A DNA stretch of 64,000 bases, taken from an uncultured Acidimicrobiales bacterium (lineage in GTDB: Bacteria; Actinomycetota; Acidimicrobiia; Acidimicrobiales; SZUA-35). The stretch spans positions 33,164 to 97,163 of the forward strand of contig CAWCAF010000016.1 of assembly GCA_963793385.1 (NCBI GenBank), read 5' to 3'. Under the pieces are notes generated by a model, which saw nothing but the letters and a program-made list of their open reading frames with translations, did not search any database and was not told the origin of the DNA. The translations under genes and the position numbers were made by a program. Of the stretch, positions 1-64,000 are shown in pieces (positions within the stretch are counted from its first letter, which is position 1; every line of letters begins with the position of its first letter).

Positions 1-1804
1 GTCTGGTGAGGTTCACCACGACCGACGTACACGCCCTGGTTGCGGAGCAGCTTCCAGGCGAGCTGGTTGCCCGACTCGAGCGCGTCGACCGCTCGACCTC
101 CCTTGGCGGCAAGGTCATCGGCGTCGGCGAAGTCGATCGCCACGCGTACCTCGGAGCGAAGATCAGCCTCCGCCGGCGGCGCGATGGGCGGGGTTGTGCT
201 CCTCCGTGCGTCGGCCACGATCGACGCCAACCTGGCGGCGACCGTCGCATCGTCGGGTCCCCCGACGACCACCGCTCCTCGCAACGGAGCTTTCGTCTCC
301 AGCGCCGACGGCTTGACACGGCGGACCTGAGAATCAGCGCCCTGTTTCGAACCGTTCCCGTTGCTCACGATCCTCCCCGGGATGTACTCCTCGAGCACGA
401 TGTGGAAGTTGGTGCCACCGAACCCGAAGGCGCTGACACCTGCAGATCTGACCTGACCGTCGGCCGCCTTCCACTCCTGCAGTTCGGTGTTGGTGTAGAG
501 CGGAGAGTTCTCGAAATCGATGTTGGGGTTCGGCTTGGCAGCCCCCAACGACGGTGGAATCGTCTTGTGGTGGAGGGCCAAGGTCGCCTTCAACATGCCG
601 GCGGCACCGGCGGCACCTTTGAGATGGCCGATATTGGATTTCACCGAACCCAGCGGCACCGAGTGACGCGGTAGACCGAGATCGGAGAAGACACTGGTGA
701 GACTGTCGAACTCGACGACATCTCCGACCTTGGTGGACGTTCCGTGCCCTTCGACGTAGGTGGCGGTGTCGGGTGTGCGTCCCGAGTTCTCCCATGCCCG
801 CTCCGACGGCGAGCATCTGGCCGACCGGATTGGGGGCGGTGATGCCCTTGCCCCTGCCGTCGCTGGCGCCGCCGACACCACGGATGACCGCATAGATCCG
901 ATCCTTGTCCCGTTCGGCATCGGCCAGACGCTTGAGGAGCAGCACCGCAGCGCCCTCGCCCATGACGAAGCCGTCGGCCCCGTCGCCGTAGGGGCGGGTG
1001 CCCGAGGCCGAGAGGGCGCCGATCTTGCTGAACTTCACGAAGCTCGACGGGCTCATGTTGCCATCGACACCACCGGTCAGCACCGCGTCGTAGTCGCCTT
1101 GCTCCAGACCTTCGATCGCCGCATCGACCGCAGCCATGGCCGATGCGCAGGCGGCATCGACGACGAAGTTCGGCCCGTTGAAGTTGAACAGGTTGGCGAC
1201 ACGACCGGCGATGATGTTGGCCAGCTCACCGGGCATCGTGTCCTCTGTGATCTCGGGAAGGCGGCGGTGGACACCGGCGGTCCATTCGGCTGAGATCGCC
1301 TCTTTGGTCGCTGGGTCCAGGGCCGAGTAGGACGGTGCGTGGGCGAGCTCATCGGCGTACTCGGGGAAGAACACCCGCAATGCGGTCTTGTAGTGACGAT
1401 CGCCGGCCATGGCGTTACCGAACACGACCGCGGTCCGCTCGGCGTCCAGTGCCCGATCGGGGTAGCCGTAATCGATCAGCGCCTGGCGGGACGCGGCGAT
1501 GGCCCATTTCTGGGTGAGGTCCATCGAATCGCCGACCCTCGGCGGAACCGGAAGTCGCCATTCGAGCGGCGACCATTCCCAATCGCGGACCCATCCGCCG
1601 ATCCTCGAGTACGTCTTGTCCTCGGCCTGGCGGTCCTCGTCGTAGTAGAGGTTGAGATCCCAACGCTCCGAATCGACCTCGCTGATGCTGTAGCGGCCAT
1701 CGACCAGGTTCTGCCAGTAGGTCGGCGACGTCCGGGGCGTCGGGCAGGATTGCACCGACACCGACGATGGCGATTGCTCGCCCAGCTTGCTCAACCATTC
1801 TCAT
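1..1804 (-). CDS. Type I polyketide synthase, N-terminal ketosynthase domain (partial; continues past the left edge; frame breaks near ~1725 and ~800)
   Basis: Minus-strand translation gives 'AIAIVGVGAILPDAPDV' (ORF 1415..1804). It continues as 'YWQNLVDGRYSISEVDSERWDLNLYYDED...NFVVDAACASAMAAV' (ORF 334..1794; active-site Cys codon 1147-1149). After ~800, hand translation of a third frame gives 'YVEGHGTSTKVGD', 'GSVKSNIGHLKGAAG' and 'AFGFGGTNFHIVLEE', then a linker that reaches position 1. Confidence 0.88.
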
Positions 1805-1888
1805 CCTCTTGTTGTCAGTTGGTACCGCCGCATGGTGTTGTTCAGGTGTGTCAGGCGGCGACGCTGCCCACCCCGGTACCGGTGCCGC

Positions 1889-3608
1889 TCAGTTGGTACT
1901 TGCGTGGCTGTTGATCGCCGCGGCCACCACATCCATATCGGACAGAAGGCCGGCCTGGGCCCGGGCGATCGCCGAGGTGCCCGCGAGCACGGCGAGAGCG
2001 TCGGCGTCGACCGTCCCGGGGTCGGCGGCGCCGAGCACCCAGCGCACACCTTCGACCGCCACCTTGTTGGCCGCCTCGCGGGCGAACACCCGCGACATGA
2101 CCGCGAGTTCGTCAGCGTTGAATGTTGTCTCGGCCTTGTCGCTCAAGTTGCCCGGCGGCGGCGTTGGCAGCCCTCCGGGCGAACGACCCCGCACACTCGA
2201 CGAACGATGCGAGCTCACCTATGCGGAAGAGGAGATGCTGGTTCCGGGTCAGCCGCTGCAGGCGAGCCGTCTCCATGACCCCGGCGAGGGCACGGGCCGC
2301 CAGCGCCGCGACATCGGCGCCCACGGTGGGATTGGTCCTGGCCAGCTCGTCCAGCCGATCGGCGGCATCGAGGTAGAAGCGGCCCCGGCTCTTGAGGTGC
2401 TGTTGCCAGCGGTCCCGGCCGATGGTCATCTCCATGATCTCCGAGGTGCCCTCGTAGATCGTGGTGATGCGCACGTCGCGCTTGTACTTCTCGACCATGT
2501 ACTCCTTGGTGTAGCCGTAGCCGCCGTGTGCCTGAATGGCGGCGTCGGCCGCCGCGTTGCCCGCTTCGCTGGCCATGTACTTGGCGATCGCCCCCTCGGT
2601 GTTGAGCATCTCTTCGCCGTCGTCGATCCTGACGGCGGTCTCCTCGATGAACGACCGTGACGCTTCGAGCCGCACGGCGTGCGGCACGATCAGCTTGTGG
2701 GTGTACCCCTGCTTCTCCGACAGCGGGCCACCGGCCTGGATCCGCTCGGTCGAGTAGTCGATCGCACGTCGCAGCGCCGCCCAGCCGGCGCCGAGTCCGA
2801 ACGCAGCCACCATCAGCCGGGTGTAGCCGAAGACCGCCTGGGCCTGGACCAGCCCGAGCCCCTCGGCCTCACCGACCAGGCGGTCGACATCCGACCTCGA
2901 CGTCCTGAAGGCTCAGCGCCGACGGTGTTGCTGGCCCGGATCCCGTGCTTGTCCTCGGGCTTGCCCTTGCGTGAACCCCTCGGCATCGGCGTCGACCACG
3001 AACCAGGATGGGCCGCCGGGGGCCATGGCCAAGATCGTGTAGAGGTCGGCGTAGGCACCGTTGCTGATCCACTGCTTGTTACCGCTGATCCGGTAGGCGA
3101 CAACCTCGCCGTCGGACTCCACGGGCACCGCCACGGTCTTCAGCGATCCGAGATCGCTGCCGGCCTCGGGCTCGGTGGCACCGTAGGCCATCAGCGAACC
3201 CTCGTTGGCGAGTTGCGTCAACCACCGCTTGCGCTGTTCAGGCGTTCCCCCGAACACGATGGGGTCGCTCCCAAGGAAGGTTGCCAGCACGCCGGTAGCG
3301 ATGCCGACGTCGACCGCCGCCAGCAGCTCGCAGACCCGGTAGACATCGAAGGCGCCACCGCCCATCCCGCCGTACTCCTCGGGGATGAACAGCAGCGAGA
3401 TGCCGAGTTGGTCGCCGCACATCCCCCGCACGATCGCCTCGGGGAACTCGTCGGCTTCGTCGATCTCCAGAAGCTTGGCGTCGGGCAACTCACCCTCGGC
3501 AAACATGGTGACCGACTCCATCACCATCTCTAGGGTTTCGCGGTCGAGCCCGTCTGTCACTTCGGTTTCCCCCTCATGGGTTGCTGATTTCTGGTTCACC
3601 ATCGACAT
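1889..3608 (-). CDS. Acyl-CoA dehydrogenase, long (~570 aa) form; frame breaks near ~2900 and ~2150-2200
   Basis: Three collinear minus-strand ORFs (2913..3770, 2112..2813, 1889..2218) carry '[18 protein letters not shown]', 'GNKQWISNG' and '[34 protein letters not shown]'. Start assigned at 'MSMVNQ' (ATG complement 3606-3608). Confidence 0.85.
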
Positions 3609-3827
3609 CACGTCGAGTCGATCGCACGGGCCGCAAGACCCCGCGAAAAGCCTAGCCCCGGGCGTCGAACCGTTCGCACTCGAACGGAGCGATAATCGGA
3701 CCGCGGAAGAAGAATCGGCGACATCGCAGCTGCGGGACGATTCTCGGCGACACCTCGCGCCCGGTTCCACGGTGCGGGACGTTTGGCTCCGGTAGATTCT
3801 CGTCGCAGTATCAACACCGTGACCGAA

Positions 3828-3861
3828 CCGACGGTGTCATGGCATCCGACGGTGTCATGGC
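3828..3861. repeat. Tandem direct repeat, 2 x 16 nt 'CCGACGGTGTCATGGC' with a 2-nt spacer, in a divergent promoter region
   Basis: Read directly: unit 1 is 3828-3843 and unit 2 is 3846-3861. 'ACACCGT' (3814-3820) is the inverted complement of the 'ACGGTGT' inside each unit. The repeat lies between the ACAD start (3608, minus) and the VOC gene (3947, plus). Confidence 0.6.
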
Positions 3862-3946
3862 CGATCGACCCACGGACGTCTTTCCCGATGGGTCGGATGG
3901 CACGACGGGATGCAATCATGGGCGTTCGACACCATGAGGGAGCCCG

Positions 3947-4453
3947 ATGTCCACCAGACCCGAAGCGATGCCGAACGACACAGATGCCCGCGATCGACTT
4001 CCGAGGTGGGCGGGCATGAACCACCTGGCATTGATCACCAACGACCTGGACACGACCACGAGGTTCTGGCACGGGACCCTGGGGGCCCCGCTCGTCGCCA
4101 CGATCGGAACACCCGAGTTCCGCCACTACTTCTTCGACACCGGCAGTTCGTGCGTGGCATTCTTCGAATACCGAAACGAACCGAGCCAGACACTGGCCAA
4201 GCCGGCCGGTGTCCCCGACCCTCGGGCGATGGCATTCGACCACATGTCACTCAATATGCCCGATGAGGCGGCGGTACTCGAACTCAAGGCTCGACTCGAA
4301 GCCTCCGGTACCGAGGTGACCACCGTCATCGATCACGGACTGATGCACTCGATCTACTTCATGGACCCCAACGGAATCGCCCTCGAAGCGTCGTGGTGGA
4401 CCGACGATCCGACCAACGGTCAGTCCGACGACGCGGCATTTCGGCGATCCTGA
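3947..4453 (+). CDS. VOC (glyoxalase/bleomycin-resistance/dioxygenase) family protein
   Basis: Intact ORF with 'MNHLALITNDLDTTTRFWHGTLG...HYFFD...FDHMSLNMPDEAAVLELKARLE...HSIYFMDPNGIALE'. The true start may be the internal ATG at 4016. Confidence 0.8.
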   Translation: MSTRPEAMPNDTDARDRLPRWAGMNHLALITNDLDTTTRFWHGTLGAPLVATIGTPEFRHYFFDTGSSCVAFFEYRNEPSQTLAKPAGVPDPRAMAFDHMSLNMPDEAAVLELKARLEASGTEVTTVIDHGLMHSIYFMDPNGIALEASWWTDDPTNGQSDDAAFRRS

Positions 4454-4573
4454 CCCGGTGCCGGCCGTCGAAGAGATCAGGTCCGGAACGCTTCGTTCGG
4501 TGTCGACCCGGCTGATCGACGGACCGACAACCGATGTGGGTGATCTCTGGTACCTCCAACCCTCCGACCAATA

Positions 4574-4987
4574 GTGTGCCATCCCAAAGGAAGGGTCGAG
4601 GTCAGCCGTTCCATCGACGCCCCGGCCGCCCTGCTGTGGGAGCTCGTGACCCGGACCCGGGACTGGGCCGAGTGGGGGCCGACCGTCACCGCGGTCGAAG
4701 GACCCGAGAAGATCGTTGCCGGAGCTGTCGGCCGCCTCAGAACACCGGTCGGCCTCTGGCTGGACTTCGAGATCACCGACGTCGACGAGGGGCGATTCTG
4801 GGCCTGGCGGGTGGCGAACGTCAGCGCCACCACCCATCGGATCGAACCCGACGGTGAGGGCCGATCGACTGTCACCTTTTCGGCACCCTGGTGGGCGGCA
4901 CCATATGCCGGCGTCCTGTGGCTCGGCCTCCGCAAGCTCGACGAGCTCGCTCGAGAGCGCGTGGCATCAAGGCCGACCCGGGGCTGA
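4574..4987 (+). CDS. SRPBCC (polyketide cyclase/dehydrase-like) family protein
   Basis: Intact ORF with 'VEVSRSIDAPAALLWELVTRTRDWAEWGPTV...FEITDVDEGRFWAWRV', typical of small SRPBCC ligand-binding proteins. The start may be the GTG at 4598. Confidence 0.65.
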   Translation: MCHPKGRVEVSRSIDAPAALLWELVTRTRDWAEWGPTVTAVEGPEKIVAGAVGRLRTPVGLWLDFEITDVDEGRFWAWRVANVSATTHRIEPDGEGRSTVTFSAPWWAAPYAGVLWLGLRKLDELARERVASRPTRG

Positions 4988-5025
4988 CATCCGAAGTGCC
5001 TGATGCCGTGAGTGGCCGGTCGTGG

Positions 5026-5388
5026 TCAGGACGCCGACGGAGTGTCGTCCCGATGCTCGAGCCGAGCGGCCATTTGGCGCATCACCTCCAGGGCAAAAAA
5101 CGGGTTCCTTTTCACCAACCGAACGAAGGCCTGCTCGTCCAGCCGGGCGACGACGGCATCGGTCTTGGCGCGAGCGATGGCGCTGCGCACCCGCTTGCCC
5201 AGCATTCCCACCTCGCCGAAGAAGCCACCCTCGCTCACGGTCTCGCGCACCTCCCCGTCAAATATCATTTCCACCGAGCCCTCGACTACTCCGTAGAAGT
5301 GGCCAGCAGGATCACCGGCGGTGAACAGCGTGTCGCCGGCGGCAACACGCACCTTGTGAGGTTCGGAACGGAACAGGTTGACACTCAC
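5026..5388 (-). CDS. Single-domain cyclic-nucleotide-binding protein
   Basis: Intact 120-aa ORF with 'GDTLFTAGDPAGHFYGVVEGSVEM...GGFFGEVGMLGKRVRSAIARAKTDAVVARL', matching the cNMP-binding beta-barrel and phosphate-binding-cassette pattern. Confidence 0.75.
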   Translation of the reverse strand: MSVNLFRSEPHKVRVAAGDTLFTAGDPAGHFYGVVEGSVEMIFDGEVRETVSEGGFFGEVGMLGKRVRSAIARAKTDAVVARLDEQAFVRLVKRNPFFALEVMRQMAARLEHRDDTPSAS

Positions 5389-5555
5389 CGCAGATCCTCC
5401 AGGAGTCGGGCGACTCGCACAGCCTAGGGTCTAAGACGACCAGCGGAAAGCTGACCACGGTTTACTTCGTGGTCGGCACGCAATCTGACTCGACCGCCGG
5501 CTACGCGCCGGCCATGTGGGCCGTTCCTCGTGAGCGGTACCCCTAGACTCGGGAA

Positions 5556-6275
5556 ATGGATGGCGAAGTGACCCAGCCCGCTCGCTCGGCCGAGCTCGAG
5601 GCTCTGTTTCCCGACGTGGAGGGCATTGCGGTCTACGAATCCAATTCACTCCTGCAGGACGTGGCACCGCACCCCGACGAAGCCGCCTTCATCTCCAAGG
5701 CGGTGGAGAAACGCAGGGAGGAGTTCATCACCGGGCGGGCGTGTGCCCGTTCGGCGCTGTCCGCCTTGGGCATGGAACCTGTGCCCTTGCCGGTCGGCGA
5801 GGGGCGCCAACCCGAATGGCCCAGCAACATCACCGGATCGATCACCCACACCCGGCGCGACGGGCACGAGTTCATCGCAGCAGCGACAGCGTTCTCCGAC
5901 CGCGCCCCGCGACGCATCGGCATCGGCCTGGATGCCGAGGTGATCCAGCCGCTCAAGGACGGTGTTCGGGACATGTTGCTGACCCCTGATGAGATCGCTG
6001 CCGTGGAGGATTTGCCAGTCGATCAGCGGGAGACGGCGGCGATTACGGTGTTCAGCGCCAAGGAAGCCTTCTACAAAGCCCAGTACGCGATCACGGGGGC
6101 ATGGGTCGGCTTCGGCGACATGCATGTGCTCGGGCTCGCGGGATCGGGCACTCGCCAGCTCGCCCAGATCGGCGATCTCGAAGCACTCCGAGAGATCGAC
6201 TTCCCGGTCGACTGTCGTCAGATCGTCCGTAACGGCCTGGTGATCTCCGGTGTCACCGTGTGGACGCGGCTGTAG
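5556..6275 (+). CDS. 4'-phosphopantetheinyl transferase (EntD/Sfp type)
   Basis: Intact ORF with 'KRREEFITGRACARSAL...WPSNITGSITHT...IGIGLDAE...FSAKEAFYKA', the EntD-type PPTase motifs. Confidence 0.85.
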   Translation: MDGEVTQPARSAELEALFPDVEGIAVYESNSLLQDVAPHPDEAAFISKAVEKRREEFITGRACARSALSALGMEPVPLPVGEGRQPEWPSNITGSITHTRRDGHEFIAAATAFSDRAPRRIGIGLDAEVIQPLKDGVRDMLLTPDEIAAVEDLPVDQRETAAITVFSAKEAFYKAQYAITGAWVGFGDMHVLGLAGSGTRQLAQIGDLEALREIDFPVDCRQIVRNGLVISGVTVWTRL

Positions 6276-6298
6276 GCCCAGCCCAACAGAGGACATCT

Positions 6299-6337
6299 AT
6301 CCGTCGGGGCGGGCGTGATCATCTCACTCCGACGGAT
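6299..6337. terminator. Hairpin between convergent genes (possible bidirectional terminator)
   Basis: Perfect 9-bp inverted repeat ATCCGTCGG (6299-6307) / CCGACGGAT (6329-6337) with a 21-nt loop. It sits between the PPTase stop (6275) and the flippase stop (6449). There is no clear U-tract. Confidence 0.35.
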
Positions 6338-6448
6338 TCGGCGACGCGCAGCCGGCACTGGTCTTCGACACGACGACCAGCACGGGTTGGAACCTTGCCA
6401 CCGCTTGATTCTTCGCCACGTGGGACATCCTGGGCACGGCCCGAGGAG

Positions 6449-7774
6449 TCATGACGACGAGATCCTTCTGCGGATCCACAGGATCAGGCCGGCGAGCAGG
6501 AAGATCTCGCTGGCGTACGTTGCGAGGATCGCACCCGTGACTCCGTACGGACCGATCAGGGTCAGGTTGAGCGCAACGTTCAGCGCGCCGGCCCCGATGA
6601 TGAACCGGTTGCGTGTGCCCTGATGGCCGGCTCCGGTCAGCGCTTCTCCAGCGAGTAGTGCCGGCAAGTGGATCACGGGTACGAGGGCCATCAGGCGAAT
6701 GACCCCGATCGAATCGGAGTATCCCGCTCCCAATACGTCGTCGATCAGGGGTGCGATCGCGAAGAGGGCTGCACCCGCGGCGAGTGCGTAAGCGGTGACG
6801 GGTCGCATCAAATGCTTCGAGTAGGACCAGGTTCCAACGAGGCCCTTCTCGCCGCCCGTGGCGAAGAACCGAGGATAGGTGGCCGCCAGGAGGGCGTAGA
6901 GGGGTGCGGCCGCGAGTCCCAGAACCCGGTTGCCGGCGGAGTAGATACCGGTGGAGAACTCCGGGGTCGCGTCGAGGCGTATCAGCATCTGCTTGTCGAT
7001 ATCGCCGAGGACGACCCCGCTGGCCTGGGTGAGCGAGAACGGAGATCCATCTCGGCAGATCTGCACACTCGCCGCAACGGAGAATCTGGGCAGACCGATG
7101 ATCCTGGCTGCGGCGATCGAGCTCACCAGACCGGACCCGAGGCTGGCGGCCAGTGAGGCGACCGCCACGGCACGGAGCGTCGACAGGTCCAGGGCGAAGA
7201 AGGCGATCCCGAGGAAGCCGACCCGAAGCAGGGTCGCCCATACGGTCAGCGCCGCCGTCGTCGGGAAACGGTCCAGGGCAACAAGCGCCGATCCGGCCGG
7301 GCTCGTGGTGGCGATACCGATGAACTCGGCCAACGCGAGAATGAAGATGGTGCGGCCATCCATTCCCGGCACCGAGAGCCCCGCCAGGAGACCGAGGATC
7401 GCAGCGACGACCACCGAGAGGATCAGGCCCGGCACCAGCGCGGCACCCCATGCGTGCCGGGCGAGGGATGGATCCCGGCTCACCCGCTGAACGACGATGT
7501 GGAAGGTGCCCAGTGTAACGAAGGCACTGAGCAGCAGGAACAGCGCCATCGCAGCGGCGTAGAGCCCGTATTGTTCCTCGCCGAGGTAACGGGCCAGCAT
7601 CCAGAACACGATGATGGCGCCGACCGTGTGCGCGCCTCTCGCCAGGACGCTCCAGAAGGTGTCGTGGGTCAGCGAACGACGTTGGAGGACCGGCTCTTCT
7701 TCGTCGTCAGGCGTTGTGCCGGGTGGGAGCCCGGTTCGAGTGGTCAGCTCGTCGCCACCTGGTCGTGGATCCAT
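6449..7774 (-). CDS. Polysaccharide/oligosaccharide flippase (MOP superfamily, Wzx-like)
   Basis: Intact 441-aa ORF. It is strongly hydrophobic with many predicted TM segments ('WSVLARGAHTVGAIIVFWMLARYLGEEQYGLYAAAMALFLLLSAF...') and follows a sugar-nucleotide epimerase gene. Confidence 0.75.
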   Translation of the reverse strand: MDPRPGGDELTTRTGLPPGTTPDDEEEPVLQRRSLTHDTFWSVLARGAHTVGAIIVFWMLARYLGEEQYGLYAAAMALFLLLSAFVTLGTFHIVVQRVSRDPSLARHAWGAALVPGLILSVVVAAILGLLAGLSVPGMDGRTIFILALAEFIGIATTSPAGSALVALDRFPTTAALTVWATLLRVGFLGIAFFALDLSTLRAVAVASLAASLGSGLVSSIAAARIIGLPRFSVAASVQICRDGSPFSLTQASGVVLGDIDKQMLIRLDATPEFSTGIYSAGNRVLGLAAAPLYALLAATYPRFFATGGEKGLVGTWSYSKHLMRPVTAYALAAGAALFAIAPLIDDVLGAGYSDSIGVIRLMALVPVIHLPALLAGEALTGAGHQGTRNRFIIGAGALNVALNLTLIGPYGVTGAILATYASEIFLLAGLILWIRRRISSS

Positions 7775-8706
7775 GCGTAGGTTTTCTCCATGCCTTCACG
7801 CAGCGGGATCGACGGTTCCCATCCGAGGTGCTGCTGAATCAGAGTGTTGTCGCTGTTGCGTCCGCGCACACCCTGGGGAGCAGAAAGATCGTGGACCAGA
7901 TCGATCTTGACTCCGGCGATGTCAGCCACCATCTCGTAGAGGCCGTTGATCGTGACAAGCTCGGACGAGCCCACGTTGAGCGGAATGGTCACGTCGGAGT
8001 CCATCAACATGCGAGTGCCGGTCAGGCAGTCGTCGATGTACATGAACGATCGTGTCTGCAAGCCGTCGCCCCAGACCTCGATCGTGTGATCGCCGGTCAG
8101 TTTGGCGGCGGCGACCTTCCGGCACACGGCCGCAGGCGCCTTTTCGCGCCCGCCGGTCCAGGAGCCGTTCGGTCCGTACACGTTGTGATACCGGGCGGTG
8201 CGGAACTGTAGAGCGAAGTCCTCCATGAAATGGCGACCCATCCGCTCGGAGAACAGCTTCTCCCAACCGTATCCGTCCTCGGGGTCGGCGGGATAGGCGT
8301 CGCTCTCAGCCAGTGCGGTCACGTTCGGGTCGGATTGTTTGGAGCCGTTGTACACACACGCCGAGGATGCGTAGAAGACCCGTTCGACGTTCTTTGCCTG
8401 AGCTGCCATGAGAAGGTGGGTGTTGATCAGCACGCTGATCATGCAGGCCGCCTTGTTGTTCTCGATGAAACCCATACCGCCCATATCGCATGCGAGGTTG
8501 TAGATCCGGTCGACACCGTCGACAGCCTTGAGGCAGGCATCCTTCTCGGTCAGGTCGAGCACGAGGTTTTCGGCCGTACCGCTCTGCTGAAACCACTCCG
8601 CGGTCGGCTTGACATCGACACTCCGGACCTCGTGCCCCTCACCTTCCAAACGTTGAACCAGATGACCACCGATGAAGCCGCCACCGCCTGCTACCAGAAT
8701 CTTCAT
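7744..8706 (-). CDS. GDP-mannose 3,5-epimerase-like NAD-dependent epimerase
   Basis: Intact ORF with 'MKILVAGGGGFIGGHL'. It also has 'YASSACVY...AYPADPEDGYGWEKLFSE...RYHNVYGPNGSWTGGREKAPAAVCRK...EVWGDGLQTRSFMYIDDC...APQGVRGRNSDNTLIQQHLGWEP', which closely parallels the plant GME signature blocks (recalled, not searched). Confidence 0.8.
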   Translation of the reverse strand: MKILVAGGGGFIGGHLVQRLEGEGHEVRSVDVKPTAEWFQQSGTAENLVLDLTEKDACLKAVDGVDRIYNLACDMGGMGFIENNKAACMISVLINTHLLMAAQAKNVERVFYASSACVYNGSKQSDPNVTALAESDAYPADPEDGYGWEKLFSERMGRHFMEDFALQFRTARYHNVYGPNGSWTGGREKAPAAVCRKVAAAKLTGDHTIEVWGDGLQTRSFMYIDDCLTGTRMLMDSDVTIPLNVGSSELVTINGLYEMVADIAGVKIDLVHDLSAPQGVRGRNSDNTLIQQHLGWEPSIPLREGMEKTYAWIHDQVATS

Positions 8707-8737
8707 TGTTGTTTCTTCCTTCTTGCCGTCGAACTTG

Positions 8738-10120
8738 TCAAACCTCGACCAACGACCGCTCGTCTGGTGCTTCCTCGGTCAGGTCAATCGTCGGGATGTC
8801 CACGCTGTCGACCAGCCCGTCGCGGCGCCGTTCGTAGATCTGGTAGACACCTGCGATAGCCGTCAGCACGGCGATGACATACACCGACCGCGGAACCCGT
8901 ATGAACACTTCGACCAAGTCGTTGGTACCGAAGTCGGTCTCGAAGAGCCGCTCGATCATCCAGACCGAGGCGACAAGAGCCAGCACTACGGAACCGATCG
9001 TGAGCACCCACCGGTAGAGGACGGTATTCCGGAGAAGATACAGCAGTCCGAACATCACCAAGATCACCCCCACCTGACCGACCTCGATGCCCACATTGCG
9101 GCCGAGGAGGGAGACGAGTTGGGTCCGCCGGTCCACCTCGAGACCCGACACCAGTGATGCGAAGCCCATGCCATGGAAGAGGCCGAAGCCGAAGGCGATG
9201 ATCCATTCCTTGTTGGGGAAGATCGGCCGTAGGTTGTGTAACGCTGCGGCTGCGATCGACAGGGCAATGATCGTTTCGGTGACCTTGGCCGACGGCAGAG
9301 GCAGGATGTCGAGACCGGCAAGGGTGAACGTGATCGAGTGTGCGACCGTGAACATCGTGGCGATCTTCAGGATGCGCCACAGCGAGCGCCCGAAGCTGTC
9401 GGCAGGCTTCCAGCCGCCGAGGCTGAAGACCAGCACGCTGGGCAGGAGCAGAACGCAGATGAACAGGATGTGGTCGGGTCCGGTTCGGATGTGGTCCAGA
9501 CCCAGGGAGAAACTGGCTGTGAAGTTCTTCCAACCGCTCGGCTCGCCCAGGTCGATGGTCTGGCGGGGCGCATCGCTGTTGAAGGTGAAGAACCCGTCCT
9601 GTCCCTCACCGTTGTCGTAGATGCCCGCTTTCCAGTCGTTCTGGACGAGGAGCAGGGCGTTGTTGTCGTCGCTCAGTTCGAAGAACGGGTCGAACGTGAC
9701 GTCGAGTACCCGGGGTACCGTCCCTGTGGTGATCTCAGCGGTGTAGGGGATGATGACGTAGTTGATCTCCTCGTTGGGGTTGTCCTCGAAGAGGAACTCG
9801 ACATCGCCGAAGGTCAGTTCGTAGTTCTGACCCTCACCCCTGATGTCCAGGTGTTCGTCGGCATAGAAGCGCAGGTCCTCGACACGACCGACGAGCTCGG
9901 CCACATTCTCCTCCTCCGAGCCGTCCAGCCTGAATCCCAGCGCTTCCCTGAGATCGCCGAAGGGATAGTCGACTCGTCCGTTGAGGGACGTCTCGGTCAC
10001 GTTGACGTAGACGTAGCTGTCTTCGGCATTGTGGGCCGAGGCGACGCCGGTGAATGCAAAGCCAACCGACGCCAAGACCACCATCACCGCACTGAACACC
10101 AAGAACGACTTCTTCATCAT
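8738..10120 (-). CDS. HupE/UreJ-type membrane protein with signal peptide and large N-terminal extracytoplasmic domain
   Basis: Intact 460-aa ORF. It has a signal peptide 'MMKKSFLVFSAVMVVLASVGFAFTGVASA' and a ~200-aa acidic soluble domain. The polytopic C-terminus carries 'GLDHIRTGPDHILFICVLLL' and 'FGLFHGMGFA'. Confidence 0.7.
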   Translation of the reverse strand: MMKKSFLVFSAVMVVLASVGFAFTGVASAHNAEDSYVYVNVTETSLNGRVDYPFGDLREALGFRLDGSEEENVAELVGRVEDLRFYADEHLDIRGEGQNYELTFGDVEFLFEDNPNEEINYVIIPYTAEITTGTVPRVLDVTFDPFFELSDDNNALLLVQNDWKAGIYDNGEGQDGFFTFNSDAPRQTIDLGEPSGWKNFTASFSLGLDHIRTGPDHILFICVLLLPSVLVFSLGGWKPADSFGRSLWRILKIATMFTVAHSITFTLAGLDILPLPSAKVTETIIALSIAAAALHNLRPIFPNKEWIIAFGFGLFHGMGFASLVSGLEVDRRTQLVSLLGRNVGIEVGQVGVILVMFGLLYLLRNTVLYRWVLTIGSVVLALVASVWMIERLFETDFGTNDLVEVFIRVPRSVYVIAVLTAIAGVYQIYERRRDGLVDSVDIPTIDLTEEAPDERSLVEV

Positions 10121-10307
10121 TTCCTACCTCGCCGGGGGCTCGCGGACTTTCACCTATGCGTACGCACCTATCCGTAGCGCGGATGCATCCAAAATGCTAA
10201 GGCGAACGAAGTATTGCCCACAGGATGGTTCCATCGACCTAAGGAGAAATCGGAGGACAGGTGGTTGGATACCTTGATACGGAGTAATGGGACGGTGATG
10301 CCATCCC

Positions 10308-13300
10308 ATGCAGGAGAGACGAGAACGCGTGACCAGCACGGTGCACACAACTCAGGTTCGCCTCCAAAGGCTATGGGAGCTGAGCCCTATGCAGCGAGTC
10401 CTGTGGGCCTCGCAGCTGCGCCATCCGGACTCGCCGCATCAGAACATGGCCTTGCTGTCGCGGGTCCACGGGGAGGTCGACGGTAACCGTTTGGCCAAGG
10501 CCTTCGCCGCCGTCGTCGCCGCATCGGACGTTCTCCGGACCACGATCATCGATACCGAAGATGGACCCGTGGTCTCGCTGAGCGCCGCACCGGCCACAAC
10601 CGAGATCCTCTCGATGACGGTGGCTGACGCGATCGAGTGGGCCCGGGAGCGGGTTCGCCTCAGCCGCTCGACATGACCAAAGCCGCGTACGACAGCGTGA
10701 TCATCCAACACCCCGACGGAACGACATCGTGGTACCTGAACCTCCATCACGTCGTCACCGACGCCACCGCGTCGTCATCGGTCTTTGCGGCCACCGCTGC
10801 CGCCTACCACGGTGACACCCCCGAGATCCCGTCGTACTACTCGTGGTCTGCCGAATCTCGAACGTGCGACGGACCGCCGAACCGACGTGGCGACGCGCCA
10901 ACTGGGCGAGCCGCCAACGAGCCCCGAAAGTCGGTCGGCTCTACGAATCGGTCGGCACGCCCGATCCGGCCAGCCGGCGCCTGCAGCTGGACGTCGAAGA
11001 TGAGCTTCGGTCCAAGATCACCCAACGGCTGGAATCGGACTATCGCGCTCTGACCGATGATCTCGCATGGACGTCGCTGCTGATCACGACGACGGCGCTC
11101 TACCTGAACCGGGTCACCGGAGCCGAACAGGTTGCGATCGGCCTCCCTGTGCACAATCGCTCGGGTCTGGATCGAGTTCCTGTTCGGCCCGGTCATGGAA
11201 GTCTTCCCGGTCGATGTCACCATCGCCGCTGCCGACACGTTCCGCTCGCTGCACAAGCGGGTGTCGCGGGCGGTGGTTCACACGATCCGCCACGCACGAC
11301 CGGGAACCGCACCCGCCGCGACCGATATCGAAACGGTCGTCAACGTCATTCCTCGAGGAGGGATCGGCGCCTTCGGCACACACGAGGTGACAACCGACTG
11401 GGTTCACTCGGGCACGACCGACTCCGCTCATCTTCTCCGCGTCCAACTCACCACGTACGCAGACGACCAATCATCGCTGGCGCTCGACATCAACAACGCA
11501 GCCGCAACCGACGATCAGGCCGGTCGTGCTGCCCATCACTACGTGTCGGCCCTGACCGCCCTGGTGACCGACCCCGACCGTCCCGATCGGCACGGATCCG
11601 CTCATCACCCCCGAAGAGGCCTCAGCACTGGTCGAGTGGGGCGACCGGTCCTCCGAGGCGCTGGAGTCGCCGCTCCTTCCGGATCGGCTCTTCGCCGAAC
11701 TCGCCGGGCACCGCGCTGTGTCGGTTCAGGGCGACCGATCGCTCACCGGCGCACAATTGATGGCCGAGGTTCGTCGGGTCGGATCATGGCTCCGCCGCGT
11801 TCACGGCATCGGACCCGGCCGGCGGGTCGCGGTCCAGATGCCACGCAGCGTAGACGCCGTCGTGGCGATCCTTTCCACCTGGTGGGCCGGTGGATCCTAC
11901 GTCCCCATCGACGTCGCCCAGCCGGCAGGCCGCCGTCAGCAACTCATCGAACGGGCGGCCTGCGCACCGGTGCTGACCGAGCTTCCTTCCGAAGAGGCCG
12001 CACCGCCGGCACCCGATGCGGTCTCGACTCCGGTCACAGAGGCCGACGAGGCCTACCTGCTGTACACGTCGGGCTCGACCGGCGAACCCAAGGGCGTGCC
12101 CATCACTCACCGTGGCGTGGCCGACTACCTCGAATTCGCCAGGATCCACTACCTCCGTTCCGGCGAGAAACCGATCGTCCGCGCTGTTCAGCGCGCTCAC
12201 TTTCGACCTGACCGTGACCAGCCTCTTCCTGCCACTGCTCACCGGCGGCAAGCTGATCGTCGTCGAGGACGAGGGCGTGCCGGGGCTGCGCCAGATCGCC
12301 GAGACCCCCGAGATCACCTGGGCCAAGGCCACACCCTCCCATCTCGAACTGCTCGTGCACATGCTCGCCGCCCGACCATCGACTCGACACGCTCGTCGTC
12401 GGTGGCGAAGCGTTCGGTTCGCGGCTGGCTTCCCAGCTGTGGGAGAAGCGACCAGACCTCCGCATCTTCAACGAGTACGGCCCAACCGAGGCGGTCGTCG
12501 GCTGTATGATCCACCAAGCCTCTCCTTCCGAATCATGGGCTGATGTTCCGATCGGGCGACCCGCTCCCGGGGTCGAACTCCGCGTTCTCGACGTTCACCA
12601 GCAACCGGTGCCCCTCGGTTCGCCCGGCGAGCTGTATATCTCCCACAGAGGGATCACGCCCGGCTACCTCGGGGTCGGTACCGGCGCCCCGATCCTGACC
12701 GACGATCCTGAGGCCCCGTTCGTCCACCTCGACGGTCGGCGGTTCTACCGATCAGGCGACCTCGTACGGTTCGTGTGCCCTCGGACCCTGACCTATCTGG
12801 GCCGAGCCGATGAACAGATCAAGGTCGGCGGCATCCGTCTCGACCCGACCGAGGTGGAACGCCAGCTCGAGGCACATCCGGCCGTGTCGAGGGCAGCGGT
12901 CCGATTGTGGAGACCACGCTTCGACACAGCCCGAGCAGAATTGCGTCAGGTGCGGACTGCCGTCGAATGTGCCCGCTATCCAATTCGACGATCGGTGGGG
13001 TGTGCAGCACCTGCCATGAGTACGACAGGATCAAGGTCCACGCAGAGGACTACTTCAAGAACCTCGACGACCTCGGTGTCGAGTTGGAGCGGGCACGGGC
13101 TCAACGTGCTGGTCGCTACGACTGCCTCCATCTACTGAGCGGGGGCAAGGACTCGACCTACGCTCTCTACAAACTGGTCGAGCTCGGCTTCGAGGTGTAC
13201 GCCGTCACCTTCGACAACGGATTCATCTCCGAGGGAGCAAAGGAGAACGTACGCAAGAGCGTTGCCGACCTCGGCGTGGACCATGAGTTCATCACCTCCG

Positions 13301-16300
13301 AGGTCATGAACGCCATCTTCGCCGACAGCTTGGCACGCCACTCCAACGTCTGCCACGGCTGCTACAAGACGATCTACACCACCGCCACCACCAGAGCCGA
13401 CGAACTCGGTATCCCGATGATCGTCACCGGCCTCTCACGCGGGCAGCTGTTCGAAACCCGTCTCATCCCCCAGCAGTTCACGGATGACCGATTCGATCCT
13501 GACGCGATCGATCGAGCCGTCCTGCAGGCCAGGAGGGTCTATCACCGGGTCGACGACGGCCCGAACCGACTGCTGGACACCGGCGTGTTCGACAGCGACG
13601 ACATCTTCGACCGAATTCGTTACGTCGACTTCTATCGGTACGTCGACGTTGCGCTGAGCGAGATGTACCGGTTCCTCGACACCCAGGCGCCATGGCTGCG
13701 ACCCGACGACACCGGGCGTTCGACCAACTGCCTGATCAACGCCGCCGGTATCTACACCCACCAGTTGGAGCAGGGCTACCACAACTACGCCGAACCGTAC
13801 GCGTGGGATGTGCGCCTCGGGCACAAGACACGCGACGAGGCGATCGCCGAACTCGACGACCAGCTCGATGTCGACGACGTCAAACGAATGCTGACCGCGG
13901 TGGGGTACGAACCGAATCCACGGGAGGTCCTCGCTGCGTGGATCGAAACCGTCGGAGGTGCTGAAGCGCCCTCGCCAGCCGAGCTCCGGACCTGGCTCGT
14001 ACACGGGTCCCGTCGCACGCCGTCCCGTCGGCCTACATGATCGTCGACGCACTCCCAGTGACTTCCAACGGCAAACTCGACACCGCGAAGCTGCCACCGC
14101 CCGACCTCGTGCACCGCACCACCTCGAACCTTCACGTCAGCGCAGCCACCGAGCTGGAGGCAGCGATCGTCCGGGTGTGGGAGCGAGTCCTGGGCCTCGA
14201 ACCGATCGGCGTCACCGACGACTTCTTCGAACTCGGTGGCGACTCGCTGGCAGCATTGCAGTCGATCGTCCTGCTGAGCGATGCGATCGGACAGACCCTC
14301 CGCGAGGAGCTCGATCTTCGGGAACCGGACACCCCGAGCACTGCGCAGCGGCGATCGAGGCGGAAGACGACCGTCGAAACAGAACCGTCGACGGTCGGAG
14401 AGTCCGAGCAGCATCGAGCCGCCGCCATTGACACCCGGGCGAGGGTCGATGCTGTTCGATTGGCTGAACGATCCCGACTCGTCACGCAACAATGTCGGCC
14501 GCGCCTACGAGATCGATGGCTCGCTCGATCCCGAACGACTGGAGCGGGCCGTCACCGCCCTCGTCGAACGCCACGAGATCCTTCGCACCTCGATGGTGGA
14601 ACCACGGCGGGTCGTCACCGCTGCCGATGCGGTCGCATTCGACGTGGCCCCCTCGTGCTCGATCAGCGAACGTTTCGGGCTCAGGCCCACGAACACTTCC
14701 TGAAGCCCTTCGACCTCGACAACGGACCGTTCGTGCGAGTGCGCATGACCCCCATCGACGGCCTGAACCGGACCGGACTGCTGATTGCAGTGCACCATTC
14801 GATGATCGACGAGAGCGGCTTCGACACGCTCTTCACCGATCTCGCAACCCTGTACGAGGGGGGCCGACCGAGCCCACCCTCCATGACGCCATCGACGTTT
14901 CGCCGACGAGCTGATCCGGTGGTCGGACAACCCGACCGACCGCGCCTACTGGCTCTCGCACGCCCAGTCGGCGCCGGTCAGCACTCCGCGGTGGATCTCC
15001 ACGTCATCGGAGGCGGACGGCTTCATCGAACGTGCCGCCTCGTTCGGCATCGACACCCTGGATCGTGCCGCCGGGGTCGGGCCGGGTAGCGCTCGCTCTG
15101 GCGGCGGTCAGCCGTGTCGTGCGTCGCCGATCAGACGGTGATCGGATCGAGGTCGGGATCACGGCGTCGATCCGTCCGAGCTCGAGCTCGGAGATCTGAC
15201 GGGTTATGCGCTCAACGTCGTTCCGGTGGTGTGCACGACCGAAACCGACGGATCGCTGGCCCAGGTCGCCCGCGCGGTTTCGACGACACTGACCGACGCT
15301 CTGGCTCACCGCCAGTACCCGCTGGCATCCATCGTGCGGGACCGACGCCAGGAGGGCCTGCTCCGTGCCCGGCCTCAACGTGATGCTCGCCTACGGCGAA
15401 CTCTCACCGGTCTCGATCGACGGCCACAAAGGCGCCCACCGTGTCCTGGCCCCTGCAGATGCAGCCACCGACGTCACCTTCTTCGTGCAGGTCCGCGGCG
15501 AAGAGGTGAATCTGGGTCTCGAATACAGGGGAACGTCGCTGGGGCAGGTTGAAGCCCAGGCCATGCTCGGCGAATTCGAGACCGAATTGGCCGGTGCCGC
15601 TACATCCGATCCGTCGGCAATTCTCGACCCTGTCGCGTTGGCCACCGACGGCGACACTCTCTGCGAGTTCACCGATGGAGCCTCGACTTCTCGACGAGAT
15701 CGTCGTCGAACACGCCCGAGCGCAGCCCGACGCCCCGGCGGTGACCGCCGCCGACGTGACGATCAGCTACGGCGAGCTGGATCGTCGGGCCGAAGCCGTC
15801 GCCGAGGTGCTGGACCGGCACGCGAATGGGTCCCGGCTCGCTTGTGGGCGTGCTGGCGTCGCGTGACCCGGAAACGGTCGTGGGAATCCTCGGGATCCTC
15901 AAGGCTGGGGCCGCCTACGTGCCGATCGATCCCGACTACCCACTCGACCGCATCGCCCACATGGTGGCCGACTCGGGGATCGACACCGATCGTCAGTCGC
16001 GGCGAGACGAGCGAGGCGGTTCCCGATGGCGTCTCGACGTCGTGCATCTAGGGCCCAATCCTCGGACCCGACCAGTCGATCATCGGGACGGACCGCCATG
16101 CGCTCGCCCGCGGGATCTCGCCTACGTGATCTACACCTCGGGTTCGACCGGGCGCCCCAAAGGGGTGCAGGTCAGCCACGCCAACATCTCGTTCTCCACG
16201 ATGGCTCGACCGCAGGTGTACGACCACAACCCGGATGCGTTTTCTCCTGCTCAGCTCGTTCGCCTTCGACTCGTCGATGGTGGGGTTGTGGTGGTCACTG

Positions 16301-18281
16301 TGCACCGGCGGCACGATCGTGCTTCCCGAGGAAGGCCGACACTCCGACGTGCACCACATCGCCGAGCTCATCGAGTCCCGCCGAGTGACCCATGTGCTGG
16401 CGATCCCGTCGCTCTATGCGGTGCTTCTCGGACGAGGTCGACCCTGCGCAGCTGCGTTCACTCAACACCGCCATCGTCGCCGGTGAAGCCTGCCCGCCCA
16501 ATCTGGTCAGGTCCCACTTCAGCACACTCCCCGATACCGAACTCCACAACGAGTACGGACCGACAGAGACGACCGTCTGGAGCCACCATCACCGGTTCGG
16601 TCCGGATCACTCGATCGATCAGCCGATCCCGATCGGAGACGCGATCCCCGGCGTTGTGGACAGGGTCCTCGATGCCGAGCGGCAACCGGTGGAGGTGGGT
16701 GGAACCGGCGAGCTCTACATCGGCGGACCGGGCGTCAGCGCCGGCTACCTCGGTCAGCCCGAGCTGACCGCCGAGCGGTTCGTGGTCCTCGACAGCGGCG
16801 GCCAGACGTTCTACCGAACCGGCGACCTCGTCCGCCGCCTCGACGTTACGACGCTCGAGTTCGTCGGACGGGTCGACGAACAGGTGAAGATACGTGGGTT
16901 CCGGATTGAACTCGGCGAGATCGAGGCGGCCCTGCTCACCGATTCCCGTCTCCGGGCGGCCGCGGTCGGCACCGTTGAGACGCCTGACGGACTCCGCCTG
17001 GCAGCGTGGTACCGACCGGTCGACCGAGCCGCCGTGACGAGCGATTCGTTGCGATCGCAGCTCAGATCCTCCCTCCCCGAACCCATGATTCCGTCGTTCT
17101 ACATCGAGGTCGACGAGATGCCATTGACCCCCAACGGCAAGGTCGACCGATCAGCCCTACCCGAACCCGTGATCAAGCGACGCGCCACGGCCCCACCCCC
17201 GGGTCCACTGTCCGGCACCGAACAGCAAATGCTGGGACTCTGGCGAGAAGTGATGGACGATCCCACCCTGGGCCCCGATGACGACTTCTTCGATCGAGGG
17301 GGCCACTCCATCATGGCGGTGCGCCTCGTGAGTCGGATCAGACGCGATCTCGGCTTCGCAGTGCCGCCCGCTCAGCTGCTCCGATCGGGAACGGTGCGGT
17401 CGTTGATGTCCGTCCTGGCGGTGGCGTCGCCGGATGAAAAGTCGGTCCAGGCGGTCAATGCCGTGTATCGCCACATCGTTCCGATGCTCGATCCGGACAC
17501 CGCCCTGCCCAACATCTTCGTGATCCACGGCGCTGGCGGCGACGTGTTGAATTTTCGAGTCCTCGCCAAACATCTGAGGGGGCTGGCCAACGTGATCGGA
17601 GTGCAGGCCGCCGGTGTCGATGGGGTCTCCGAACTCCATATGTCGAGGGAGGACATGGTCCGTGACTACCTCAGGGAGATCCAGGCATTTCAGCCACAGG
17701 GGCCGTACTTCGTCGCCGGGTCCTCCATCGGCGGGCTGATCGCAATCGAACTGGCCCGGTCGATTCAGGACGCCGGCCACGTTGTGGATCGGGTGGTCCT
17801 GTTCGATGTCTTTCACCCGTCGGCGCTAGCCCGGACGCTGACGTTCTCCGAGCAGCTGTCGTATCTTCGCGCCGAGGGCGTGGGCTATGCCCTCGAAGAT
17901 CTCTCCTACCAGTGGCAGAAGTACGTCGGCAACAGGTGGAGGGACTACCGACTGAATCGGGCCCGGACAGGAAAGCGAAATCGATCGGACGGGGCGATCC
18001 CTTTCGAGCTCAGGAAGGCGGAGATCACCGAGAACACGGTCCACATCTGGTTCGGGCACACACCGGACCACTACGCCGGTCGGGTGCTGTTGTTGTCCGC
18101 TGACGAAACGTACGATGTGTGGGATCACGTCCCTCGCCATCGCGAATGGGCCGGCCAGGTAGATGAGCTCGATGTGATCCATGTTCCCGGAAACCATGAG
18201 ACGCTGGTCGAGGAGCCGCACGTCGCGGTCCTGGCCCGTCGTCTGAGCGACGCTCTGGTACTGCATGGCGTCGACGGCTGA
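10308..18281 (+). CDS. Non-ribosomal peptide synthetase, C-A(PP-loop insert)-T-C-A-T-TE; heavily frameshifted in this sequence (at least ~15 frame changes)
   Basis: Domains were followed across frames.
- C1: 'LSPMQRVLWASQL' and 'HHVVTDA' (~10744).
- A1: 'LLYTSGSTGEPKG' (~12060), 'NEYGPTE', 'GRADEQIKVGGIRLDPTEVE' (~12800) and 'VPSAYMIVDALPVTSNGKLD' (~14020-14080).
- T1: 'FFELGGDSLAA' (~14225).
- C2: 'HHSMIDES' (~14793).
- A2: 'YTSGSTGRPKG' (~16135), 'NEYGPTETT', 'GRVDEQVKIRGFRIELGEIE' and 'LPLTPNGKVDR'.
- T2: 'FFDRGGHSIMA' (~17290).
- TE: 'IFVIHGAGGD', 'GSSIGG' (~17718), ending at 18281. Confidence 0.9.
12905..13975 (+). other. PP-loop ATP-pyrophosphatase domain (WbpG/PseA N-acetyl-sugar-amidotransferase-like) inserted in NRPS adenylation domain 1 between A8 and A9/A10
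   Basis: 'CVRCGLPSNVPAIQFDD..GVCSTCHEYD' forms a zinc-ribbon-like pair of CxxC motifs. 'RYDCLHLLSGGKDSTYALYKLVELGFEVYAVTFDNGF' holds the SGGKDS PP-loop at 13138-13155. 'HSNVCHGCYKTIY' and 'IPMIVTGLSRGQLFE' follow. A8 lies upstream and A9/A10 downstream. Confidence 0.75.
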
Positions 18282-18331
18282 GTCGGACGCCGACCTAGCC
18301 CCGGCACCCCAACCAAGAGGTCTTCAGCCGC

Positions 18332-19488
18332 TCATCGCCCGGACCCCCGGTCTCGGATGGGTCGATCGACGTGCAGCAGTCGTGCGACGAGATTGCGGGC
18401 GATCTCGGAGGTTCCGGAGTAGGCGAGTCCGCCGATAGCGTCCCGCAGCTCGGCCTCGACGGGACCGGCCGTCGTGTAGCCCTCGGCACCGTGGATCCTC
18501 ATCGAGTCGAGGGCGGAATGGACCGCCGTCTCCGAGGTCTGCAGCTTGGCCAACGCTCCTGCCATCGTCATGGATTCGCCCCGATCGTAGAGTTCTGCAG
18601 CCTTGTAGATCAGGAGACGAGCACTCTCGTGACGCAGTTTCATCTCGGCGATTTTGTGCGAGATTGCCTGGAAACTCCCGATCGGTTTGCCATAGGCGTG
18701 ACGCCGACGGGCTCGATCGACGCTCAGGTTCAGAATCCGCTCGATCGATCCCATCTGAGCGGCATACAGAAAGGCCCGTTCGGCTTCTACAGCGGAGCTG
18801 AAGATGCTGCCGCCGGATCCGGGGAGCCGAGCAGATCATCGGGTCCGGCCGCGCACTCGGTGAAGCGGATCTCGGCCCATGGGCAGCTGTTCATTCCCAT
18901 CTTGGGTTGCGTCGCTCCTACCTCGATTCCGTCACGATCGGATTCGAGGATGAAGCCGGTGATGCCCCAATGCCCCTTGGAAGGGTCGGTCGAGGCAAAG
19001 ACGACGATCACGTCGGCGACGGGCGAGAGGGTGGCCCACGCCTTGGTGCCGTTGATGACGTAGTGACCATCGGCCTGCGGTTGGCGATCGGTCGAGATCG
19101 CACCGGTGTCGGACCCGGCACCGGGTTCGGACATGGCAAAGCAGCCGATCGACGTGCCGGAGCCGAGCGCCGGAAGCCAGCGACGTTTCTGCCGCTCGGA
19201 TCCGGCGGTGATCAGGGCCCGCTGCAAGGCGAACGTCTGTGACGCGAGTGCAAAGACGAATCCGTTGTCGGCGGTGCCCAGGCCGAGGCCTTCGAACGTG
19301 AGCGCTGCTTCGACCGCCGATTCTGCCCGAATCCGCCGATACTCCGGCGGGATCATCGAGCCCTGGACTCCGAATTCGGCGGCAAGGGCCCAGCGACGGG
19401 CATCGAAACCGTCGGTGCCGGAGTCCGCCAACGACGCAGCGGCAAAGTCCGCCGCCGCCATTTTGATCGGATGTCGAAGGTCGAGCAT
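18332..19488 (-). CDS. Acyl-CoA dehydrogenase family protein (~385 aa; one frame break near ~18780)
   Basis: ORF 18787..19488 has 'CFAMSEPGAGSDTGAISTD...YVINGTKAWATL'. ORF 18332..18754 has 'GKPIGSFQAISHKIAEMK...IHGAEGYTT...LRDAIGGLAYSGTSEIARNLVARLL'. Confidence 0.85.
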
Positions 19489-19795
19489 CGCGTCGAGAGC
19501 GAGAGACCTCCCCTGTCGGTTGGATGTCGAAGGCCGAGCATGACGTCATCAGCGACGCCGCCACCTCGTCTCTCCGCTCCTTCGCATCACCTCTCCTTAC
19601 GCCCGGCGCCCGCGAGCGGATTCACATGTGCTCGCACCAGTGAACCAGTGACTCGGCTCGGCAATCGGGAGGAAGAACGACCCGACGACCAGGGTAGAAG
19701 CGCCCCTGTGCAGCGAGCGCACGCTTCGTACTCTCGCGCACCAGGGCGGATCGTGCATCCGTGGCCGCTATTCGCCGTAGTACCCTGCTGCCACC

Positions 19796-21371
19796 ATGAA
19801 ACCCGCCACCCTCGCCGAGCTACTCCGGCACGCGTCGTCTCTCCGGCCGACCGGCGATGCCATCGTCGGTCTCGAAGAGGATCTTCACCTGGCCCGAGGT
19901 CGAAGAGCGCACCAGGAAGCTCGCGCAGCGCCCTGGTCGCCCACGGCGTTGAGACCGGCGACCGGGTGGCGGTGATCCGGCCGAAGGGCCACGAGTCCTT
20001 CGAGGCGGTGCACGCCGTCTTGCGGCCGGAGCGATCATGGTGCCGATCGATCCGATGGCGCCGCCGGCAGCGGCGAGAGCCGTCGCCTCCGACGCCGGCG
20101 ATCAGCGCCGTGATCGGTCACGCTCCCACGATCAGACGAAGCGGCGTTCTCGAACTCGATGACCTCGATCTCAAGGTCGTCCTGTCCACCGGCAAACACC
20201 GGAGCAACTCACTGGTCCGGCACCGATCGTGAACATCGATTCACCTCTGGACCTGCGCTTCGACAACGACCTCCCCGACGTAGGACCGGACGATCCCGCC
20301 TACCTGATCTACACGTCGGGGTCGACGGGCGTACCCAAGGGCATCCTGCACACGCACCGCAGCGGTCTCGCCTACGCCGAGGGCGGCCGACGAACACGAG
20401 CTCACACACGAGGATCGCCTGGCGGCGATGACCGCCCTCCACTTCGACATGTCCACCTCGAGTTGTACGCCCTTCCGTTGGCCGGCGGGCACCGTCGTCC
20501 AGATGAGCGAGCCACATCTGCGGTTCCCTGCGAGCTTCACCGAACAGGGCCGCAGCGGAGAAGACCACGGTCTGGTACGGCATCCCGTTCCTCCTCGAAC
20601 AAGTGGTGACGAGGGGAGTACTGGCCGACCGGGACATGAGTGCGCTTCGCTCGGTCATCTACGCCGGCGAGGTGTTCCCCCCGAGTGCCTTGAGAGCACT
20701 GATGGCCGCGCTCCCCGGCGCCCGATTCGAGAACGCCTACGGACCCGCGGAGGTCAACGCCGTCACCGTCCACCGGCTGTCGGGACCACCCGCCGAAGGT
20801 CAGGATGTCCCTGTGGGCGTCCCCTGGCCGGGGGTGGAGGTGCTGATCGTCGACGACGACGAGCAACCCGTCCCCGACGGCGAGATGGGTGCGCTGTGGG
20901 TGTCGGCTCCCACACGCATGCGGGAGTACTGGAACCGTCCCGATCTCACCGAGGCCACCCGTCGCCGTCGCCGGACGGGACCTGACTGGTACGTGACCGG
21001 GGACCTTGCGACCCGCGACGAGCACGGCGTCATCTGGTTCCACGGGCGACGCGACCACCAGGTGAAACTCCGTGGCATACGAGTCGAGCTCGAAGGCGTG
21101 GAAGCAGCTCTCACCGATCATCCCGAGGTCCGCCAAGCCGTAGCAGGACCGTGGGGAGCCGAACCGGGCACCCTGGCCGCAACGGTGGTCGTTGGCGATC
21201 GACTGCACCATCGATCTTCGCAGTCTGCAGAAGTGGTCAGCCCGCCGTCTCCCCGCCGTCGCCGTCCCCGCCCATCTCGAGGTGCTCACCTCCCTTCCCC
21301 AGACCCCGAGCGGCAAGGTCGACAGAAAATCGATCAGAGCGCGCATGGCAGCCACCAAGGAACCAGAATGA
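19796..21371 (+). CDS. Stand-alone adenylation (AMP-binding) enzyme; at least 3 frame breaks
   Basis: Followed across frames: 'GVETGDRVAVIRPKG', 'AYLIYTSGSTGVPKGILHTHRSGLAY', 'NAYGPAEVNAVTVH', 'WYVTGDLATRDEHGVIWFHGRRDHQVKLRGIRVELEGVEAAL' and 'LPQTPSGKVDRKSI'. The stop TGA at 21369-21371 overlaps the next ATG (ATGA). Confidence 0.85.
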
Positions 21372-21633
21372 ATCACGTCACGACCCTCACCGACGCCCTC
21401 TGCGAGTTCATCGATGCCGAGGTCAGCCTCGACCCGGACACCCCCGTCGAGCCTGACACCGATCTGCTGACCACGGGCCTCGTCGATTCGCTGGGCGCAA
21501 TGGAGATCGTCCACTGGATCGAGGAATCGCCGGGGATCTCCACATCGAACCGGCCGACGTGACGATCGAGAACTTCCAGACCGTCGACCGCATGGTGGCC
21601 CTCGTCGCCCGTCTCGAGTCTCAGCAGCCCTGA
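21368..21633 (+). CDS. Stand-alone acyl/peptidyl carrier protein (one frame break near ~21535)
   Basis: 'MNHVTTLTDALCEFIDAEVSLDPDTPVEPDTDLLTTGLVDSLGAMEIVHWIEE' contains a DSL phosphopantetheine-attachment motif. A second frame continues as '...ENFQTVDRMVALVARLESQQP*'. Confidence 0.75.
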
Positions 21634-21709
21634 GATCGCATGGACGGCCGCGGTCGTCAGCGGGACTCGGCGAAGGGCGCCGACTGGAGCAGCGTTCTAG
21701 TCTGTCACC

Positions 21710-22905
21710 ATGGCGCACCGCTGGCCGGAATTCGACGTCGACCAGCACGGTCTTCACCTCGCAGTCGACCGGCTGAGCTCCCCGGCACCGGCGCAGGCGT
21801 CGGCCCTACCAACGGCTCTCCCACGGGACGGCATCGGTGAGGAGGGGGCGCTGGACGCCATGGCGCCTATCCTCCTCGACGGCGCCCGGGACCTCGGCGC
21901 ACCCGGCTTCTTCGCCCACATGGATCCGCCCACTCCCTGGATCACGTGGGCGGTGAGCCAGTGGACCGCCAGCCGGAACCAGAACCTCCTCCACCCGGAC
22001 ACCGCGCCCACGGCCCGGCATACTCGAAGAGACGGTGATCGGATGGTTCGCTCCGTTCTTCGGCATGAGCGGGGGCCACATGACCGCCGGCTCGACGCTG
22101 GCCAACATCACCGCTCTGTGGGCGGCCCGGGAAGCCGGAGCGGCCGAGGTGGTCGCCGGTGCGGACGCCCATCTGAGCGTCACGAAAGGCAGCGCACCTT
22201 CTGGGCATGCCGTTCGGCCGTCGACTGGGACGAACCCGGTGATCTGACCCGTACGGCTGCGGTGATCACCGCCGGGATGACGAGCACCGGCGAGATCGAA
22301 CCACTGGACGCTGCGGACGATGCCTGGTGGCGGCACGTGGACGCGGCGTGGTCCGGACCATTGCGGCTCAGCGACCGCTACGCCGGGCTGCTCGAAGGGC
22401 GTCGAGCGCGCCGACAGCGTGTGCCTGTCGGCCCACAAGTGGCTGTTCCAGCCCAAGGAGTCGGCGCTGGTCCTTTTCGCCGATGCCGCACGCGCCCACC
22501 GATCGGTGAGCGTCGATGGACCCTATCTCTCCGTGCCGAACGTGGGCGTCCTCGGCTCGCACGGTGCTGTGGCAGCGCCATTGGCTGCGACCGTTCTCGC
22601 CTACGGGCGGGCCGGGATCGCCGAGTGGATCGATCACACGATGGCGTTGGCCGACCAGCTCCACGACCTCGTCGAGGCCCATCCTCAGCTGGAAGCTCGC
22701 AGCGCAACCCAGGTCCGGCGTTCTGAACTGGCGTCACCGGTCGGTACCGACACCAGCGATCCGATCTGGACTGGCCGACGACGTCTTCGTCTCGAGCACG
22801 ATCATCGACGGTGAAGATTGGCTCCGTTCGGTGGCCGCCAACCCCAACGCCGACCCCGAACTGGTGGTCGAGGGTGTGCTCGCCGCCGCAGCCCGGGTGG
22901 GCTGA
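21710..22905 (+). CDS. PLP-dependent decarboxylase (group II / fold-type I); at least 3 frame breaks
   Basis: 'FFAHMDPPTPWITWAV', 'GGHMTAGSTLANITALWAARE', 'ITAGMTSTGEIEPLD' and 'ADSVCLSAHKWLFQPKESALVLF' (the SxHK PLP-lysine motif), followed across four frames. Confidence 0.75.
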
Positions 22906-22980
22906 CCAGGGCTTCTCCGACCCAGAAGATCGGCTGTGATGGTTGAGGCTCGAACCCCGACCCGAACCGACAACCACTCC

Positions 22981-23767
22981 TCAGCCGGCGAAGCCGGTGA
23001 CGCCTCCGTCAATGGGGATGACCGCACCGTCGATGTAGGCGCCGGCCCGACTGGACAACCAGAGCACGGTCCCGGCGATGTCCTCGGGTGAGCCGATCCG
23101 CCCGAACGGAACGGTCGACTCCACCATCGCCCGGCCCTCACCCTCGAGCGCCCCCGCCATCATCTGTGACTCGAACGGTCCCGGCGCGATCGAGTTGACC
23201 GTGATGTGATCATTGGCCAGCTTCTGACCCAGGTGCCGGGCCATCATGTGCACCCCCGCCTTGGAAGCCGAATAGGAGAAGTTGTCGATCCAGGTGGGTA
23301 CGGCGATGCCGTTGATCGATCCGGTCATGATCACCCGAGCCGGATCCTCGGCGCTGGCCGCAGCGCGCAGCAGGGGCAACAGCATGCTGGGTGAGGAAGA
23401 ATGGCGATTTCAGGTTGATGTCGATCACCTTGTCGAACCCGATCTCGGGGAACTTGCCCAGCGGCGCCACCCAGTTGGCACCGGCGTTGTTGCACAGGAT
23501 GTGGAGCTTGTCCTCGTGCGATTCGAACTCGTCGGCGAAGGACCGAACCCCTTCCGACGTGGAGAGATCGGCCGGGAGGGAGACACACTCGCCCAGTTCG
23601 CTCAACCGTTCGGCGGCCTCGTCGCACGCTGCCGCCTTCCGGGCGGTGATGTACACCTTGGCCCCACCGGAGAGCAATCCGGTGGCCATCATGTAGCCGA
23701 TCCCTCGGGAACCGCCGGTGACGATGGCGGTCTTGCCCTCCACGCTGAACAGTCGAGTCACATCCAT
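22981..23767 (-). CDS. SDR family oxidoreductase (one frame break near ~23390)
   Basis: 'GKTAIVTGGSRGIGYMMA', 'NNAGANW' and 'YSASKAGVHMMARHLGQKLANDHITVNSIAPGPF...IDGGV' (TGxxxGxG, NNAG and YxxxK motifs). Confidence 0.85.
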
Positions 23768-23814
23768 TCCGGCAGGCTACGGCACGGTCACGCCGCCGGA
23801 GAACCGAACGCTCC

Positions 23815-24261
23815 TCAGCCCTGGGGTGCCGGTCGGTCCAACCGCATCGGCACGTGGGGGATGCCGTCCTCGACGAACTCGTCGCCGGTCGGCTCGAAGC
23901 CGAAACGGCCATACCAGTCGACGAGGTGTGACTGGGCGTCGAGTACCACCGGGCCCTCTGTGGCCTTCAGCGCCGCGCCGACCAGGCGGCCGGCCAGCCC
24001 CCGTCCCCGGTACTCGGCCCGGGTCGCCACCCGGCCGATGCGTCGTTGGTGACCATCGTCGAGAATGCGCAGTGTGGCAATGACACCAGCCTGGTCGGTC
24101 AGCCACATGTGCGTCGTCGACGGCTCGAGGTCCCGTCCGTCGATCTCGGCATACGGGCAGTGTTGCTCGACCACGAAGACGTCGATGCGAAGTTCGAGCA
24201 GGTCATGGAGTTCGCGGGTCGTCAGCTCGTGCCCGCCCCGCTCCACCAAGGCCTCCGTCAT
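23815..24261 (-). CDS. GNAT family N-acetyltransferase (ElaA-like)
   Basis: From the internal ATG (complement 24259-24261): 'LHDLLELRIDVFVVEQHCPYAEIDGRD...RIGRVATRAEYRGRGLAGRLV...AQSHLVDWYGRFGFEP'. Confidence 0.8.
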   Translation of the reverse strand: MTEALVERGGHELTTRELHDLLELRIDVFVVEQHCPYAEIDGRDLEPSTTHMWLTDQAGVIATLRILDDGHQRRIGRVATRAEYRGRGLAGRLVGAALKATEGPVVLDAQSHLVDWYGRFGFEPTGDEFVEDGIPHVPMRLDRPAPQG

Positions 24262-24296
24262 CGGCCCAACCGCCCCGGTGCGCTCGTCAACCCGAT

Positions 24297-25049
24297 CTAC
24301 TCGGCCATCCGGGTCTTCAGCGCAGCCACCATCTCCTGGAAGGCCGGCTGATCCATCGACCACACCTGGGTGTCGAGTTCGTTGTCCACCGCGTCGGTTC
24401 CGGTGGCGATGGTCTGCGTGCGGTGAATCGTCTCCTTGGTGCGCAACAACAGCTCGCGGGGCGCCGACGCCGCCCTGACCGCCAGCGCTTCGGCAGCGGT
24501 GAGGAGTTCGTCGTCGGGGACGCACGTCCACGCCAGCCCGACCTCGGCGGCGCGGGCTCCGTCGAGCACCTCGCCGAAGAGGACCATCGCCTTGACGGTC
24601 TGGAGATCGGTGAGATTCCGCAGGCGCCACGTGTGACCACCGCCGGGGGCGATACCGATCTGGAGGAAACGTGAGTCGAATCTGGCCGACTCGGCTGCGA
24701 CGACGAGATCGCAGGCGAGCACGGCGTTCATCCCGGCACCGACGGCGGCCCCGTTGACGGCGGCGATCGTCGCCAACCGGCTCTCGGCCAACCGGAGGAA
24801 GCCTGCGTACACCCGTCGCAGCCCGTCGTGACCGGGGTTGTCCAGCAACTCGTCGAGGTGCCCGCCCGAGCAGAATCCCTTGCCCGCCCCGGTCACGATG
24901 ACCGCGTTGATCGACTCGTCGGCCTCGAGCGCATCGAGCGCATCCGACACCCGGGCGCTCATGTCGAGCGTGAAAACGTTGCGCCGATCCGGGTCGTTCA
25001 ACGTGAGAATCGCGTAGCCGTCGCGTTTGTCCACCAGTACCGAGTCCAC
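24297..25049 (-). CDS. Enoyl-CoA hydratase/isomerase (crotonase) family protein
   Basis: 'YAILTLNDPDRRNVF...AVIVTGAGKGFCSGGHL...IAAVNGAAVGAGMNAVLACDLVVAAESARF'. GTG start proposed at 25049. Confidence 0.85.
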   Translation of the reverse strand: MDSVLVDKRDGYAILTLNDPDRRNVFTLDMSARVSDALDALEADESINAVIVTGAGKGFCSGGHLDELLDNPGHDGLRRVYAGFLRLAESRLATIAAVNGAAVGAGMNAVLACDLVVAAESARFDSRFLQIGIAPGGGHTWRLRNLTDLQTVKAMVLFGEVLDGARAAEVGLAWTCVPDDELLTAAEALAVRAASAPRELLLRTKETIHRTQTIATGTDAVDNELDTQVWSMDQPAFQEMVAALKTRMAE

Positions 25050-25097
25050 CCGGAGAACCCTAACCCAATCCGCAGTCAGCGCAGCGCGTGTGTCACG

Positions 25098-25529
25098 ATG
25101 GCACCGATGAGCACACCGATGGCAGGCTGTCTGGAGCGATGGCACGAGTTCCTGAGCGACGGGGCCGATTCCCATGAGCTTCTGGAAGCGATCCTCCATC
25201 CCGAATCCGTCTTTCTCTCACCGATCGTCTTCACACCCCAGCGGGGCCGAGACCTCGTCATGGGATACCTGCTGGCGGCAGGGCAGACCCTGGTCGGTAC
25301 CGACGAGCAGCCGTTCCGGTACGTGAAGGAGGTGGTGGACCGACGCCATGCCGTTCTCGAGTTCGAGACCTCGATCGAAGGCAAGTACGTCAACGGTGTC
25401 GACATCATCACCTGCGACCACGACGGCCTCATCACCGAATTCAAGGTGATGATCCGTCCACTGCAGGCGGTCAATCTCGTCCACGAGCAGATGATGGCGA
25501 TGCTCGAGGCGATGAAACCCTCCTCGTGA
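25098..25529 (+). CDS. SnoaL/NTF2-like family protein
   Basis: A 143-aa ORF from the ATG at 25098 with 'LERWHEFLS...LHPESVFLSPIVFTPQRGRDLV...LEFETSIEGKYVNGVDIITCDHDGLITEFKVMIRP', an NTF2-like fold pattern. The assignment rests on pattern only. Confidence 0.55.
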   Translation: MAPMSTPMAGCLERWHEFLSDGADSHELLEAILHPESVFLSPIVFTPQRGRDLVMGYLLAAGQTLVGTDEQPFRYVKEVVDRRHAVLEFETSIEGKYVNGVDIITCDHDGLITEFKVMIRPLQAVNLVHEQMMAMLEAMKPSS

Positions 25530-25548
25530 AGCCGTCGATCCCGGATCG

Positions 25549-26389
25549 ATGAGCCATTCGCTGCCTTTCCGTGAGGTCGATGTGTTCTGCACCACCGGTC
25601 TCGACGGCAACCCTCTCGCCGTGATCCACGACGCCGACGGCCTCTCGGGTGCGTCGATGCAGAGGATCGCCAACTGGACCAATTTCTCCGAGACCACGTT
25701 CCTGCTCACCCCCGAGGACCCCGCTGCGGACTACCGGGTGCGCATCTTCACCCCCTCCGAGGAACTCCCGTTCGCCGGTCACCCCACGATCGGCTCGGCC
25801 CACGCATGGCTGGAGGCCGGCGGCATCCCGGCGACGCCCGGCAGGGTGGTCCAGGAGTGTGGTCTCGGCTTGATCGACCTTCGGGCCGAGGGCGAACGAC
25901 TGGCGTTCGAAGCGCCCGAACTTCTCCGCCAGGGTCCTGTCGGCTGAGGCGGATCGGGTGCGGACGCTGGCGATCCTCGGTCTCGAGGATCACGAGGTGG
26001 CGGCGATCGAATGGATCGACAACGGACCCGGGTGGATCGGCGTGGAGCTGTCCGATCCGGGCCGCATCGGCTCCCTCAGTCCCCGACCGGTCGATGACTC
26101 GCCGGTCGAAGTCGCCGTGGTGGCGATCGGATCGACGCTCCCCGGCGTCGACGTCGAGCTCCGGTGCTTCTTCGGCACGGACATCACCGAGGATCCCGTC
26201 ACCGGCTCGGCCAACGCCGGGTTCGCCAAGTGGTTCGACCGGGCGAACCGGATCCCGTTTCCGTACACGGCTGCCCAAGGCAACTACATCGGAAGAGACG
26301 GACGGGTGTACGTGTCCCGGGACAGCAGCGGCCGCATATGGGTCGGCGGCGCCGCCACGACGGTCGTCACCGGTTCGATCACCGTGTGA
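25549..26389 (+). CDS. PhzF-family isomerase-like protein (one frame break near ~25940)
   Basis: 'FREVDVFCTTGLDGNPLAVIHDADGLSGASMQRIANWTNFSETTFLL...YRVRIFTPSEELPFAGHPTIGSAHAW', then 'FFGTDITEDPVTGSANAGFAKW...GNYIGRDGRVYV'. Confidence 0.85.
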
Positions 26390-26401
26390 TCAACCCCGTT
26401 G

Positions 26402-26957
26402 ATGGCACATCCCTTACCCTGACCGAGTGCGACCCGAGATCGAACTGCCCGGTGACGATGGGACCACGTGGCGGCTGTCCGAACGGCGGGGCACCACGGT
26501 CGTCTTGATCTTCCACCGCCACATCCATTGACTGCCCTGTAAGGCACACGTCGTCGCCGTGCGCGACCGACTGAACGACTTCGGGCCCGACGTGGAAGTC
26601 GCCCTCATCACCTTCAGTGACCCCAAGTACCTGCGCGCCTACCGCGGTCGAACCGGGTGGGACCGGCCGATCCTGGTCGACACCGATCGGTCGGTGTACC
26701 GCCAGTTCGGCTACGACCGAGGCTCGGTGTGGCGGGTGTACGGATGGCGAGTGCTGCGTCGGTATGCCCAGATCTTTCGTCGTGACGGATTCGGCGATTA
26801 CGAAAAGGCCACCGAGGACACGCTGCAACTGGGCGGCAACGCCGTGATCGACCCCGGGGGTGCGACCTCGTGGGTGTACCGGGGTGCAGGACCCGACGAT
26901 CGTCCGTCGGTCGACGAACTGATCGAACGGGTCGAGCAGGCCAGACGGAAGTACTGA
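26402..26957 (+). CDS. Peroxiredoxin-like (AhpC/TSA_2, PRXL2-type) protein with in-frame TGA at the first position of the CxxC motif (candidate selenoprotein, or a nonsense-disrupted gene)
   Basis: One frame reads '..PEIELPGDDGTTWRLSERRGTTVVLIFHRHIH[TGA 26529-26531]LPCKAHVVAVRDRLNDFGPDVEVALITFSDPKYLRAYRGRTGWDRPILVDTDRSVYRQFG...LGGNAVIDPGG'. The frame is the same on both sides of the TGA. The start is uncertain: GTG at 26427, or ATG at 26402 if a 1-nt indel is assumed. Confidence 0.7.
26529..26594 (+). promoter_or_regulatory. TGA plus downstream stem candidate (possible bacterial SECIS-like element)
   Basis: The 7-bp perfect complement CACGTCG (26547-26553) / CGACGTG (26588-26594) begins 16 nt after the TGA, and shorter inner pairings are possible. 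GC-rich DNA forms such stems by chance, so this is only suggestive. Confidence 0.25.
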
Positions 26958-26969
26958 GCCCTCGTCGAC

Positions 26970-28318
26970 CTACGACGGATCTGTGACCTGGCCGAGGAAG
27001 AGCATCTCGCCGGTGGAGGAGTGCTCGATCCAGAAGAGGAACGGACGGTCGGCGGTGAATGTGGCGGGCTCCGGGGCGGACGTCAGGCCGATGATGAGCG
27101 CGGTGGCTGCCGCCGCCTCGGTGCCTTCCTCGTCCAGGGCGATGAACGTCTTGTGAAACGCGTCGGAGACGTAGAGCTCGCGCATCTCGGTGATGCCGGT
27201 CAGATCGGCGCCGCTGGTCGGCGACGGCGGCTCGAACGCGGTCGTCATGCCGAGTTGCTGGAGCGCCGGCTTGAGAGCGATCTCGGCGTCGAACTCGAAT
27301 GACGGGAGCGTGATCTCGACCCGGCGGTCACCCCAGGCGATGTCCAGATCCTCCGGTTCCAGTGCGGCGGCCAGGTCGGCCGGCGACCCCGACCTCGGAA
27401 GCAGAACCACCATGGCGGCGTCACCGGCGTAGGGCAGGCGGACGGCTTCGAACAGCCCGGTCTCGGCATAACCGGTGCGCAGGCTGGCCTGCATCAGCGG
27501 TACCCGGATCTCGGAGTCGTCGAGCAGTGTGAACGAGCCCGGCGCCGTGAGTTGGGGATCGAACGCTTCGTACCAGTTGGCGTAGAACCATATGGCGTTC
27601 ACGAGCGCCAGTCGGGTGTCGACGGTGATACCGCCTTCCGGGATGAGGTCCTTGATGCGATCTTCGGTGGTCTCCTCGACCCATCGATTGATGATGGCTC
27701 GGGAGCCGTCCGGGTCTCCGGCGTAGTCGAGAAGGCGGAGGCCGGCCCCGTAGTCGGTGGCCAGAACGGTCAGGTAGTCGTCGCGGAATGGGTAGCCGCC
27801 CTGCCCCCAGGCGGAGTTGGCGGGCCGGATGGTGAAGGGTTGGCGCGTGTCGGACTCACCCATCGGCGCGGGAGGGGTGGCCAGCGCTGTGTCGATGTGG
27901 TTGCGGACGGCGTGGAGGGTGTCGTCGTCCACGTCGAGGTGGAGCACCTGGGCGATTTCTTCGGCGGTGGTTCCCCGCGCCCCGGGATAGAGCATGCTCA
28001 GGGCGGTGGCGATCGAGTACGGGGAGATCATCGTGTTGTCGTCGGTCGGCGACGATGTCCCAGGAGGTCGAGTCCGAACGCGGCATCGGCCGCCACCACG
28101 GCGGCGATGTCGGATTCGGTGACCGAGGCCGACGTGCGCGGCAGATCGACCCGGACCTCGTCGCCGGGGGTGAACGCCTCGGTGCGATTCCCGGGATCGA
28201 CCGTCGTGGGAGTGGGGGGAGTTGTCGTGGTCGCCGCTCCGTCTGTGGATCCACACCCCGCCGTGACCATCGCCAAGGCGAGTAGCGGAGCAAGGAACCG
28301 GGTGTTCGTCATGCTCAT
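26970..28318 (-). CDS. Serpin family lipoprotein (one frame break near ~28040)
   Basis: The N-terminus 'MSMTNTRFLAPLLALAMVTAGCGS' is a signal peptide with a lipobox. The serpin core has 'SPYSIATALSMLYPGARGTTAEEI', 'VNAIWFYANWYEAF' and the hinge/RCL 'FIALDEEGTEAAAATALIIGLTSAPEP', followed by 'FTADRPFLFWIEH'. Confidence 0.85.
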
Positions 28319-28414
28319 GAGACGGTACCCGGACCACGGTGGTTCCCATGGAATCGATCGCGACGGCCAGGCGCCGATCGAGCTCGACCCGGGACGCCCG
28401 TACGATGTGCTGCT

Positions 28415-29084
28415 GTGAACACCGGGAACGGCGGCGAGGACATCGATGACGATCTACGAGTTCGCCGTATCCCGGGACGGGCGAGCTACGACCGTGAGGT
28501 GATCGATGCCATCGCCGATGCGGCTCTGGTGGCCCACGTCGGGGCGGTGCGCGACGGCGTGCCGATCGTGATCCCGATGTTCTGCGTGCGAGACGGTGAC
28601 CACCTGCTGCTGCACGGCGCCCCGGCCGCCGGGCTCTTCCGCCGGGCCGACGGTTCGACGATCTGTGCGGAGATGACCGTGCTCGATGGGCTGGTGCTGG
28701 CTCGATCGGCGTTCCATCATTCGATGAACTATCGATCCCTCGTCGTGATCGGAGAGCCCGAAGCGGTGACCGACCCCGAGGAGAAGGAACGGGCTCTCGA
28801 GATGTTCGTGGAGCGGCTGGTGCCGGGACGCCAGGCCCAACTCCGCCCGACGACGACCAAGGAGATCCAGGGAACCACGGGTCTACAGGCTGTCCCTGGA
28901 TCGAGCGTCGGCCAAGATCAGGACCGGGCCCCCGGTCGACGACGAGGAGGACTACGCCTTCGACGTCTGGGCCGGTGTCGTTCCCGTCGAGCGCAACTTC
29001 GGTTCACCGATCGACGACCCCCGCCTCAACAGCGGCGTCGCACCCGCCGACAACGTCCGTCGCCTGGTCGACCCCGATCGGTAG
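28415..29084 (+). CDS. Pyridoxamine-5'-phosphate-oxidase-like (FMN-binding split-barrel) family protein (one frame break near ~28880)
   Basis: 'RASYDREVIDAIADAALVAHVGAVRDGVPIVIPMFCVRDGDHLLLHGAPAAG...RSAFHHSMNYRSLVVIGEPEAVTDPEEKERALEMFVERLVPGR', then a second frame '...DDEEDYAFDVWAGVVPV...' ending with TAG at 29082-29084. Confidence 0.7.
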
Positions 29085-29126
29085 AACACCTCGAACCAGC
29101 CACCGCAGCGATGCGCTGGGACCTGG

Positions 29127-29759
29127 TCAGCGGCGCGGCAGCGGCGTCCAGGAACCCGCCACGGACCGGGCCGGCTCGCCTCTGCCGACCGCCCACACGT
29201 CGTCGTTGTCGACGATGGCGCCACCGCATTCGGGTAGACCCCACAACGTCGTGTCCGGCACGTTCCATCGCGCCTTGCCCGGAGACCAGTGCGGGAGTGC
29301 GAGGCCTTCCACCAGGCCGAGTCCAGGCACTACCTCGCCGCCGCGGTCGGGCCGAATCACGGATTCGCAGAGCACCATCGCTCCGGCGGAGGCCCCTGAG
29401 ATCGCCATGCCGGACCGGTGGAGCTCGATCATCCGGTGACCGATCGCGCCGCTCAACACGCCGAGGAGGCTCGATGGCGAACCGCCAGGCAACACCAGAA
29501 GGTCAATGTCCGAGGTGAGCCGGTCCAGGGCCGCAGGTTGGTCGTCACGGGGGTCGGGGACGATCGTGACCGCAGCCCCGAGGCCTTCGTAGTGGCGGCG
29601 GGCCCGGTCGGAGGCTCCGGCATAGTCCGAGCCGGGCCTGGCGGCACCGGCCAGCACACCCACTGCGGTCCCGGGGGCCAGCGAGAGGACCACTCGATCC
29701 ATCTCCTCACACGCCGGCGTGAATTCCCGACCGCCCTGCAAACACAGCCGACCGCTCAT
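29127..29759 (-). CDS. Peptidase S51 / class-I glutamine-amidotransferase-like protein (cyanophycinase/dipeptidase E family)
   Basis: Intact ORF with 'LCLQGGREF...IDLLVLPGGSPSSLLGVL...GMAISGASAGAMVLCE'. Confidence 0.65.
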   Translation of the reverse strand: MSGRLCLQGGREFTPACEEMDRVVLSLAPGTAVGVLAGAARPGSDYAGASDRARRHYEGLGAAVTIVPDPRDDQPAALDRLTSDIDLLVLPGGSPSSLLGVLSGAIGHRMIELHRSGMAISGASAGAMVLCESVIRPDRGGEVVPGLGLVEGLALPHWSPGKARWNVPDTTLWGLPECGGAIVDNDDVWAVGRGEPARSVAGSWTPLPRR

Positions 29760-29841
29760 CCTCGGATCCTCCCACGACCCGTGCGCATCGCCAATTCCCC
29801 GCCGTTGAAGCGGGTCGACCGAAGCCGACTAGCCTGCGCAC

Positions 29842-30804
29842 ATGAAGGCCATCCAGATCGACAAGACCGGCGGACCCGAGGTACTCCAGTGGGTCGACGT
29901 CGACGAACCGTCACCGGCCACGGGAGAGGTCCTGGTCAACGTCGCAGCCGCTGGTGTCAACTTCATCGACACCTACCAGCGCACCGGTCTGTACCCCGTT
30001 CCTCTGCCCTACGTCCTGGGGATGGAAGGCGCCGGCACGGTCGCCGAAGTCGGCGACGAAGTCGAGGGAATCGCCATCGGCTCGGTCGTGGCCTGGACCT
30101 CCAATCCCGGCAGTTACGCCGAGCGGGTCGTCGCCCACGCCGACCAGACGGTGAGCGTGCCCGACTCGGTGGATCCCGAAACCGCCGCTGCGGTGATGCT
30201 CCAGGGGATGACGGCCCACTACCTGGTCACCGACACGTTCCCGCTGGCGACCGGCGACAAATGCCTCATCCACGCCGGAGCCGGAGGCGTCGGACTCCTG
30301 TTGATCCAACTGGCCACGATGATCGGGGCCGAGGTCTTCACCACGGTCGGAACACCGGAGAAGGCCGAACTGGCGAAGGCGGCCGGAGCCGATCACGTCA
30401 TCCTCTACCGTGACGTCGATTTCGGTGACGAGGTCGAAAGGATCGCCGGCGAACGGGCGCTCGATGTGGTCTACGACGGGGTGGGTCAGTCGGTTTTCCG
30501 GCGCAGCCTCTCGTTGCTTCGAGCCCGCGGGACCATGGCGACCTTCGGCAATGCCTCGGGTCCGGTCGAGCCGATCAGCCCGCTCGAGTTGGCACCGTCG
30601 CTCTATCTGACCCGTCCGAGCCTGTTCCACCACATCGCCACCAGGGACGACCTGGTCCGCCGCAGCGGCGATCTGTTCAGCTGGATCGCCGACGGCAAAC
30701 TCGACGTCCGCATCGGTGCCCGTCTGCCGATGAGCGAGGCGGCCGAGGCCCACCGCATGCTCGAAGGGCGCCAGACCACCGGCAAGGTGATCCTGGTCAA
30801 CTAG
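29842..30804 (+). CDS. qor: NADPH:quinone oxidoreductase (zeta-crystallin/MDR family)
   Basis: Intact ORF with 'MKAIQIDKTGGPEVLQWVDVDEPSPATGEVLVNVAAAGVNFIDTYQRTGLYP...IHAGAGGVGLLLIQLA...GKVILV'. Confidence 0.88.
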   Translation: MKAIQIDKTGGPEVLQWVDVDEPSPATGEVLVNVAAAGVNFIDTYQRTGLYPVPLPYVLGMEGAGTVAEVGDEVEGIAIGSVVAWTSNPGSYAERVVAHADQTVSVPDSVDPETAAAVMLQGMTAHYLVTDTFPLATGDKCLIHAGAGGVGLLLIQLATMIGAEVFTTVGTPEKAELAKAAGADHVILYRDVDFGDEVERIAGERALDVVYDGVGQSVFRRSLSLLRARGTMATFGNASGPVEPISPLELAPSLYLTRPSLFHHIATRDDLVRRSGDLFSWIADGKLDVRIGARLPMSEAAEAHRMLEGRQTTGKVILVN

Positions 30805-31210
30805 GACAACACGCCGTCCCGCCGTCGGGAACCACGAGGTTGTCGAGCTGCTCGGCGTCGCCGGTCTTGACGTACCACTCCCACTCGCTGTCCGGTCCCA
30901 CCACCCAGGTCTCGGTCTTGGCGGCATAGCAGCAAAGGGTGTCGTCGACCCCGGTCGTCGTCAGCCCCGAACCGGTGAGGCGATGCTCAGCGGCCGTAAC
31001 CTGTTCGGCCACGTCCACCTCGACACCGAGATGGTTGAGCGTGCCGCCGGCTCCATCACCGGCGAACAGCACGAGTTTCAGCGGTGGATCGGCGATCTCG
31101 AAGTTGGCGTAGCCGGGCCGTACCTTGGCGACCCGGGTGTCGAACATCTTTTCGTAGAAGTCGATCGACCGTTCGAGATCGGTCACGTTGAGGGCCAGTT
31201 GGACACGCAT
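30797..31210 (-). CDS. ArsI/CadI-family VOC metalloenzyme (C-As lyase / cadmium-induced protein family)
   Basis: Intact ORF with 'MRVQLALNVTDLERSIDFYEKMF...NHLGVEV...DDTLCCYAAKTETWVVGPD..WEWYV'. It has a vicinal Cys pair and a Cys-rich C-terminus 'TACCPS'. It is divergent from an ArsR gene. Confidence 0.75.
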   Translation of the reverse strand: MRVQLALNVTDLERSIDFYEKMFDTRVAKVRPGYANFEIADPPLKLVLFAGDGAGGTLNHLGVEVDVAEQVTAAEHRLTGSGLTTTGVDDTLCCYAAKTETWVVGPDSEWEWYVKTGDAEQLDNLVVPDGGTACCPS

Positions 31211-31233
31211 ACGTCCTGCTTTCGTTTCGATGA

Positions 31234-31262
31234 TTGTCGATACGTTAACAACATATCGACAA
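31234..31262. promoter_or_regulatory. Candidate ArsR/SmtB operator: perfect 9-bp inverted repeat in an AT-richer divergent promoter
   Basis: TTGTCGATA (31234-31242) - 11 nt - TATCGACAA (31254-31262), plus a direct 'ATACGTT' repeat (31240-31246 and 31268-31274). It lies in the 81-bp gap between the ArsI/CadI start (31210) and the ArsR start (31292). Confidence 0.6.
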
Positions 31263-31291
31263 ATGTCAATACGTTGGACTACGATCTTCCC

Positions 31292-31609
31292 ATGGCCCCG
31301 TCACCTGACCTGTGCTGTTCTCCGTTGTCGTCCGAGGCGCTCAGCGCCGACGGTGCCGAGGAGCTGGCCGCGCTGCTCAAGGCGCTGGCCGACCCCGTCC
31401 GGCTCCGCCTGGTGAACATGATTGCAACCGGTGGCGATGCCTGCGCCTGCGACTTTCCGGCTGCGCTGGGCAAGAGCCAGCCGACGGTCAGCCACCACCT
31501 CACCCAACTGGTGAAGGCAGGTATTCTCGAAAGGGAACAGCGGGGCAAGTGGGCCTGGTTCACGGTGAATCCGGCCCGTCTGGCCGCCATACGGACCGCT
31601 CTGGGCTGA
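31292..31609 (+). CDS. ArsR/SmtB family metalloregulatory transcriptional repressor
   Basis: 'LLKALADPVRLRLVNMIATGGDACACDFPAALGKSQPTVSHHLTQLVKAGILEREQRGKWAWF' shows the wHTH with an alpha3 C-x-C pair. The N-terminus has 'LCCSP'. Confidence 0.88.
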   Translation: MAPSPDLCCSPLSSEALSADGAEELAALLKALADPVRLRLVNMIATGGDACACDFPAALGKSQPTVSHHLTQLVKAGILEREQRGKWAWFTVNPARLAAIRTALG

Positions 31610-31616
31610 GGGCAGG

Positions 31617-32946
31617 TCAGAGCGTGAACCGCATCTCCTCGACCAGCGCGCCGGGAAGATGGAAGCTGCCGGTCGATCGGGCACCGTAACTCATCGGATC
31701 CAGGCGCACCTCGGCCTCATCGGTCAAGGCGACCAGCCGGTCGCCGAGCAGGTGGTAGGCGGTGTCGTCGAAGCGCATCACGTTCACCGGAGCGACGATC
31801 TCGCCGCCTTCGACCCAGAACGTGGCGAAGCGGGTCATCCCGGTGGTGCGGCACGCCGACGGATCCGAGTAGTTCAAATACCATAGATTCCCCACATACA
31901 GCCCGGTTCCGAGCGCATCGAGCACAGCCTCGGAGCACAGGGATCCCGGTTCCAGGGACAGCGACTCGGGCATCTCGGAAGATTCGGCACCGTTGGTGGG
32001 CACGTCGTACTCCCGGGCCGACCTCGGCGAGACCAGATGACCGACATGAGCACCGTGGTCGATCAGCGTCACGGAGTCGGGTCGACGGAATCCCTGGGAC
32101 TGGAAGTCGGGAGCGACGCCGCCGGCGGTGGCCTCGGCGATCGTGATCTGATCAGAGAGTGCGGCTTGGCCGGACATGAGTTTGAGCAGCGGGGTCCGCT
32201 TGGTTCGATGGGCGGCAAGACCGAAGGCCGAATAGGCCAGAAGCGACATGATCTCCTCGACCGCAGCAGGAGCGAGATAGGTGCGATACCCGGACGGATC
32301 CACGGTGATCGGGGGTCGTTTCAGGACTTCGGCTTGCTCGATCGACCACTGGATCTTGCGACCGAAGGCATCGTCGTTCCACGAGAGACCGGCATAACCG
32401 TTCTTGACCGCCTTGTCGGTCTGAAGGTAGAGGGACCAGTCCAGGTTGAATGTGCTGGCCGACGACCAGTTGCGCTGCCCGAGAGAGTTGGCGAAGGCTC
32501 GCACGATTTCGCCGGTGGCGAGGACACCGACGAGATCACGGCCCTTGGCCGCGGACCGAATGCGCTCGACCGCTCCCGCGGTGTCCGGAAGCGAGCTGTC
32601 GGTGATCTTCTCACTGCTGAACGGATCGGAGTTGAACGCCAGGTAGGGGTCATCGGGCACGAGCTTCAGCTGCTCGCGAAGCGTCGAGAGCAGTCGACCC
32701 GAGCCTGTGTCGATCCACATCGGCAGCACCGCTGAAGGGAACCGATGCCGAACAGTGGCGGCGATCATCGATCAACTCGATCGAGATGTCCTGCTGATGG
32801 ATCGATCCGGCCTGGCGCACATCGCCATGGTTGAACCGGACGAAGTCGGTCGTCTCTCCCACCAGCGAGGCCAGCAACACCTCCTCGCCCTGGAGTTGGC
32901 CGGTCGCCCAGCTCACGAGATCGTCGAATGCAGCGCGGGTGCTCAC
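31617..32946 (-). CDS. pmbA: PmbA/TldE-family metalloprotease partner (one frame break near ~32700)
   Basis: ORFs 32650..32985 and 31617..32768 are collinear, with '...LYVGNLWYLNYSDPSACRTTGMTRFATFWVEGGEIVAPVNVMRFDD'. The GTG start at 32946 overlaps the tldD stop (GTGA). Confidence 0.75.
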
Positions 32947-34389
32947 GATTCGCCGCCGAAGACGTCGACCGAGCGGAACAGGCACGGGGGTGACGCGTGG
33001 CCGGTGCCGATCATCTGATTCAGTTCACCTTTACCGCAGTTCGGAGTTCCCATGACCGTGAACGTGGACGCGGTCACCCACACCGTCGAGGCTGCGCCAG
33101 AAGGTGGAGGAGATGCCCCGGTAACTGGGGTTGCGAACCGTCGAGGTGAGCTGGCCGTCTTCGATCAACCGGCCGTACTCGCAGGAGAACTGGAACTTGT
33201 TGCGGCTGTCATCGATCGACCACGAGCTGTTCGTCTGGAGGTACACCCCCCGTTCGACCGAACCGACGAGGGCGTCGAAGCTCATGTCACCGGGTTCGAC
33301 GTTCAGGTTTGCCATCCGGTCGATCGGTGGCCGGTTCCATGAGCAGGCTCGGCTGCTGGCCACGCCGTCGAGGCCGGCCCGACGGCCCGAGGCGGTGCCG
33401 CCCAGGGGACGCTGGAGGATGCCATCGGCGATGAGATGGTGTCGCTGGGCAGGTGTGCCGTCGTCGTCGAAGGCGTAGCTGGCCAGCTGGCCGGGCACGG
33501 TGGGATCGAAGGTGACGTTGAGCCTGTCGGACCCGTAGCGGAAGGATCCGAACATGTCGGCGGTGACGAAACTCGTGCCGGCGTAGTTGCGCTCGTCACC
33601 GAGGATGCGGTCGAGCTCGAGCGGATGCCCGATCGACTCGTGGATCTGGAGGATCATCTGGTCCGGTGCCAGTACCACGTCCATCACCCCGGTTGGACAG
33701 TTGGGGGCGTCGAGCAGTTCGAGCGCCTCGGCGGCGATGCGGGAGGCGGCGTCGCCGAACCCGTATCGGTCGAGAAGTTCGAGGCCACCCTGGCCGCAGA
33801 AGGATCCACGCCCGAACGTGCGGGTCTGGGTATTGGTGCCTTCGTTGGCGGTCGCCCGCAGTCCGGGGTACACGAAGCGGAACCGCTGTTCCACCCTTCC
33901 GCCGCCGGAGGTGAGCAAGAGCGTGTCCACCCGGCGGTGGGTCAGGGATGCGGCCCAATCGACGATGCGATCGTCGCTCCCGAGACGCTGCGATTGCTGC
34001 TGGAGGAGCTCCAGCCGGTCGGGCAGATCGGTCACCAGAATCGGTCGTTCGACCGGCGTGATGTAGGTCCCGGTCGGGTGACCGAAGGGTGGTTCGCTGA
34101 TCACGCCGATGCCCGCGGTCGCCGCCGCCCAGCGACGGGCATCGTCGACGGCAGCGGACAGCCCGGCGTCGCTGAGATCGTTGGTGGCGCCATAGCCGAG
34201 TCCGCCGTCGTGCCAGATCGAGAACATGATGCCGACGTCGAACAGGGTGCTGGGTGGACGAACCACGTTGCGTTCGACGACCAGGGACTCGGCGGTCTCG
34301 TCAACGAGCCGAACCGACGCATACTCCACGTCGGTCGGCAGGAATTGCCGGAGACGCTCCTCGAGGCCCACGTCATCGGTGATGGTCAC
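32943..34389 (-). CDS. tldD: TldD-family metalloprotease (one frame break near ~33075)
   Basis: 'VVLAPDQMILQIHESIGHPLELDRILGDERNYAGTSF' contains the HExxxH metal site. After the break, hand translation gives the C-terminus 'FTVMGTPNCGKGELNQMIGTGHASPPCLFRSVDVFGGES*', with its stop at 32943-32945. Confidence 0.85.
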
Positions 34390-34398
34390 GGTCCGAGC

Positions 34399-35505
34399 CT
34401 AGAGGAACGGCAACGACGTGATCTCGGCGCTTCGCCGGCCCCTGATACTGTCGATCTCGACGTCCCCGCCGGACTCGACCACAAGTCGTTCGATTTGAGC
34501 GATACCGATCGTGCGGCCCAGGCGAGGCGACCGGACGACCGCCGACAGCGTGCCAACCTCACGTTCGCCCAACCACACCGGTCGACGCTCGGGGAGCATC
34601 CACCGATCGCTCGGTTCGTCGTCGATGAGAAGCCCGACCATCAGACGGGCGGGCCCTTCCTCGGCCACACGCTGCAGGGCGGGTTTCCCGATGAAGTCGA
34701 CGTCGGTGTCGACGGTGACGAATCGTCCCATCAACGCCTCGAATGGGTTGGACTCCGGCGTGGTGTCACCGCCCCAGGACAGCAGCCCGCTCTCCACCCG
34801 TTCAACGTGATTGGGTGCCCCCGGGCCGATGCCGTACTTCTCCCCCGCCGAGGCCACCCGATCCCACAACTCGACTCCACGGCCGCCGTCCTGGAGAAAC
34901 AGCTCGTAGCCGCCCTGTTTGCTCCACCCGGACCGACACAGGACCACCGGGATTCCGTCGAGAGCGGTCTCGGTGAACCAGAAATGCTTGAGCGCCCGGA
35001 TCCGATCGTCGAACAGGTCGGACACCACATCGACCGCTCGGGGACCCTGGATGGCGAGCGGCGACACGTCCGGTTCGCTGACCTGCACGTCGAAACCCCG
35101 CTCGGCCGCGACCGCCTGGACCCACAGCAACATCGGGTTGTCGGCGATCGAGAACCAGTAGCGTCCGCCCGAGAGCTTGAGCAGCACGGGGTCGTTGAGG
35201 ATACGGCCGACGTGGTCGCACATCGCCACGTACTTGCCCTGACCCTCCACCATGCCGGTCAGATCCCGTGAGGTCAGGTACTGAACGCATTCGGCCGCAT
35301 CTGGACCCTCCACCTGAACCTGACGTTCGGCTGCCACGTCCCACATGGACACCCCTTTGAGAAGCCGGTCGTACTCGGCGTCGAGATCGCCGTAGCTCAG
35401 CGGCATCAGCATCCGGTTGTAGAGGGTCCACTGGGTCACCCCGGCGGCAACGGTCGCCTCGTAGTAGGGCGAGCGACTGAATCGCGGGCTCTGTACCACT
35501 TCCAC
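34399..35505 (-). CDS. Aminomethyltransferase (GcvT/DmdA) family protein
   Basis: Intact ORF with 'RSPYYEATVAAGVTQWTLYNRMLMPLSY...MWDVAAERQVQVEGPDA...LAIQGPRAVDV...GWSKQGGYELF'. The GTG start at 35505 is preferred, but the ORF is open upstream to 35592. Confidence 0.8.
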   Translation of the reverse strand: MEVVQSPRFSRSPYYEATVAAGVTQWTLYNRMLMPLSYGDLDAEYDRLLKGVSMWDVAAERQVQVEGPDAAECVQYLTSRDLTGMVEGQGKYVAMCDHVGRILNDPVLLKLSGGRYWFSIADNPMLLWVQAVAAERGFDVQVSEPDVSPLAIQGPRAVDVVSDLFDDRIRALKHFWFTETALDGIPVVLCRSGWSKQGGYELFLQDGGRGVELWDRVASAGEKYGIGPGAPNHVERVESGLLSWGGDTTPESNPFEALMGRFVTVDTDVDFIGKPALQRVAEEGPARLMVGLLIDDEPSDRWMLPERRPVWLGEREVGTLSAVVRSPRLGRTIGIAQIERLVVESGGDVEIDSIRGRRSAEITSLPFL

Positions 35506-35775
35506 GCGCCGATTGTGGCCGGGGACGAGCCTCGGCGCACGAACAACAACCAAATCACGAACGAGTGCTCCAATCAGGTGGGGGGCCGTCATCGACCTAG
35601 ATGGGTGGTCGGAAACACATGCCGGTCCCAGGATGACGATCCATGCGCCGACATCGCGTCCTCACTTCCGTCATTCCGCTCACGAGGAGTGCCGAAATCT
35701 GCGTCCTCGTGTGAACTGCGTCTCGCCGCCCCGAGCCTCAACGGCATTCCCGACCACCCAACTAGGGTTCGACCG

Positions 35776-36264
35776 ATGAACGAGTCGCTGAAAGGGTGGG
35801 CTTGGGTCGGCGCCCAGTTCGTACTCCTGGGGCTGGTGATCCTCCTGCCGGCCGGAGACGATTGGAGCCGTCCCGGGTGGCTTCGCACGATCGGTTTGCT
35901 CATCAACCTCAGTGGCCTGGCGTTGTTCGCACTGGGGGTGAAGGGTCTGGGGCGTTCGCTCACCGCCACTCCAGTGCCTCTCGAGAGGGGTGAACTTCAA
36001 ACCGGCGGTCTGTACCGCTTCATGCGACATCCGATCTACGCCGCGGTGATCCTGATCATCGTGGGGATCTCGATCGGATCGGGAAGCATCGTTCGGGCCG
36101 CCATCGGGGCGGGCACGATCGTCTTCTTCAACGCCAAGGCGCGCTGGGAGGAACGTCGGTTGGCACAGACCTACCCGGCGTACGCGTCCTACGCATCGGT
36201 CGTGCCTCGTTTCGTTCCGCGGCCTGTCCGCCTCGGGAGCCGGGTTCGGTCTGGAGAGGTGTAA
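35776..36264 (+). CDS. Isoprenylcysteine carboxyl methyltransferase (ICMT)/phospholipid methyltransferase family membrane protein
   Basis: From the ATG at 35776 the protein has multiple TM segments and 'LQTGGLYRFMRHPIYAAVILII...ARWEERRLAQTYPAYASY'. Confidence 0.75.
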   Translation: MNESLKGWAWVGAQFVLLGLVILLPAGDDWSRPGWLRTIGLLINLSGLALFALGVKGLGRSLTATPVPLERGELQTGGLYRFMRHPIYAAVILIIVGISIGSGSIVRAAIGAGTIVFFNAKARWEERRLAQTYPAYASYASVVPRFVPRPVRLGSRVRSGEV

Positions 36265-36286
36265 GGCCGACTCCAAGGCCTACGTT

Positions 36287-37741
36287 GTGGCGATGGATAT
36301 TTCGGAATTGACGGCGACGGCAGCGGTCGAACTGCTCGGATCCGGTGAGGTGTCGAGCGTCGAACTCCTCCGCGCCCACCTCGACGTCGTCGAAGACCAC
36401 AACGAGGCGGTGAACGCCGTCGTCGCCCAGAACATCGAGGCGGCAATGGAGCTAAGCAGCCCACGCCGATGCCACCCGGGCCGCCGGCGGGGACCTCGGC
36501 CCTCTCCGCGGGGTCGCCGATGACGGTCAAGGACACGTACGAGACCATCGGCATCACGACCACCAGCGGTGCTTCGACCCTGGCCGAACACGTGCCCGAT
36601 GTGGACGCCGATGCCGATCCAGGCGATCAAGGGCGCCGGCGGCATCGTCTACGGCAAGACCAATGTCCCGCTCTTCGCAGGGGATCATCAGACCTACAAC
36701 GAGGTGTACGGGCTCACCCGGAATCCATGGGACCTCGAACGCTCGGCGGGCGGGTCCTCGGGCGGGGCCGCCGCAGCCGTGGCACTCGGCATGTCGCTGG
36801 CAGAAGTCGGAAGCGACATCGGCGGCAGCGTGCGGCAGCCGGCCCACTTCAACGGTGTCTTCGCTCTGAAGACCACGTATGGGGTCGTCTCGATGCGGGG
36901 CCACATCCCGGGCCCACCCGGAACGTTGAGCGCCGGCGACCTCAGCGTGGTCGGACCGCTCGGGCGCTCGATCGACGACCTTGAACTGGTGCTGAGAACC
37001 CTCTTGGAGGTGGGCGCCTTCGGCGGGATTCCCGGAGCAGCGCTGCCGTCGAGCGGTGGGCGCCCATCGCCGGAAGTGTTGCGGCTGGGACTCTGGTCCG
37101 ACGACGAGATGGCGCCGGTGGCGTCGGTGTGCCGCACGGCGGCCGAGAACGTTGCATCGGCGATGGACACCGCCGGTGCCGACCTCAAGGTCGACTTCGG
37201 AGCGTCGATGCCGAGCAGGGAGCTCCACGTCGCCTACCTCGGTCTGCTGTGGCCACAGATGGGCGCCGGACTGCCCCGATCGATCTGGAGTCGATTGGAG
37301 GGCGAGGCGAGGTCGGCGGCCCAGGACAGCCTGGCAGCCGTGCCCGCCCGGCTGATGACGGAGAGTCATCGGGAGTGGCTGAAGTTCAACGAGCGCCGGG
37401 CGCACGCTCAGGCGGGCTGGGCGTCGACGTTCGAGAACCTCGATGCGGTGATCATGCCGGTGGCGCCGACCCAAGCCTTCCCCCACAACATCGAGGCGTC
37501 CTACGCCCAGCGGATCGTCGACGTCGACGGCATCGACCGGCCCTACATGGACACGTTGTTCTGGGCCGGGCTCGCCACGATGCCCGGCCTGCCGTCCGTG
37601 GCGATTCCGACCGGCGTCGTGAACGGGCTGCCGGTGGGCGTGCAGATCGTCGGACCTCGCTACAGCGACTTCCGGCTGCTCGACATCGCCAGCACGATCT
37701 GTGAGGTCACCGGCGCCGGTTTCGTCCCGCCCCCGGGGTGA
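36287..37741 (+). CDS. Amidase (amidase-signature family); at least 2 frame breaks between ~36450 and ~36620
   Basis: 'MTVKDTYETIGITTTSGA', 'GKTNVPLFAGDHQTYNEVYGLTRNPWDLERSAGGSSGGAAAAVALGMSLAEVGSDIGGSVRQPA' (the GGSSGG signature), with a long intact C-terminal part. Confidence 0.88.
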
Positions 37742-37750
37742 GTTGACGGT

Positions 37751-38711
37751 CTAACTCCACAGCGTGACGTGCACGCTGGGCCGGAAACGGGAAAGGGCGG
37801 CCGCCGACCCCGACAGCGTGGCCTGCAGCGCCCGGGGTGTGGTGACGAAGCGCAGGAGTTCGGCCGCCGCCGGGGTCAGCTGCGGCCGATCGATCACGTA
37901 GGCCGTCCACGTGCCGTGGCCGTCGAGCGCGGGAAGGCCCACCTCCACCAGGGATCCGGCCCGCAGTTCGGCGGCGACCCGATGGGCCAACGCAAACGCC
38001 GAGGCCCGAACCCGACCGGGCCTCTGCCAGGGCCGCTTCGCTGCTCTGGAAGACCAGCTGGCGATCCTCGGGCACCCGGAGTGCGGTGAGGATCCGATGG
38101 GTGACCGCCCCGTCGTCCACCGCCGAAGGTCCCAGGAACCAGTTGTGCCGGCCGGCCTCGGCCGGGGTGATCCTGTGACCGGCGAGGCGATGGCGGCGGG
38201 CGACGACCGGGACGATCTGGTAGCGCACGAAGGGCACCGAGGCGATCGAGCCGAGGTCTCGGTCCCAACCTCGGTCCGATCGCCAGGTCGACGCTCCGAT
38301 GGGCCAGCAGCTCGGCGAACCGATCCGGAGGGTGCACCGCCAGCTCGACCCGCAGATCCCTGGCCCGGGTGGTGAACGCCTCGATCAGTCCCGGTGCGGA
38401 GTATTCGGCAAAGAGCGACGAGACCGCCAGCCGGAGCAGTCGCTCACCGTCGGCCGCCGCGCTCACCTCGGCCCGCGTCTGTTCCTGCAGACCCCAGCAT
38501 CTCGACCGAGCGGGTGGCCAGCCGCAGCCCTCCGGGAGTGAAGACGAGCCCGTTGCCGCCGCGCCGGAACAGAGGATCATCGAGCTCCTTGCGCAGGGAT
38601 GCGATGTGGTTGCTGATCGCCGCCTCGCTCGACCCCCAGCTCCTCCGCAGCGCTCTTGGAGGCGCCGTGCCGGACGACGGTCACGAAGGCGCGGAGCTGG
38701 GTGGGGGTCAT
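37751..38711 (-). CDS. LysR family transcriptional regulator (at least 3 frame breaks), divergent from the cox operon
   Basis: Hand translation from the ATG (complement 38709-38711) gives 'MTPTQLRAFVTVVRHGASKSAAEELGV...', an HTH. Later frames give 'LRLAVSSLFAEYSAPGLIEAFTTRARDLRVELAV' and 'AHRVAAELRAGSLVEV', with a TAG stop at 37751. Confidence 0.75.
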
Positions 38712-38874
38712 CGGCAGGCCGGTGGCGGCGGGAGCATCGCCCAAGCGTCGTCCCGCCGGGGGCGCCGGTCAAATCCTTCCCGCTCGTCGACTTCACCGAA
38801 GGCTGTAGTGACGGTTGACACATCTGCCGGCGATCGACTTGAGTGGGTGGACAGGCCAGGCGAAAGGGAAGAAA

Positions 38875-39754
38875 TTGCAGGTTCCAGCACCGTTTGAATA
38901 CGAGCGGGCCACCAGCGTCGACCACGCCATCGCGCTCATGGAGCGCCTTGGCGACGAGGCACGCATCGTGGCCGGCGGACACAGTCTGCTGCCGATGATG
39001 AAGCTCCGGCTGGCCAATGCCGGAGTATCTGATCGACATCAACGATCTGGTGGACGAGCTCCAGTACATCCGCTTCACCGACGACGAGGTGAGGATCGGG
39101 GCGCTCACCCGCCATCAGCAGCTCCTCGACAGTGACGAGCTGGCCGCGGTGTTCCCGATCTTCCGTGACGCCGAGAAGGTCATCGCCGATCCCGTCGTCC
39201 GCAACAAGGGCACCCTCGGCGGATCGTTGTGCCAGGCCGATCCGTCCGAGGATCTGAGCGCCGTGTGCGATGCGCTCGAAGCCAAATGCGTCATCCGCAA
39301 CAGCTCTGGAGAACGGGTGGTCGAGATGCACGACTTCCACCGGGGCCCGTACGAAACGGCTGTGGAGGACGGCGAGATGCTCACCGAGGTCCGCATCCCG
39401 ATCAAGCCGAACTCGAGCAGCGCCTACCACAAGGTCGAACGACGGGCCGGCGACTGGGCGGTCGCCTCGGCCGGCGCCGCGGTGACCATGAACGGCGAGG
39501 TGATCGCCGACGGCCGGGTCGGTCTGTGCGCGGTCGGGCCGAACCTGACCAACGTCGGGCCGATCTCCGACGCCCTCCGCAACCAGCCACCGTCGGAGGA
39601 GTTGTACGCCCGAGTGGGCGAGCTTGCAGCCGCCAACGCCTCCCCGGCCACCGACACCCGCGGCACCGCCGCCTACAAGACCCACCTCGCCAAGGAGCTG
39701 ACCATCCGATCGCTCCGCAAGGCGGTCGCCCGAGCGACCGGACAGGAGATCTGA
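38875..39754 (+). CDS. coxM: Aerobic CO dehydrogenase medium (FAD-binding) subunit (one frame break near ~39015)
   Basis: 'QVPAPFEYERATSVDHAIALMERLGDEARIVAGGHSLLPMMKLRLA', then 'YLIDINDL...NKGTLGGSLCQADPSEDL...YHKVERRAGDWAVASAGA...RGTAAYKTHLAKELTIRSL'. A TTG start at 38875 follows 'GAAAGGGAAGAAA'. Confidence 0.85.
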
Positions 39755-39755
39755 C

Positions 39756-40246
39756 ATGGAAATCTCGATGAACGTCAACGGAGACGACGTCGTACACGAC
39801 GTCGAACCCCGCACGCTGCTGGTTCACTTCCTCCGCGACCACATGGGCCTCACCGGCACCCACTGGGGATGTGACACCTCCAACTGCGGGACGTGCGTGG
39901 TCTGGGTCGACGAGGAACCGGTCAAGAGTTGCACCCATCTCGCCGCCATGGCAGGGGGACATCGCGTCAAGACCGTGGAAGGTCTGGAAACCGCCGACGG
40001 TCTCGATCCGGTCCAGGAAGGCTTCATCCAGTGCCATGGCCTCCAGTGCGGCTTCTGCACCCCCGGCATGATGATGACCGCTCGGGCTCTGCTCGACCGC
40101 AATCCCGACCCCTCCGAAGAGGTCATACGGGAAGCGATCAGCGGCCAGATCTGCCGGTGCACCGGCTACTCGACCATCATCCGCTCCATCCAATGGGCGG
40201 CAGCCAAAGAGCGGGAAACCTCCGTGTCGCTCGAAGGGAGCGTGGC

Positions 40247-40250
<4 letters not shown>
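39756..40250 (+). CDS. coxS: Aerobic CO dehydrogenase small ([2Fe-2S]) subunit
   Basis: Intact ORF with 'GTHWGCDTSNCGTCVVWVD...SC' and 'QCGFCTPGMMMTA...ICRCTGY'. Confidence 0.92.
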
Positions 40251-42653
<2,403 letters not shown>

Positions 42654-42662
42654 GACGCCGAC

Positions 42663-43573
42663 GTGACGATGATTCCGGCATCGCACCGGATCGCGGCCAG
42701 GGTCTCCGAACTCGTGCAGCAGCGGCGGCCATTCGTCCAGGCGACCGTGGTGCGGGCCCAGTGTCCCACCTCGGTCCGCCCCGGTGACGGCGCCGTCGTG
42801 CTGGCCGACGGTTCGATCGAAGGGTTCATCGGAGGTCAATGCGCCGAGGGGTCGGTCCGGACCGCAGCCCTCGGTGTCCTCGAGTCCGGAGAGTCGCTGC
42901 TGCTCCGGATCCTGCCCGAGGACGCGGATGAGTTTCCGGCCACGCCGGGGGCCCTGACCACGGTCAACCCGTGCCTCTCGGGCGGTGCGCTGGAGGTCTA
43001 CCTCGAGCCGATGATCCCGGCCTTCTCGCTCAGCGTCGTGGGCCAGACCCCGATCGCCGACGCGCTCGTCCACCTCGGCGGGTCATTGGGGTACGCGGTC
43101 GAAGCTCACACCGATGGGCTCACCATCTCCGAGCAGACCCCGGCGGCGGTGATCGTGGCCAGTCACGGGCGTCACGAGAACGAGACGATCCGCGCCGCGC
43201 TCGACGCCGGGGTCGGCTTCATCGGTCTTGTCGCCAGCCGCCAACGAGGTGCTGCGGTCCTCGACGAGCTCGACCTCAACGACGACGAGCGCGGCGCCGT
43301 ACGTTCGCCGGTCGGTATCTGGATCGGCGCCAGAACCGCAGAGGAGATCGCTCTGTCGATCCTGGCCGAGGTCGTGAAGGCGGTCAGGCTCGAAGGTCTC
43401 GAACCACCGAAGGAGGTCGGGCCACCCGACCCGAGACGGCGATCGATCCCGTCTGCCAGATGACCGTCACCGTGCACGCCGACACCCCCCACCTGCTGCA
43501 CGCAGGTGTCGACTACTGGTTCTGCAATCCCGGATGCCGAACCCGGTATGCCGAAGAAGTGGGAGTGGCCTAG
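42663..43573 (+). CDS. XdhC/CoxF-like maturation factor with C-terminal YHS (TRASH) metal-binding domain (join requires one frame change near ~43400-43430)
   Basis: XdhC part: 'FVQATVVRAQCPTSVRPGDGAVV..GSIEGFIGGQC...LSVVGQTPIADAL...IGLVASRQRG'. YHS part in another frame: 'DPVCQMTVTVHADTPHLLHAGVDYWFCNPGCRTRY' (~43445-43573). There is no start codon just upstream of it in that frame. Confidence 0.7.
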
Positions 43574-43575
43574 GA

Positions 43576-44509
43576 GTGACCTCCTACCTCTCTCTGACCG
43601 AGTTGACCACCCGGCTCGACGCCGCCGACTATCTCGTCGACGACGGCTTGGCGATGGCGCTGTTCCTGACCCAGTCCGTCGGCCAGCCGCTCCTGCTCGA
43701 AGGCGAGCCGGGCGTCGGGAAGACGTCGGCAGCCAAGGCGCTCGCCGTCGCGCTGGACACACCGCTCATCCGGCTCCAGTGCTACGAAGGGATCACGGCA
43801 TCCGAGGCTCTCTACGAGTGGAACTATCCCCACCAGCTGCTCAGCATCAGAGCCGCCGAGGCCGGTCGCAGGCCACCTGTCCGACGATGACCTCTTCTCC
43901 GAGTCGTTCCTGTTGGACCGGCCCCTGCTCAAGGCGATTCGCCATCCAGGGCCCTCACGACCGGTCCTCCTGATCGATGAGATCGACCGGGCCGACGACG
44001 AGTTCGAGGCGCTGCTGTTCGAGTTCCTGGCCGAAGCATCGGTCACGATTCCCGAACTCGGCACGTTCCGGGCTTCGACACCGCCGGTCGTCGTCCTCAC
44101 CTCGAACCGCAGCCGCGAACTGCACGACGCTCTGAAACGACGCTGCTACTACCACTGGATCGACTACCCCACCGTCGATCGGGCGGCCGAGATCGTCCGC
44201 CGCAACGTCCCCGGGGGCGCCGAACAGCTCGTTCACGCCGCCACCAATTTCATCGCCAGAGTGCGCCATCTCGAACTCGACAAACCTCCGGGACTGGCCG
44301 AAGCGATCGACTGGGTCTCGGCGCTGCATGCGTTGGGCGTGACCGAACTCGATCGCACGCTGGGCGCCGCAACCATCGGGGCGATCGCCAAGAGCCCGGA
44401 TGACCTCGAAACGATTGCAGCTGGCCTTCTCGTCCGACAGCGAGGTGGCCTGACGTGTTCGCCCACCACGAAGTGCAGGTCGCCCAGGGCGCAGTCCTCG
44501 TCGGCTTGA
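43576..44509 (+). CDS. MoxR-like AAA+ ATPase (CoxD-like; at least one frame break near ~43880)
   Basis: 'LLLEGEPGVGKTSAAKALA' is the Walker A motif, 'VLLIDEIDRADDEFEALLFEFL' is Walker B, and 'VVVLTSNRSRELHDALKRRC' follows. GTG start at 43576. Confidence 0.8.
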
Positions 44510-44579
44510 CCGGGATGGTCGCCTGGATGCTGACCACGTGGGGCGCCGTTCGCCGAAACATCACCAACAAGGGAGAAAC

Positions 44580-45239
44580 ATGAAACTGGAGAACGAATTC
44601 ACGGTGAAGGTGCCGATCGACCGGGCGTGGGAAGTGCTCACCGACATTCCCGAGATCGCCCCGTGCCTGCCCGGCGCCCGACTGACCGGACAGGACGGCA
44701 ACGTCTACAGCGGCAAGGTGAAGATCAAGGTGGGCCCGGTGACCGCCGAGTACGCCGGCACCGCCGACTTCACCGAACTCGACCAGGTGAACAAACACGT
44801 GGTGATCAACGCCAAGGGCCGCGACTCGAGGGGATCGGGCAACGCCTCGGCTCTGATCACCGCGGACATGGTCGCCGTGGGCGACGAGACCAGGGTCAGG
44901 ATCGACACGGATCTGAAGATCGCCGGCAAGGTGGCCCAGTTCGGCAAGGGCGTGATCGGTGATGTCTCCAAGAAGCTGATCGATCAGTTCGTCGCCTGCA
45001 TCGAGGCAAAGCTCGAACACGACGGTGAGGAGGTCGTCGAGGTCGCCGCTGCAGCGGAGCCGGCAGCCGAGGGGGCAGCTCCGGCACCGGTCACGCGCCA
45101 GTTCGCCCAGCCGGACGAGGAGATGGAGGCCCTCGATCTCATGGACGCCGCCGGTGGTGCGGTGGCCAAACGCATGATCCCGGCCGCCGTCGCTGCCCTC
45201 GTCGTACTGATCGTGATCTACCTGATCCGGCGGCGCTAG
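44580..45239 (+). CDS. coxG: CoxG-family SRPBCC protein with C-terminal membrane anchor
   Basis: Intact ORF with 'MKLENEFTVKVPIDRAWEVLTDIPEIAPCLPGARL...GKVKIKVGPVTAEYAGTA...KIAGKVAQFGKGVIGDVSKKLIDQF'. The hydrophobic tail is 'AAVAALVVLIVIYLI'. The RBS is 'GGGAGA'. Confidence 0.85.
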   Translation: MKLENEFTVKVPIDRAWEVLTDIPEIAPCLPGARLTGQDGNVYSGKVKIKVGPVTAEYAGTADFTELDQVNKHVVINAKGRDSRGSGNASALITADMVAVGDETRVRIDTDLKIAGKVAQFGKGVIGDVSKKLIDQFVACIEAKLEHDGEEVVEVAAAAEPAAEGAAPAPVTRQFAQPDEEMEALDLMDAAGGAVAKRMIPAAVAALVVLIVIYLIRRR

Positions 45240-45244
45240 CGGCG

Positions 45245-46445
45245 GTGCTCTTCACCGGTGTCGACCGAGCGGTCTTCGGCGCCTCGTTCGCCGATCGGCT
45301 GCGGCGGGCGGGACTGCCGGTCCCGCTGAGCTCCACGCATCGCTTTCTGCACGGACTGGAAACCGTCGGTCCGCTCTCCAAGCACGAGTTGTACTGGCTC
45401 GGTCGGATCAGCCTGGTGTCCCGTCATCAGGACCTCGCGCTGTACGACCGTGTCTTCGCCGCAGTTTTCGACGTCACCCTGGAGGAGATGAAGAACCCAC
45501 GATCGAGGCGGGCGGTGCCGGCGCCGCCCCCGAGGTCCGATGACGTCCTCGCCTCGGTGCGGATACCGCGAGGTGGACGAATCGAGCACCGGTGGCGGGC
45601 TCCCGTGGGTCACACTTCCCTCCGCAAGCGTCGACGACGACAGACCGACGACGACACCCACACCGTGCTGCCCGAACGCCTGCCCGCCTCTTTGGCCGCC
45701 GACGTGGACACACCCTTCGACCTGCTCGACCCCGACCAACTCCACCAGGTCGAAGCGGTGCTCACTCGTGCCCTGCACGAGTGGCCGGTCCGATCGAGCC
45801 GGCGTCGCCAAGCCTGGCCGTCGGGTTCGAGAGTGGAACTACGGGCCACGCTGAGGGCGGCGCAACGAACCGGCGGGGAAGCCGTTCGTCGTGCACAGGA
45901 CCCGGCAGCGGACACGGGCCCGGAAGGTGGTGGTGCTCGTCGACGTCAGCGGATCGATGCAAACCTTCGTACGCCCGTATCTGCACCTCACCCGGGCGCT
46001 CGTCATGGCCGGACGGGCCGAGGTCTTCGCCTTCGCCACCGACCTCACCCGGATCACGGCTTCGCTGCGGTTGCGATCTCCCGCCGAGGCGATCGACCGG
46101 GCCAGCGCCGAGGTGGGCGACCGGTTCGGGGGCACCCGACTCGCCACCAACATCAGGCAGCTGCTCAACCATCGACGATGGGGAACCCTGGTGCGAGGAG
46201 CGATCGTCGTGATCGCCTCCGACGGCTGGGACACCGATCCTCCCGCAGAGCTCGACCGGCAGATGCTGAAGCTGGCCCGCCGAGCGCATCGGGTCGTGTG
46301 GCTCAATCCCCGCAGCGCTGCACCGGGCTACGAGCCCCTGGTCGGATCGATGTCGGCGGCACTGCCCCACTGCAGCGTGCTTCCTTTCGGGACACAGTCT
46401 GCGCGCCATGGCCGAGGTGATCGACGCGATCTGCGACGATCGTGA
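45245..46445 (+). CDS. VWA-domain protein (CoxE-like); 1-2 frame breaks; 3' end uncertain
   Basis: 'KVVVLVDVSGSMQTFVRPYLHL...FAFATDLTRIT...GGTRLATNI...VVIASDGWDTDPP...VVWLNP' shows a VWA domain with a MIDAS-like DxSxS motif. Confidence 0.75.
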
Positions 46446-46491
46446 CTCCACTCGACGCCGGCTGATTGCGGCTGCCGGCCTGATCAACCGG

Positions 46492-47193
46492 TCAGTCGCC
46501 CACGTTGGTGACGAGCCACCGCTCGAGCGGAGCGAACCGCTCGAGATGGTCGGCACACCACGGAACGAACTTCTCCGACGTGATCAGATCGGGAACGGGG
46601 ACTTCGACGCTCATGTGGAACCCGTCGCGCTGGAGCAGCTCGACGCGAGGATGGTCGGCGGGAAAGCCACGCGGGACCGCCGCCCGTCGAGGTTCGCTGA
46701 TCACCGAACCTCGCACGGAGTTCTGCACCTCGTCGATGATCGCGTCCAGCTCCTCACCTGTGGCAGCGTCGATCACAGCGTGCCGGTACCGGTCGAGGCG
46801 TGCACCGGTCAGAACGAACACACCGGCCCCGAGCACAACCGATTCCGGTGCGATCCTCAGAATGAATCCCGGGCTCGACCGTGAGGACTCGCCCTCCCAG
46901 AAGACCGCGTCGAGGTAGGTGTGATACGGCGTCTTGTCCTCGGTGAACCGAAGGTCACGGTTTATGCGAAACATAGAGCCGCCGATCTTGGGTTCGGAAC
47001 GAATCGACGGATTGATCCGGGTTCGCAGTTCGTCGCCGAGCGTCACGACCAGCGATTTCATCGGAATCGCCACCTGCTTCTCATAGATTCTGCGATTGTC
47101 CGCGAAGTAGGACTTGCTGTTGTCACTGGCGAGCCCACGGAGAAATCCGAGCGCCTGAGGGCCGAAGCCGTCGAAGGAGTCGGACTCAGCCAT
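46492..47193 (-). CDS. DUF2461 (TIGR02453) family protein
   Basis: From the ATG (complement 47191-47193): 'FDGFGPQALGFLRGLASDNSKSYFADNRRIYEKQV...MFRINRDLRFTEDKTPYHTYL'. Confidence 0.8.
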   Translation of the reverse strand: MAESDSFDGFGPQALGFLRGLASDNSKSYFADNRRIYEKQVAIPMKSLVVTLGDELRTRINPSIRSEPKIGGSMFRINRDLRFTEDKTPYHTYLDAVFWEGESSRSSPGFILRIAPESVVLGAGVFVLTGARLDRYRHAVIDAATGEELDAIIDEVQNSVRGSVISEPRRAAVPRGFPADHPRVELLQRDGFHMSVEVPVPDLITSEKFVPWCADHLERFAPLERWLVTNVGD

Positions 47194-47418
47194 CGCCGAA
47201 CCTCCGCTTGGTTCCCTCGACGAGCTCACCACGAGTGAGGATGGGCGACAGCCACACCCCACACGTCAGCACAATCGTGTTGACGGTCCTCTACAAATGC
47301 CATCATCCCTCCGCTCCGGGTTGCTGCACGACCATTCTCTCACGTCGACGACCGTAAAAGAAAGCCTGTACCAGCGAGCAAGCGATGTTTGCGTGTCTCT
47401 CAGCCGCATTCTGCGGCA

Positions 47419-48482
47419 TCAGCAGATGCGCGGGAGCAGCTCGCCGAGCGGCAGGTCGACGACCCGGGACGCGCCGAAGGGCGTCCGGGCCACCACCACG
47501 CCGGGATGCTCGTCGACCACCGTGCCGATGGCGCAGGCGCGCATGCCCGTGCGCGTGACCCCGCATCGCGGCCAGCACCGCGTCGACTGCATCGGGCGCA
47601 ACGAACGCGACCAGCTTGCCCTCGTTGGCGATGCTGCATCGGGTCGAGCCCGAGCAACGAACACGCGGCGCGGACCTCGGCCGGGATCGGCAGGAGCGTC
47701 TCGTCGAACTCGATGCCCACGTGCGACGCCGCCGCGATTTCGCACAGCGACGCCGCCACTCCCGCCGCGGGTCGGGTCGCGCAGCACGTGCACGTCGGAG
47801 TGGGCGTCGAGCATCGTCGGCCACCAGGCCGTGGAGCGGCGCGGAGTCGGATGCGAGCTCGGTTCCGAACTCGAGCCCCTCGCGTTCGGACAGCACCGCG
47901 ATGCCGTGCACGCCGATGGCGCCGCTCACGATGACCACGTCACCCGGGGTGGCCCGGTCCGGCGAGATGTCGACGCCCTCGGGGATCACACCGACGCCGG
48001 CGGTGTTGACGTACATGCCGTCGGCGGCGCCCCGGTCGACCACCTTGGTGTCGCCGGTGACGATCGTGACGCCGGCCGCCCGGGCGGCCCGAGCCATGTC
48101 GTCGACGACCCGTCCCAGCACCGCCATCTCCAGACCCTCTTCGAGGATGAAGGCGCAACTCAGTGCGAGCGGCTGGGCGCCGCTCATCGCCAGATCGTTG
48201 ACCGTGCCGTTGACCGCCAGATCGCCGATGTAGCCGCCGGGGAAGAAGAGCGGGCGCACGACGTAGGAGTCGGTGGAGAACGCCAGCCGTCCCTCGGGCG
48301 GGGTCGAGGACCGGCCGAGTCGTCGGAGACCGCGCGTCGACGCGGCGCACCGAAGGCGGGGAGGAAGAGGTGCTCGATCAGCTCGGCGGACAGCCTCCGC
48401 CGCCGCCGTGGCCGAGGACGATGCGGTCGTAGTCGCGGAGCGGCAGCGGGCAGACCCAGTCCGAGAAGTCCGGGCCCGTCAT
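47419..48482 (-). CDS. hypE: [NiFe]-hydrogenase maturation protein HypE (at least 3 frame breaks)
   Basis: N-terminus '[29 protein letters not shown]'. Middle '[38 protein letters not shown]...VTGDTKVV...[11 protein letters not shown]'. C-terminus 'GELLPRIC*' shows the PRIC end, with its stop at 47419-47421. Confidence 0.88.
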
Positions 48483-49595
48483 ACGACGACCGGCGTACCT
48501 TCCGAGCCGGCGGTACTGGTAGTAGGCGGCGCAGGCACCCTCGCTGGACACCATGGTGGCGCCCAGCGGCGTGCGTGGCGTGCACTCCTCGCCGAACGCC
48601 GCGCACTCGTCGGGCTTGATCAGTCCCTGGAGCACCTCGCCGCTCCGGCACAGGTCCGACTCGGGAGCGTCGACATCGGCCACGTCGAACCGGTGCTCGG
48701 CGTCGAAGCTGCGGTAACGCCGGCGCCAGCCGCCAGCCGCTCGCCGGGATCTCCCCGATGCCGCGCCAGTGCCGGTCGCACAGCTCGAACACCTCGGCGA
48801 GCATGTCCTGGGCCGGTCGATTGCCCTCGCTCGGACACGACCCGCGGGTAGGCGTTCTCCAGCGTCGGCCTCGCCCCGCTCCAGCTGCACGCACCGCCCG
48901 GCGGATGCCGTCGAGCACGTCGAGCGGTTCGAACCCGGTGACGACGATCGGCACCCGGTACTTCTCGACCAGCGGCTCGTACTGCCAGGTGCCCATCACC
49001 GTGCAGACGTGACCGGCGGCCAGGAACGCGTCGACCCGGCTGTTCGGGCGACGCCGGCGATCGCCTCGATCGCCGGCGGCACCAGCACGTGGCTGACCAG
49101 CACCGAGAAGTTGTCCAGTCCTCGCTCGTCGGCCAGGTGCACCGCCATGGCGTTGGCCGGCGCCGTCGTCTCGAAGCCGATGGCGAAGAACACGACCTGC
49201 CGGTCGGGGTTCTTCTCCGCCACGATCGACGGCGTCGAGCGGCGAGTAGACGACCCGCACGTCGCCGCCCTCGGCTTCTCACACCGGAACAGGTCGCCGG
49301 CTGACCCCGGCACCCGCAGCATGTCGCCGAACGAGCAGAAGATCACCTCGGGCCGGGCGGCGATCTCGAGCGCCTTGTCGATCATCTCCAGCGGCGTCAC
49401 GCAGACCGGGCAGCCGGGACCGTGGATCAGCTCGACCCGTTCGGGCAGCAGCTGGTCGATGCCGTTGCGGATGATCGCGTGGGTCTGCCCGCCGCAGACC
49501 TCCATGATCGCCCACGGCCGGGTCGTGATCCGCTCGATCTCGGCGAGCAGGCTGCCGGCCAGCTCCGGGTCGTTGAACTCGTCGAGGTACTTCAC
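48483..49595 (-). CDS. hypD: [NiFe]-hydrogenase maturation protein HypD (at least 3 frame breaks; 3' boundary approximate)
   Basis: '[20 protein letters not shown]...[14 protein letters not shown]...[14 protein letters not shown]...[11 protein letters not shown]...GHVCTVMG...IVVTGFEP...[14 protein letters not shown]'. The GTG start at 49595 overlaps the hypC stop (GTGA). Confidence 0.85.
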
Positions 49596-49881
49596 GGCCC
49601 GGTCGTTCCGCTCCCGGTCCGGTCGATGTGACCGGTGGCGTCCGAGCTCGTCGTCGAGGACACCGAGCTCGACGGAACAGTCCGAGGGTCTCCAGCGCCG
49701 ACGCCTCGTCGATCCTGGAGATGGCGAAGCCGACGTGGACGATGGCGTAGTCGCCGATCTCGACGTCGGGCAGGTAGGCGAGGCAGACCTCCTTGCGGAT
49801 CCCACCGAAGTCGATCGTCGCCATGGGGGTGCCGCGGTCCTGTCGGATCTCGAGGATCCGGCCCGGTACGGCAAGACACAT
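49592..49881 (-). CDS. hypC: [NiFe]-hydrogenase maturation chaperone HypC (1-2 frame breaks)
   Basis: '[59 protein letters not shown]' shows the N-terminal MCxxxP motif. The RBS 'AGGAGG' is followed by the hypF stop and then the ATG at 49881. Confidence 0.85.
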
Positions 49882-49883
49882 GG

Positions 49884-52229
49884 TCAGTCCTCCTGCCGGT
49901 TCGACGGTGAGCGGCGATGAACGCCTGCCCGAGGGCGAGGCCGCCGTCGTTGGGGGGCACGAGTCGATGGGTGAGCACGTCGAATCCGCGGCCTCGAGAG
50001 CAGCGGTGCAGAGCCGGAGGAGCAGTGCGTTCTGGAAGCACGCCGCCGGTCAGGGCCACCGCTGTCGAGCTGCGGGGTGCGGCACCGCTGGGCGGCCTCG
50101 ACGATGACCGCGTCGGCCACCGCGCAGTGGAAGCCGCGGCCAGCCGGGCTCGCACGGTGGCCGCCGGCGCCGTTCGGCCACGCTCGGGCGATCGCCCGAC
50201 GATCGGGCTCGGGTCGAATCGGTCACCGTGCCAAGTCGAATGTCAGTCGGACCGGCTGGCTCGTGCCGGCCGGCGGCGAGGTTCTCGAGCTCGATCGCCG
50301 CCTGGGCCTCGTAGGTGATCTCGTGGCGCAGACCCAGGAGCGAGGCGACGGCGTCGAAGAGGCGACCCATGCTCGAGGTCGGCACGCAGTCGAGCCCCCG
50401 GTCGAGCTGGTGGCGCAGGACGTCGCGTTCGTCGGCGTCGAGTCTCCCGGACCGGCGGCAGACCGGCGGACCAGCGAGACGCCGGCGGCGTACAGGTGGG
50501 CGAGCGCCATCCGGCACGGGTGGTGCGACGGCGCCGTCGCCGCCCGGGCAGCGGGACGGGCGCGAGCCATGCGGCCCGCTGGAACGAGCGGCCGCTCGGC
50601 GACCAGCACCTCGCCGCCCCAGATCGTGCCGTCGGCGCCGTAGCCGGTGCCGTCGAAGGACGAACCCCGATCACCTCGGTGTCGGGATCGAGCCCGTGCT
50701 CGGCCATCACCGAGGCGACGATGGGCGTGGTGGTGCTGCACCTCGATCGACCGTCGCGGCCATCGTGCTGCCGGGCCCACCGGGACGGCGGCGTAGCCCG
50801 GGTGGGCGTCGGCGGCGACGACGTCGGGCTCGACGTGGTAGAGGTCGACGAACGGCTCGTCGCCGAGTCCTCGAACGCCCGCAGCGTCGCGAGGTTCTCC
50901 ATGTCGCCGATGTGCTGGCTGACCCAGGCGTGGCCGCCGGCGGCCAGGCAGAAGGTGTTCTTGAGCTCGCCGCCGACCGCCAGACCGATCGCGGGCCGAC
51001 GGCGAACGGAGTGCGACCGGGAGCGGCGCGTAGCCGCGGGACTCGGCGGATCGGGCAGGCAGACGGCCGTCGACCACCCGCACCACCGAGTCGTCGCAGG
51101 GCACGTGGATCGGGCGGTCGTGGGTCGAGGAGTCCGTCGGCGATCGAGCCGAGCGCGTCGCAGGGCGTCGTCGTCGCGGTAGCACGATCGGTTCGCCGCC
51201 CAGGTTGCCGCTGGTCATCACCAGCGGCACCCGGTGTCGCTGGCCGGCGAACAGCAGGTGGTGGATCGGCGTGTAGGGCAGCATGACCCCGATCAGCGGG
51301 TTGCCGGGAGCGACGCGCGGCCGGAAGGACGGATGCCGGCCCGAGCTGCAGCGAGCACGATCGGATGGGCGGGCGCGCAGGAGCAGGTCGGCCTCGCCGA
51401 TGTCGATACGGGCCAGGCGGCGAGCGCCGCTCGAGGTCGGCGACCATGACCGCGAACGGCTTGTCGGGCCGGTGCTTGCGCCTCCGCAGCTCGCTGCACG
51501 GCGGCATCGTTGGTGGCGTCGCACGCCAGGTGGTAGCCGCCGACCCCCTTGATGGCGACGATCCCGCCGCTCGTCAGATCGGCGGCGGCCAGCCGGATCG
51601 GATCTCCGTCCACCGTCAGCCCGTCGGTCGGTCGTAGACGAGCGAGGGGCCGCACGCCCGGCAGGCGATCGGCTGGGCGTGGTAGCGACGGTCGAGCGGG
51701 TCGGCGTACTCCGCGTCGCACGCCGCGCACATGGGGAAGCCGGCCATGGTGGTCGCCGGCCGGTCGTAGGGCAAGCCGGTGATGATCGTGAACCGAGGCC
51801 CGCAGTTGGTGCAGGTGATGAACGGGTGGCGGAACCGCCGGTCGGCGGGGTCGAACAGTTCGGCGACACATCGATCGCACACCGCCGCGTCGGGCGGGAC
51901 GATCGTTCGTGGTCCGCTGTCCTGGCGACTGTCGACGATCTTGAACGAACCGTGGCCGCCCGCGAGTGCGATCGCTGTGCCGCCACGCCTCGAGCTTCGC
52001 CTGATCTCATCGACGCTGGGCGAGGGGCGGCGCATCGGTGCGGAGCCGCGTCGATGAACTCATCGACCGCCGGTGCCGCACCCGCCACCGAGATGAAGAC
52101 CTCGGTGGCACTGTTGCCCACCTCACCGGACAGTCCCAAGGCCGCTGCGAGTCGGTACACGAACGGTCGAAAACCCACGCCCTGGACAATGCCTGTGACC
52201 CTTAGGTCTTCGGATACGAGCGTGGACAT
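49884..52229 (-). CDS. hypF: Carbamoyltransferase HypF (many frame breaks, roughly 8 or more)
   Basis: Acylphosphatase domain: '[20 protein letters not shown]'. Zinc fingers: '[30 protein letters not shown]...[28 protein letters not shown]'. YrdC-like part: '[16 protein letters not shown]'. Kae1-like C-terminal part: '[16 protein letters not shown]' and '[13 protein letters not shown]'. The C-terminus reads '[12 protein letters not shown]'. Confidence 0.88.
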
Positions 52230-52758
52230 CACACGACCCCGACCCATTCGGTTGTGATGCATCGCCTGAACCCGGTCCATCGCCTCGGCCACGACATCGC
52301 TCAGCGGAGCGCCGTGGTCGGTCTGCGCGATCTCGATCAGGAACACCGTGACCTCGTCGGGGTAGTCGTCCCCGAGGAGCCAGTCGACCGAGGGACAGCA
52401 CCTGGTCCCAGCGGAGCCGATGGGTGTCGAACGCCGCCGGCGCCGTGCGACCCTCCAGTTCCTCGCCCGGCACCCGGAGGATGGTTCCCGGCGGCTGCCC
52501 GTGGAGGCTGCATCCACGATGATGACCCGGCGCGCCCCTCTCATGCTCGGTGGCCACTCCCACGCCGTCCGTGCCGCCGTCGATGAGTTCGATCCCGCTC
52601 GGGATCGGTTCCGAGGCCAGCCGCTCGATCAACATCGGACCGACACCGTCGTCACCTCGAAGCGAATTCCCACAACCGATGACGACGAGATCTCGCGAGC
52701 CCCGCCGCGGGTTCGCGGCCGCAGACCGTTCGAATGGTCGGTCCTCGTCTCGGTGCAT
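52229..52758 (-). CDS. Hydrogenase maturation endopeptidase (HyaD/HupD/HoxM family; about 2 frame breaks)
   Basis: 'DLVVIGCGNSLRGDDGVGPMLIERL...IELIDGGTDG', then 'RRVIIVDAA', then 'FDTHRLRWDQVL' and 'VTVFLIEIAQTDHGAPLSDVVAEAMDRV'. The proposed stop TGA (52229-52231) overlaps the hypF ATG. Confidence 0.75.
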
Positions 52759-52934
52759 TCGGTGACTCTCCCTTCTGGCAGTGTCGCACACCTTCGTCTT
52801 AGATTCTGCGGCCGAAATCGGATCGTTACGACAAGCAGCCTCACCCGATGCGGTTGGAATTTCTCGTTCAGCACCTGTGCAGCACGACGGCACAGCGTCC
52901 CGGCTCATCATCACCCCGGCAATACACTGAACCG

Positions 52935-53618
52935 GTGACGCGTGCGGAAAAGGCGATCCGGATCGGCGAGATCCTCGATGACCTGTTCCCCAACCCCCGT
53001 GTGCCTCTCGATCATCGTGACGCTTACACGCTGCTGGTCGCCGTGACCCTATCCGCCCAGACCACGGACAAGAAGGTCAACGAGGTGACGCCAGGGCTGT
53101 TTGCAGTGGCCGACACCCCGGAGAAGATGAGCCGGCTGGCCCCCGACGACATCCGCGAACTGATCCGGGAGATCGGACTCGCTCCGACAAAGGCCAAGAA
53201 CCTCTCGAAGATGGCTTTCCAGATCCTCGACGCGGGAGGGGAGGTCCTTCCCGACTGGGACTTCCTCGAATCCCTGGCCGGCGTCGGCCACAAGACCGCC
53301 AGCGTGGTCATGGCGAGCGCCTTCGGCGTCCCGGCGTTCCCGGTCGACACCCACATTCATCGGCTGGCGGCCCGGTGGGGGCTGTCCAACGGATCCACGG
53401 TCGAGAGGACCGAGAAGGACCTCAAAGCCGTCTTTGCCAGGGACACCTGGAACGATCGACACCTGCAGATCATCTACTTCGGGCGTGAGTACTGCCCGGC
53501 CCGCCACCACGATTTCACCGCATGCCCGATCTGCTCGTGGGCAGCGACGAAGAAGCTGATCGCCGCCGAGTCGAAGACGTCGCCGACCACCGGCCGCTCG
53601 GGAACTCCGCCGGTGTGA
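52935..53618 (+). CDS. nth: Endonuclease III (DNA glycosylase/AP lyase)
   Basis: 'YTLLVAVTLSAQTTDKKVNEVTPGLF...LAGVGHKTASVVM...PVDTHIHRLAARWGL', with the [4Fe-4S] loop 'CPARHHDFTACPIC'. GTG start proposed at 52935. Confidence 0.88.
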   Translation: MTRAEKAIRIGEILDDLFPNPRVPLDHRDAYTLLVAVTLSAQTTDKKVNEVTPGLFAVADTPEKMSRLAPDDIRELIREIGLAPTKAKNLSKMAFQILDAGGEVLPDWDFLESLAGVGHKTASVVMASAFGVPAFPVDTHIHRLAARWGLSNGSTVERTEKDLKAVFARDTWNDRHLQIIYFGREYCPARHHDFTACPICSWAATKKLIAAESKTSPTTGRSGTPPV

Positions 53619-54985
53619 CCGTCGCCGACCTCAACCGCAATCTTCGCTGGTACGTCTGGCATCAGCGGGTCGCCGGCGCCTTGTTCTGGGCACCGACAGC
53701 ATTCCTGTTCTTCGTCGATCGCTACGGACTGTCCGACGCTCTTCAGATCCAATCGGTGTACTACCTCGCCGTCGTCGGTCTCGAACTTCCGTCGGGTTGG
53801 TTCAGCGACCGCTTCGGGAGGGTCCCGACGTTGCGCATCGCAGCCGGATCGTGGATCGCCGCCCACACGATCTTCGTGACGACCGAATCGGCGCTCGGCG
53901 CCTCGGCCGGCCAGGTACTGCTCGCCGCCGGATTCGCCTTCATATCCGGTACCGATGTGACGTTCCACTACGACACGCTCGAAGCTTTGGGCCAGGAGAG
54001 TCGCTACGAGGAGCGGGAGTCGGCCATCCGACGGCAACTGCTGCTGGCGATGGCCTCGAGCGCTGCGATCGGCGGTGTTCTGGCCTTCGTCGATCTACGA
54101 CTGCCGTTCGTCGCCGCCGGCGCGATGGCGATCACCCAACTCGGGATAGCGATGGGCTTCACCCAGCCACCATCACATCCGAGCGATCGCCGCACCGGCC
54201 TCGCCGCGACCGTAACCCTCCTCCGTCGGCCTTTGCTGGCCTGGATCACTCTCTACGTCGTGTGCCAAGTGGTCACCATCCACTTGGCCGCCGAGCTGGG
54301 CGGCCCCTATCTGGCCACCGTCCTCGACGGCAACCTCGACGATCCGACGACGGCGGCCTTCCTCAACGGCCTGCTGGCCGCCGCCGTCGCCCTGGTCGGA
54401 GCGGCAACGTTGCGACGACTCTCGCACGTGACCGGCCGGCTGGGCCTCACCGCTGCGCTCGCCGCGATCGTGTTCGTGCCCACGATCCTGCTGATCATGA
54501 TGTCGCTGGTCACGGCCGTCTGGCTGATTCCGTTCCTGGCGCTCAGGGGCGTCCAGAGCGCGGCGAGCACCGTTCTCATCGGCGGGGTGGTCGGCGCCAC
54601 CGTCGACGCAGGAAACAGGGCCACATTCCTTTCGTTCACGAGCCTGCTCGGCCGGCTCGGCTACGGCGTGGCCCTCCTCGGACTGAGCGCGGGAGCACGC
54701 CTGAGCACCAATCTGACAGCGGCGGCCGTCGTCGGCGTCGTCGCGGCATCAGCGGTGGTGTTGACGAGGTTGTTGCTGTCGGAGAACGACCGGCAGATCT
54801 CGAAGATCCTGGAGCACGACCACAACGATCAGCACCACGAACACCGGCATTCCCACGACGACATGCACCACGAACACGAACAACCCGATACGGACCAGGG
54901 TCCCCACACCCACCCCCACGTGCATCCGGCCCTCACCCATTCCCATCCGCTGTGGCGAGACATCCATCACTCCTCGGGCTCGTAG
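53615..54985 (+). CDS. MFS transporter with histidine-rich C-terminal tail
   Basis: There are about 12 hydrophobic segments and MFS motif A 'GWFSDRFGRVPTL'. The tail reads 'LEHDHNDQHHEHRHSHDDMHHEHEQPDTDQGPHTHPHVHPALTHSHP'. The GTG start at 53615 overlaps the nth stop (GTGA). Confidence 0.8.
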   Translation: MTVADLNRNLRWYVWHQRVAGALFWAPTAFLFFVDRYGLSDALQIQSVYYLAVVGLELPSGWFSDRFGRVPTLRIAAGSWIAAHTIFVTTESALGASAGQVLLAAGFAFISGTDVTFHYDTLEALGQESRYEERESAIRRQLLLAMASSAAIGGVLAFVDLRLPFVAAGAMAITQLGIAMGFTQPPSHPSDRRTGLAATVTLLRRPLLAWITLYVVCQVVTIHLAAELGGPYLATVLDGNLDDPTTAAFLNGLLAAAVALVGAATLRRLSHVTGRLGLTAALAAIVFVPTILLIMMSLVTAVWLIPFLALRGVQSAASTVLIGGVVGATVDAGNRATFLSFTSLLGRLGYGVALLGLSAGARLSTNLTAAAVVGVVAASAVVLTRLLLSENDRQISKILEHDHNDQHHEHRHSHDDMHHEHEQPDTDQGPHTHPHVHPALTHSHPLWRDIHHSSGS

Positions 54986-55080
54986 CGCCGAGCGGCGGCA
55001 AACCATCCCCTCCGGAGCGGGCGCGATGGCGGCAGGGCCCGTCCGCCCGTAGGCTCGAGGCTCTCAGCGAAGGAAGCCGA

Positions 55081-55440
55081 ATGCACGAACTCGCCCTATG
55101 CTCTGCGATCGCCGATGCGGTACGCAAGCATGCGGAAGGCCGAACGGTGGAGACCGTCCACATCACAATCGGCCATTTCAGGCAGATCGTCCCCGACACG
55201 CTGCGTTTCTGCTGGCAGGTGCAGACCGAGCACAACGACCTGGCCGGCACCGAACTCGACATCACCTTCGTGGATGCGGTGATTCGGTGCTCGGGCTGCG
55301 GATCCGAGACCCGACTCAGCGACCCGGTCATGATCTGCGCTGCCTGTGGTTCGCACACCGTGGAGCTGATCGCAGGCGAGGAGTTCCTCATCGAATCGAT
55401 CTCTCTCGCCCGACCGATCCCCGACACAGCGGTGACCTGA
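55081..55440 (+). CDS. hypA: Hydrogenase nickel-insertion protein HypA
   Basis: 'MHELALCSAIADAVRKHAEGRTVETVHITIGHFRQIV' shows the N-terminal MHE Ni site, and 'CSGCG...CAACG' the zinc ribbon. Only the last 120 codons of ORF 53797..55440 are credible. Confidence 0.9.
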   Translation: MHELALCSAIADAVRKHAEGRTVETVHITIGHFRQIVPDTLRFCWQVQTEHNDLAGTELDITFVDAVIRCSGCGSETRLSDPVMICAACGSHTVELIAGEEFLIESISLARPIPDTAVT

Positions 55441-56210
55441 TGGCCCGGTTTCACCACCACGCCGAGGGCTCGATGCACCACGATCAAGACATCCCGCCCG
55501 AGGACGCCGGTCCGGATGGCCGCGACGTGGGTGACCACACCGCCTACGACACCGGTGCCGAGCGAGTACTCGTGCTCGAACGGATCCTCGCCGAGAACGA
55601 CCGTATCGCCGACCTCAACCGCGCCGTTCTGGCGGGGCACGGCATCCGCACCGTCAATCTGATGTCATCACCCGGCGCCGGCAAGACATCGCTGCTGGCG
55701 GCGACCATTCCAGCGCTCGCTCCGGAACGTCGGCTCGCCATTCTCGAAGGCGACATCGCGACCAGCCTTGACGCCGATGCCCTCACCGGGTTGGGAGCCC
55801 AGATCGCCCTGGTGAACACGAACGACGGCTTTGGGGGCGAATGCCACCTGGACGCCGTCATGGTTCGTTCCGGGCTGACACGTCTCGATCTCGACGCCAT
55901 CGACCTGCTGATCGTCGAAAACGTGGGCAACCTCGTCTGTCCGGCGGAGTTCGACATCGGACAGGATCGACGGGCGATGGTGTTCTCGATCACCGAAGGT
56001 GAGGACAAGCCCCTCAAGTACCCGGTCATGTTCCGGGCATCCGAAATGGTTGTGATCAACAAGATCGACTTGGTCCCCCACCTCGAGGTCGATCTCGACC
56101 TGTTCCGCGCCAACCTGCTGGCCGTCAATCCTGGCGCGACGGTCATCGAGCTCTCGGCCAGAACCGGCGAGGGCATCGATGCCTGGTTGGACTGGCTGCG
56201 ACGCATTTGA
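55440..56210 (+). CDS. hypB: Hydrogenase nickel-incorporation GTPase HypB
   Basis: The N-terminus is His-rich ('MARFHHHAEGSMHHDQD'). The P-loop is 'SSPGAGKTSLL', followed by 'ENVGNLVCPAEFD' and 'INKIDL'. The ATG at 55440 overlaps the hypA TGA. Confidence 0.92.
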   Translation: MARFHHHAEGSMHHDQDIPPEDAGPDGRDVGDHTAYDTGAERVLVLERILAENDRIADLNRAVLAGHGIRTVNLMSSPGAGKTSLLAATIPALAPERRLAILEGDIATSLDADALTGLGAQIALVNTNDGFGGECHLDAVMVRSGLTRLDLDAIDLLIVENVGNLVCPAEFDIGQDRRAMVFSITEGEDKPLKYPVMFRASEMVVINKIDLVPHLEVDLDLFRANLLAVNPGATVIELSARTGEGIDAWLDWLRRI

Positions 56211-56389
56211 TCGTCGGGAACCCAGGTGACAGAACCCATGAAACCAAGACGGCGTGGGTCGTCCGTACCCGGGCTCATCCCGGGACGAGGTCGATTCGAG
56301 GAGCTAGAGTCGACTGGTGTCAACAGCAACTTCAATCGCTCAGGCCGGCATGTGACAGTGATCCGAACACTTCGTGACCCGGTCGAGCC

Positions 56390-56878
56390 TTGGTGAACGC
56401 GCAACGTTCGGCGGCACCTCGCCCAACGATCGGATGGCGCGAATGGGTCTCGTTGCCGGCCATCGGCGTCCCGTGGATCAAAGCCAAGGTCGACACCGGC
56501 GCCCGAACGTCGTCGATCCACGCCTTCGACATGGTGAGGATCGAAGGCCCGGAAGGACCGATCGTGCGCTTCGAGATCCACCCGTGGCAAAAATCGTCCC
56601 GGGACGCGATCGTCGCCGAGCTCCCGGTCTTGGAGGACCGGACGATCCGCTCATCCAACGGCTCGATCGAGGTGCGTCCGGTGATACGAACCGCAGTGGG
56701 CGTTGGCACCCACGCTCTGATCGTCCATTTCACGCTGACTCGGCGAGATGAAATGGGCTTCAGAATGCTTCTGGGCCGCCAGGCGATTCGACGGCGGTTC
56801 CTTATCGATCCGGCCAAGTCCTTCCAGGCCGGCCGACCACCCAAGGACGTGCTGCGGGCCAATCGGAGGAGGCAATGA
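56390..56878 (+). CDS. DUF785 / retropepsin-like 'ATP-dependent zinc protease' family protein (RimK-associated, RimB-like)
   Basis: 'IGWREWVSLPAIGVPWIKAKVDTGARTSSIHAFDM...VRFEIHP.......RPVIRT...LTRRDEMGFRMLLGRQAIR'. Start at TTG 56390 or GTG 56393. Confidence 0.75.
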   Translation: MVNAQRSAAPRPTIGWREWVSLPAIGVPWIKAKVDTGARTSSIHAFDMVRIEGPEGPIVRFEIHPWQKSSRDAIVAELPVLEDRTIRSSNGSIEVRPVIRTAVGVGTHALIVHFTLTRRDEMGFRMLLGRQAIRRRFLIDPAKSFQAGRPPKDVLRANRRRQ

Positions 56879-57864
56879 TGGCGACCACGATCGCGACCGT
56901 CGTTTTCGATCGGGGGTCTCTCGATCAGACCGGGTCAGAAACTGGCCAACGTCGAACTGCCGATCGGGCAGCTCGTCACCGGCGTCCCCATTGCACGCTG
57001 CCCGTCCAGGTCATGCACGGCAAACACGAAGGACCGACCGCGTGGATCAACGCCGCAATCCACGGTGACGAGGTGAACGGCGTCGAGATCATCCGCCGGG
57101 TCCTGGCCGAGATCAATCCGAGCTCGCTGCACGGCACCCTTCTCGCCGTCCCGGTCGTCAACGGCCACGGTTTCATGTCCGGTGTCCGCTACCTGCCGGA
57201 CCGGCGGGACCTGAACCGGGCCTTCCCCGGTTCGGAACGAGGCCCGCTCGCCTCACGGATCGCCCATCTCTTCAGCCGGGAGGTGGTAGCCCGCTGCTCG
57301 GTCGGCATCGACCTGCACACCGGTTCGGACCATCGGACCAATCTGCCTCAGATCCGTGCCGACCTCGACGATCCGGCAACTCGACGGTTGGCTCAAGCCT
57401 TCGGCGCTCCGGTGATGCTGCACGCACGCACGAGGGACGGGTCCCTTCGTCAGGCGGCCGCCGACGCAGGGGCCACCGTCCTGCTCTACGAGGGCGGTGA
57501 GGCGTGGCGGTTCGACGAGCCATCGATCTCGACCGCCACGAGCGGTGTTCTCCGCGTCCTCAACGAGATCGGAATGTTGAAAGAGCAACTGCACGGCAGG
57601 ATCGAGCCGCCCGCCTCGATCGAGTGTCGGTCATCTCGGTGGGTTCGTGTCCGCAGGAGTGGTATCGCCCAGATCTGGTCAAGCGTCGGAGAGGTCGTCA
57701 CGAAAGGACAACTCATGGGCCGGGTCCATGACGCGTTCGGACGACGGCTGGCGGTCGTGAAGTCGAACACCGACGGAATCGTCATCGGGCTGAATCTGTC
57801 GCCGATTGTCAACCAAGGCGACGCCGTAGTTCACATCGCCCAACCCAAGGAGCACCTCGATTGA
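56875..57864 (+). CDS. Succinylglutamate desuccinylase/aspartoacylase (AstE/AspA, M14-like) family protein (two compensating frame breaks near ~56935-57000)
   Basis: 'PVQVMHGKHEGPTAWINAAIHGDEVNGVEIIRRV...NRAFPGS..G.LASRIAH...GIDLHTGS' shows the zinc-ligand HxxE pattern. An alternative frame gives 'VELPIGQLVTGVPIA' just upstream. Confidence 0.78.
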   Translation: MMATTIATVVFDRGSLDQTGSETGQRRTADRAARHRRPHCTLPVQVMHGKHEGPTAWINAAIHGDEVNGVEIIRRVLAEINPSSLHGTLLAVPVVNGHGFMSGVRYLPDRRDLNRAFPGSERGPLASRIAHLFSREVVARCSVGIDLHTGSDHRTNLPQIRADLDDPATRRLAQAFGAPVMLHARTRDGSLRQAAADAGATVLLYEGGEAWRFDEPSISTATSGVLRVLNEIGMLKEQLHGRIEPPASIECRSSRWVRVRRSGIAQIWSSVGEVVTKGQLMGRVHDAFGRRLAVVKSNTDGIVIGLNLSPIVNQGDAVVHIAQPKEHLD

Positions 57865-59067
57865 AACTCGCCATCCTCTCCCGAGCGCCGAGCAGCTACA
57901 GCACTCGCCGATTCAAGGTCGCCGCCAGTGAACGAGGGCACGACGTCAAGGTCCTGAACACGTTGCGATTCGCCATCGACCTCGCCGGAGACGAACCGGA
58001 TCTGCAGTACCGAGGCAAGCCGCTCTCGGACTACGACGCGATTCTTCCCCGCATCGGCGCATCGATCACCTACTTCGGAACGGCGGTCGTCCGGCAGTTC
58101 GAACAGATGGACGTGTATACGCCGAATGGGTCCAACGGCATCCTCAATTCGCGAGACAAACTCCGTTCGTTGCAGATCCTGTCGCGGCACGACATCGCCA
58201 TCCCGCCCTCCACGTTCGTCCGGGATCGACTCGATGCGGCCGCCGCCATCCGGCGGGTCGGCGGCGCCCCGGTGATCATCAAGCTGCTCGAGGGCACGCA
58301 GGGCATCGGCGTCATTCTGGCCCCCGACGCCAAGATCGCCGAGGCGATCATCGAGACGTTGCACAGCACGGGAACCAACGTGCTCCTGCAGAAGTTCATC
58401 GCCGAGAGCAAAGGCAAGGACATCCGCGGCTCTTGTCGTCGGCGATCGGGTGGTCGCAGCGATGCGGAGGGTCGCCCAGGGTGACGAGTTCCGCAGCAAC
58501 GTCCACCGCGGCGGATCGGCCGAACCGGTCCAGATCAGCAAGGAGTTCGAGACCGCAGCGGTGAGAGCTGCCCAGATCATGGGGCTCAAGGTCGCCGGGG
58601 TCGACATGCTCGAGAGCGACTCCGGACCGATGATCTTGGAGGTCAACTCGTCGCCAGGACTCGAAGGCATCGAAACGGCAACCGAGCTCGACGTGGCCGG
58701 GGCGATCGTCGACTACATCTCCAACCAGGTCGCGTTCCCCGAACTCGACGTGCGCCAACGTCTGACGGTGAGTACCGGCTACGGCGTGGCCGAGATCCTC
58801 ATCAGAGATGACTCGGAGTTCGTCGGGAAGACCCTGGAGGAATCGGGGCTTCGAGACAAGGACATCGCGGTGCTGTCGCTGCATCGCGACACCCTTGTGG
58901 TCCCCAACCCGAGGCCGGTACGGGTTCTCGAAGGAAACGATCGGCTGCTGTGCTTCGGGAACCTCGAGCAGATGCGAGGTCTGATACCGGCACGACGGAA
59001 ACGGCGGGCCAAGGTGAAGGAACTCCCTGAAGAACCGCTCATCGACCACTCGGAGCTTCCCCAATGA
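57861..59067 (+). CDS. rimK: RimK-family ATP-grasp alpha-L-glutamate ligase fused to a C-terminal TrkA_C (RCK_C) domain (one frame break near ~58430)
   Basis: '[18 protein letters not shown]...[21 protein letters not shown]...[16 protein letters not shown]...[15 protein letters not shown]', then '[26 protein letters not shown]...[25 protein letters not shown]'. The TrkA_C-like tail is '[59 protein letters not shown]'. Confidence 0.85.
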
Positions 59068-59414
59068 ACTCCCGCAGGTCCATTCCGATGTTCAGCATCA
59101 GTCGAACGATCGTGGTGAGAGCGAGCGGCAGCATCGACGTCGACGGCATCACGCAGTTGGACAGTATTCTCCGGGATCTGATCCACGAACACGGGATCAC
59201 AGATCTGGTGCTGGACCTGTCCTCGGTCGAACACATCGACCCCCGGGGCGCCGGACTGCTCGATTGGGTTCAGGATTCGCTCACCAAACGGGGCGGGGTC
59301 CTGGAGCTGCGGTTGCCGACGGCGCCGTCGGACCATCTGATAGGGATGTCTGCCGAGATCCCTTCCTTCATCTCCTTCGCCTCGCAGAACAAGGCCACCG
59401 ATCCGAGAGAATGA
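59064..59414 (+). CDS. STAS-domain protein (anti-sigma-factor-antagonist-like)
   Basis: '[67 protein letters not shown]'. The ATG overlaps the rimK stop. Confidence 0.7.
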
Positions 59415-59418
59415 GCAT

Positions 59419-60198
59419 CTATACCCCTCTCACCGTGACAGAACCGAGGTGGGAGTACCGGGCCGTGCCAACCGTGCCCACCGCCAGTGGCCTGGCGTCG
59501 GTGGCGGCACCGGCCATGACAAGCCAACCCGGCTCGAGCCCTTGACCGTACCGAGCCAGATGATTGGCAAGCATCGCGACGCAGGCGGCCGGATCACCGA
59601 GCAGAGCCGCACCTGTGGCCGTGCCGGTCACCACACCGTCGACCTCGAATACGCAGCCGAGGGTGGTGAGATCGGCGCCACCGGGTCTGATCCCGTTGGC
59701 GCCGACCATCACCCGTGCGGCCGAGGTGTTGTCGGCGATCACGTCAGGAAGCGTGAAACTGAACGCTTCGTACCGCGAATCGATTACCTCGATACCGCCG
59801 ACGATCGCAGCGGTTGCATCGAACACGTCGCCGACGTCCACGCCGGGCCCGGTGAGGTCAGAGCCGAGACGGAAGACGATTTCGGGTTCGATCCGGGGGT
59901 GGATCAGCTCCCCGACGACAACCTCACCGGAGTCGGGCAGTACCGACGACTCGAGAAGCCAGCCGTACACCGGCGCGTCGACTCCCATCTGCTGTTGTTT
60001 GGCGACCGACGTCAGGCCCAGTTTTGCCCCGGCCACAGCCTCGCCGCGATCGATCAGTAGGTTCAGCGCCGCCGCTTGAATGGCGTAGGCGTCGTCGATC
60101 GAGAGATCGTCGACCTGTGTGGTGATCGCCGGCAGTTCGCGACGTTCATCGACTCCGGCGATGAGATACCGGGCCCATTTCACGTGGTCGATCGACAT
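59419..60198 (-). CDS. 2-oxopent-4-enoate hydratase-like (MhpD/FAH fold) protein
   Basis: From the ATG (complement 60196-60198): 'LSIDDAYAIQAAALNLLIDRGEAVAGAKLGLTSVAKQQQMGVDAPVYGWL...IEPEIVFRL...GIEVIDSR...ADNTSAA'. Confidence 0.8.
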   Translation of the reverse strand: MSIDHVKWARYLIAGVDERRELPAITTQVDDLSIDDAYAIQAAALNLLIDRGEAVAGAKLGLTSVAKQQQMGVDAPVYGWLLESSVLPDSGEVVVGELIHPRIEPEIVFRLGSDLTGPGVDVGDVFDATAAIVGGIEVIDSRYEAFSFTLPDVIADNTSAARVMVGANGIRPGGADLTTLGCVFEVDGVVTGTATGAALLGDPAACVAMLANHLARYGQGLEPGWLVMAGAATDARPLAVGTVGTARYSHLGSVTVRGV

Positions 60199-60596
60199 GG
60201 CTTCCTCCGAACGTCTCGCAGCGCTCGCCCTTGCGGCGCCTCGACATCGAGTGGGCTCGGAAAACCGCTCCTGTGACATGTGGACCCCTTCGTGGATTCG
60301 GTTCGGACCATATGCCGGCGGGCGGCCAACGACGACGACGAAACCGACATCACGTCCGTGCACATCCTGCACGCGGTTTCGGTCGGGCACCAAAGCCAGT
60401 CGCCCGTCGGCCGTGATCCTGATCTGCATGCGAAGGGTGTCGTCGGCGGCGGAATGTCGAGACCGGGAGCCGTGATGTCCATGTGACGCAACCCCAGGCT
60501 CTCGTGTGACGTACGCTACCTGCCAGCGTCCCGTATTCGGAAAGCTGTCCCGCATGACGGGAACACGAACACGTGCGGAGTCTATCCTTGGGGCCC

Positions 60597-61353
60597 ATGA
60601 CCCTCCAGTCGGTCACCAACGCCGTGCGCGTGTTGAAGGCCTTCAACTCGACGACACCGGAGTGGGGTGTGACCGAACTGGCCGATCACCTCGCACTCGG
60701 CAAGTCCTCCACGCATCGGCTGCTGTCGACGCTGAGCCAGGAGAGGATGCTCGACCAGAATCCCGCCACCGGCCGGTACCGCTTGGGACTCGCCATGTTC
60801 GATCTCGCCGCTGCGGTGCCCAGCACAGCTCGACCTCCACGAGGCGGTTCTGGCCCCGATGACCGCGCTGCGCAACCAGACCGGGGAGACCGTGCACGTG
60901 GCGGTCCTCGACGGGCGAGAAGTGGTCTACATCGAGCGGCTCGACAGCCCGAACACGCTCCGGATGTTCCTCGAGATCGGGCGACGCAACTCAGCGCACT
61001 GCTCCGGCACGGGCAAGGTGCTGTTGGCCTTCCTCGCCAAGGACCATCAGAACCGGCTCCTGTCGGGCTGGCAGCTGGAGGTCAAGACCGAGTTCACCAT
61101 CACCGACACGACGGCACTGCGCCGGGAACTCGACCAGATCCGACAGCACGGGTATGCAACCAATCGGCACGAGGCAGAGGTCGGTGTGGTCAGCATCGCT
61201 GCACCCATCCGAGACCGGTCGGCACAGGTGGTGGCGGCGATCAGCGTGGCGGGACCGTCGGACCGCATGAACGCGGTCGAGCGGCAGCTGGCCCAGCTGA
61301 CAACCCAGACCGCAGCGCTGATTTCGCGGCGTCTTGGCCACCGCTCGGCCTGA
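60597..61353 (+). CDS. IclR family transcriptional regulator (one frame break near ~60830)
   Basis: 'SVTNAVRVLKAFNSTTPEWGVTELADHLALGKSSTHRLLSTLSQERML' is the wHTH. It continues as 'MTALRNQTGETVHVAVLDGREVVYIERLDS...GTGKVLLAFL...GYATNRHEAEVGVVSIAAPI'. Confidence 0.85.
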
Positions 61354-61456
61354 CATGTGCAACGAACGCGTACCGTTGGCCGATCTCACGATCAACACCT
61401 GCGTCGAGGCTGGAGACGGATCAGTTTTCCGTAGACGGACTCGGACCGGTCGTAGG

Positions 61457-62217
61457 TCAATGCTCCATGAAGTCGATCAGGCTCCCGCCGTCGAGCACGA
61501 GGGTCTGGCCGGTCACCCACGACGATGCGTCCGAGCACAGGTACATCGCCGCCTGGGCGATGTCGTCGACCTCACCCAAACGCCTCAGCGGATACCCACG
61601 AGCGATCTGTTCTCCCCGTTCACCCTCCCACAGCAGGCGGGCGAAGTCGGTCTTGATCAGACCGGGGGCCACCGCATTGACCCTGACCCCGGGAGCGAGC
61701 TCAGCCGCCAGTTGTTTGGTCGTGTGGATCAAGCGCCGCCTTGGTCACGTTGTAGACCGCCAGTTCCGAGCTCGTGCCCGAGGCCACCGACGGACGCAAC
61801 GTTCAGGACGACGTCCGCCACCGTCGCTTCATTCCTGCCCGCCAGACGGCCTGTGTCCAGATCAAGGGGGCCGTGAGATTCACCTGAAACGTCTTGTTCC
61901 ACCTTGGCAGGTCGGCGTCGATGAGCGGACCGACGTACGGATTGGTCGCGGCGTTGTTCACCAGGATGTGCACGCCACCGAAACGCTTCACCGTTGCGTT
62001 GACGACCGCTTCGGCACTCTCGGGTTCTCCGACATTTCCCGCCATCCAGGCGCACCCATGACCCACCTCCACGGCCGCAGCTTCGAGCTGCTCGGCCTTG
62101 CGGCTCGTGATCATCACGTTGGCGCCGGCCTCGGCGAACGCCGCTGCGATCGCCAGGCCGATTCCCTCTCGACCCACCGGTGACGATCGCCGTCCTGCCA
62201 TCGAGTCGCATGTCCAT
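61457..62217 (-). CDS. SDR family oxidoreductase (about 2 frame breaks)
   Basis: 'GRTAIVTGGSRGIGLAIA...LVNNAATNP...', then hand-translated 'YNVTKAALIHTTKQLAAELAPGVRVNAVAPGLIKT...GQTLVLDGG'. Confidence 0.82.
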
Positions 62218-62238
62218 GGGCCCAGCCTAGAGAGAAGG

Positions 62239-63476
62239 TCAGTCCCGGCGCCGGGGTCGGTCGGCCTCGGCGAAGTACTCGTGCACGCTGGCGACGAGAG
62301 TGCGCACTCCCACGGCGATGACCCGCTCGTCCACGTCGAAGTGTCCAGCGTGAAGGTCGAGCCGGGGGGTGGGATCAGCAGGATCATGAGTGCCGAGACG
62401 CAGGAACGCGCACGGAACCTCGCGGGTGTACCAGGCGAAATCATCGCCACCCCAGCTCTGCTCGGCTTCGACGAGCGCTGCCGAACCGAATTCGTGGAGC
62501 GACCGCACGGCCGGCGATCTCCACCATGTGCGGATCGCTCACCACCGGCGGCACCCCGGTGGTGTAGGCCAGCTCGATAGAGGGCATTGGACCCTGCCAG
62601 GATCTCGGCCAGCGCTTCGTCGCAGATCTTCGGGAGAAGCTCCCAGCACTCCGTCGACGGTGTCCGCACCGACGCCTTGAGTAGACAGTGCGACGGGATC
62701 ACATTGCCGGCCGCCCCCGAGCGGATCGCTCCGAAGACGAGCCTCACCATCGAGGGGTCGTCGAGAGCAGCGGCGACGCGAGCCGGAAGTTCGCTCACCA
62801 CTCGAGCGGCCAGACTGATGATGTCGATCGTCTCCTCCGGTCGTGCGGTGTGGCCGCCGGGACCGGACAGGGTGATCTCGGCGACGTCGGCGGCAGAGGT
62901 GATCGGTCCCGCGCGCATACCGACGGTCCCCACGTCCATTCTCGGCATGCAGTGGATGCCGATCATGGCGGCGACGCCGTCGAGACCGTCTGCTCCGCAG
63001 GACGTCGAGGGCTCCGCCGGGCATTCGCTCCTCGGCGGGTTGAAAGACGAACCTGAGCGGACCGGGCAGCTCGTCACGATGGTGAGCGAAGTACAGCGCG
63101 GTCCCGAGGACGATGGCGGTGTGCACGTCGTGACCGCAGGCATGGGCAACGCCGGGAACCTGGCTGCGGTAGGGCGACATCCTTCTCGTCGTCCATCGCC
63201 AGCGCATCGAGATCGGCTCGAAGCGCAAGGGCACCTCCTCGTGACCACTCGGCGCCGAGGTCACACACCAGGCCCGTGCCCACCTCGAGGATCACAGGAC
63301 TCATTCCTGCGATGCGGAGCCGTTCGGCCACCAGTTCGGTGGCGCCAGTGTTCCTCACCGCTCAGCTCCGGGTGGGCGTGCATGTTCCGGCGGATCGCGA
63401 TGAGCCCTCGTTGTGTTCGTGCGAGCCAGTTGTCGAGTGATGGGCGGCTCGGCACGCCGGAGCTGTGGTCGTTCAT
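62239..63476 (-). CDS. M20-family amidohydrolase (aminoacylase/hippurate-hydrolase-like; at least 4 frame breaks)
   Basis: '[19 protein letters not shown]', '[11 protein letters not shown]', '[20 protein letters not shown]', '[13 protein letters not shown]', 'GIHCMP', '[16 protein letters not shown]' and 'GGDDFAWY' sit in successive frames. There is an ATGA overlap with the upstream ligase gene. Confidence 0.8.
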
Positions 63477-64000
63477 CTGGGGCTGGATTGCTCGTTTGCC
63501 AGCTCGTCAGCGAGGTGATGCACCACGTCGAGAAGGGTACCGCCCTGCTCGACAAGTCGACGTTGACGAGTCGTCCCCGTGCCGTCCACTGCGATGCGAA
63601 GGATGTCGGCCAGCTCGTTCTCCGTGCCGAGTTGGGCTGCGGTCTCGGCCAGCTGTTCGGTCAACTCGATCACGAGCTCTCGGATCGGACGACGCAACGG
63701 TTTGTCGTCGCCTTCGGTCTCGACGATCAACCGGCATCCATGCCATACCGGCTGGCGAACCATCTGTTCTCCCGAACGGTCCACTCGCGGGGCGGATCGG
63801 GCAGATCGCCGGCGTCGATGCGGTCGTTGCACCAGGTCACCAGCGTCTGGGCCAGACCACCGAGAGCGGCGGCCTCCCGCAGAGTCGGCGTCGCGTCGCA
63901 CATGCGGAACTCGATCGTCCCGAAATCCGGGTGGGGTCGGATGTCCCACCACACTTCCCGGATCGAGGAGATGCAGTCCGAGTCGAGCAGCGTCGACATG
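63473..64000 (-). CDS. Carboxylate-amine ligase (glutamate-cysteine ligase family 2, YbdK-like), C-terminal part; the gene starts beyond the right edge; one frame break near ~63730
   Basis: 'IREVWWDIRPHPDFGTIEFRMCDATPTLREAAALGGLAQTLV', then '...RPIRELVIELTEQLAETAAQLGTENELADI'. Confidence 0.75.
   Translation of the reverse strand, partial: HVDAARLGLHLLDPGSVVGHPTPPGFRDDRVPHVRRDADSAGGRRSRWSGPDAGDLVQRPHRRRRSARSAPRVDRSGEQMVRQPVWHGCRLIVETEGDDKPLRRPIRELVIELTEQLAETAAQLGTENELADILRIAVDGTGTTRQRRLVEQGGTLLDVVHHLADELANEQSSPR

Follow-up and report, generated by a model that had tools for sequence, protein, structure and literature searches.

A PP-loop domain of the AMDH type inside an asparagine-type adenylation domain of an Acidimicrobiales nonribosomal peptide synthetase

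Introduction

What does a PP-loop domain do inside the adenylation (A) domain of a nonribosomal peptide synthetase (NRPS)? The question is raised by a bimodular NRPS gene in a 64,000-nucleotide stretch of DNA from an uncultured Acidimicrobiales bacterium (hereafter, the window). An initial annotation of this DNA took the insert for a domain resembling N-acetyl-sugar amidotransferases (NASATs), forming an amidine or amide on the tethered substrate, and considered the architecture undescribed. Here we ask what the insert is, whether its gene is sound and which reaction it would catalyse.

Results

The first A domain is interrupted between A8 and A9

The NRPS gene (10302-18257, forward strand, as are all its domains) was delimited by tblastn with the intact L004 NRPS1 and NRPS2, three-frame translation and Pfam searches on the pieces. 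It encodes C-A(AMDH)-PCP-C-A-PCP-TE and is split into at least 12 frame segments through single-base indels. Module 1 opens with an N-terminal condensation domain in the starter position (10302-11599), which aligns to residues 3-433 of L004 NRPS1; Pfam Condensation domains are present in the L004 protein. The A-domain core A1-A8 follows (11586-12925), placed by motif coordinates (A3, 12063-12095; FDLTV, 12202-12222; A5, 12470-12490; A7, 12746-12760; A8, GRADEQIKVGGIRLDPTEVE, 12800-12859) and by AMP-binding and TIGR01733 matches. The A domain resumes at 14007-14081 with A9 (VPSAYM) and A10 (SNGKLD, carrying the catalytic Lys), the span VPSAYM…NGKLD occupying 14022-14081 and giving a weak AMP-binding_C match. 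The PCP comes next (14160-14330; Pfam PP-binding, E 3e-9), with its GGDSL motif at 14235-14249.

The interruption is about 340 aa long (12942-13960). It begins with a tetracysteine ribbon (12942-13014) whose halves, CVRCG (12942-12956) and GVCSTC (12997-13014), are separated by a frameshift and match the NASAT zinc motif CXXCXn[GN]XCXXC as defined in PMC10607449. Neither family alignment (A1, A2) shows any variation in the four cysteines or in the PP-loop ATP-binding motif SGGKDS (13138-13155); an SGGKD motif is also present in AlbIV and CysH (PMC7966384 supplement, PMC8949500). Three extra cysteines are conserved. The first two form the invariant CxxC of NVCHGCYK (13345-13368), which aligns with the CxxC of the [4Fe-4S] protein LarE (8cnz), and the third lies in DTGRSTNCLIN (13708-13740), the most conserved motif of the family. 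TGLSRGQ starts at 13426. Every motif quoted in the initial annotation (A8, ribbon, SGGKDS, CHGCYK, TGLSRGQ, A9/A10, GGDSL) was found where it had been placed.

Our results show that the profile and fold matches of the insert are far beyond chance. The HMM search that had been suggested as a check returned TIGR03573, the NASAT model, at E 5.9e-28 over positions 22-320 of 344, with 98 bits against a cutoff of 203, and Pfam QueC at 4e-8; the ThiI and LarE models match too. When the AF2 model of the homologue P0002 (pLDDT 85) was compared with the PDB using Foldseek, the top match was the NASAT 8wex (E 1.4e-11), and NRPS Asub-PCP structures ranked next, among them 5wmm, an interrupted A domain; TtuA, LarE and YcfA were also among the matches. 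A NASAT-type PP-loop domain (zinc ribbon plus SGGKDS) at the A8-A9 site, with A9/A10 and the PCP behind it, is thus borne out. Furthermore, the PP-loop region belongs to the A-domain ORF, as had been supposed: A8, insert, A9/A10 and PCP form a single uninterrupted ORF in many homologues, among them P0002, P0003, P0017, P0100, the 2712-aa L004 protein and 150 long NRPSs.

The insert is a further copy of the AMDH domain

Comparison with the AMDH domain of CysH, an α-adenine-nucleotide-hydrolase (α-ANH, PP-loop) domain from cystobactamid biosynthesis, gave 48 % identity over 327 aa (E 6e-121, 3 gaps), and 76 of the 82 family-invariant residues are common to both. The module 1 A core is only about 35 % identical to the A cores of AlbIV and CysH. 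Its specificity code, DLTKVGEVG(K), is of the Asn type: DLTKIGEVGK has been assigned to Asn and to the 'Cya-3' module of AlbIV (PMC12283262). The code DLTK[V/I]GEVG(K) was found in all interrupted A domains compared (69/69), and the AlbIV and CysH hosts carry it as well. The insert is therefore a real PP-loop domain inside an Asn-loading A domain, and a further copy of an already known domain.

The family is large: a cutoff of E≤1e-30 gives 563 cluster representatives, genome loci number at least 589, and most members lie in a long NRPS, within its first C-A-T module. The insert of AlbIV/Alb04 in albicidin biosynthesis, of which the CysH AMDH is a homologue, was the first to be seen, and was described by Cociancich 2015, as relayed in PMC8949500 and PMC7966384; the name AMDH dates from 2021, when many homologues in biosynthetic gene clusters without assigned function were also remarked upon (PMC7966384). 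The PP-loop-interrupted A domain is hence a described class, and the claim of novelty does not hold: the AMDH-in-A architecture is both common and functionally characterised (CysH), one of the outcomes that the initial annotation had itself named as refuting. A survey of interrupted A domains centred on M-domain inserts (PMC8341866) makes no mention of PP-loop, amidotransferase, QueC, hydrolase, ATPase or 'unknown function' inserts.

The frameshifts are most likely assembly errors

The gene as it reads in the window cannot be translated, and the pieces of the insert region are spread over three reading frames. Relative to the orthologue L003, there is an extra base at ~12920, which puts A8 and the ribbon in different frames, another at ~12992, within the ribbon between FDD and GGVC, and a missing base at ~14010, between the end of the AMDH domain and A9. 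Were these lesions real, the gene would be a decaying pseudogene and the domain idle in this organism. The three indels in the AMDH region and the at least 12 in the NRPS agree with such decay, as does the state of the surroundings: the partner genes for the acyl-CoA dehydrogenase-like enzyme, the stand-alone A enzyme and the carrier protein are broken as well, and the neighbouring HupE, flippase and epimerase genes are intact. In line with decay too, only 18 of the 110 alignment gaps that are not multiples of three touch a homopolymer. On the other hand, the orthologues are intact (L003, 88 % nucleotide identity; L004, 85 % amino-acid identity), and substitutions relative to L003 are strongly purifying, with 43 synonymous and 16 non-synonymous codon differences over 987 nucleotides without a gap. 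Unrelated genes elsewhere in the window, far from the cluster, also show indels or partial matches, and the NRPS gene is broken in the same way in other long-read metagenome contigs. Since relatives are intact and substitutions mostly synonymous, the frameshifts look like assembly noise and are most likely assembly errors; the substitution pattern and the indels in unrelated genes speak for a sequence that was functional until recently. We therefore regard decay as unlikely.

Dehydration of asparagine is the best-supported chemistry

CysH-AMDH converts carrier-bound L-Asn to β-cyano-L-alanine by dehydration in vitro, and is required for the Asn to isoasparagine (isoAsn) conversion. Indeed, Asn-loaded CysH drops 18 Da and CysHΔAMDH shows no such loss; both isoAsn and cyanoAla linkers disappear once AMDH is deleted (PMC7966384). 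The experimental scope of that study is CysH, for which it establishes on-carrier dehydration and the dependence of isoAsn and cyanoAla on AMDH (PMC7966384). By analogy, dehydration of Asn or isoAsn chemistry, and not amidine or amide formation, is the best-supported activity for the insert.

An amidotransferase, in which an adenylated amide carbonyl is attacked by ammonia to give an amidine, or a carboxylate is amidated, is a very doubtful alternative. NASATs are the nearest non-NRPS family by both HMM and fold, and the insert has their zinc tetracysteine motif and PP-loop; the locus of a Roseovarius copy even holds HisH and HisF-like genes. The TIGR03573 score nevertheless stays below cutoff, and the characterised homologue yields a nitrile and isoAsn, no amidine. 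True NASATs adjoin HisH/HisF or AsnB, whereas AMDH NRPSs have no conserved ammonia donor of either type next to them, and the window cluster contains none. Moreover, the Asn-type code makes an Asp to Asn amidation unnecessary. NASATs (WbpG/WbuX/PseA; LpNASAT, 8WEX; TIGR03573) resemble the insert in the SGGxDS PP-loop, the N-terminal zinc motif, the fold, an HMM match across nearly the whole model and a presumed ATP activation of the amide oxygen. They differ in being free-standing and in adding ammonia, usually from HisH/HisF-like partners, to sugar N-acetyl substrates, whereas the insert would act on a carrier-bound amino acid; NASATs substitute the activated oxygen and the characterised relatives of the insert eliminate it. 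Of the initial proposal of an in-cis, ATP-dependent tailoring step, the activation of a carbonyl oxygen in cis very probably stands; the amidine or amide product is not supported.

Least probable is a CtaC-like thioamide synthetase, in which a [4Fe-4S] cluster held by CxxC…C gives sulfide to an adenylated amide on a PCP-bound substrate: CtaC (closthioamide, PMC6772006) is likewise an alpha-ANH enzyme with zinc, ATP and three-Cys motifs that tailors a PCP-tethered amide, the three extra cysteines of the insert are invariant and similarly spaced (66 aa from S to CxxC, where CtaC has 76 aa, and 123 aa from CxxC to C, where CtaC has 127 aa), its CxxC aligns with that of 8cnz (E 6e-10), TtuA, LarE and YcfA are among its fold matches and purified CysH is dark brown (PMC7966384), but the mass change of CysH is -18 Da, not +16 Da, CtaC is free-standing, inserts sulfur and has TtcA/TtuA-like local motifs (taken from mutagenesis primers) unlike those of the insert, a genuine NASAT with HisH/HisF neighbours has the cysteine triad too, and no sulfur-mobilising genes lie near AMDH NRPSs or in the window cluster.

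Gene neighbourhood

Downstream of the NRPS lies an acyl-CoA-dehydrogenase-like flavoenzyme gene (18353-19503, reverse strand, frameshift near 18820) whose best matches are L-prolyl-[PCP] dehydrogenase models (RedW/PigA); its orthologue scores 352 bits with NF045652 and 351 bits with NF053553, both under cutoff. Tblastn located a frameshifted stand-alone amino-acid adenylation enzyme (20289-21338, forward, start further upstream), whose orthologue clears TIGR01733 (328.5 bits, cutoff 317.4), and a small frameshifted free-standing carrier protein (21398-21600, forward; orthologue with Pfam PP-binding). On the other side are a HupE/UreJ_2 membrane protein (8741-10123, reverse), a conserved neighbour found near the NRPS in 40 of 82 loci, a NAD-dependent epimerase/dehydratase (7747-8778) and a Polysacc_synt, MOP flippase-like protein (6452-7795), both reverse (6452-8778 together), and an Sfp-type 4'-phosphopantetheinyl transferase (5547-6272, forward). 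Genes for pABA, a CysB-type shuttle or a CysJ/SyrP-like hydroxylase are absent from the window.

Discussion

We propose that 12942-13960 of the window is probably an AMDH domain within an Asn-activating A domain that acts in cis on Asn-S-PCP to give cyanoAla or isoAsn. The A domain would load L-Asn onto the PCP directly downstream, where the inserted domain would work on it in cis, the SGGKDS loop and ATP activating the side-chain carboxamide oxygen. PP-loop chemistry suggests an adenylate intermediate; the albicidin authors proposed phosphorylation for this step. Departure of the activated oxygen would leave the nitrile, β-cyano-L-alanine; alternatively, the same domain may produce isoasparagine from Asn. 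The starter for the bimodular NRPS would probably come from the cassette of free-standing A enzyme, PCP and RedW-like dehydrogenase, and may be a pyrrole-2-carboxyl unit.

Nitrile formation by PP-loop enzymes has precedent in QueC/ToyM-type nitrile synthetases, which use ATP to make nitriles from the carboxamides of free 7-deazapurine bases. The insert shares their PP-loop and matches Pfam QueC, but the likeness is confined to the nucleotide-binding core and the zinc site differs. In methyltransferase-interrupted A domains (TioS A4-M, 5WMM) the guest likewise occupies the Asub position a8-a9 and acts on the substrate of the downstream T domain, but it is a SAM methyltransferase (survey PMC8341866).

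The AMDH systems differ from the window protein in context. CysH (Cystobacter velatus, PMC7966384) also has a ~340-aa SGGKD(S) domain in an Asn-activating A domain before T, with an identical type of A-domain code, and shares the carrier-bound Asn substrate proposed here. It is however a stand-alone A(AMDH)-T: CysB shuttles its product to an assembly line whose own A domain is inactive, and two further enzymes, CysJ (a hydroxylase) and CysQ (an O-methyltransferase), steer the outcome. The window lacks such partners. AlbIV/Alb04 (Xanthomonas albilineans), as described in the accounts cited above, has a 342-aa SGGKD insertion in an Asn-preferring A domain with code DLTKIGEVGK, for which in-cis conversion of Asn-S-T to β-cyano-L-alanine was proposed (Cociancich 2015 via PMC8949500 and PMC7966384). 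In those accounts it is a stand-alone A-T module of a PKS-NRPS pABA pathway with the nitrile as sole known product; the AlbIV sequence compared here was the N-terminal 470 aa, its insert being likened by description.

We infer a CysH-like outcome for the window protein, although, given a wholly different pathway context with no pABA, CysB-type or CysJ/SyrP-like genes, the outcome could differ. What is new is the setting and the cluster: within an uncharacterised Acidimicrobiales cluster, which also holds the cassette of RedW-like dehydrogenase, A enzyme and PCP, a HupE/UreJ_2 protein and a flippase, the AMDH domain occupies an in-line module, module 1 of C-A-T-C-A-T-TE, instead of a stand-alone A-T.

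The insert lies within a continuous NRPS

The module-1 A domain of the bimodular NRPS (10302-18257) runs as far as A8, GRADEQIKVGGIRLDPTEVE, at 12800-12859, and is then interrupted by a foreign segment at 12942-13960 (+). This segment opens with the two halves of a cysteine ribbon, CVRCG (12942-12956) and GVCSTC (12997-13014), and continues through the PP-loop SGGKDS (13138-13155), NVCHGCYK (13345-13368), TGLSRGQLFETRL (13426-13464) and DTGRSTNCLIN (13708-13740). After it come the rest of the A domain, with A9/A10 (VPSAYM…NGKLD, 14022-14081), and the PCP (GGDSL, 14235-14249); all of these motifs lie on the + strand. Every piece quoted in the initial annotation was found in its place, so that its description of the motifs is accurate, and SGGKDS is invariant in both of our family alignments (A1 and A2).

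A foreign domain between a8 and a9, the mark of interrupted A domains, is seen here in the motifs as well as in the model of a homologue. In database homologues, A8, insert, A9/A10 and PCP are encoded in this same order by a single ORF. Furthermore, of two loci with an intact orthologous NRPS, one (L003) reads through the insert region in one frame, and the other (L004) encodes a protein of 2,712 aa (85% amino-acid identity) with the insert at about residues 870-1200. The fusion of NRPS and PP-loop domain is genuine, and the domain very probably acts in cis, as first proposed.

In the window, the pieces of the insert region are spread over three reading frames. Compared with L003, the closest relative (88% nucleotide identity), the window has one additional base near 12920, another near 12992, and lacks one near 14010; when these three indels are corrected, A8, the insert, A9/A10 and the PCP share one continuous frame. 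The NRPS as a whole shows at least 12 frame changes, and the ACAD, stand-alone A and PCP genes are likewise broken. Such numerous indels could be real and the locus a decayed pseudogene. However, unrelated genes across the window also give broken or partial matches, the relatives are intact, and the insert differs from L003 mostly at synonymous positions (43, against 16 non-synonymous) over 987 nt that align without a gap. Assembly error is hence the more likely origin of the frameshifts. In a GC3 frame plot they were lost in the noise, and a homopolymer check on blastn gaps gave no clear pattern, partly since, at 88% identity, many of the 1-nt gaps arise from the alignment itself. Single-base indels are many in this assembly, both throughout 10302-21600 and scattered elsewhere (for example 22984-23409, 36524-37738, 37897-39114, 50226-52628 and 61806-63260), and several unrelated genes of the window yield only partial Pfam matches or appear as two families fused in one ORF.

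The insert is homologous to the AMDH domain of CysH

The specificity code of the interrupted A domains is invariant, DLTK[V/I]GEVG(K) in 69 out of 69, and that of the window, DLTKVGEVG(K), is predicted from sequence to be of the Asn type. It was by searching the literature for the code itself that we reached the albicidin and cystobactamid pathways: DLTKIGEVGK is an Asn code used also by the albicidin β-cyanoalanine module (PMC12283262), and the A domains of AlbIV and CysH both carry DLTKIGEV-. As related in PMC8949500 and PMC7966384, Cociancich et al. 2015 demonstrated a preference of the Alb04/AlbIV A domain for Asn. The homologous 38-kDa domain of CysH was named "AMDH" by Groß et al. 2021 (PMC7966384). 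In that study, intact-protein MS revealed a loss of 18 Da from Asn bound to CysH but not from Asn bound to CysHΔAMDH, deletion of the AMDH domain led to the disappearance of both the isoasparagine and the cyanoalanine linkers, and the purified CysH protein was dark brown (PMC7966384).

We took the CysH AMDH sequence from the source data of this work (PMC7966384) and compared it with the window insert, obtaining 48% identity over 327 residues (E 6e-121); identities between CysH AMDH and other family members range from 46 to 55%. Moreover, CysH AMDH keeps 76 of the 82 alignment columns that are invariant in the family. Because of this identity and of the shared invariant residues the window domain is, as judged by homology, a bona fide AMDH domain, and it also shows the SGGKD motif, a host A domain with a predicted Asn code and an insertion point upstream of the T domain.

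This class of insert, known since 2014/2015 and characterised in 2021, is not a new enzyme class. The initial annotation had placed it outside the described interrupted A domains, a claim that falls with the albicidin and cystobactamid precedents. The claim arose because the survey of interrupted A domains deals with M-type inserts alone, and reflects no real gap; indeed, the text of that survey gave no match for PP-loop-type terms. A literature search on PP-loop domains in interrupted A domains or NRPSs likewise found nothing, the albicidin link being accessible through the code only.

Fold and proposed chemistry

HMMs place the insert in the PP-loop (α-adenine-nucleotide-hydrolase) superfamily. 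The best model is that of the N-acetyl sugar amidotransferases (NASAT), TIGR03573, with an E value of 5.9e-28 over model positions 22-320 of 344 and a score of 98.3 bits that lies below the curated cutoff of 203.2 and hence short of a NASAT assignment; QueC, ThiI and LarE match more weakly. The AlphaFold model of a database homologue (P0002), spanning A7/A8, insert, A9/A10 and PCP (pLDDT 85, pTM 0.78), has as its top PDB match the Legionella NASAT 8wex (E 1.4e-11, target-normalised TM 0.58). Its flanks resemble NRPS Asub-PCP structures, among them 5wmm, an A domain interrupted by a methyltransferase, and after the NRPS structures come the [4Fe-4S] enzyme LarE, TtuA and YcfA. NASATs are defined by an SGGXDS PP-loop and a zinc motif, CXXCXn[GN]XCXXC (PMC10607449). 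Both are present in the insert, the tetracysteine motif as CVRCG…GGVCSTC once one base is removed. Together with the TIGR03573 and 8wex matches, these motifs uphold the NASAT-like PP-loop structure originally proposed for the domain.

By analogy with CysH, the window AMDH would dehydrate and/or isomerise carrier-bound Asn. ATP would be used at its SGGKDS loop, and the reaction may proceed, as generally in PP-loop enzymes, through an O-adenylated imidate. The nitrile-forming half-reaction of QueC is an analogy for such a route. The albicidin authors proposed phosphorylation rather than adenylation. It is for CysH only that the dehydration of carrier-bound Asn to β-cyano-L-alanine has been shown, together with an Asn→isoAsn conversion that depends genetically on AMDH (PMC7966384). 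In the cystobactamid pathway, prior β-hydroxylation by CysJ steers AMDH towards isomerisation, and Asn, isoAsn and nitrile linkers are all seen without CysJ (PMC7966384); the window revealed no CysJ/SyrP-like gene.

The initial annotation had instead proposed that the insert forms an amidine or amide, as NASATs do, and the presence of both the PP-loop and the zinc motif of NASATs speaks in favour of amidine formation. However, CysH, the sole biochemical proxy, gives a different product (PMC7966384). Moreover, true NASATs are accompanied by HisH/HisF or AsnB partners, and a HisH/HisF-like or AsnB-like ammonia donor is neither conserved among the 82 NRPS loci nor present in the window cluster. 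We therefore disfavour this chemistry.

A further candidate, an Fe-S thioamide synthetase like CtaC of the closthioamide pathway, draws on three more invariant cysteines downstream of the PP-loop (CxxC…C), spaced like the Fe-S ligands of CtaC and with a CxxC that aligns with that of [4Fe-4S] LarE, but is downgraded by the mass change in CysH (-18 Da, not +16 Da), by the differing local motifs of CtaC (CtaC paper and supplement) and by the occurrence of the triad in one genuine NASAT with HisH/HisF neighbours, three other NASATs being without it. Dehydration and/or isomerisation of Asn is thus the reading that we retain for the window domain.

The NASAT with the triad common to all AMDH domains is a Rhodobacteraceae protein encoded next to hisH/hisF (L084:4992-6197), and those without it are found at loci L085, L086 and L087, so that NASATs seem to comprise two subtypes. 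In AMDH domains, the triad (window codons 13351-13353, 13360-13362 and 13729-13731) is a candidate metal site, which may account for the brown colour of CysH.

The in-line form is widespread

An exhaustive HMMER search recovered 563 cluster representatives at E ≤ 1e-30, and a scan that took one genome from each of 185,579 species yielded at least 589 loci, so the architecture is common and the novelty first claimed for it is lost. Almost all of the best 150 of the 563 representatives are 1,000-3,200 aa long, with the domain uniformly at about residue 850-1000. By the exhaustive search, family proteins are mainly of 1,400-3,200 aa; the list from the word-indexed search, reaching up to ~640 aa, is length-biased. 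A family of short proteins was rejected on gene contexts and the exhaustive search, such entries being a listing artefact or a product of contig fragmentation. Acidimicrobiales MAGs are the closest relatives among the matches listed.

In albicidin and cystobactamid biosynthesis, a stand-alone A(AMDH)-T protein complements an inactive in-line A domain and pABA blocks are used, whereas the window encodes an in-line C-A-T-C-A-T-TE. A search of the window for pABA, CysB and CysJ homologues was negative, and its cluster is not an albicidin/cystobactamid-type pathway. It differs from the known cases in the in-line module-1 placement, in an entirely different and uncharacterised cluster family and in its Acidimicrobiales host; in our searches, the in-line module-1 placement is the dominant natural form. 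The host A core, taken from the L004 protein NRPS1, shares only ~35% identity with the N-termini of AlbIV and CysH, which makes it no closer to them than the A domain of the second module. Judged by these identities, the guest domain (~48%) is more conserved than its host (~35%).

Two other arrangements were observed. A plasmid of Bacillus thuringiensis HD1002 (NZ_CP009349; L083:14992-15963) encodes a full-length homologue that is free-standing (30% identity to the insert; its annotation is QueC) and in which the ribbon, the PP-loop and the CxxC…C triad are all retained. Its gene immediately follows that of an ACP, and the thiotemplate cluster to which both belong also encodes two adenylating enzymes, two PCPs, a KS, a TE, AsnB and a radical SAM enzyme. 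On a plasmid of Streptomyces sp. NBC_01216 (NZ_CP108680; L090:14062-18112), an uninterrupted A-PCP protein is followed by an AMDH-like N-terminus (41% identity) fused to a condensation domain, with asnB immediately upstream and an amino-acid racemase downstream.

The cluster and its starter cassette

The window cluster (~0.3-21.6 kb) contains KS, ACAD, glyoxalase and Sfp-type PPTase genes, a Polysacc_synt flippase, an epimerase/dehydratase, a HupE/UreJ_2 protein, the NRPS C-A(AMDH)-PCP-C-A-PCP-TE, an ACAD-like gene, a stand-alone A domain and a small PCP. The ketosynthase (N-terminal domain only, 337-1800, -), the glyoxalase-family gene (3938-4450, +) and the PPTase (5547-6272, +) lie just upstream of the NRPS cluster and may belong to it. 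An acyl-CoA dehydrogenase gene (2115-3836, -) is cut in two by an in-frame TGA at 2913-2915, which separates the N and M domains, on its upstream side, from a C domain that continues in the same frame downstream.

Among the 82 NRPS loci, the recurring partners are the stand-alone A domain (42), HupE/UreJ_2 (40) and ACAD (38), in addition to the PCP. The best models for ACAD are the L-prolyl-[PCP] dehydrogenases RedW and PigA (~350 bits, below their cutoffs), and the stand-alone A enzyme passes the amino-acid-adenylation model. These matches suggest a pyrrole-2-carboxyl-type starter for the window NRPS. A code look-up for the stand-alone A domain returned no match, and Pro would be its presumed substrate. 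A fatty-acyl (FAAL) lipoinitiation cassette was discarded since NCBIfam favours an amino-acid A domain and a prolyl-PCP-dehydrogenase-like enzyme instead.

A cultured strain, Roseovarius pelagicus HL-MP18, carries the same cassette on plasmid NZ_CP106737 (146106-179107): A, MT, ACAD, PCP, HupE/UreJ, a 2,682-aa NRPS, flippase and SDR; the glycan locus around it includes genes for a cytidylyltransferase and GTs as well as HisH and HisF-like genes. Elsewhere in the window, a 677-aa ORF (26973-29003, -) encodes a complete serpin domain (E 3e-91), of a kind seldom seen in bacteria, and adjoins a peptidase S51 gene and two PmbA/TldD genes (31620-34398). A molybdenum hydroxylase set (39002-43460, +) comprises an FAD/CO-dehydrogenase flavoprotein subunit, an 877-aa MoCo-binding subunit and an XdhC maturation factor.

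Possible, but as a whole rather doubtful, is a joint reading in which these loci form an NRPS family of very wide occurrence and unexplored chemistry (Acidimicrobiia, Bacteroidota, Rhodobacterales, Gemmatimonadota, Myxococcota and others), where a starter cassette of Pro-type A, PCP and RedW-like dehydrogenase, an in-line C-A(AMDH)-T, HupE/UreJ_2 and an MOP flippase would make small (pyrrolyl-)β-cyanoalanine or isoasparagine peptides, and where AMDH, perhaps derived from NASATs, would hold a TtuA/LarE-like Fe-S or second metal centre in its invariant CxxC…C triad. If true, such a centre would account for the brown CysH preparation and be relevant to the AMDH mechanism.

Significance

The NASAT-like fold and the conserved three-cysteine site provide testable hypotheses for the mechanism of AMDH. 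The in-line form, part of a conserved cluster, predominates in the family, with at least 589 loci and 50%-identity clusters in the hundreds, and the stand-alone form is the only one studied. Cultured carriers exist in Roseovarius, Pseudohalocynthiibacter, Zobellia and Arenibacter, and R. pelagicus HL-MP18 is a practical organism in which to find the product. Finally, NRPS modules that likely add β-cyanoalanine or isoasparagine, and that current A-domain predictors would call "Asn", can be flagged by the combination of an AMDH insert and the Asn code DLTK[V/I]GEVGK.

What the first reader, a model, noticed from the sequence alone, without database searches (positions are those of the whole stretch)
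26402..26957. In-frame TGA at the first position of the CxxC redox motif of a peroxiredoxin-like protein (candidate selenocysteine, UxxC)
Seen in sequence: one continuous frame reads 'PEIELPGDDGTTWRLSERRGTTVVLIFHRHIH-TGA-LPCKAHVVAVRDRLNDFG...'. The TGA is at 26529-26531. Homology-like sequence continues in the same frame on both sides, so this is not one of the window's indel frame breaks.

Established knowledge: in the thioredoxin-fold AhpC/TSA_2 (PRXL2-type) family, the beta-strand 'vvLvFxRxxG' is followed directly by CxxC at the start of helix 1 (for example 'RRFGCxxCR'). Sec/Cys replacement at the first redox position (UxxC) is the classic signature of bacterial thiol-oxidoreductase selenoproteins.

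A 7-bp stem, CACGTCG (26547-26553) / CGACGTG (26588-26594), starts 16 nt downstream and could be the base of a SECIS-like hairpin. That evidence is weak in GC-rich DNA.

Inference: this is either a genuine selenoprotein gene or a TGC/TGT->TGA substitution that happens to hit the catalytic codon.
Basis: partly seen in the sequence, partly recalled or inferred. Interest (0 to 1): 0.7.

Follow-up and report, generated by a model that had tools for sequence, protein, structure and literature searches.

The report
Selenocysteine codon in peroxiredoxin-like gene
The in-frame TGA is very probably a real selenocysteine codon in a small thioredoxin-fold redox enzyme of an uncultured Acidimicrobiales bacterium; the enzyme belongs to a selenoprotein family that is already recognised, and automatic gene callers routinely cut it in half.

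Summary
TGA at 26529-26531 lies in one open frame (GTG 26427 to TGA 26957) that encodes a 176-residue protein of the AhpC/TSA_2 (PRX-like2) type with the motif HRHIH-U-LPC.

The codon is neither an error nor a nonsense mutation. In 80 related loci from different GTDB species, almost all Acidimicrobiales MAGs, 79 carry TGA in this column and one carries TGC. The 30 codons upstream are open in all of them and evolve like coding sequence. Contigs from three independent sediment metagenomes show no other letter at the codon. Full-length Cys homologues read RHL[AG]-C-LPC in the same column.

With U read as C, the protein passes NCBIfam NF040769, "SelL-related redox protein". A conserved hairpin follows the UGA at 26550-26571. 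It shows compensatory changes and strong constraint on synonymous sites, and I read it as the SECIS.

Sec-decoding genes could not be checked for this genome, because the window holds none. Published surveys report SelA, SelB and SelD in Ilumatobacter and Microthrix. Seven related contigs also carry a UGSC-family selenoprotein gene.

Verdict: a genuine selenoprotein gene and a new member of a known kind. Interest is modest.

The parts
26427..26957 (+). Complete selenoprotein gene: GTG start, 176 codons including UGA-Sec at codon 35, terminal TGA. It encodes a SelL-related / PRX-like2 thioredoxin-fold redox protein.
   Evidence: Searches give the frame. Searches give PF00578 52.3 bits, PF13911 47.8 bits and NF040769 125.6 bits against a cutoff of 120, with U read as C. 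One search shows V or M in the start column in the window and L001-L008.
26529..26531 (+). In-frame UGA read as selenocysteine (U35).
   Evidence: TGA in 79 of 80 species loci and TGC in L054. No other letter in Logan contigs of runs X1, X2 and X4. The first Cys of CLPC in Cys homologues aligns here.
26529..26540 (+). Redox motif U-L-P-C (U35, C38).
   Evidence: L36 and C38 are invariant and P37 nearly invariant in 44 family members. In the AlphaFold model of Cys homologue P0100, the equivalent C42 caps helix 43-54 directly after strand 32-36, and C45 lies in the first turn.
26526..26534 (+). Constrained codon context CAU-UGA-CUG around the Sec codon.
   Evidence: The His codon before UGA is CAT in 60 of 63 sequences (38% expected). 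The Leu codon after it is CTG in 64 of 81 (35% expected).
26550..26571 (+). Putative bacterial SECIS hairpin: 5' arm GUCGUCGC (26550-26557), apical loop CGUGC (26558-26562), 3' arm GCGACCGAC (26563-26571, one bulged C). It overlaps codons 7-14 after the UGA.
   Evidence: The window MFE fold contains it. 69 of 81 sequences form at least 7 of 8 pairs in one of two registers. 77-78% of cells are paired, against 19-47% when the partner columns are slid. Two synonymous sites covary, C-G 24 and G-C 21 against C-C 7 and G-G 5. Codons +8 to +11 are 89-98% one codon against 35-51% expected.
26955..26957 (+). Terminal stop codon of the same gene, also TGA.
   Evidence: TGA is the terminal stop in 57 of 80 complete family genes, so UGA is an ordinary stop in these genomes and is recoded only locally.

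Best explanation
The gene at 26427-26957 encodes a 176-residue thioredoxin-fold oxidoreductase of the SelL-related / PRX-like2 (AhpC/TSA_2) family. The first residue of its CxxC-type redox centre is selenocysteine, giving U35-L-P-C38.

Inferred mechanism of decoding, from the standard bacterial pathway: the mRNA hairpin 21-42 nt after the UGA (26550-26571, apical loop CGUGC) binds SelB carrying Sec-tRNA(Sec) and delivers it to the UGA in the ribosomal A site. Translation then continues to the ordinary TGA stop at 26955.

Inferred mechanism of the enzyme, from the CxxC chemistry of this fold and from the PRXL2B homologue: the selenolate at the N-terminal cap of helix alpha-1 attacks an oxidised substrate, either a peroxide or endoperoxide or a disulfide. 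It then forms a selenenylsulfide with C38 and is re-reduced by a thioredoxin-type or low-molecular-weight thiol system.

Shown here: the frame, the conservation of the UGA, the Sec/Cys pairing, family membership, the fold of a Cys homologue, and the conserved hairpin. Inferred: actual Sec insertion, SelB binding, the substrate and the reductant.
For: - The frame and the TGA are confirmed.
- TGA is conserved in 79 of 80 species-level loci at 45-89% protein identity, and L054 has TGC.
- No locus has an in-frame stop in the 30 codons upstream. Diversity upstream by codon position is 0.29, 0.21 and 0.50, the pattern of translated sequence.
- Nearly all database homologues are called as proteins of about 130 aa that start just after the TGA. 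The break is therefore family-wide, not local.
- Cys homologues have Cys in the column.
- NF040769 is passed, and all 44 family members tested match it.
- The AlphaFold model of Cys form P0100 has pLDDT 93.7 and puts the Cys at the helix N-cap. Its best PDB match is human prostamide/PGF synthase PRXL2B, 9usa.
- The hairpin is supported.
- Independent metagenome contigs keep TGA while the neighbouring codons vary.
- TGA is also the normal stop of these genes.
- Seven related contigs also carry a TGA-containing UGSC-family selenoprotein gene, NF041046 at 151-153 bits, followed by an 8-bp hairpin with a GUG loop.
- Peng et al. 2016 (PMC5029168, Tables S1 and S2) list SelD, SelA and SelB as present in Ilumatobacter coccineus, I. 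nonamiensis and Ca. Microthrix parvicella, with 15, 10 and 7 selenoproteins. The record titles of L078 and L021 name these genera, and several further loci are titled Ilumatobacteraceae.
Against: - No selA, selB, selD or tRNA-Sec was found in the 64-kb window or in the flanks of the 80 related loci. The rest of this genome could not be reached.
- The thermodynamic signal of the hairpin is weak. The window has z = -0.07 against dinucleotide shuffles and z = -0.13 against synonymous resampling. The family mean is z = -0.63, against -0.21 to +0.03 in control regions.
- RNAalifold returned no consensus structure.
- No Rfam family matched.
- The amino acids V-A-V-R-D-R favour this hairpin in GC-rich codons by themselves.
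- The window's assembly carries many single-base frame breaks, so its base-level quality is imperfect. Those errors are indels, not substitutions.
- No protein-level evidence exists.
Confidence: 0.92

Rival explanations
1. The TGA is a nonsense mutation or a base-calling or assembly error in a Cys codon (TGC/TGT to TGA). The gene is then a pseudogene or is mis-sequenced.
For: The window has many frame breaks in neighbouring genes: PhzF, an SDR, the serpin N-terminus, a ketosynthase and an acyl-CoA dehydrogenase. A short-read contig of a close strain lacks one base at the PhzF break. A single A-for-C/T change would be enough.
Against: The same TGA stands in 79 of 80 other species and in every contig of three independent metagenome runs. 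Both sides of the codon are under purifying selection. The window's other defects are indels, not substitutions.
Confidence: 0.01
2. UGA terminates here. The functional products are those the gene callers report: a 34-residue N-terminal peptide, if any, and a separate protein of about 132 aa that starts at GTG 26559 and lacks the redox motif.
For: Public gene calls give proteins of about 130 aa throughout the family. An in-frame GTG exists at 26559.
Against: The internal start is not a conserved feature: called starts vary among homologues. The upstream 34 codons, including beta-1 and the invariant FHRH-x-x-U-LPC, are conserved as coding sequence in all 81 sequences. Cys forms are single full-length proteins of 178-203 aa. 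The modelled fold needs the N-terminal strands and the helix-cap Cys.
Confidence: 0.03
3. UGA is decoded at this site without selenium. This could happen through near-cognate read-through (Trp or Cys), or because this lineage has lost the Sec machinery and the gene is a relic.
For: The Sec machinery is unverified for this genome. The nucleotide after UGA is C in all 81 sequences; from my own knowledge, not tested here, UGA-C is a leaky stop context in E. coli. Acidimicrobium ferrooxidans lacks SelA, SelB and SelD.
Against: The TGA sits exactly in the catalytic Cys column with Cys-form homologues, which is the classical Sec/Cys signature. A conserved hairpin at SECIS distance shows synonymous-site constraint. 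A second recognised selenoprotein family occurs in related contigs. Relatives are documented to carry SelA, SelB and SelD. A relic would not stay intact across 79 species.
Confidence: 0.04

Closest known systems
NCBIfam NF040769, SelL-related redox protein (subfamily model)
   Same: With U read as C the window protein scores 125.6 bits against a cutoff of 120, over model positions 4-171 of 173. All 44 family members tested match, with a best E-value of 1.5e-44.
   Different: The score is only just above the cutoff. Public gene calls of this clade are truncated at the UGA and carry names such as 'hypothetical protein' or 'AhpC/TSA family protein'.
'Prx-like thiol:disulfide oxidoreductase' selenoproteins (pfam00578; UxxC or UxxU) of Zhang and Gladyshev's bacterial and marine selenoproteomes (PMC2398784, PMC9312934, PMC13188914)
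   Same: It matches PF00578, has a UxxC motif, has Cys homologues in the same column, and comes from environmental bacteria.
   Different: That literature class is broad (Prx-like 1, 2 and 3). I could not show which subclass, if any, already contains this Acidimicrobiales ULPC clade. The 2026 review table does not list NF040769.
Human prostamide/prostaglandin F synthase PRXL2B (PDB 9usa, C44S/C47S) and the PRXL2 / AhpC-TSA_2 family
   Same: It is the best structural match of Cys homologue P0100 (E = 1e-9, TM 0.69 and 0.76, 22% identity). PF13911 matches. The CxxC sits at the start of helix alpha-1.
   Different: PRXL2B uses Cys, is eukaryotic, and has a lipid endoperoxide substrate. Sequence identity is low, and the substrate of the bacterial protein is unknown.
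Eukaryotic selenoprotein L (SelL; a Prx-like protein of aquatic eukaryotes with a UxxU diselenide motif)
   Same: The NCBIfam model name states a relationship. Both have a Prx-like thioredoxin fold with Sec in the CxxC-type motif.
   Different: SelL has two Sec residues (UxxU) and a eukaryotic 3'-UTR SECIS; this is established knowledge that I did not test. The protein here has a single Sec (UxxC) and an in-frame bacterial-type hairpin.
Typical peroxiredoxins (BCP/PrxQ, for example PDB 2ywn) with the PxxxTxxC active site
   Same: The fold is the same, with weak sequence similarity (E = 0.0015). C38 aligns with the peroxidatic Cys.
   Different: U35 occupies the position of the conserved Prx Thr, and R31 the position of the conserved Pro (alignment). 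The active site is therefore of the CxxC type, not PxxxTxxC.
Bacterial SECIS of the E. coli fdhF type (stem-loop directly 3' of the UGA, with G and U in the apical loop, bound by SelB)
   Same: The hairpin lies inside the coding region and starts 21 nt after the U of the UGA. G and U in the apical loop are invariant or nearly so (G in 80 of 81, U in 81 of 81). A similar 8-bp stem with a GUG loop follows the UGA of the UGSC genes in related contigs.
   Different: There is no sequence similarity to any curated model. The stem exists in two registers, and a sub-clade (L004-L008) has a hairpin shifted 3-6 nt towards the UGA. SelB binding is untested.

Membership tests
NCBIfam NF040769 SelL-related redox protein | Whole-protein HMM score at or above the curated cutoff of 120 bits | tested here: met
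   125.6 bits with U read as C. All 44 clade members tested match the model at E <= 0.001, best E-value 1.5e-44.
NCBIfam NF040769 SelL-related redox protein | U/CxxC redox motif in the conserved position | tested here: met
   ULPC in the window. The column is C35, L36, P37, C38, invariant or nearly invariant. Cys forms read CLPC.
Pfam AhpC/TSA_2 (PF13911) / PRX-like2 | Score above the Pfam gathering threshold | tested here: met
   PF13911 scores 47.8 bits against a cutoff of 27. PF00578 scores 52.3 bits against 26.
Pfam AhpC/TSA_2 (PF13911) / PRX-like2 | Thioredoxin fold with CxxC at the N-terminus of helix alpha-1, resembling solved PRXL2 structures | tested here: met
The model has pLDDT 93.7 and C42 caps helix 43-54. 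The top PDB match is PRXL2B, 9usa.
Bacterial selenoprotein (UGA-Sec recoding) | In-frame UGA conserved among orthologues, with coding sequence conserved on both sides | tested here: met
   79 of 80 loci carry TGA. No upstream stops occur, and the codon-position diversity pattern is that of coding sequence.
Bacterial selenoprotein (UGA-Sec recoding) | Cys-containing homologues with Cys in the UGA column | tested here: met
   L054 has TGC. 14 full-length Cys forms align.
Bacterial selenoprotein (UGA-Sec recoding) | SECIS stem-loop immediately downstream of the UGA with G/U in a small apical loop | tested here: inconclusive
   The hairpin is conserved, with compensatory changes and synonymous-site constraint. 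However, energy z-scores are weak, RNAalifold gave no consensus and Rfam gave no match. No bSECIS predictor was available.
Bacterial selenoprotein (UGA-Sec recoding) | selA, selB, selC (tRNA-Sec) and selD present in the same genome | not testable with these tools
   None is present in the window or in the 80 locus flanks. The rest of the source contig and genome could not be fetched. The only support is indirect: the literature on Ilumatobacter and Microthrix and UGSC selenoprotein genes in related contigs.
Bacterial selenoprotein (UGA-Sec recoding) | Selenium found in the protein | not testable with these tools
   This needs 75Se labelling or mass spectrometry.
Typical peroxiredoxin (Prx, PxxxTxxC) | Conserved Pro and Thr preceding the peroxidatic Cys | tested here: not met
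   In the alignment to 2ywn, U35 falls on the Thr and R31 on the Pro. The motif reads RHIHULPC.
Eukaryotic selenoprotein L | Two Sec residues in a UxxU motif | tested here: not met
   There is only one in-frame TGA. The second redox position is TGT (Cys) at 26538-26540.

The most novel reading that the evidence does not exclude
The actinobacterial ULPC clade of SelL-related proteins may be an undescribed, nearly Sec-fixed selenoenzyme lineage: 79 of 80 species carry Sec, including Ilumatobacteraceae and Microthrix-like organisms. Its SECIS is embedded in codons 7-14 after the UGA, has shifted between registers during evolution, and in one sub-clade lies 2-6 kb from a UGSC selenoprotein gene. 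Together these would form a dedicated selenium-dependent redox module that current annotation hides, because every member is truncated at the UGA.
Probability: 0.25. Interest if true: 0.4.

Novelty: new member of a known kind. Interest (0 to 1): 0.3.

Why it matters
The result shows that a stop codon in a raw window can be told apart from the many real frame breaks around it, and that it marks a recoding event. In practice the gene should be annotated as one 176-residue selenoprotein, not as a 132-residue fragment. The same correction applies to hundreds of truncated database entries for this family. Biologically, it adds to the evidence that environmental Acidimicrobiales depend on selenium for thiol and peroxide redox chemistry. 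It also provides a well-sampled natural alignment (81 sequences) of a bacterial SECIS overlapping coding sequence, which could help train selenoprotein predictors. It does not reveal a new kind of system.

Tried and rejected
It is present in the window but absent from the MFE fold. It forms fully in only 3 of 81 sequences. Rejected.
- **RNAalifold on the 81-sequence alignment.** It gave no consensus structure. The likely cause is that the lower stem uses two registers. I scored each register by hand instead.
- **Folding-energy tests.** They are only weakly supportive. I rely on covariation and synonymous-site constraint instead.
- **Rfam scan of 26300-27000.** Only chance-level hits, and no SECIS family.
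- **Search for Sec machinery.** ARAGORN found no tRNA in the window and no tRNA-Sec in the 80 loci. A tblastn with E. coli SelD and SelB sequences written from memory, used only as a lead, found nothing in the window or the loci.
- **Reaching beyond the window.** The window's own protein is not on record in the look-up of encoding contigs.
- **Other in-frame TGA candidates in the window.** None has a redox-like context.
- **Conserved gene neighbourhood.** There is none beyond an antisense ORF artefact and an ICMT-like methyltransferase downstream in 19 loci.
- **Literature search for 'ULPU'.** It returned only irrelevant papers.
- **One script timed out** and was rerun.

Full report
**Observation.** The window reads CAT TGA CTG CCC TGT at 26526-26540. 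One frame runs from the stop at 26400-26402 to the stop at 26955-26957 and translates as (M)RPEIELPGDDGTTWRLSERRGTTVVLIFHRHIH*LPCKAHVVAVRDRLNDFG...RRKY*. The first start codon in that frame is GTG at 26427. The window and its eight closest relatives all have GTG or ATG in that column. The window is 64-73% G+C and holds no tRNA gene.

**Family.** With the stop read as Cys, the protein matches Pfam AhpC-TSA (52.3 bits), AhpC-TSA_2 (47.8 bits) and Redoxin. It passes the curated cutoff of NCBIfam NF040769, "SelL-related redox protein", at 125.6 bits against 120. All 44 clade members that I scanned match the same model.

Against solved structures, only weak sequence matches to BCP-type peroxiredoxins appear. 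In that alignment C38 falls on the peroxidatic Cys, and the TGA column falls on the conserved Prx Thr. The site is therefore a CxxC-type centre, not a PxxxTxxC peroxiredoxin site.

The model has pLDDT 93.7. Its first Cys (C42) caps helix 43-54 directly after strand 32-36, and its second Cys lies in the first helical turn. Its best PDB match is human prostamide/prostaglandin F synthase PRXL2B (9usa, TM 0.69 and 0.76), ahead of many peroxiredoxins.

**Is the TGA real and conserved?**
- A protein search returned 200 homologues. Nearly all of the best 120 are about 130 aa long and cover only the part after the TGA (about 73% of the query). Two of them even start at "MPCKAH", directly after the stop. 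The break is thus family-wide.
- I fetched 80 related loci from one-genome-per-species GTDB contigs. Almost all are Acidimicrobiales, Acidimicrobiia or Ilumatobacteraceae MAGs, at 45-89% identity. tblastn matched across the stop in all of them.
- The aligned codon is TGA in 79 loci and TGC in one, L054. The motif is FHRH[IL][HA]-U-LPC.
- None of the 81 sequences has a stop in the 30 codons upstream. Nucleotide diversity upstream is 0.29, 0.21 and 0.50 at codon positions 1, 2 and 3, which is the signature of translated sequence under purifying selection.
- The same genes end with TGA in 57 of 80 cases. UGA is therefore the normal stop in these genomes and is recoded only at this site.
- A second protein search from P0100 found about 20 full-length Cys forms (178-203 aa). 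It also found many more truncated calls of about 130 aa, including one from a Solirubrobacteraceae MAG.
- Fourteen Cys forms read RHL[AG]-C-LPCREH with their first Cys in the TGA column.

**Read support.** The source reads were not available. Logan contigs from four sediment-metagenome runs hold near-identical or related sequence. Laid on 26490-26575, 14 contigs from three runs, with word depth up to 121, show no alternative letter at 26529-26531. The neighbouring codons do vary: 26526 C>A, 26528 T>C and 26540 T>C. A sequencing or assembly error is excluded.

**SECIS.**
It forms fully in only 3 of 81 sequences.
- A different hairpin is conserved: GUCGUCGC-[CGUGC]-GCGA(C)CGAC at 26550-26571, starting 21 nt after the U of the UGA.
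- Third-codon positions inside it are 89-96% conserved, while flanking third positions are roughly 50:50.
- Against family-wide codon usage, codons +8 to +11 (GTC GCC GTG CGC) are used in 89-98% of sequences where 35-51% is expected (binomial P from 1e-10 to 1e-25). The codons either side of the UGA are also constrained: CAT 95% against 38%, and CTG 79% against 35%.
- The lower stem exists in two registers, which explains a covariation between two synonymous sites: C-G 24 and G-C 21, against C-C 7 and G-G 5. An A-U / G-C exchange also links the Val/Ile codon and the GAC/GAT codon.
- In either register 77-78% of cells pair, against 19-47% when the partner columns are slid. Every measure that depends on co-occurrence exceeds all 500 shuffles.
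- 69 of 81 sequences form at least 7 of 8 pairs. Five of the others (L004-L008) have a hairpin shifted towards the UGA, CACGUC-GUG-GACGUG.
- Caveats remain. RNAalifold gave no consensus. Folding energy is barely better than synonymous resampling, with a family mean z of -0.63 against -0.21 to +0.03 in controls, and z = -0.13 for the window. Rfam has no matching model.
- I therefore call the hairpin a well-supported candidate SECIS, not a proven one.

**Sec machinery.**
- The window has no tRNA and no other TGA with a redox context.
- Neither the window nor the flanks of the 80 loci contain tRNA-Sec.
- A tblastn with E. coli SelD and SelB sequences recalled from memory, used only as a lead, found no hit.
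- The rest of the source contig could not be fetched.
- Indirect support comes from three sources. First, Peng et al. 2016 (PMC5029168, Tables S1 and S2) score Ilumatobacter coccineus, I. nonamiensis and Ca. Microthrix parvicella as SelD+, SelA+ and SelB+, with 15, 10 and 7 selenoproteins, and Acidimicrobium ferrooxidans as negative. The record titles of L078 and L021 name Ilumatobacter and Microthrix.
- Second, a 2026 preprint reports selC, selA, selD and a divergent selB in all 84 complete Actinomarina genomes, also class Acidimicrobiia.
- Third, seven of the related contigs carry a second gene with a conserved in-frame TGA, 2-6 kb upstream, with the motif IEALAD-U-GSCTSC. It passes NCBIfam NF041046, "UGSC family (seleno)protein", at 151-153 bits against a cutoff of 125. 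An 8-bp hairpin with a GUG loop follows its UGA.

**Surroundings.** The neighbours are ordinary metabolic genes: enoyl-CoA hydratase, a PhzF-family gene, a serpin on the opposite strand, an S51 peptidase, a zinc ADH, a glyoxalase, two TldD/PmbA genes, a GcvT-like gene, an amidase, a molybdenum hydroxylase with XdhC, and an SDR.

- No partner gene is conserved across the 80 loci.
- The closest relative, L001, has the same order of ECH, a 143-aa protein, the selenoprotein gene and the serpin, but lacks the PhzF gene.
- Several window genes are split by single-base frame breaks.
- At the PhzF break, a short-read contig of a close strain lacks one base at 25945.

The window's indel quality is therefore poor, which makes the clean, conserved substitution-type TGA stand out all the more.

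**Comparison and novelty.** UxxC "Prx-like thiol:disulfide oxidoreductase" selenoproteins have been known since the Sargasso Sea and GOS selenoproteome studies and are listed in current reviews. NCBI curates a model for exactly this subfamily. The gene is therefore a new member of a known kind. Three things are mildly new. The Sec form is almost fixed across Acidimicrobiales (79 of 80). Public gene calls for the family are systematically truncated. The SECIS shifts between registers.

**Verdict.** This is a genuine selenoprotein gene (confidence about 0.92). Interest is modest (0.3).

Noticed in passing
window 25516-26389 (break near 25945): The PhzF-family gene is split into two overlapping frames (25516-25947 and 25874-26389; Pfam PF02567 positions 1-104 and 117-281). 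A short-read Logan contig of a close strain (run X1) lacks one base at 25945. The break is therefore a 1-nt insertion in this assembly or strain.
   Followed up: partly
window 334-1794, 2112-3770, 22984-23776, 26970-28349 (5' part), 39002-42508, 56378-59414: Many other genes look broken by single-base frame shifts: a ketosynthase-like gene, an acyl-CoA dehydrogenase, an SDR, the serpin N-terminus when compared with L001, a molybdenum hydroxylase cluster, and a gene in about five overlapping pieces at 56-59 kb. This suggests an indel-prone (long-read) assembly or a decaying genome. I checked only the PhzF case against other data.
   Followed up: partly
L056:7162-7776, L063 ~1121, L064 ~3368, L065 ~7292, L068 ~6852, L072:7633-8184, L077 ~4020: A second gene with an in-frame TGA (IEALAD-U-GSCTSCSVHD) lies 2-6 kb upstream of the SelL-related gene in seven related contigs. 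It passes NCBIfam NF041046, UGSC family (seleno)protein, and an 8-bp hairpin with a GUG loop follows 11 nt after its UGA. It is not present in the window.
   Followed up: yes
protein database hits P0002-P0120 and P0136-P0239: Several hundred public gene calls of this family are fragments of about 130 aa that start just after the UGA. They are named hypothetical protein, AhpC/TSA family protein or peroxiredoxin. This is a systematic mis-annotation of a selenoprotein family, and it extends beyond Acidimicrobiales, for example to a Solirubrobacteraceae MAG (P0169).
   Followed up: partly
L054:10102-10104: This is the only Cys (TGC) form among the 80 loci, and it keeps a perfect 8-bp version of the downstream hairpin (GCGGUCGC-CGUGA-GCGACCGC). 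That fits a recent Sec-to-Cys conversion. The record is labelled Bifidobacteriaceae. L020 is labelled Gammaproteobacteria. Both labels are probably binning or labelling errors.
   Followed up: no
L001:9842-10001 compared with window 25529-26427: The closest relative (89% protein identity) has the same flanking genes: ECH, a 143-aa protein and a serpin. It has no PhzF gene between the 143-aa protein and the selenoprotein gene. This is a gene-sized indel between close relatives.
   Followed up: no
19 related loci, about 0.6 kb downstream of the selenoprotein gene (for example L047:2379-3173): A membrane protein with an isoprenylcysteine carboxyl methyltransferase-like C-terminus (…VRHPIY…WEERRL…) follows the gene, on the same strand in 17 of these 19 loci. 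It is absent from the window, and I did not verify it against any family library.
   Followed up: no
window 26970-28349 (- strand): A bacterial serpin (Pfam PF00079, 308 bits) sits directly downstream, convergent with the selenoprotein gene. The L001 orthologue has a lipoprotein-like signal peptide that is frame-shifted away in the window.
   Followed up: partly
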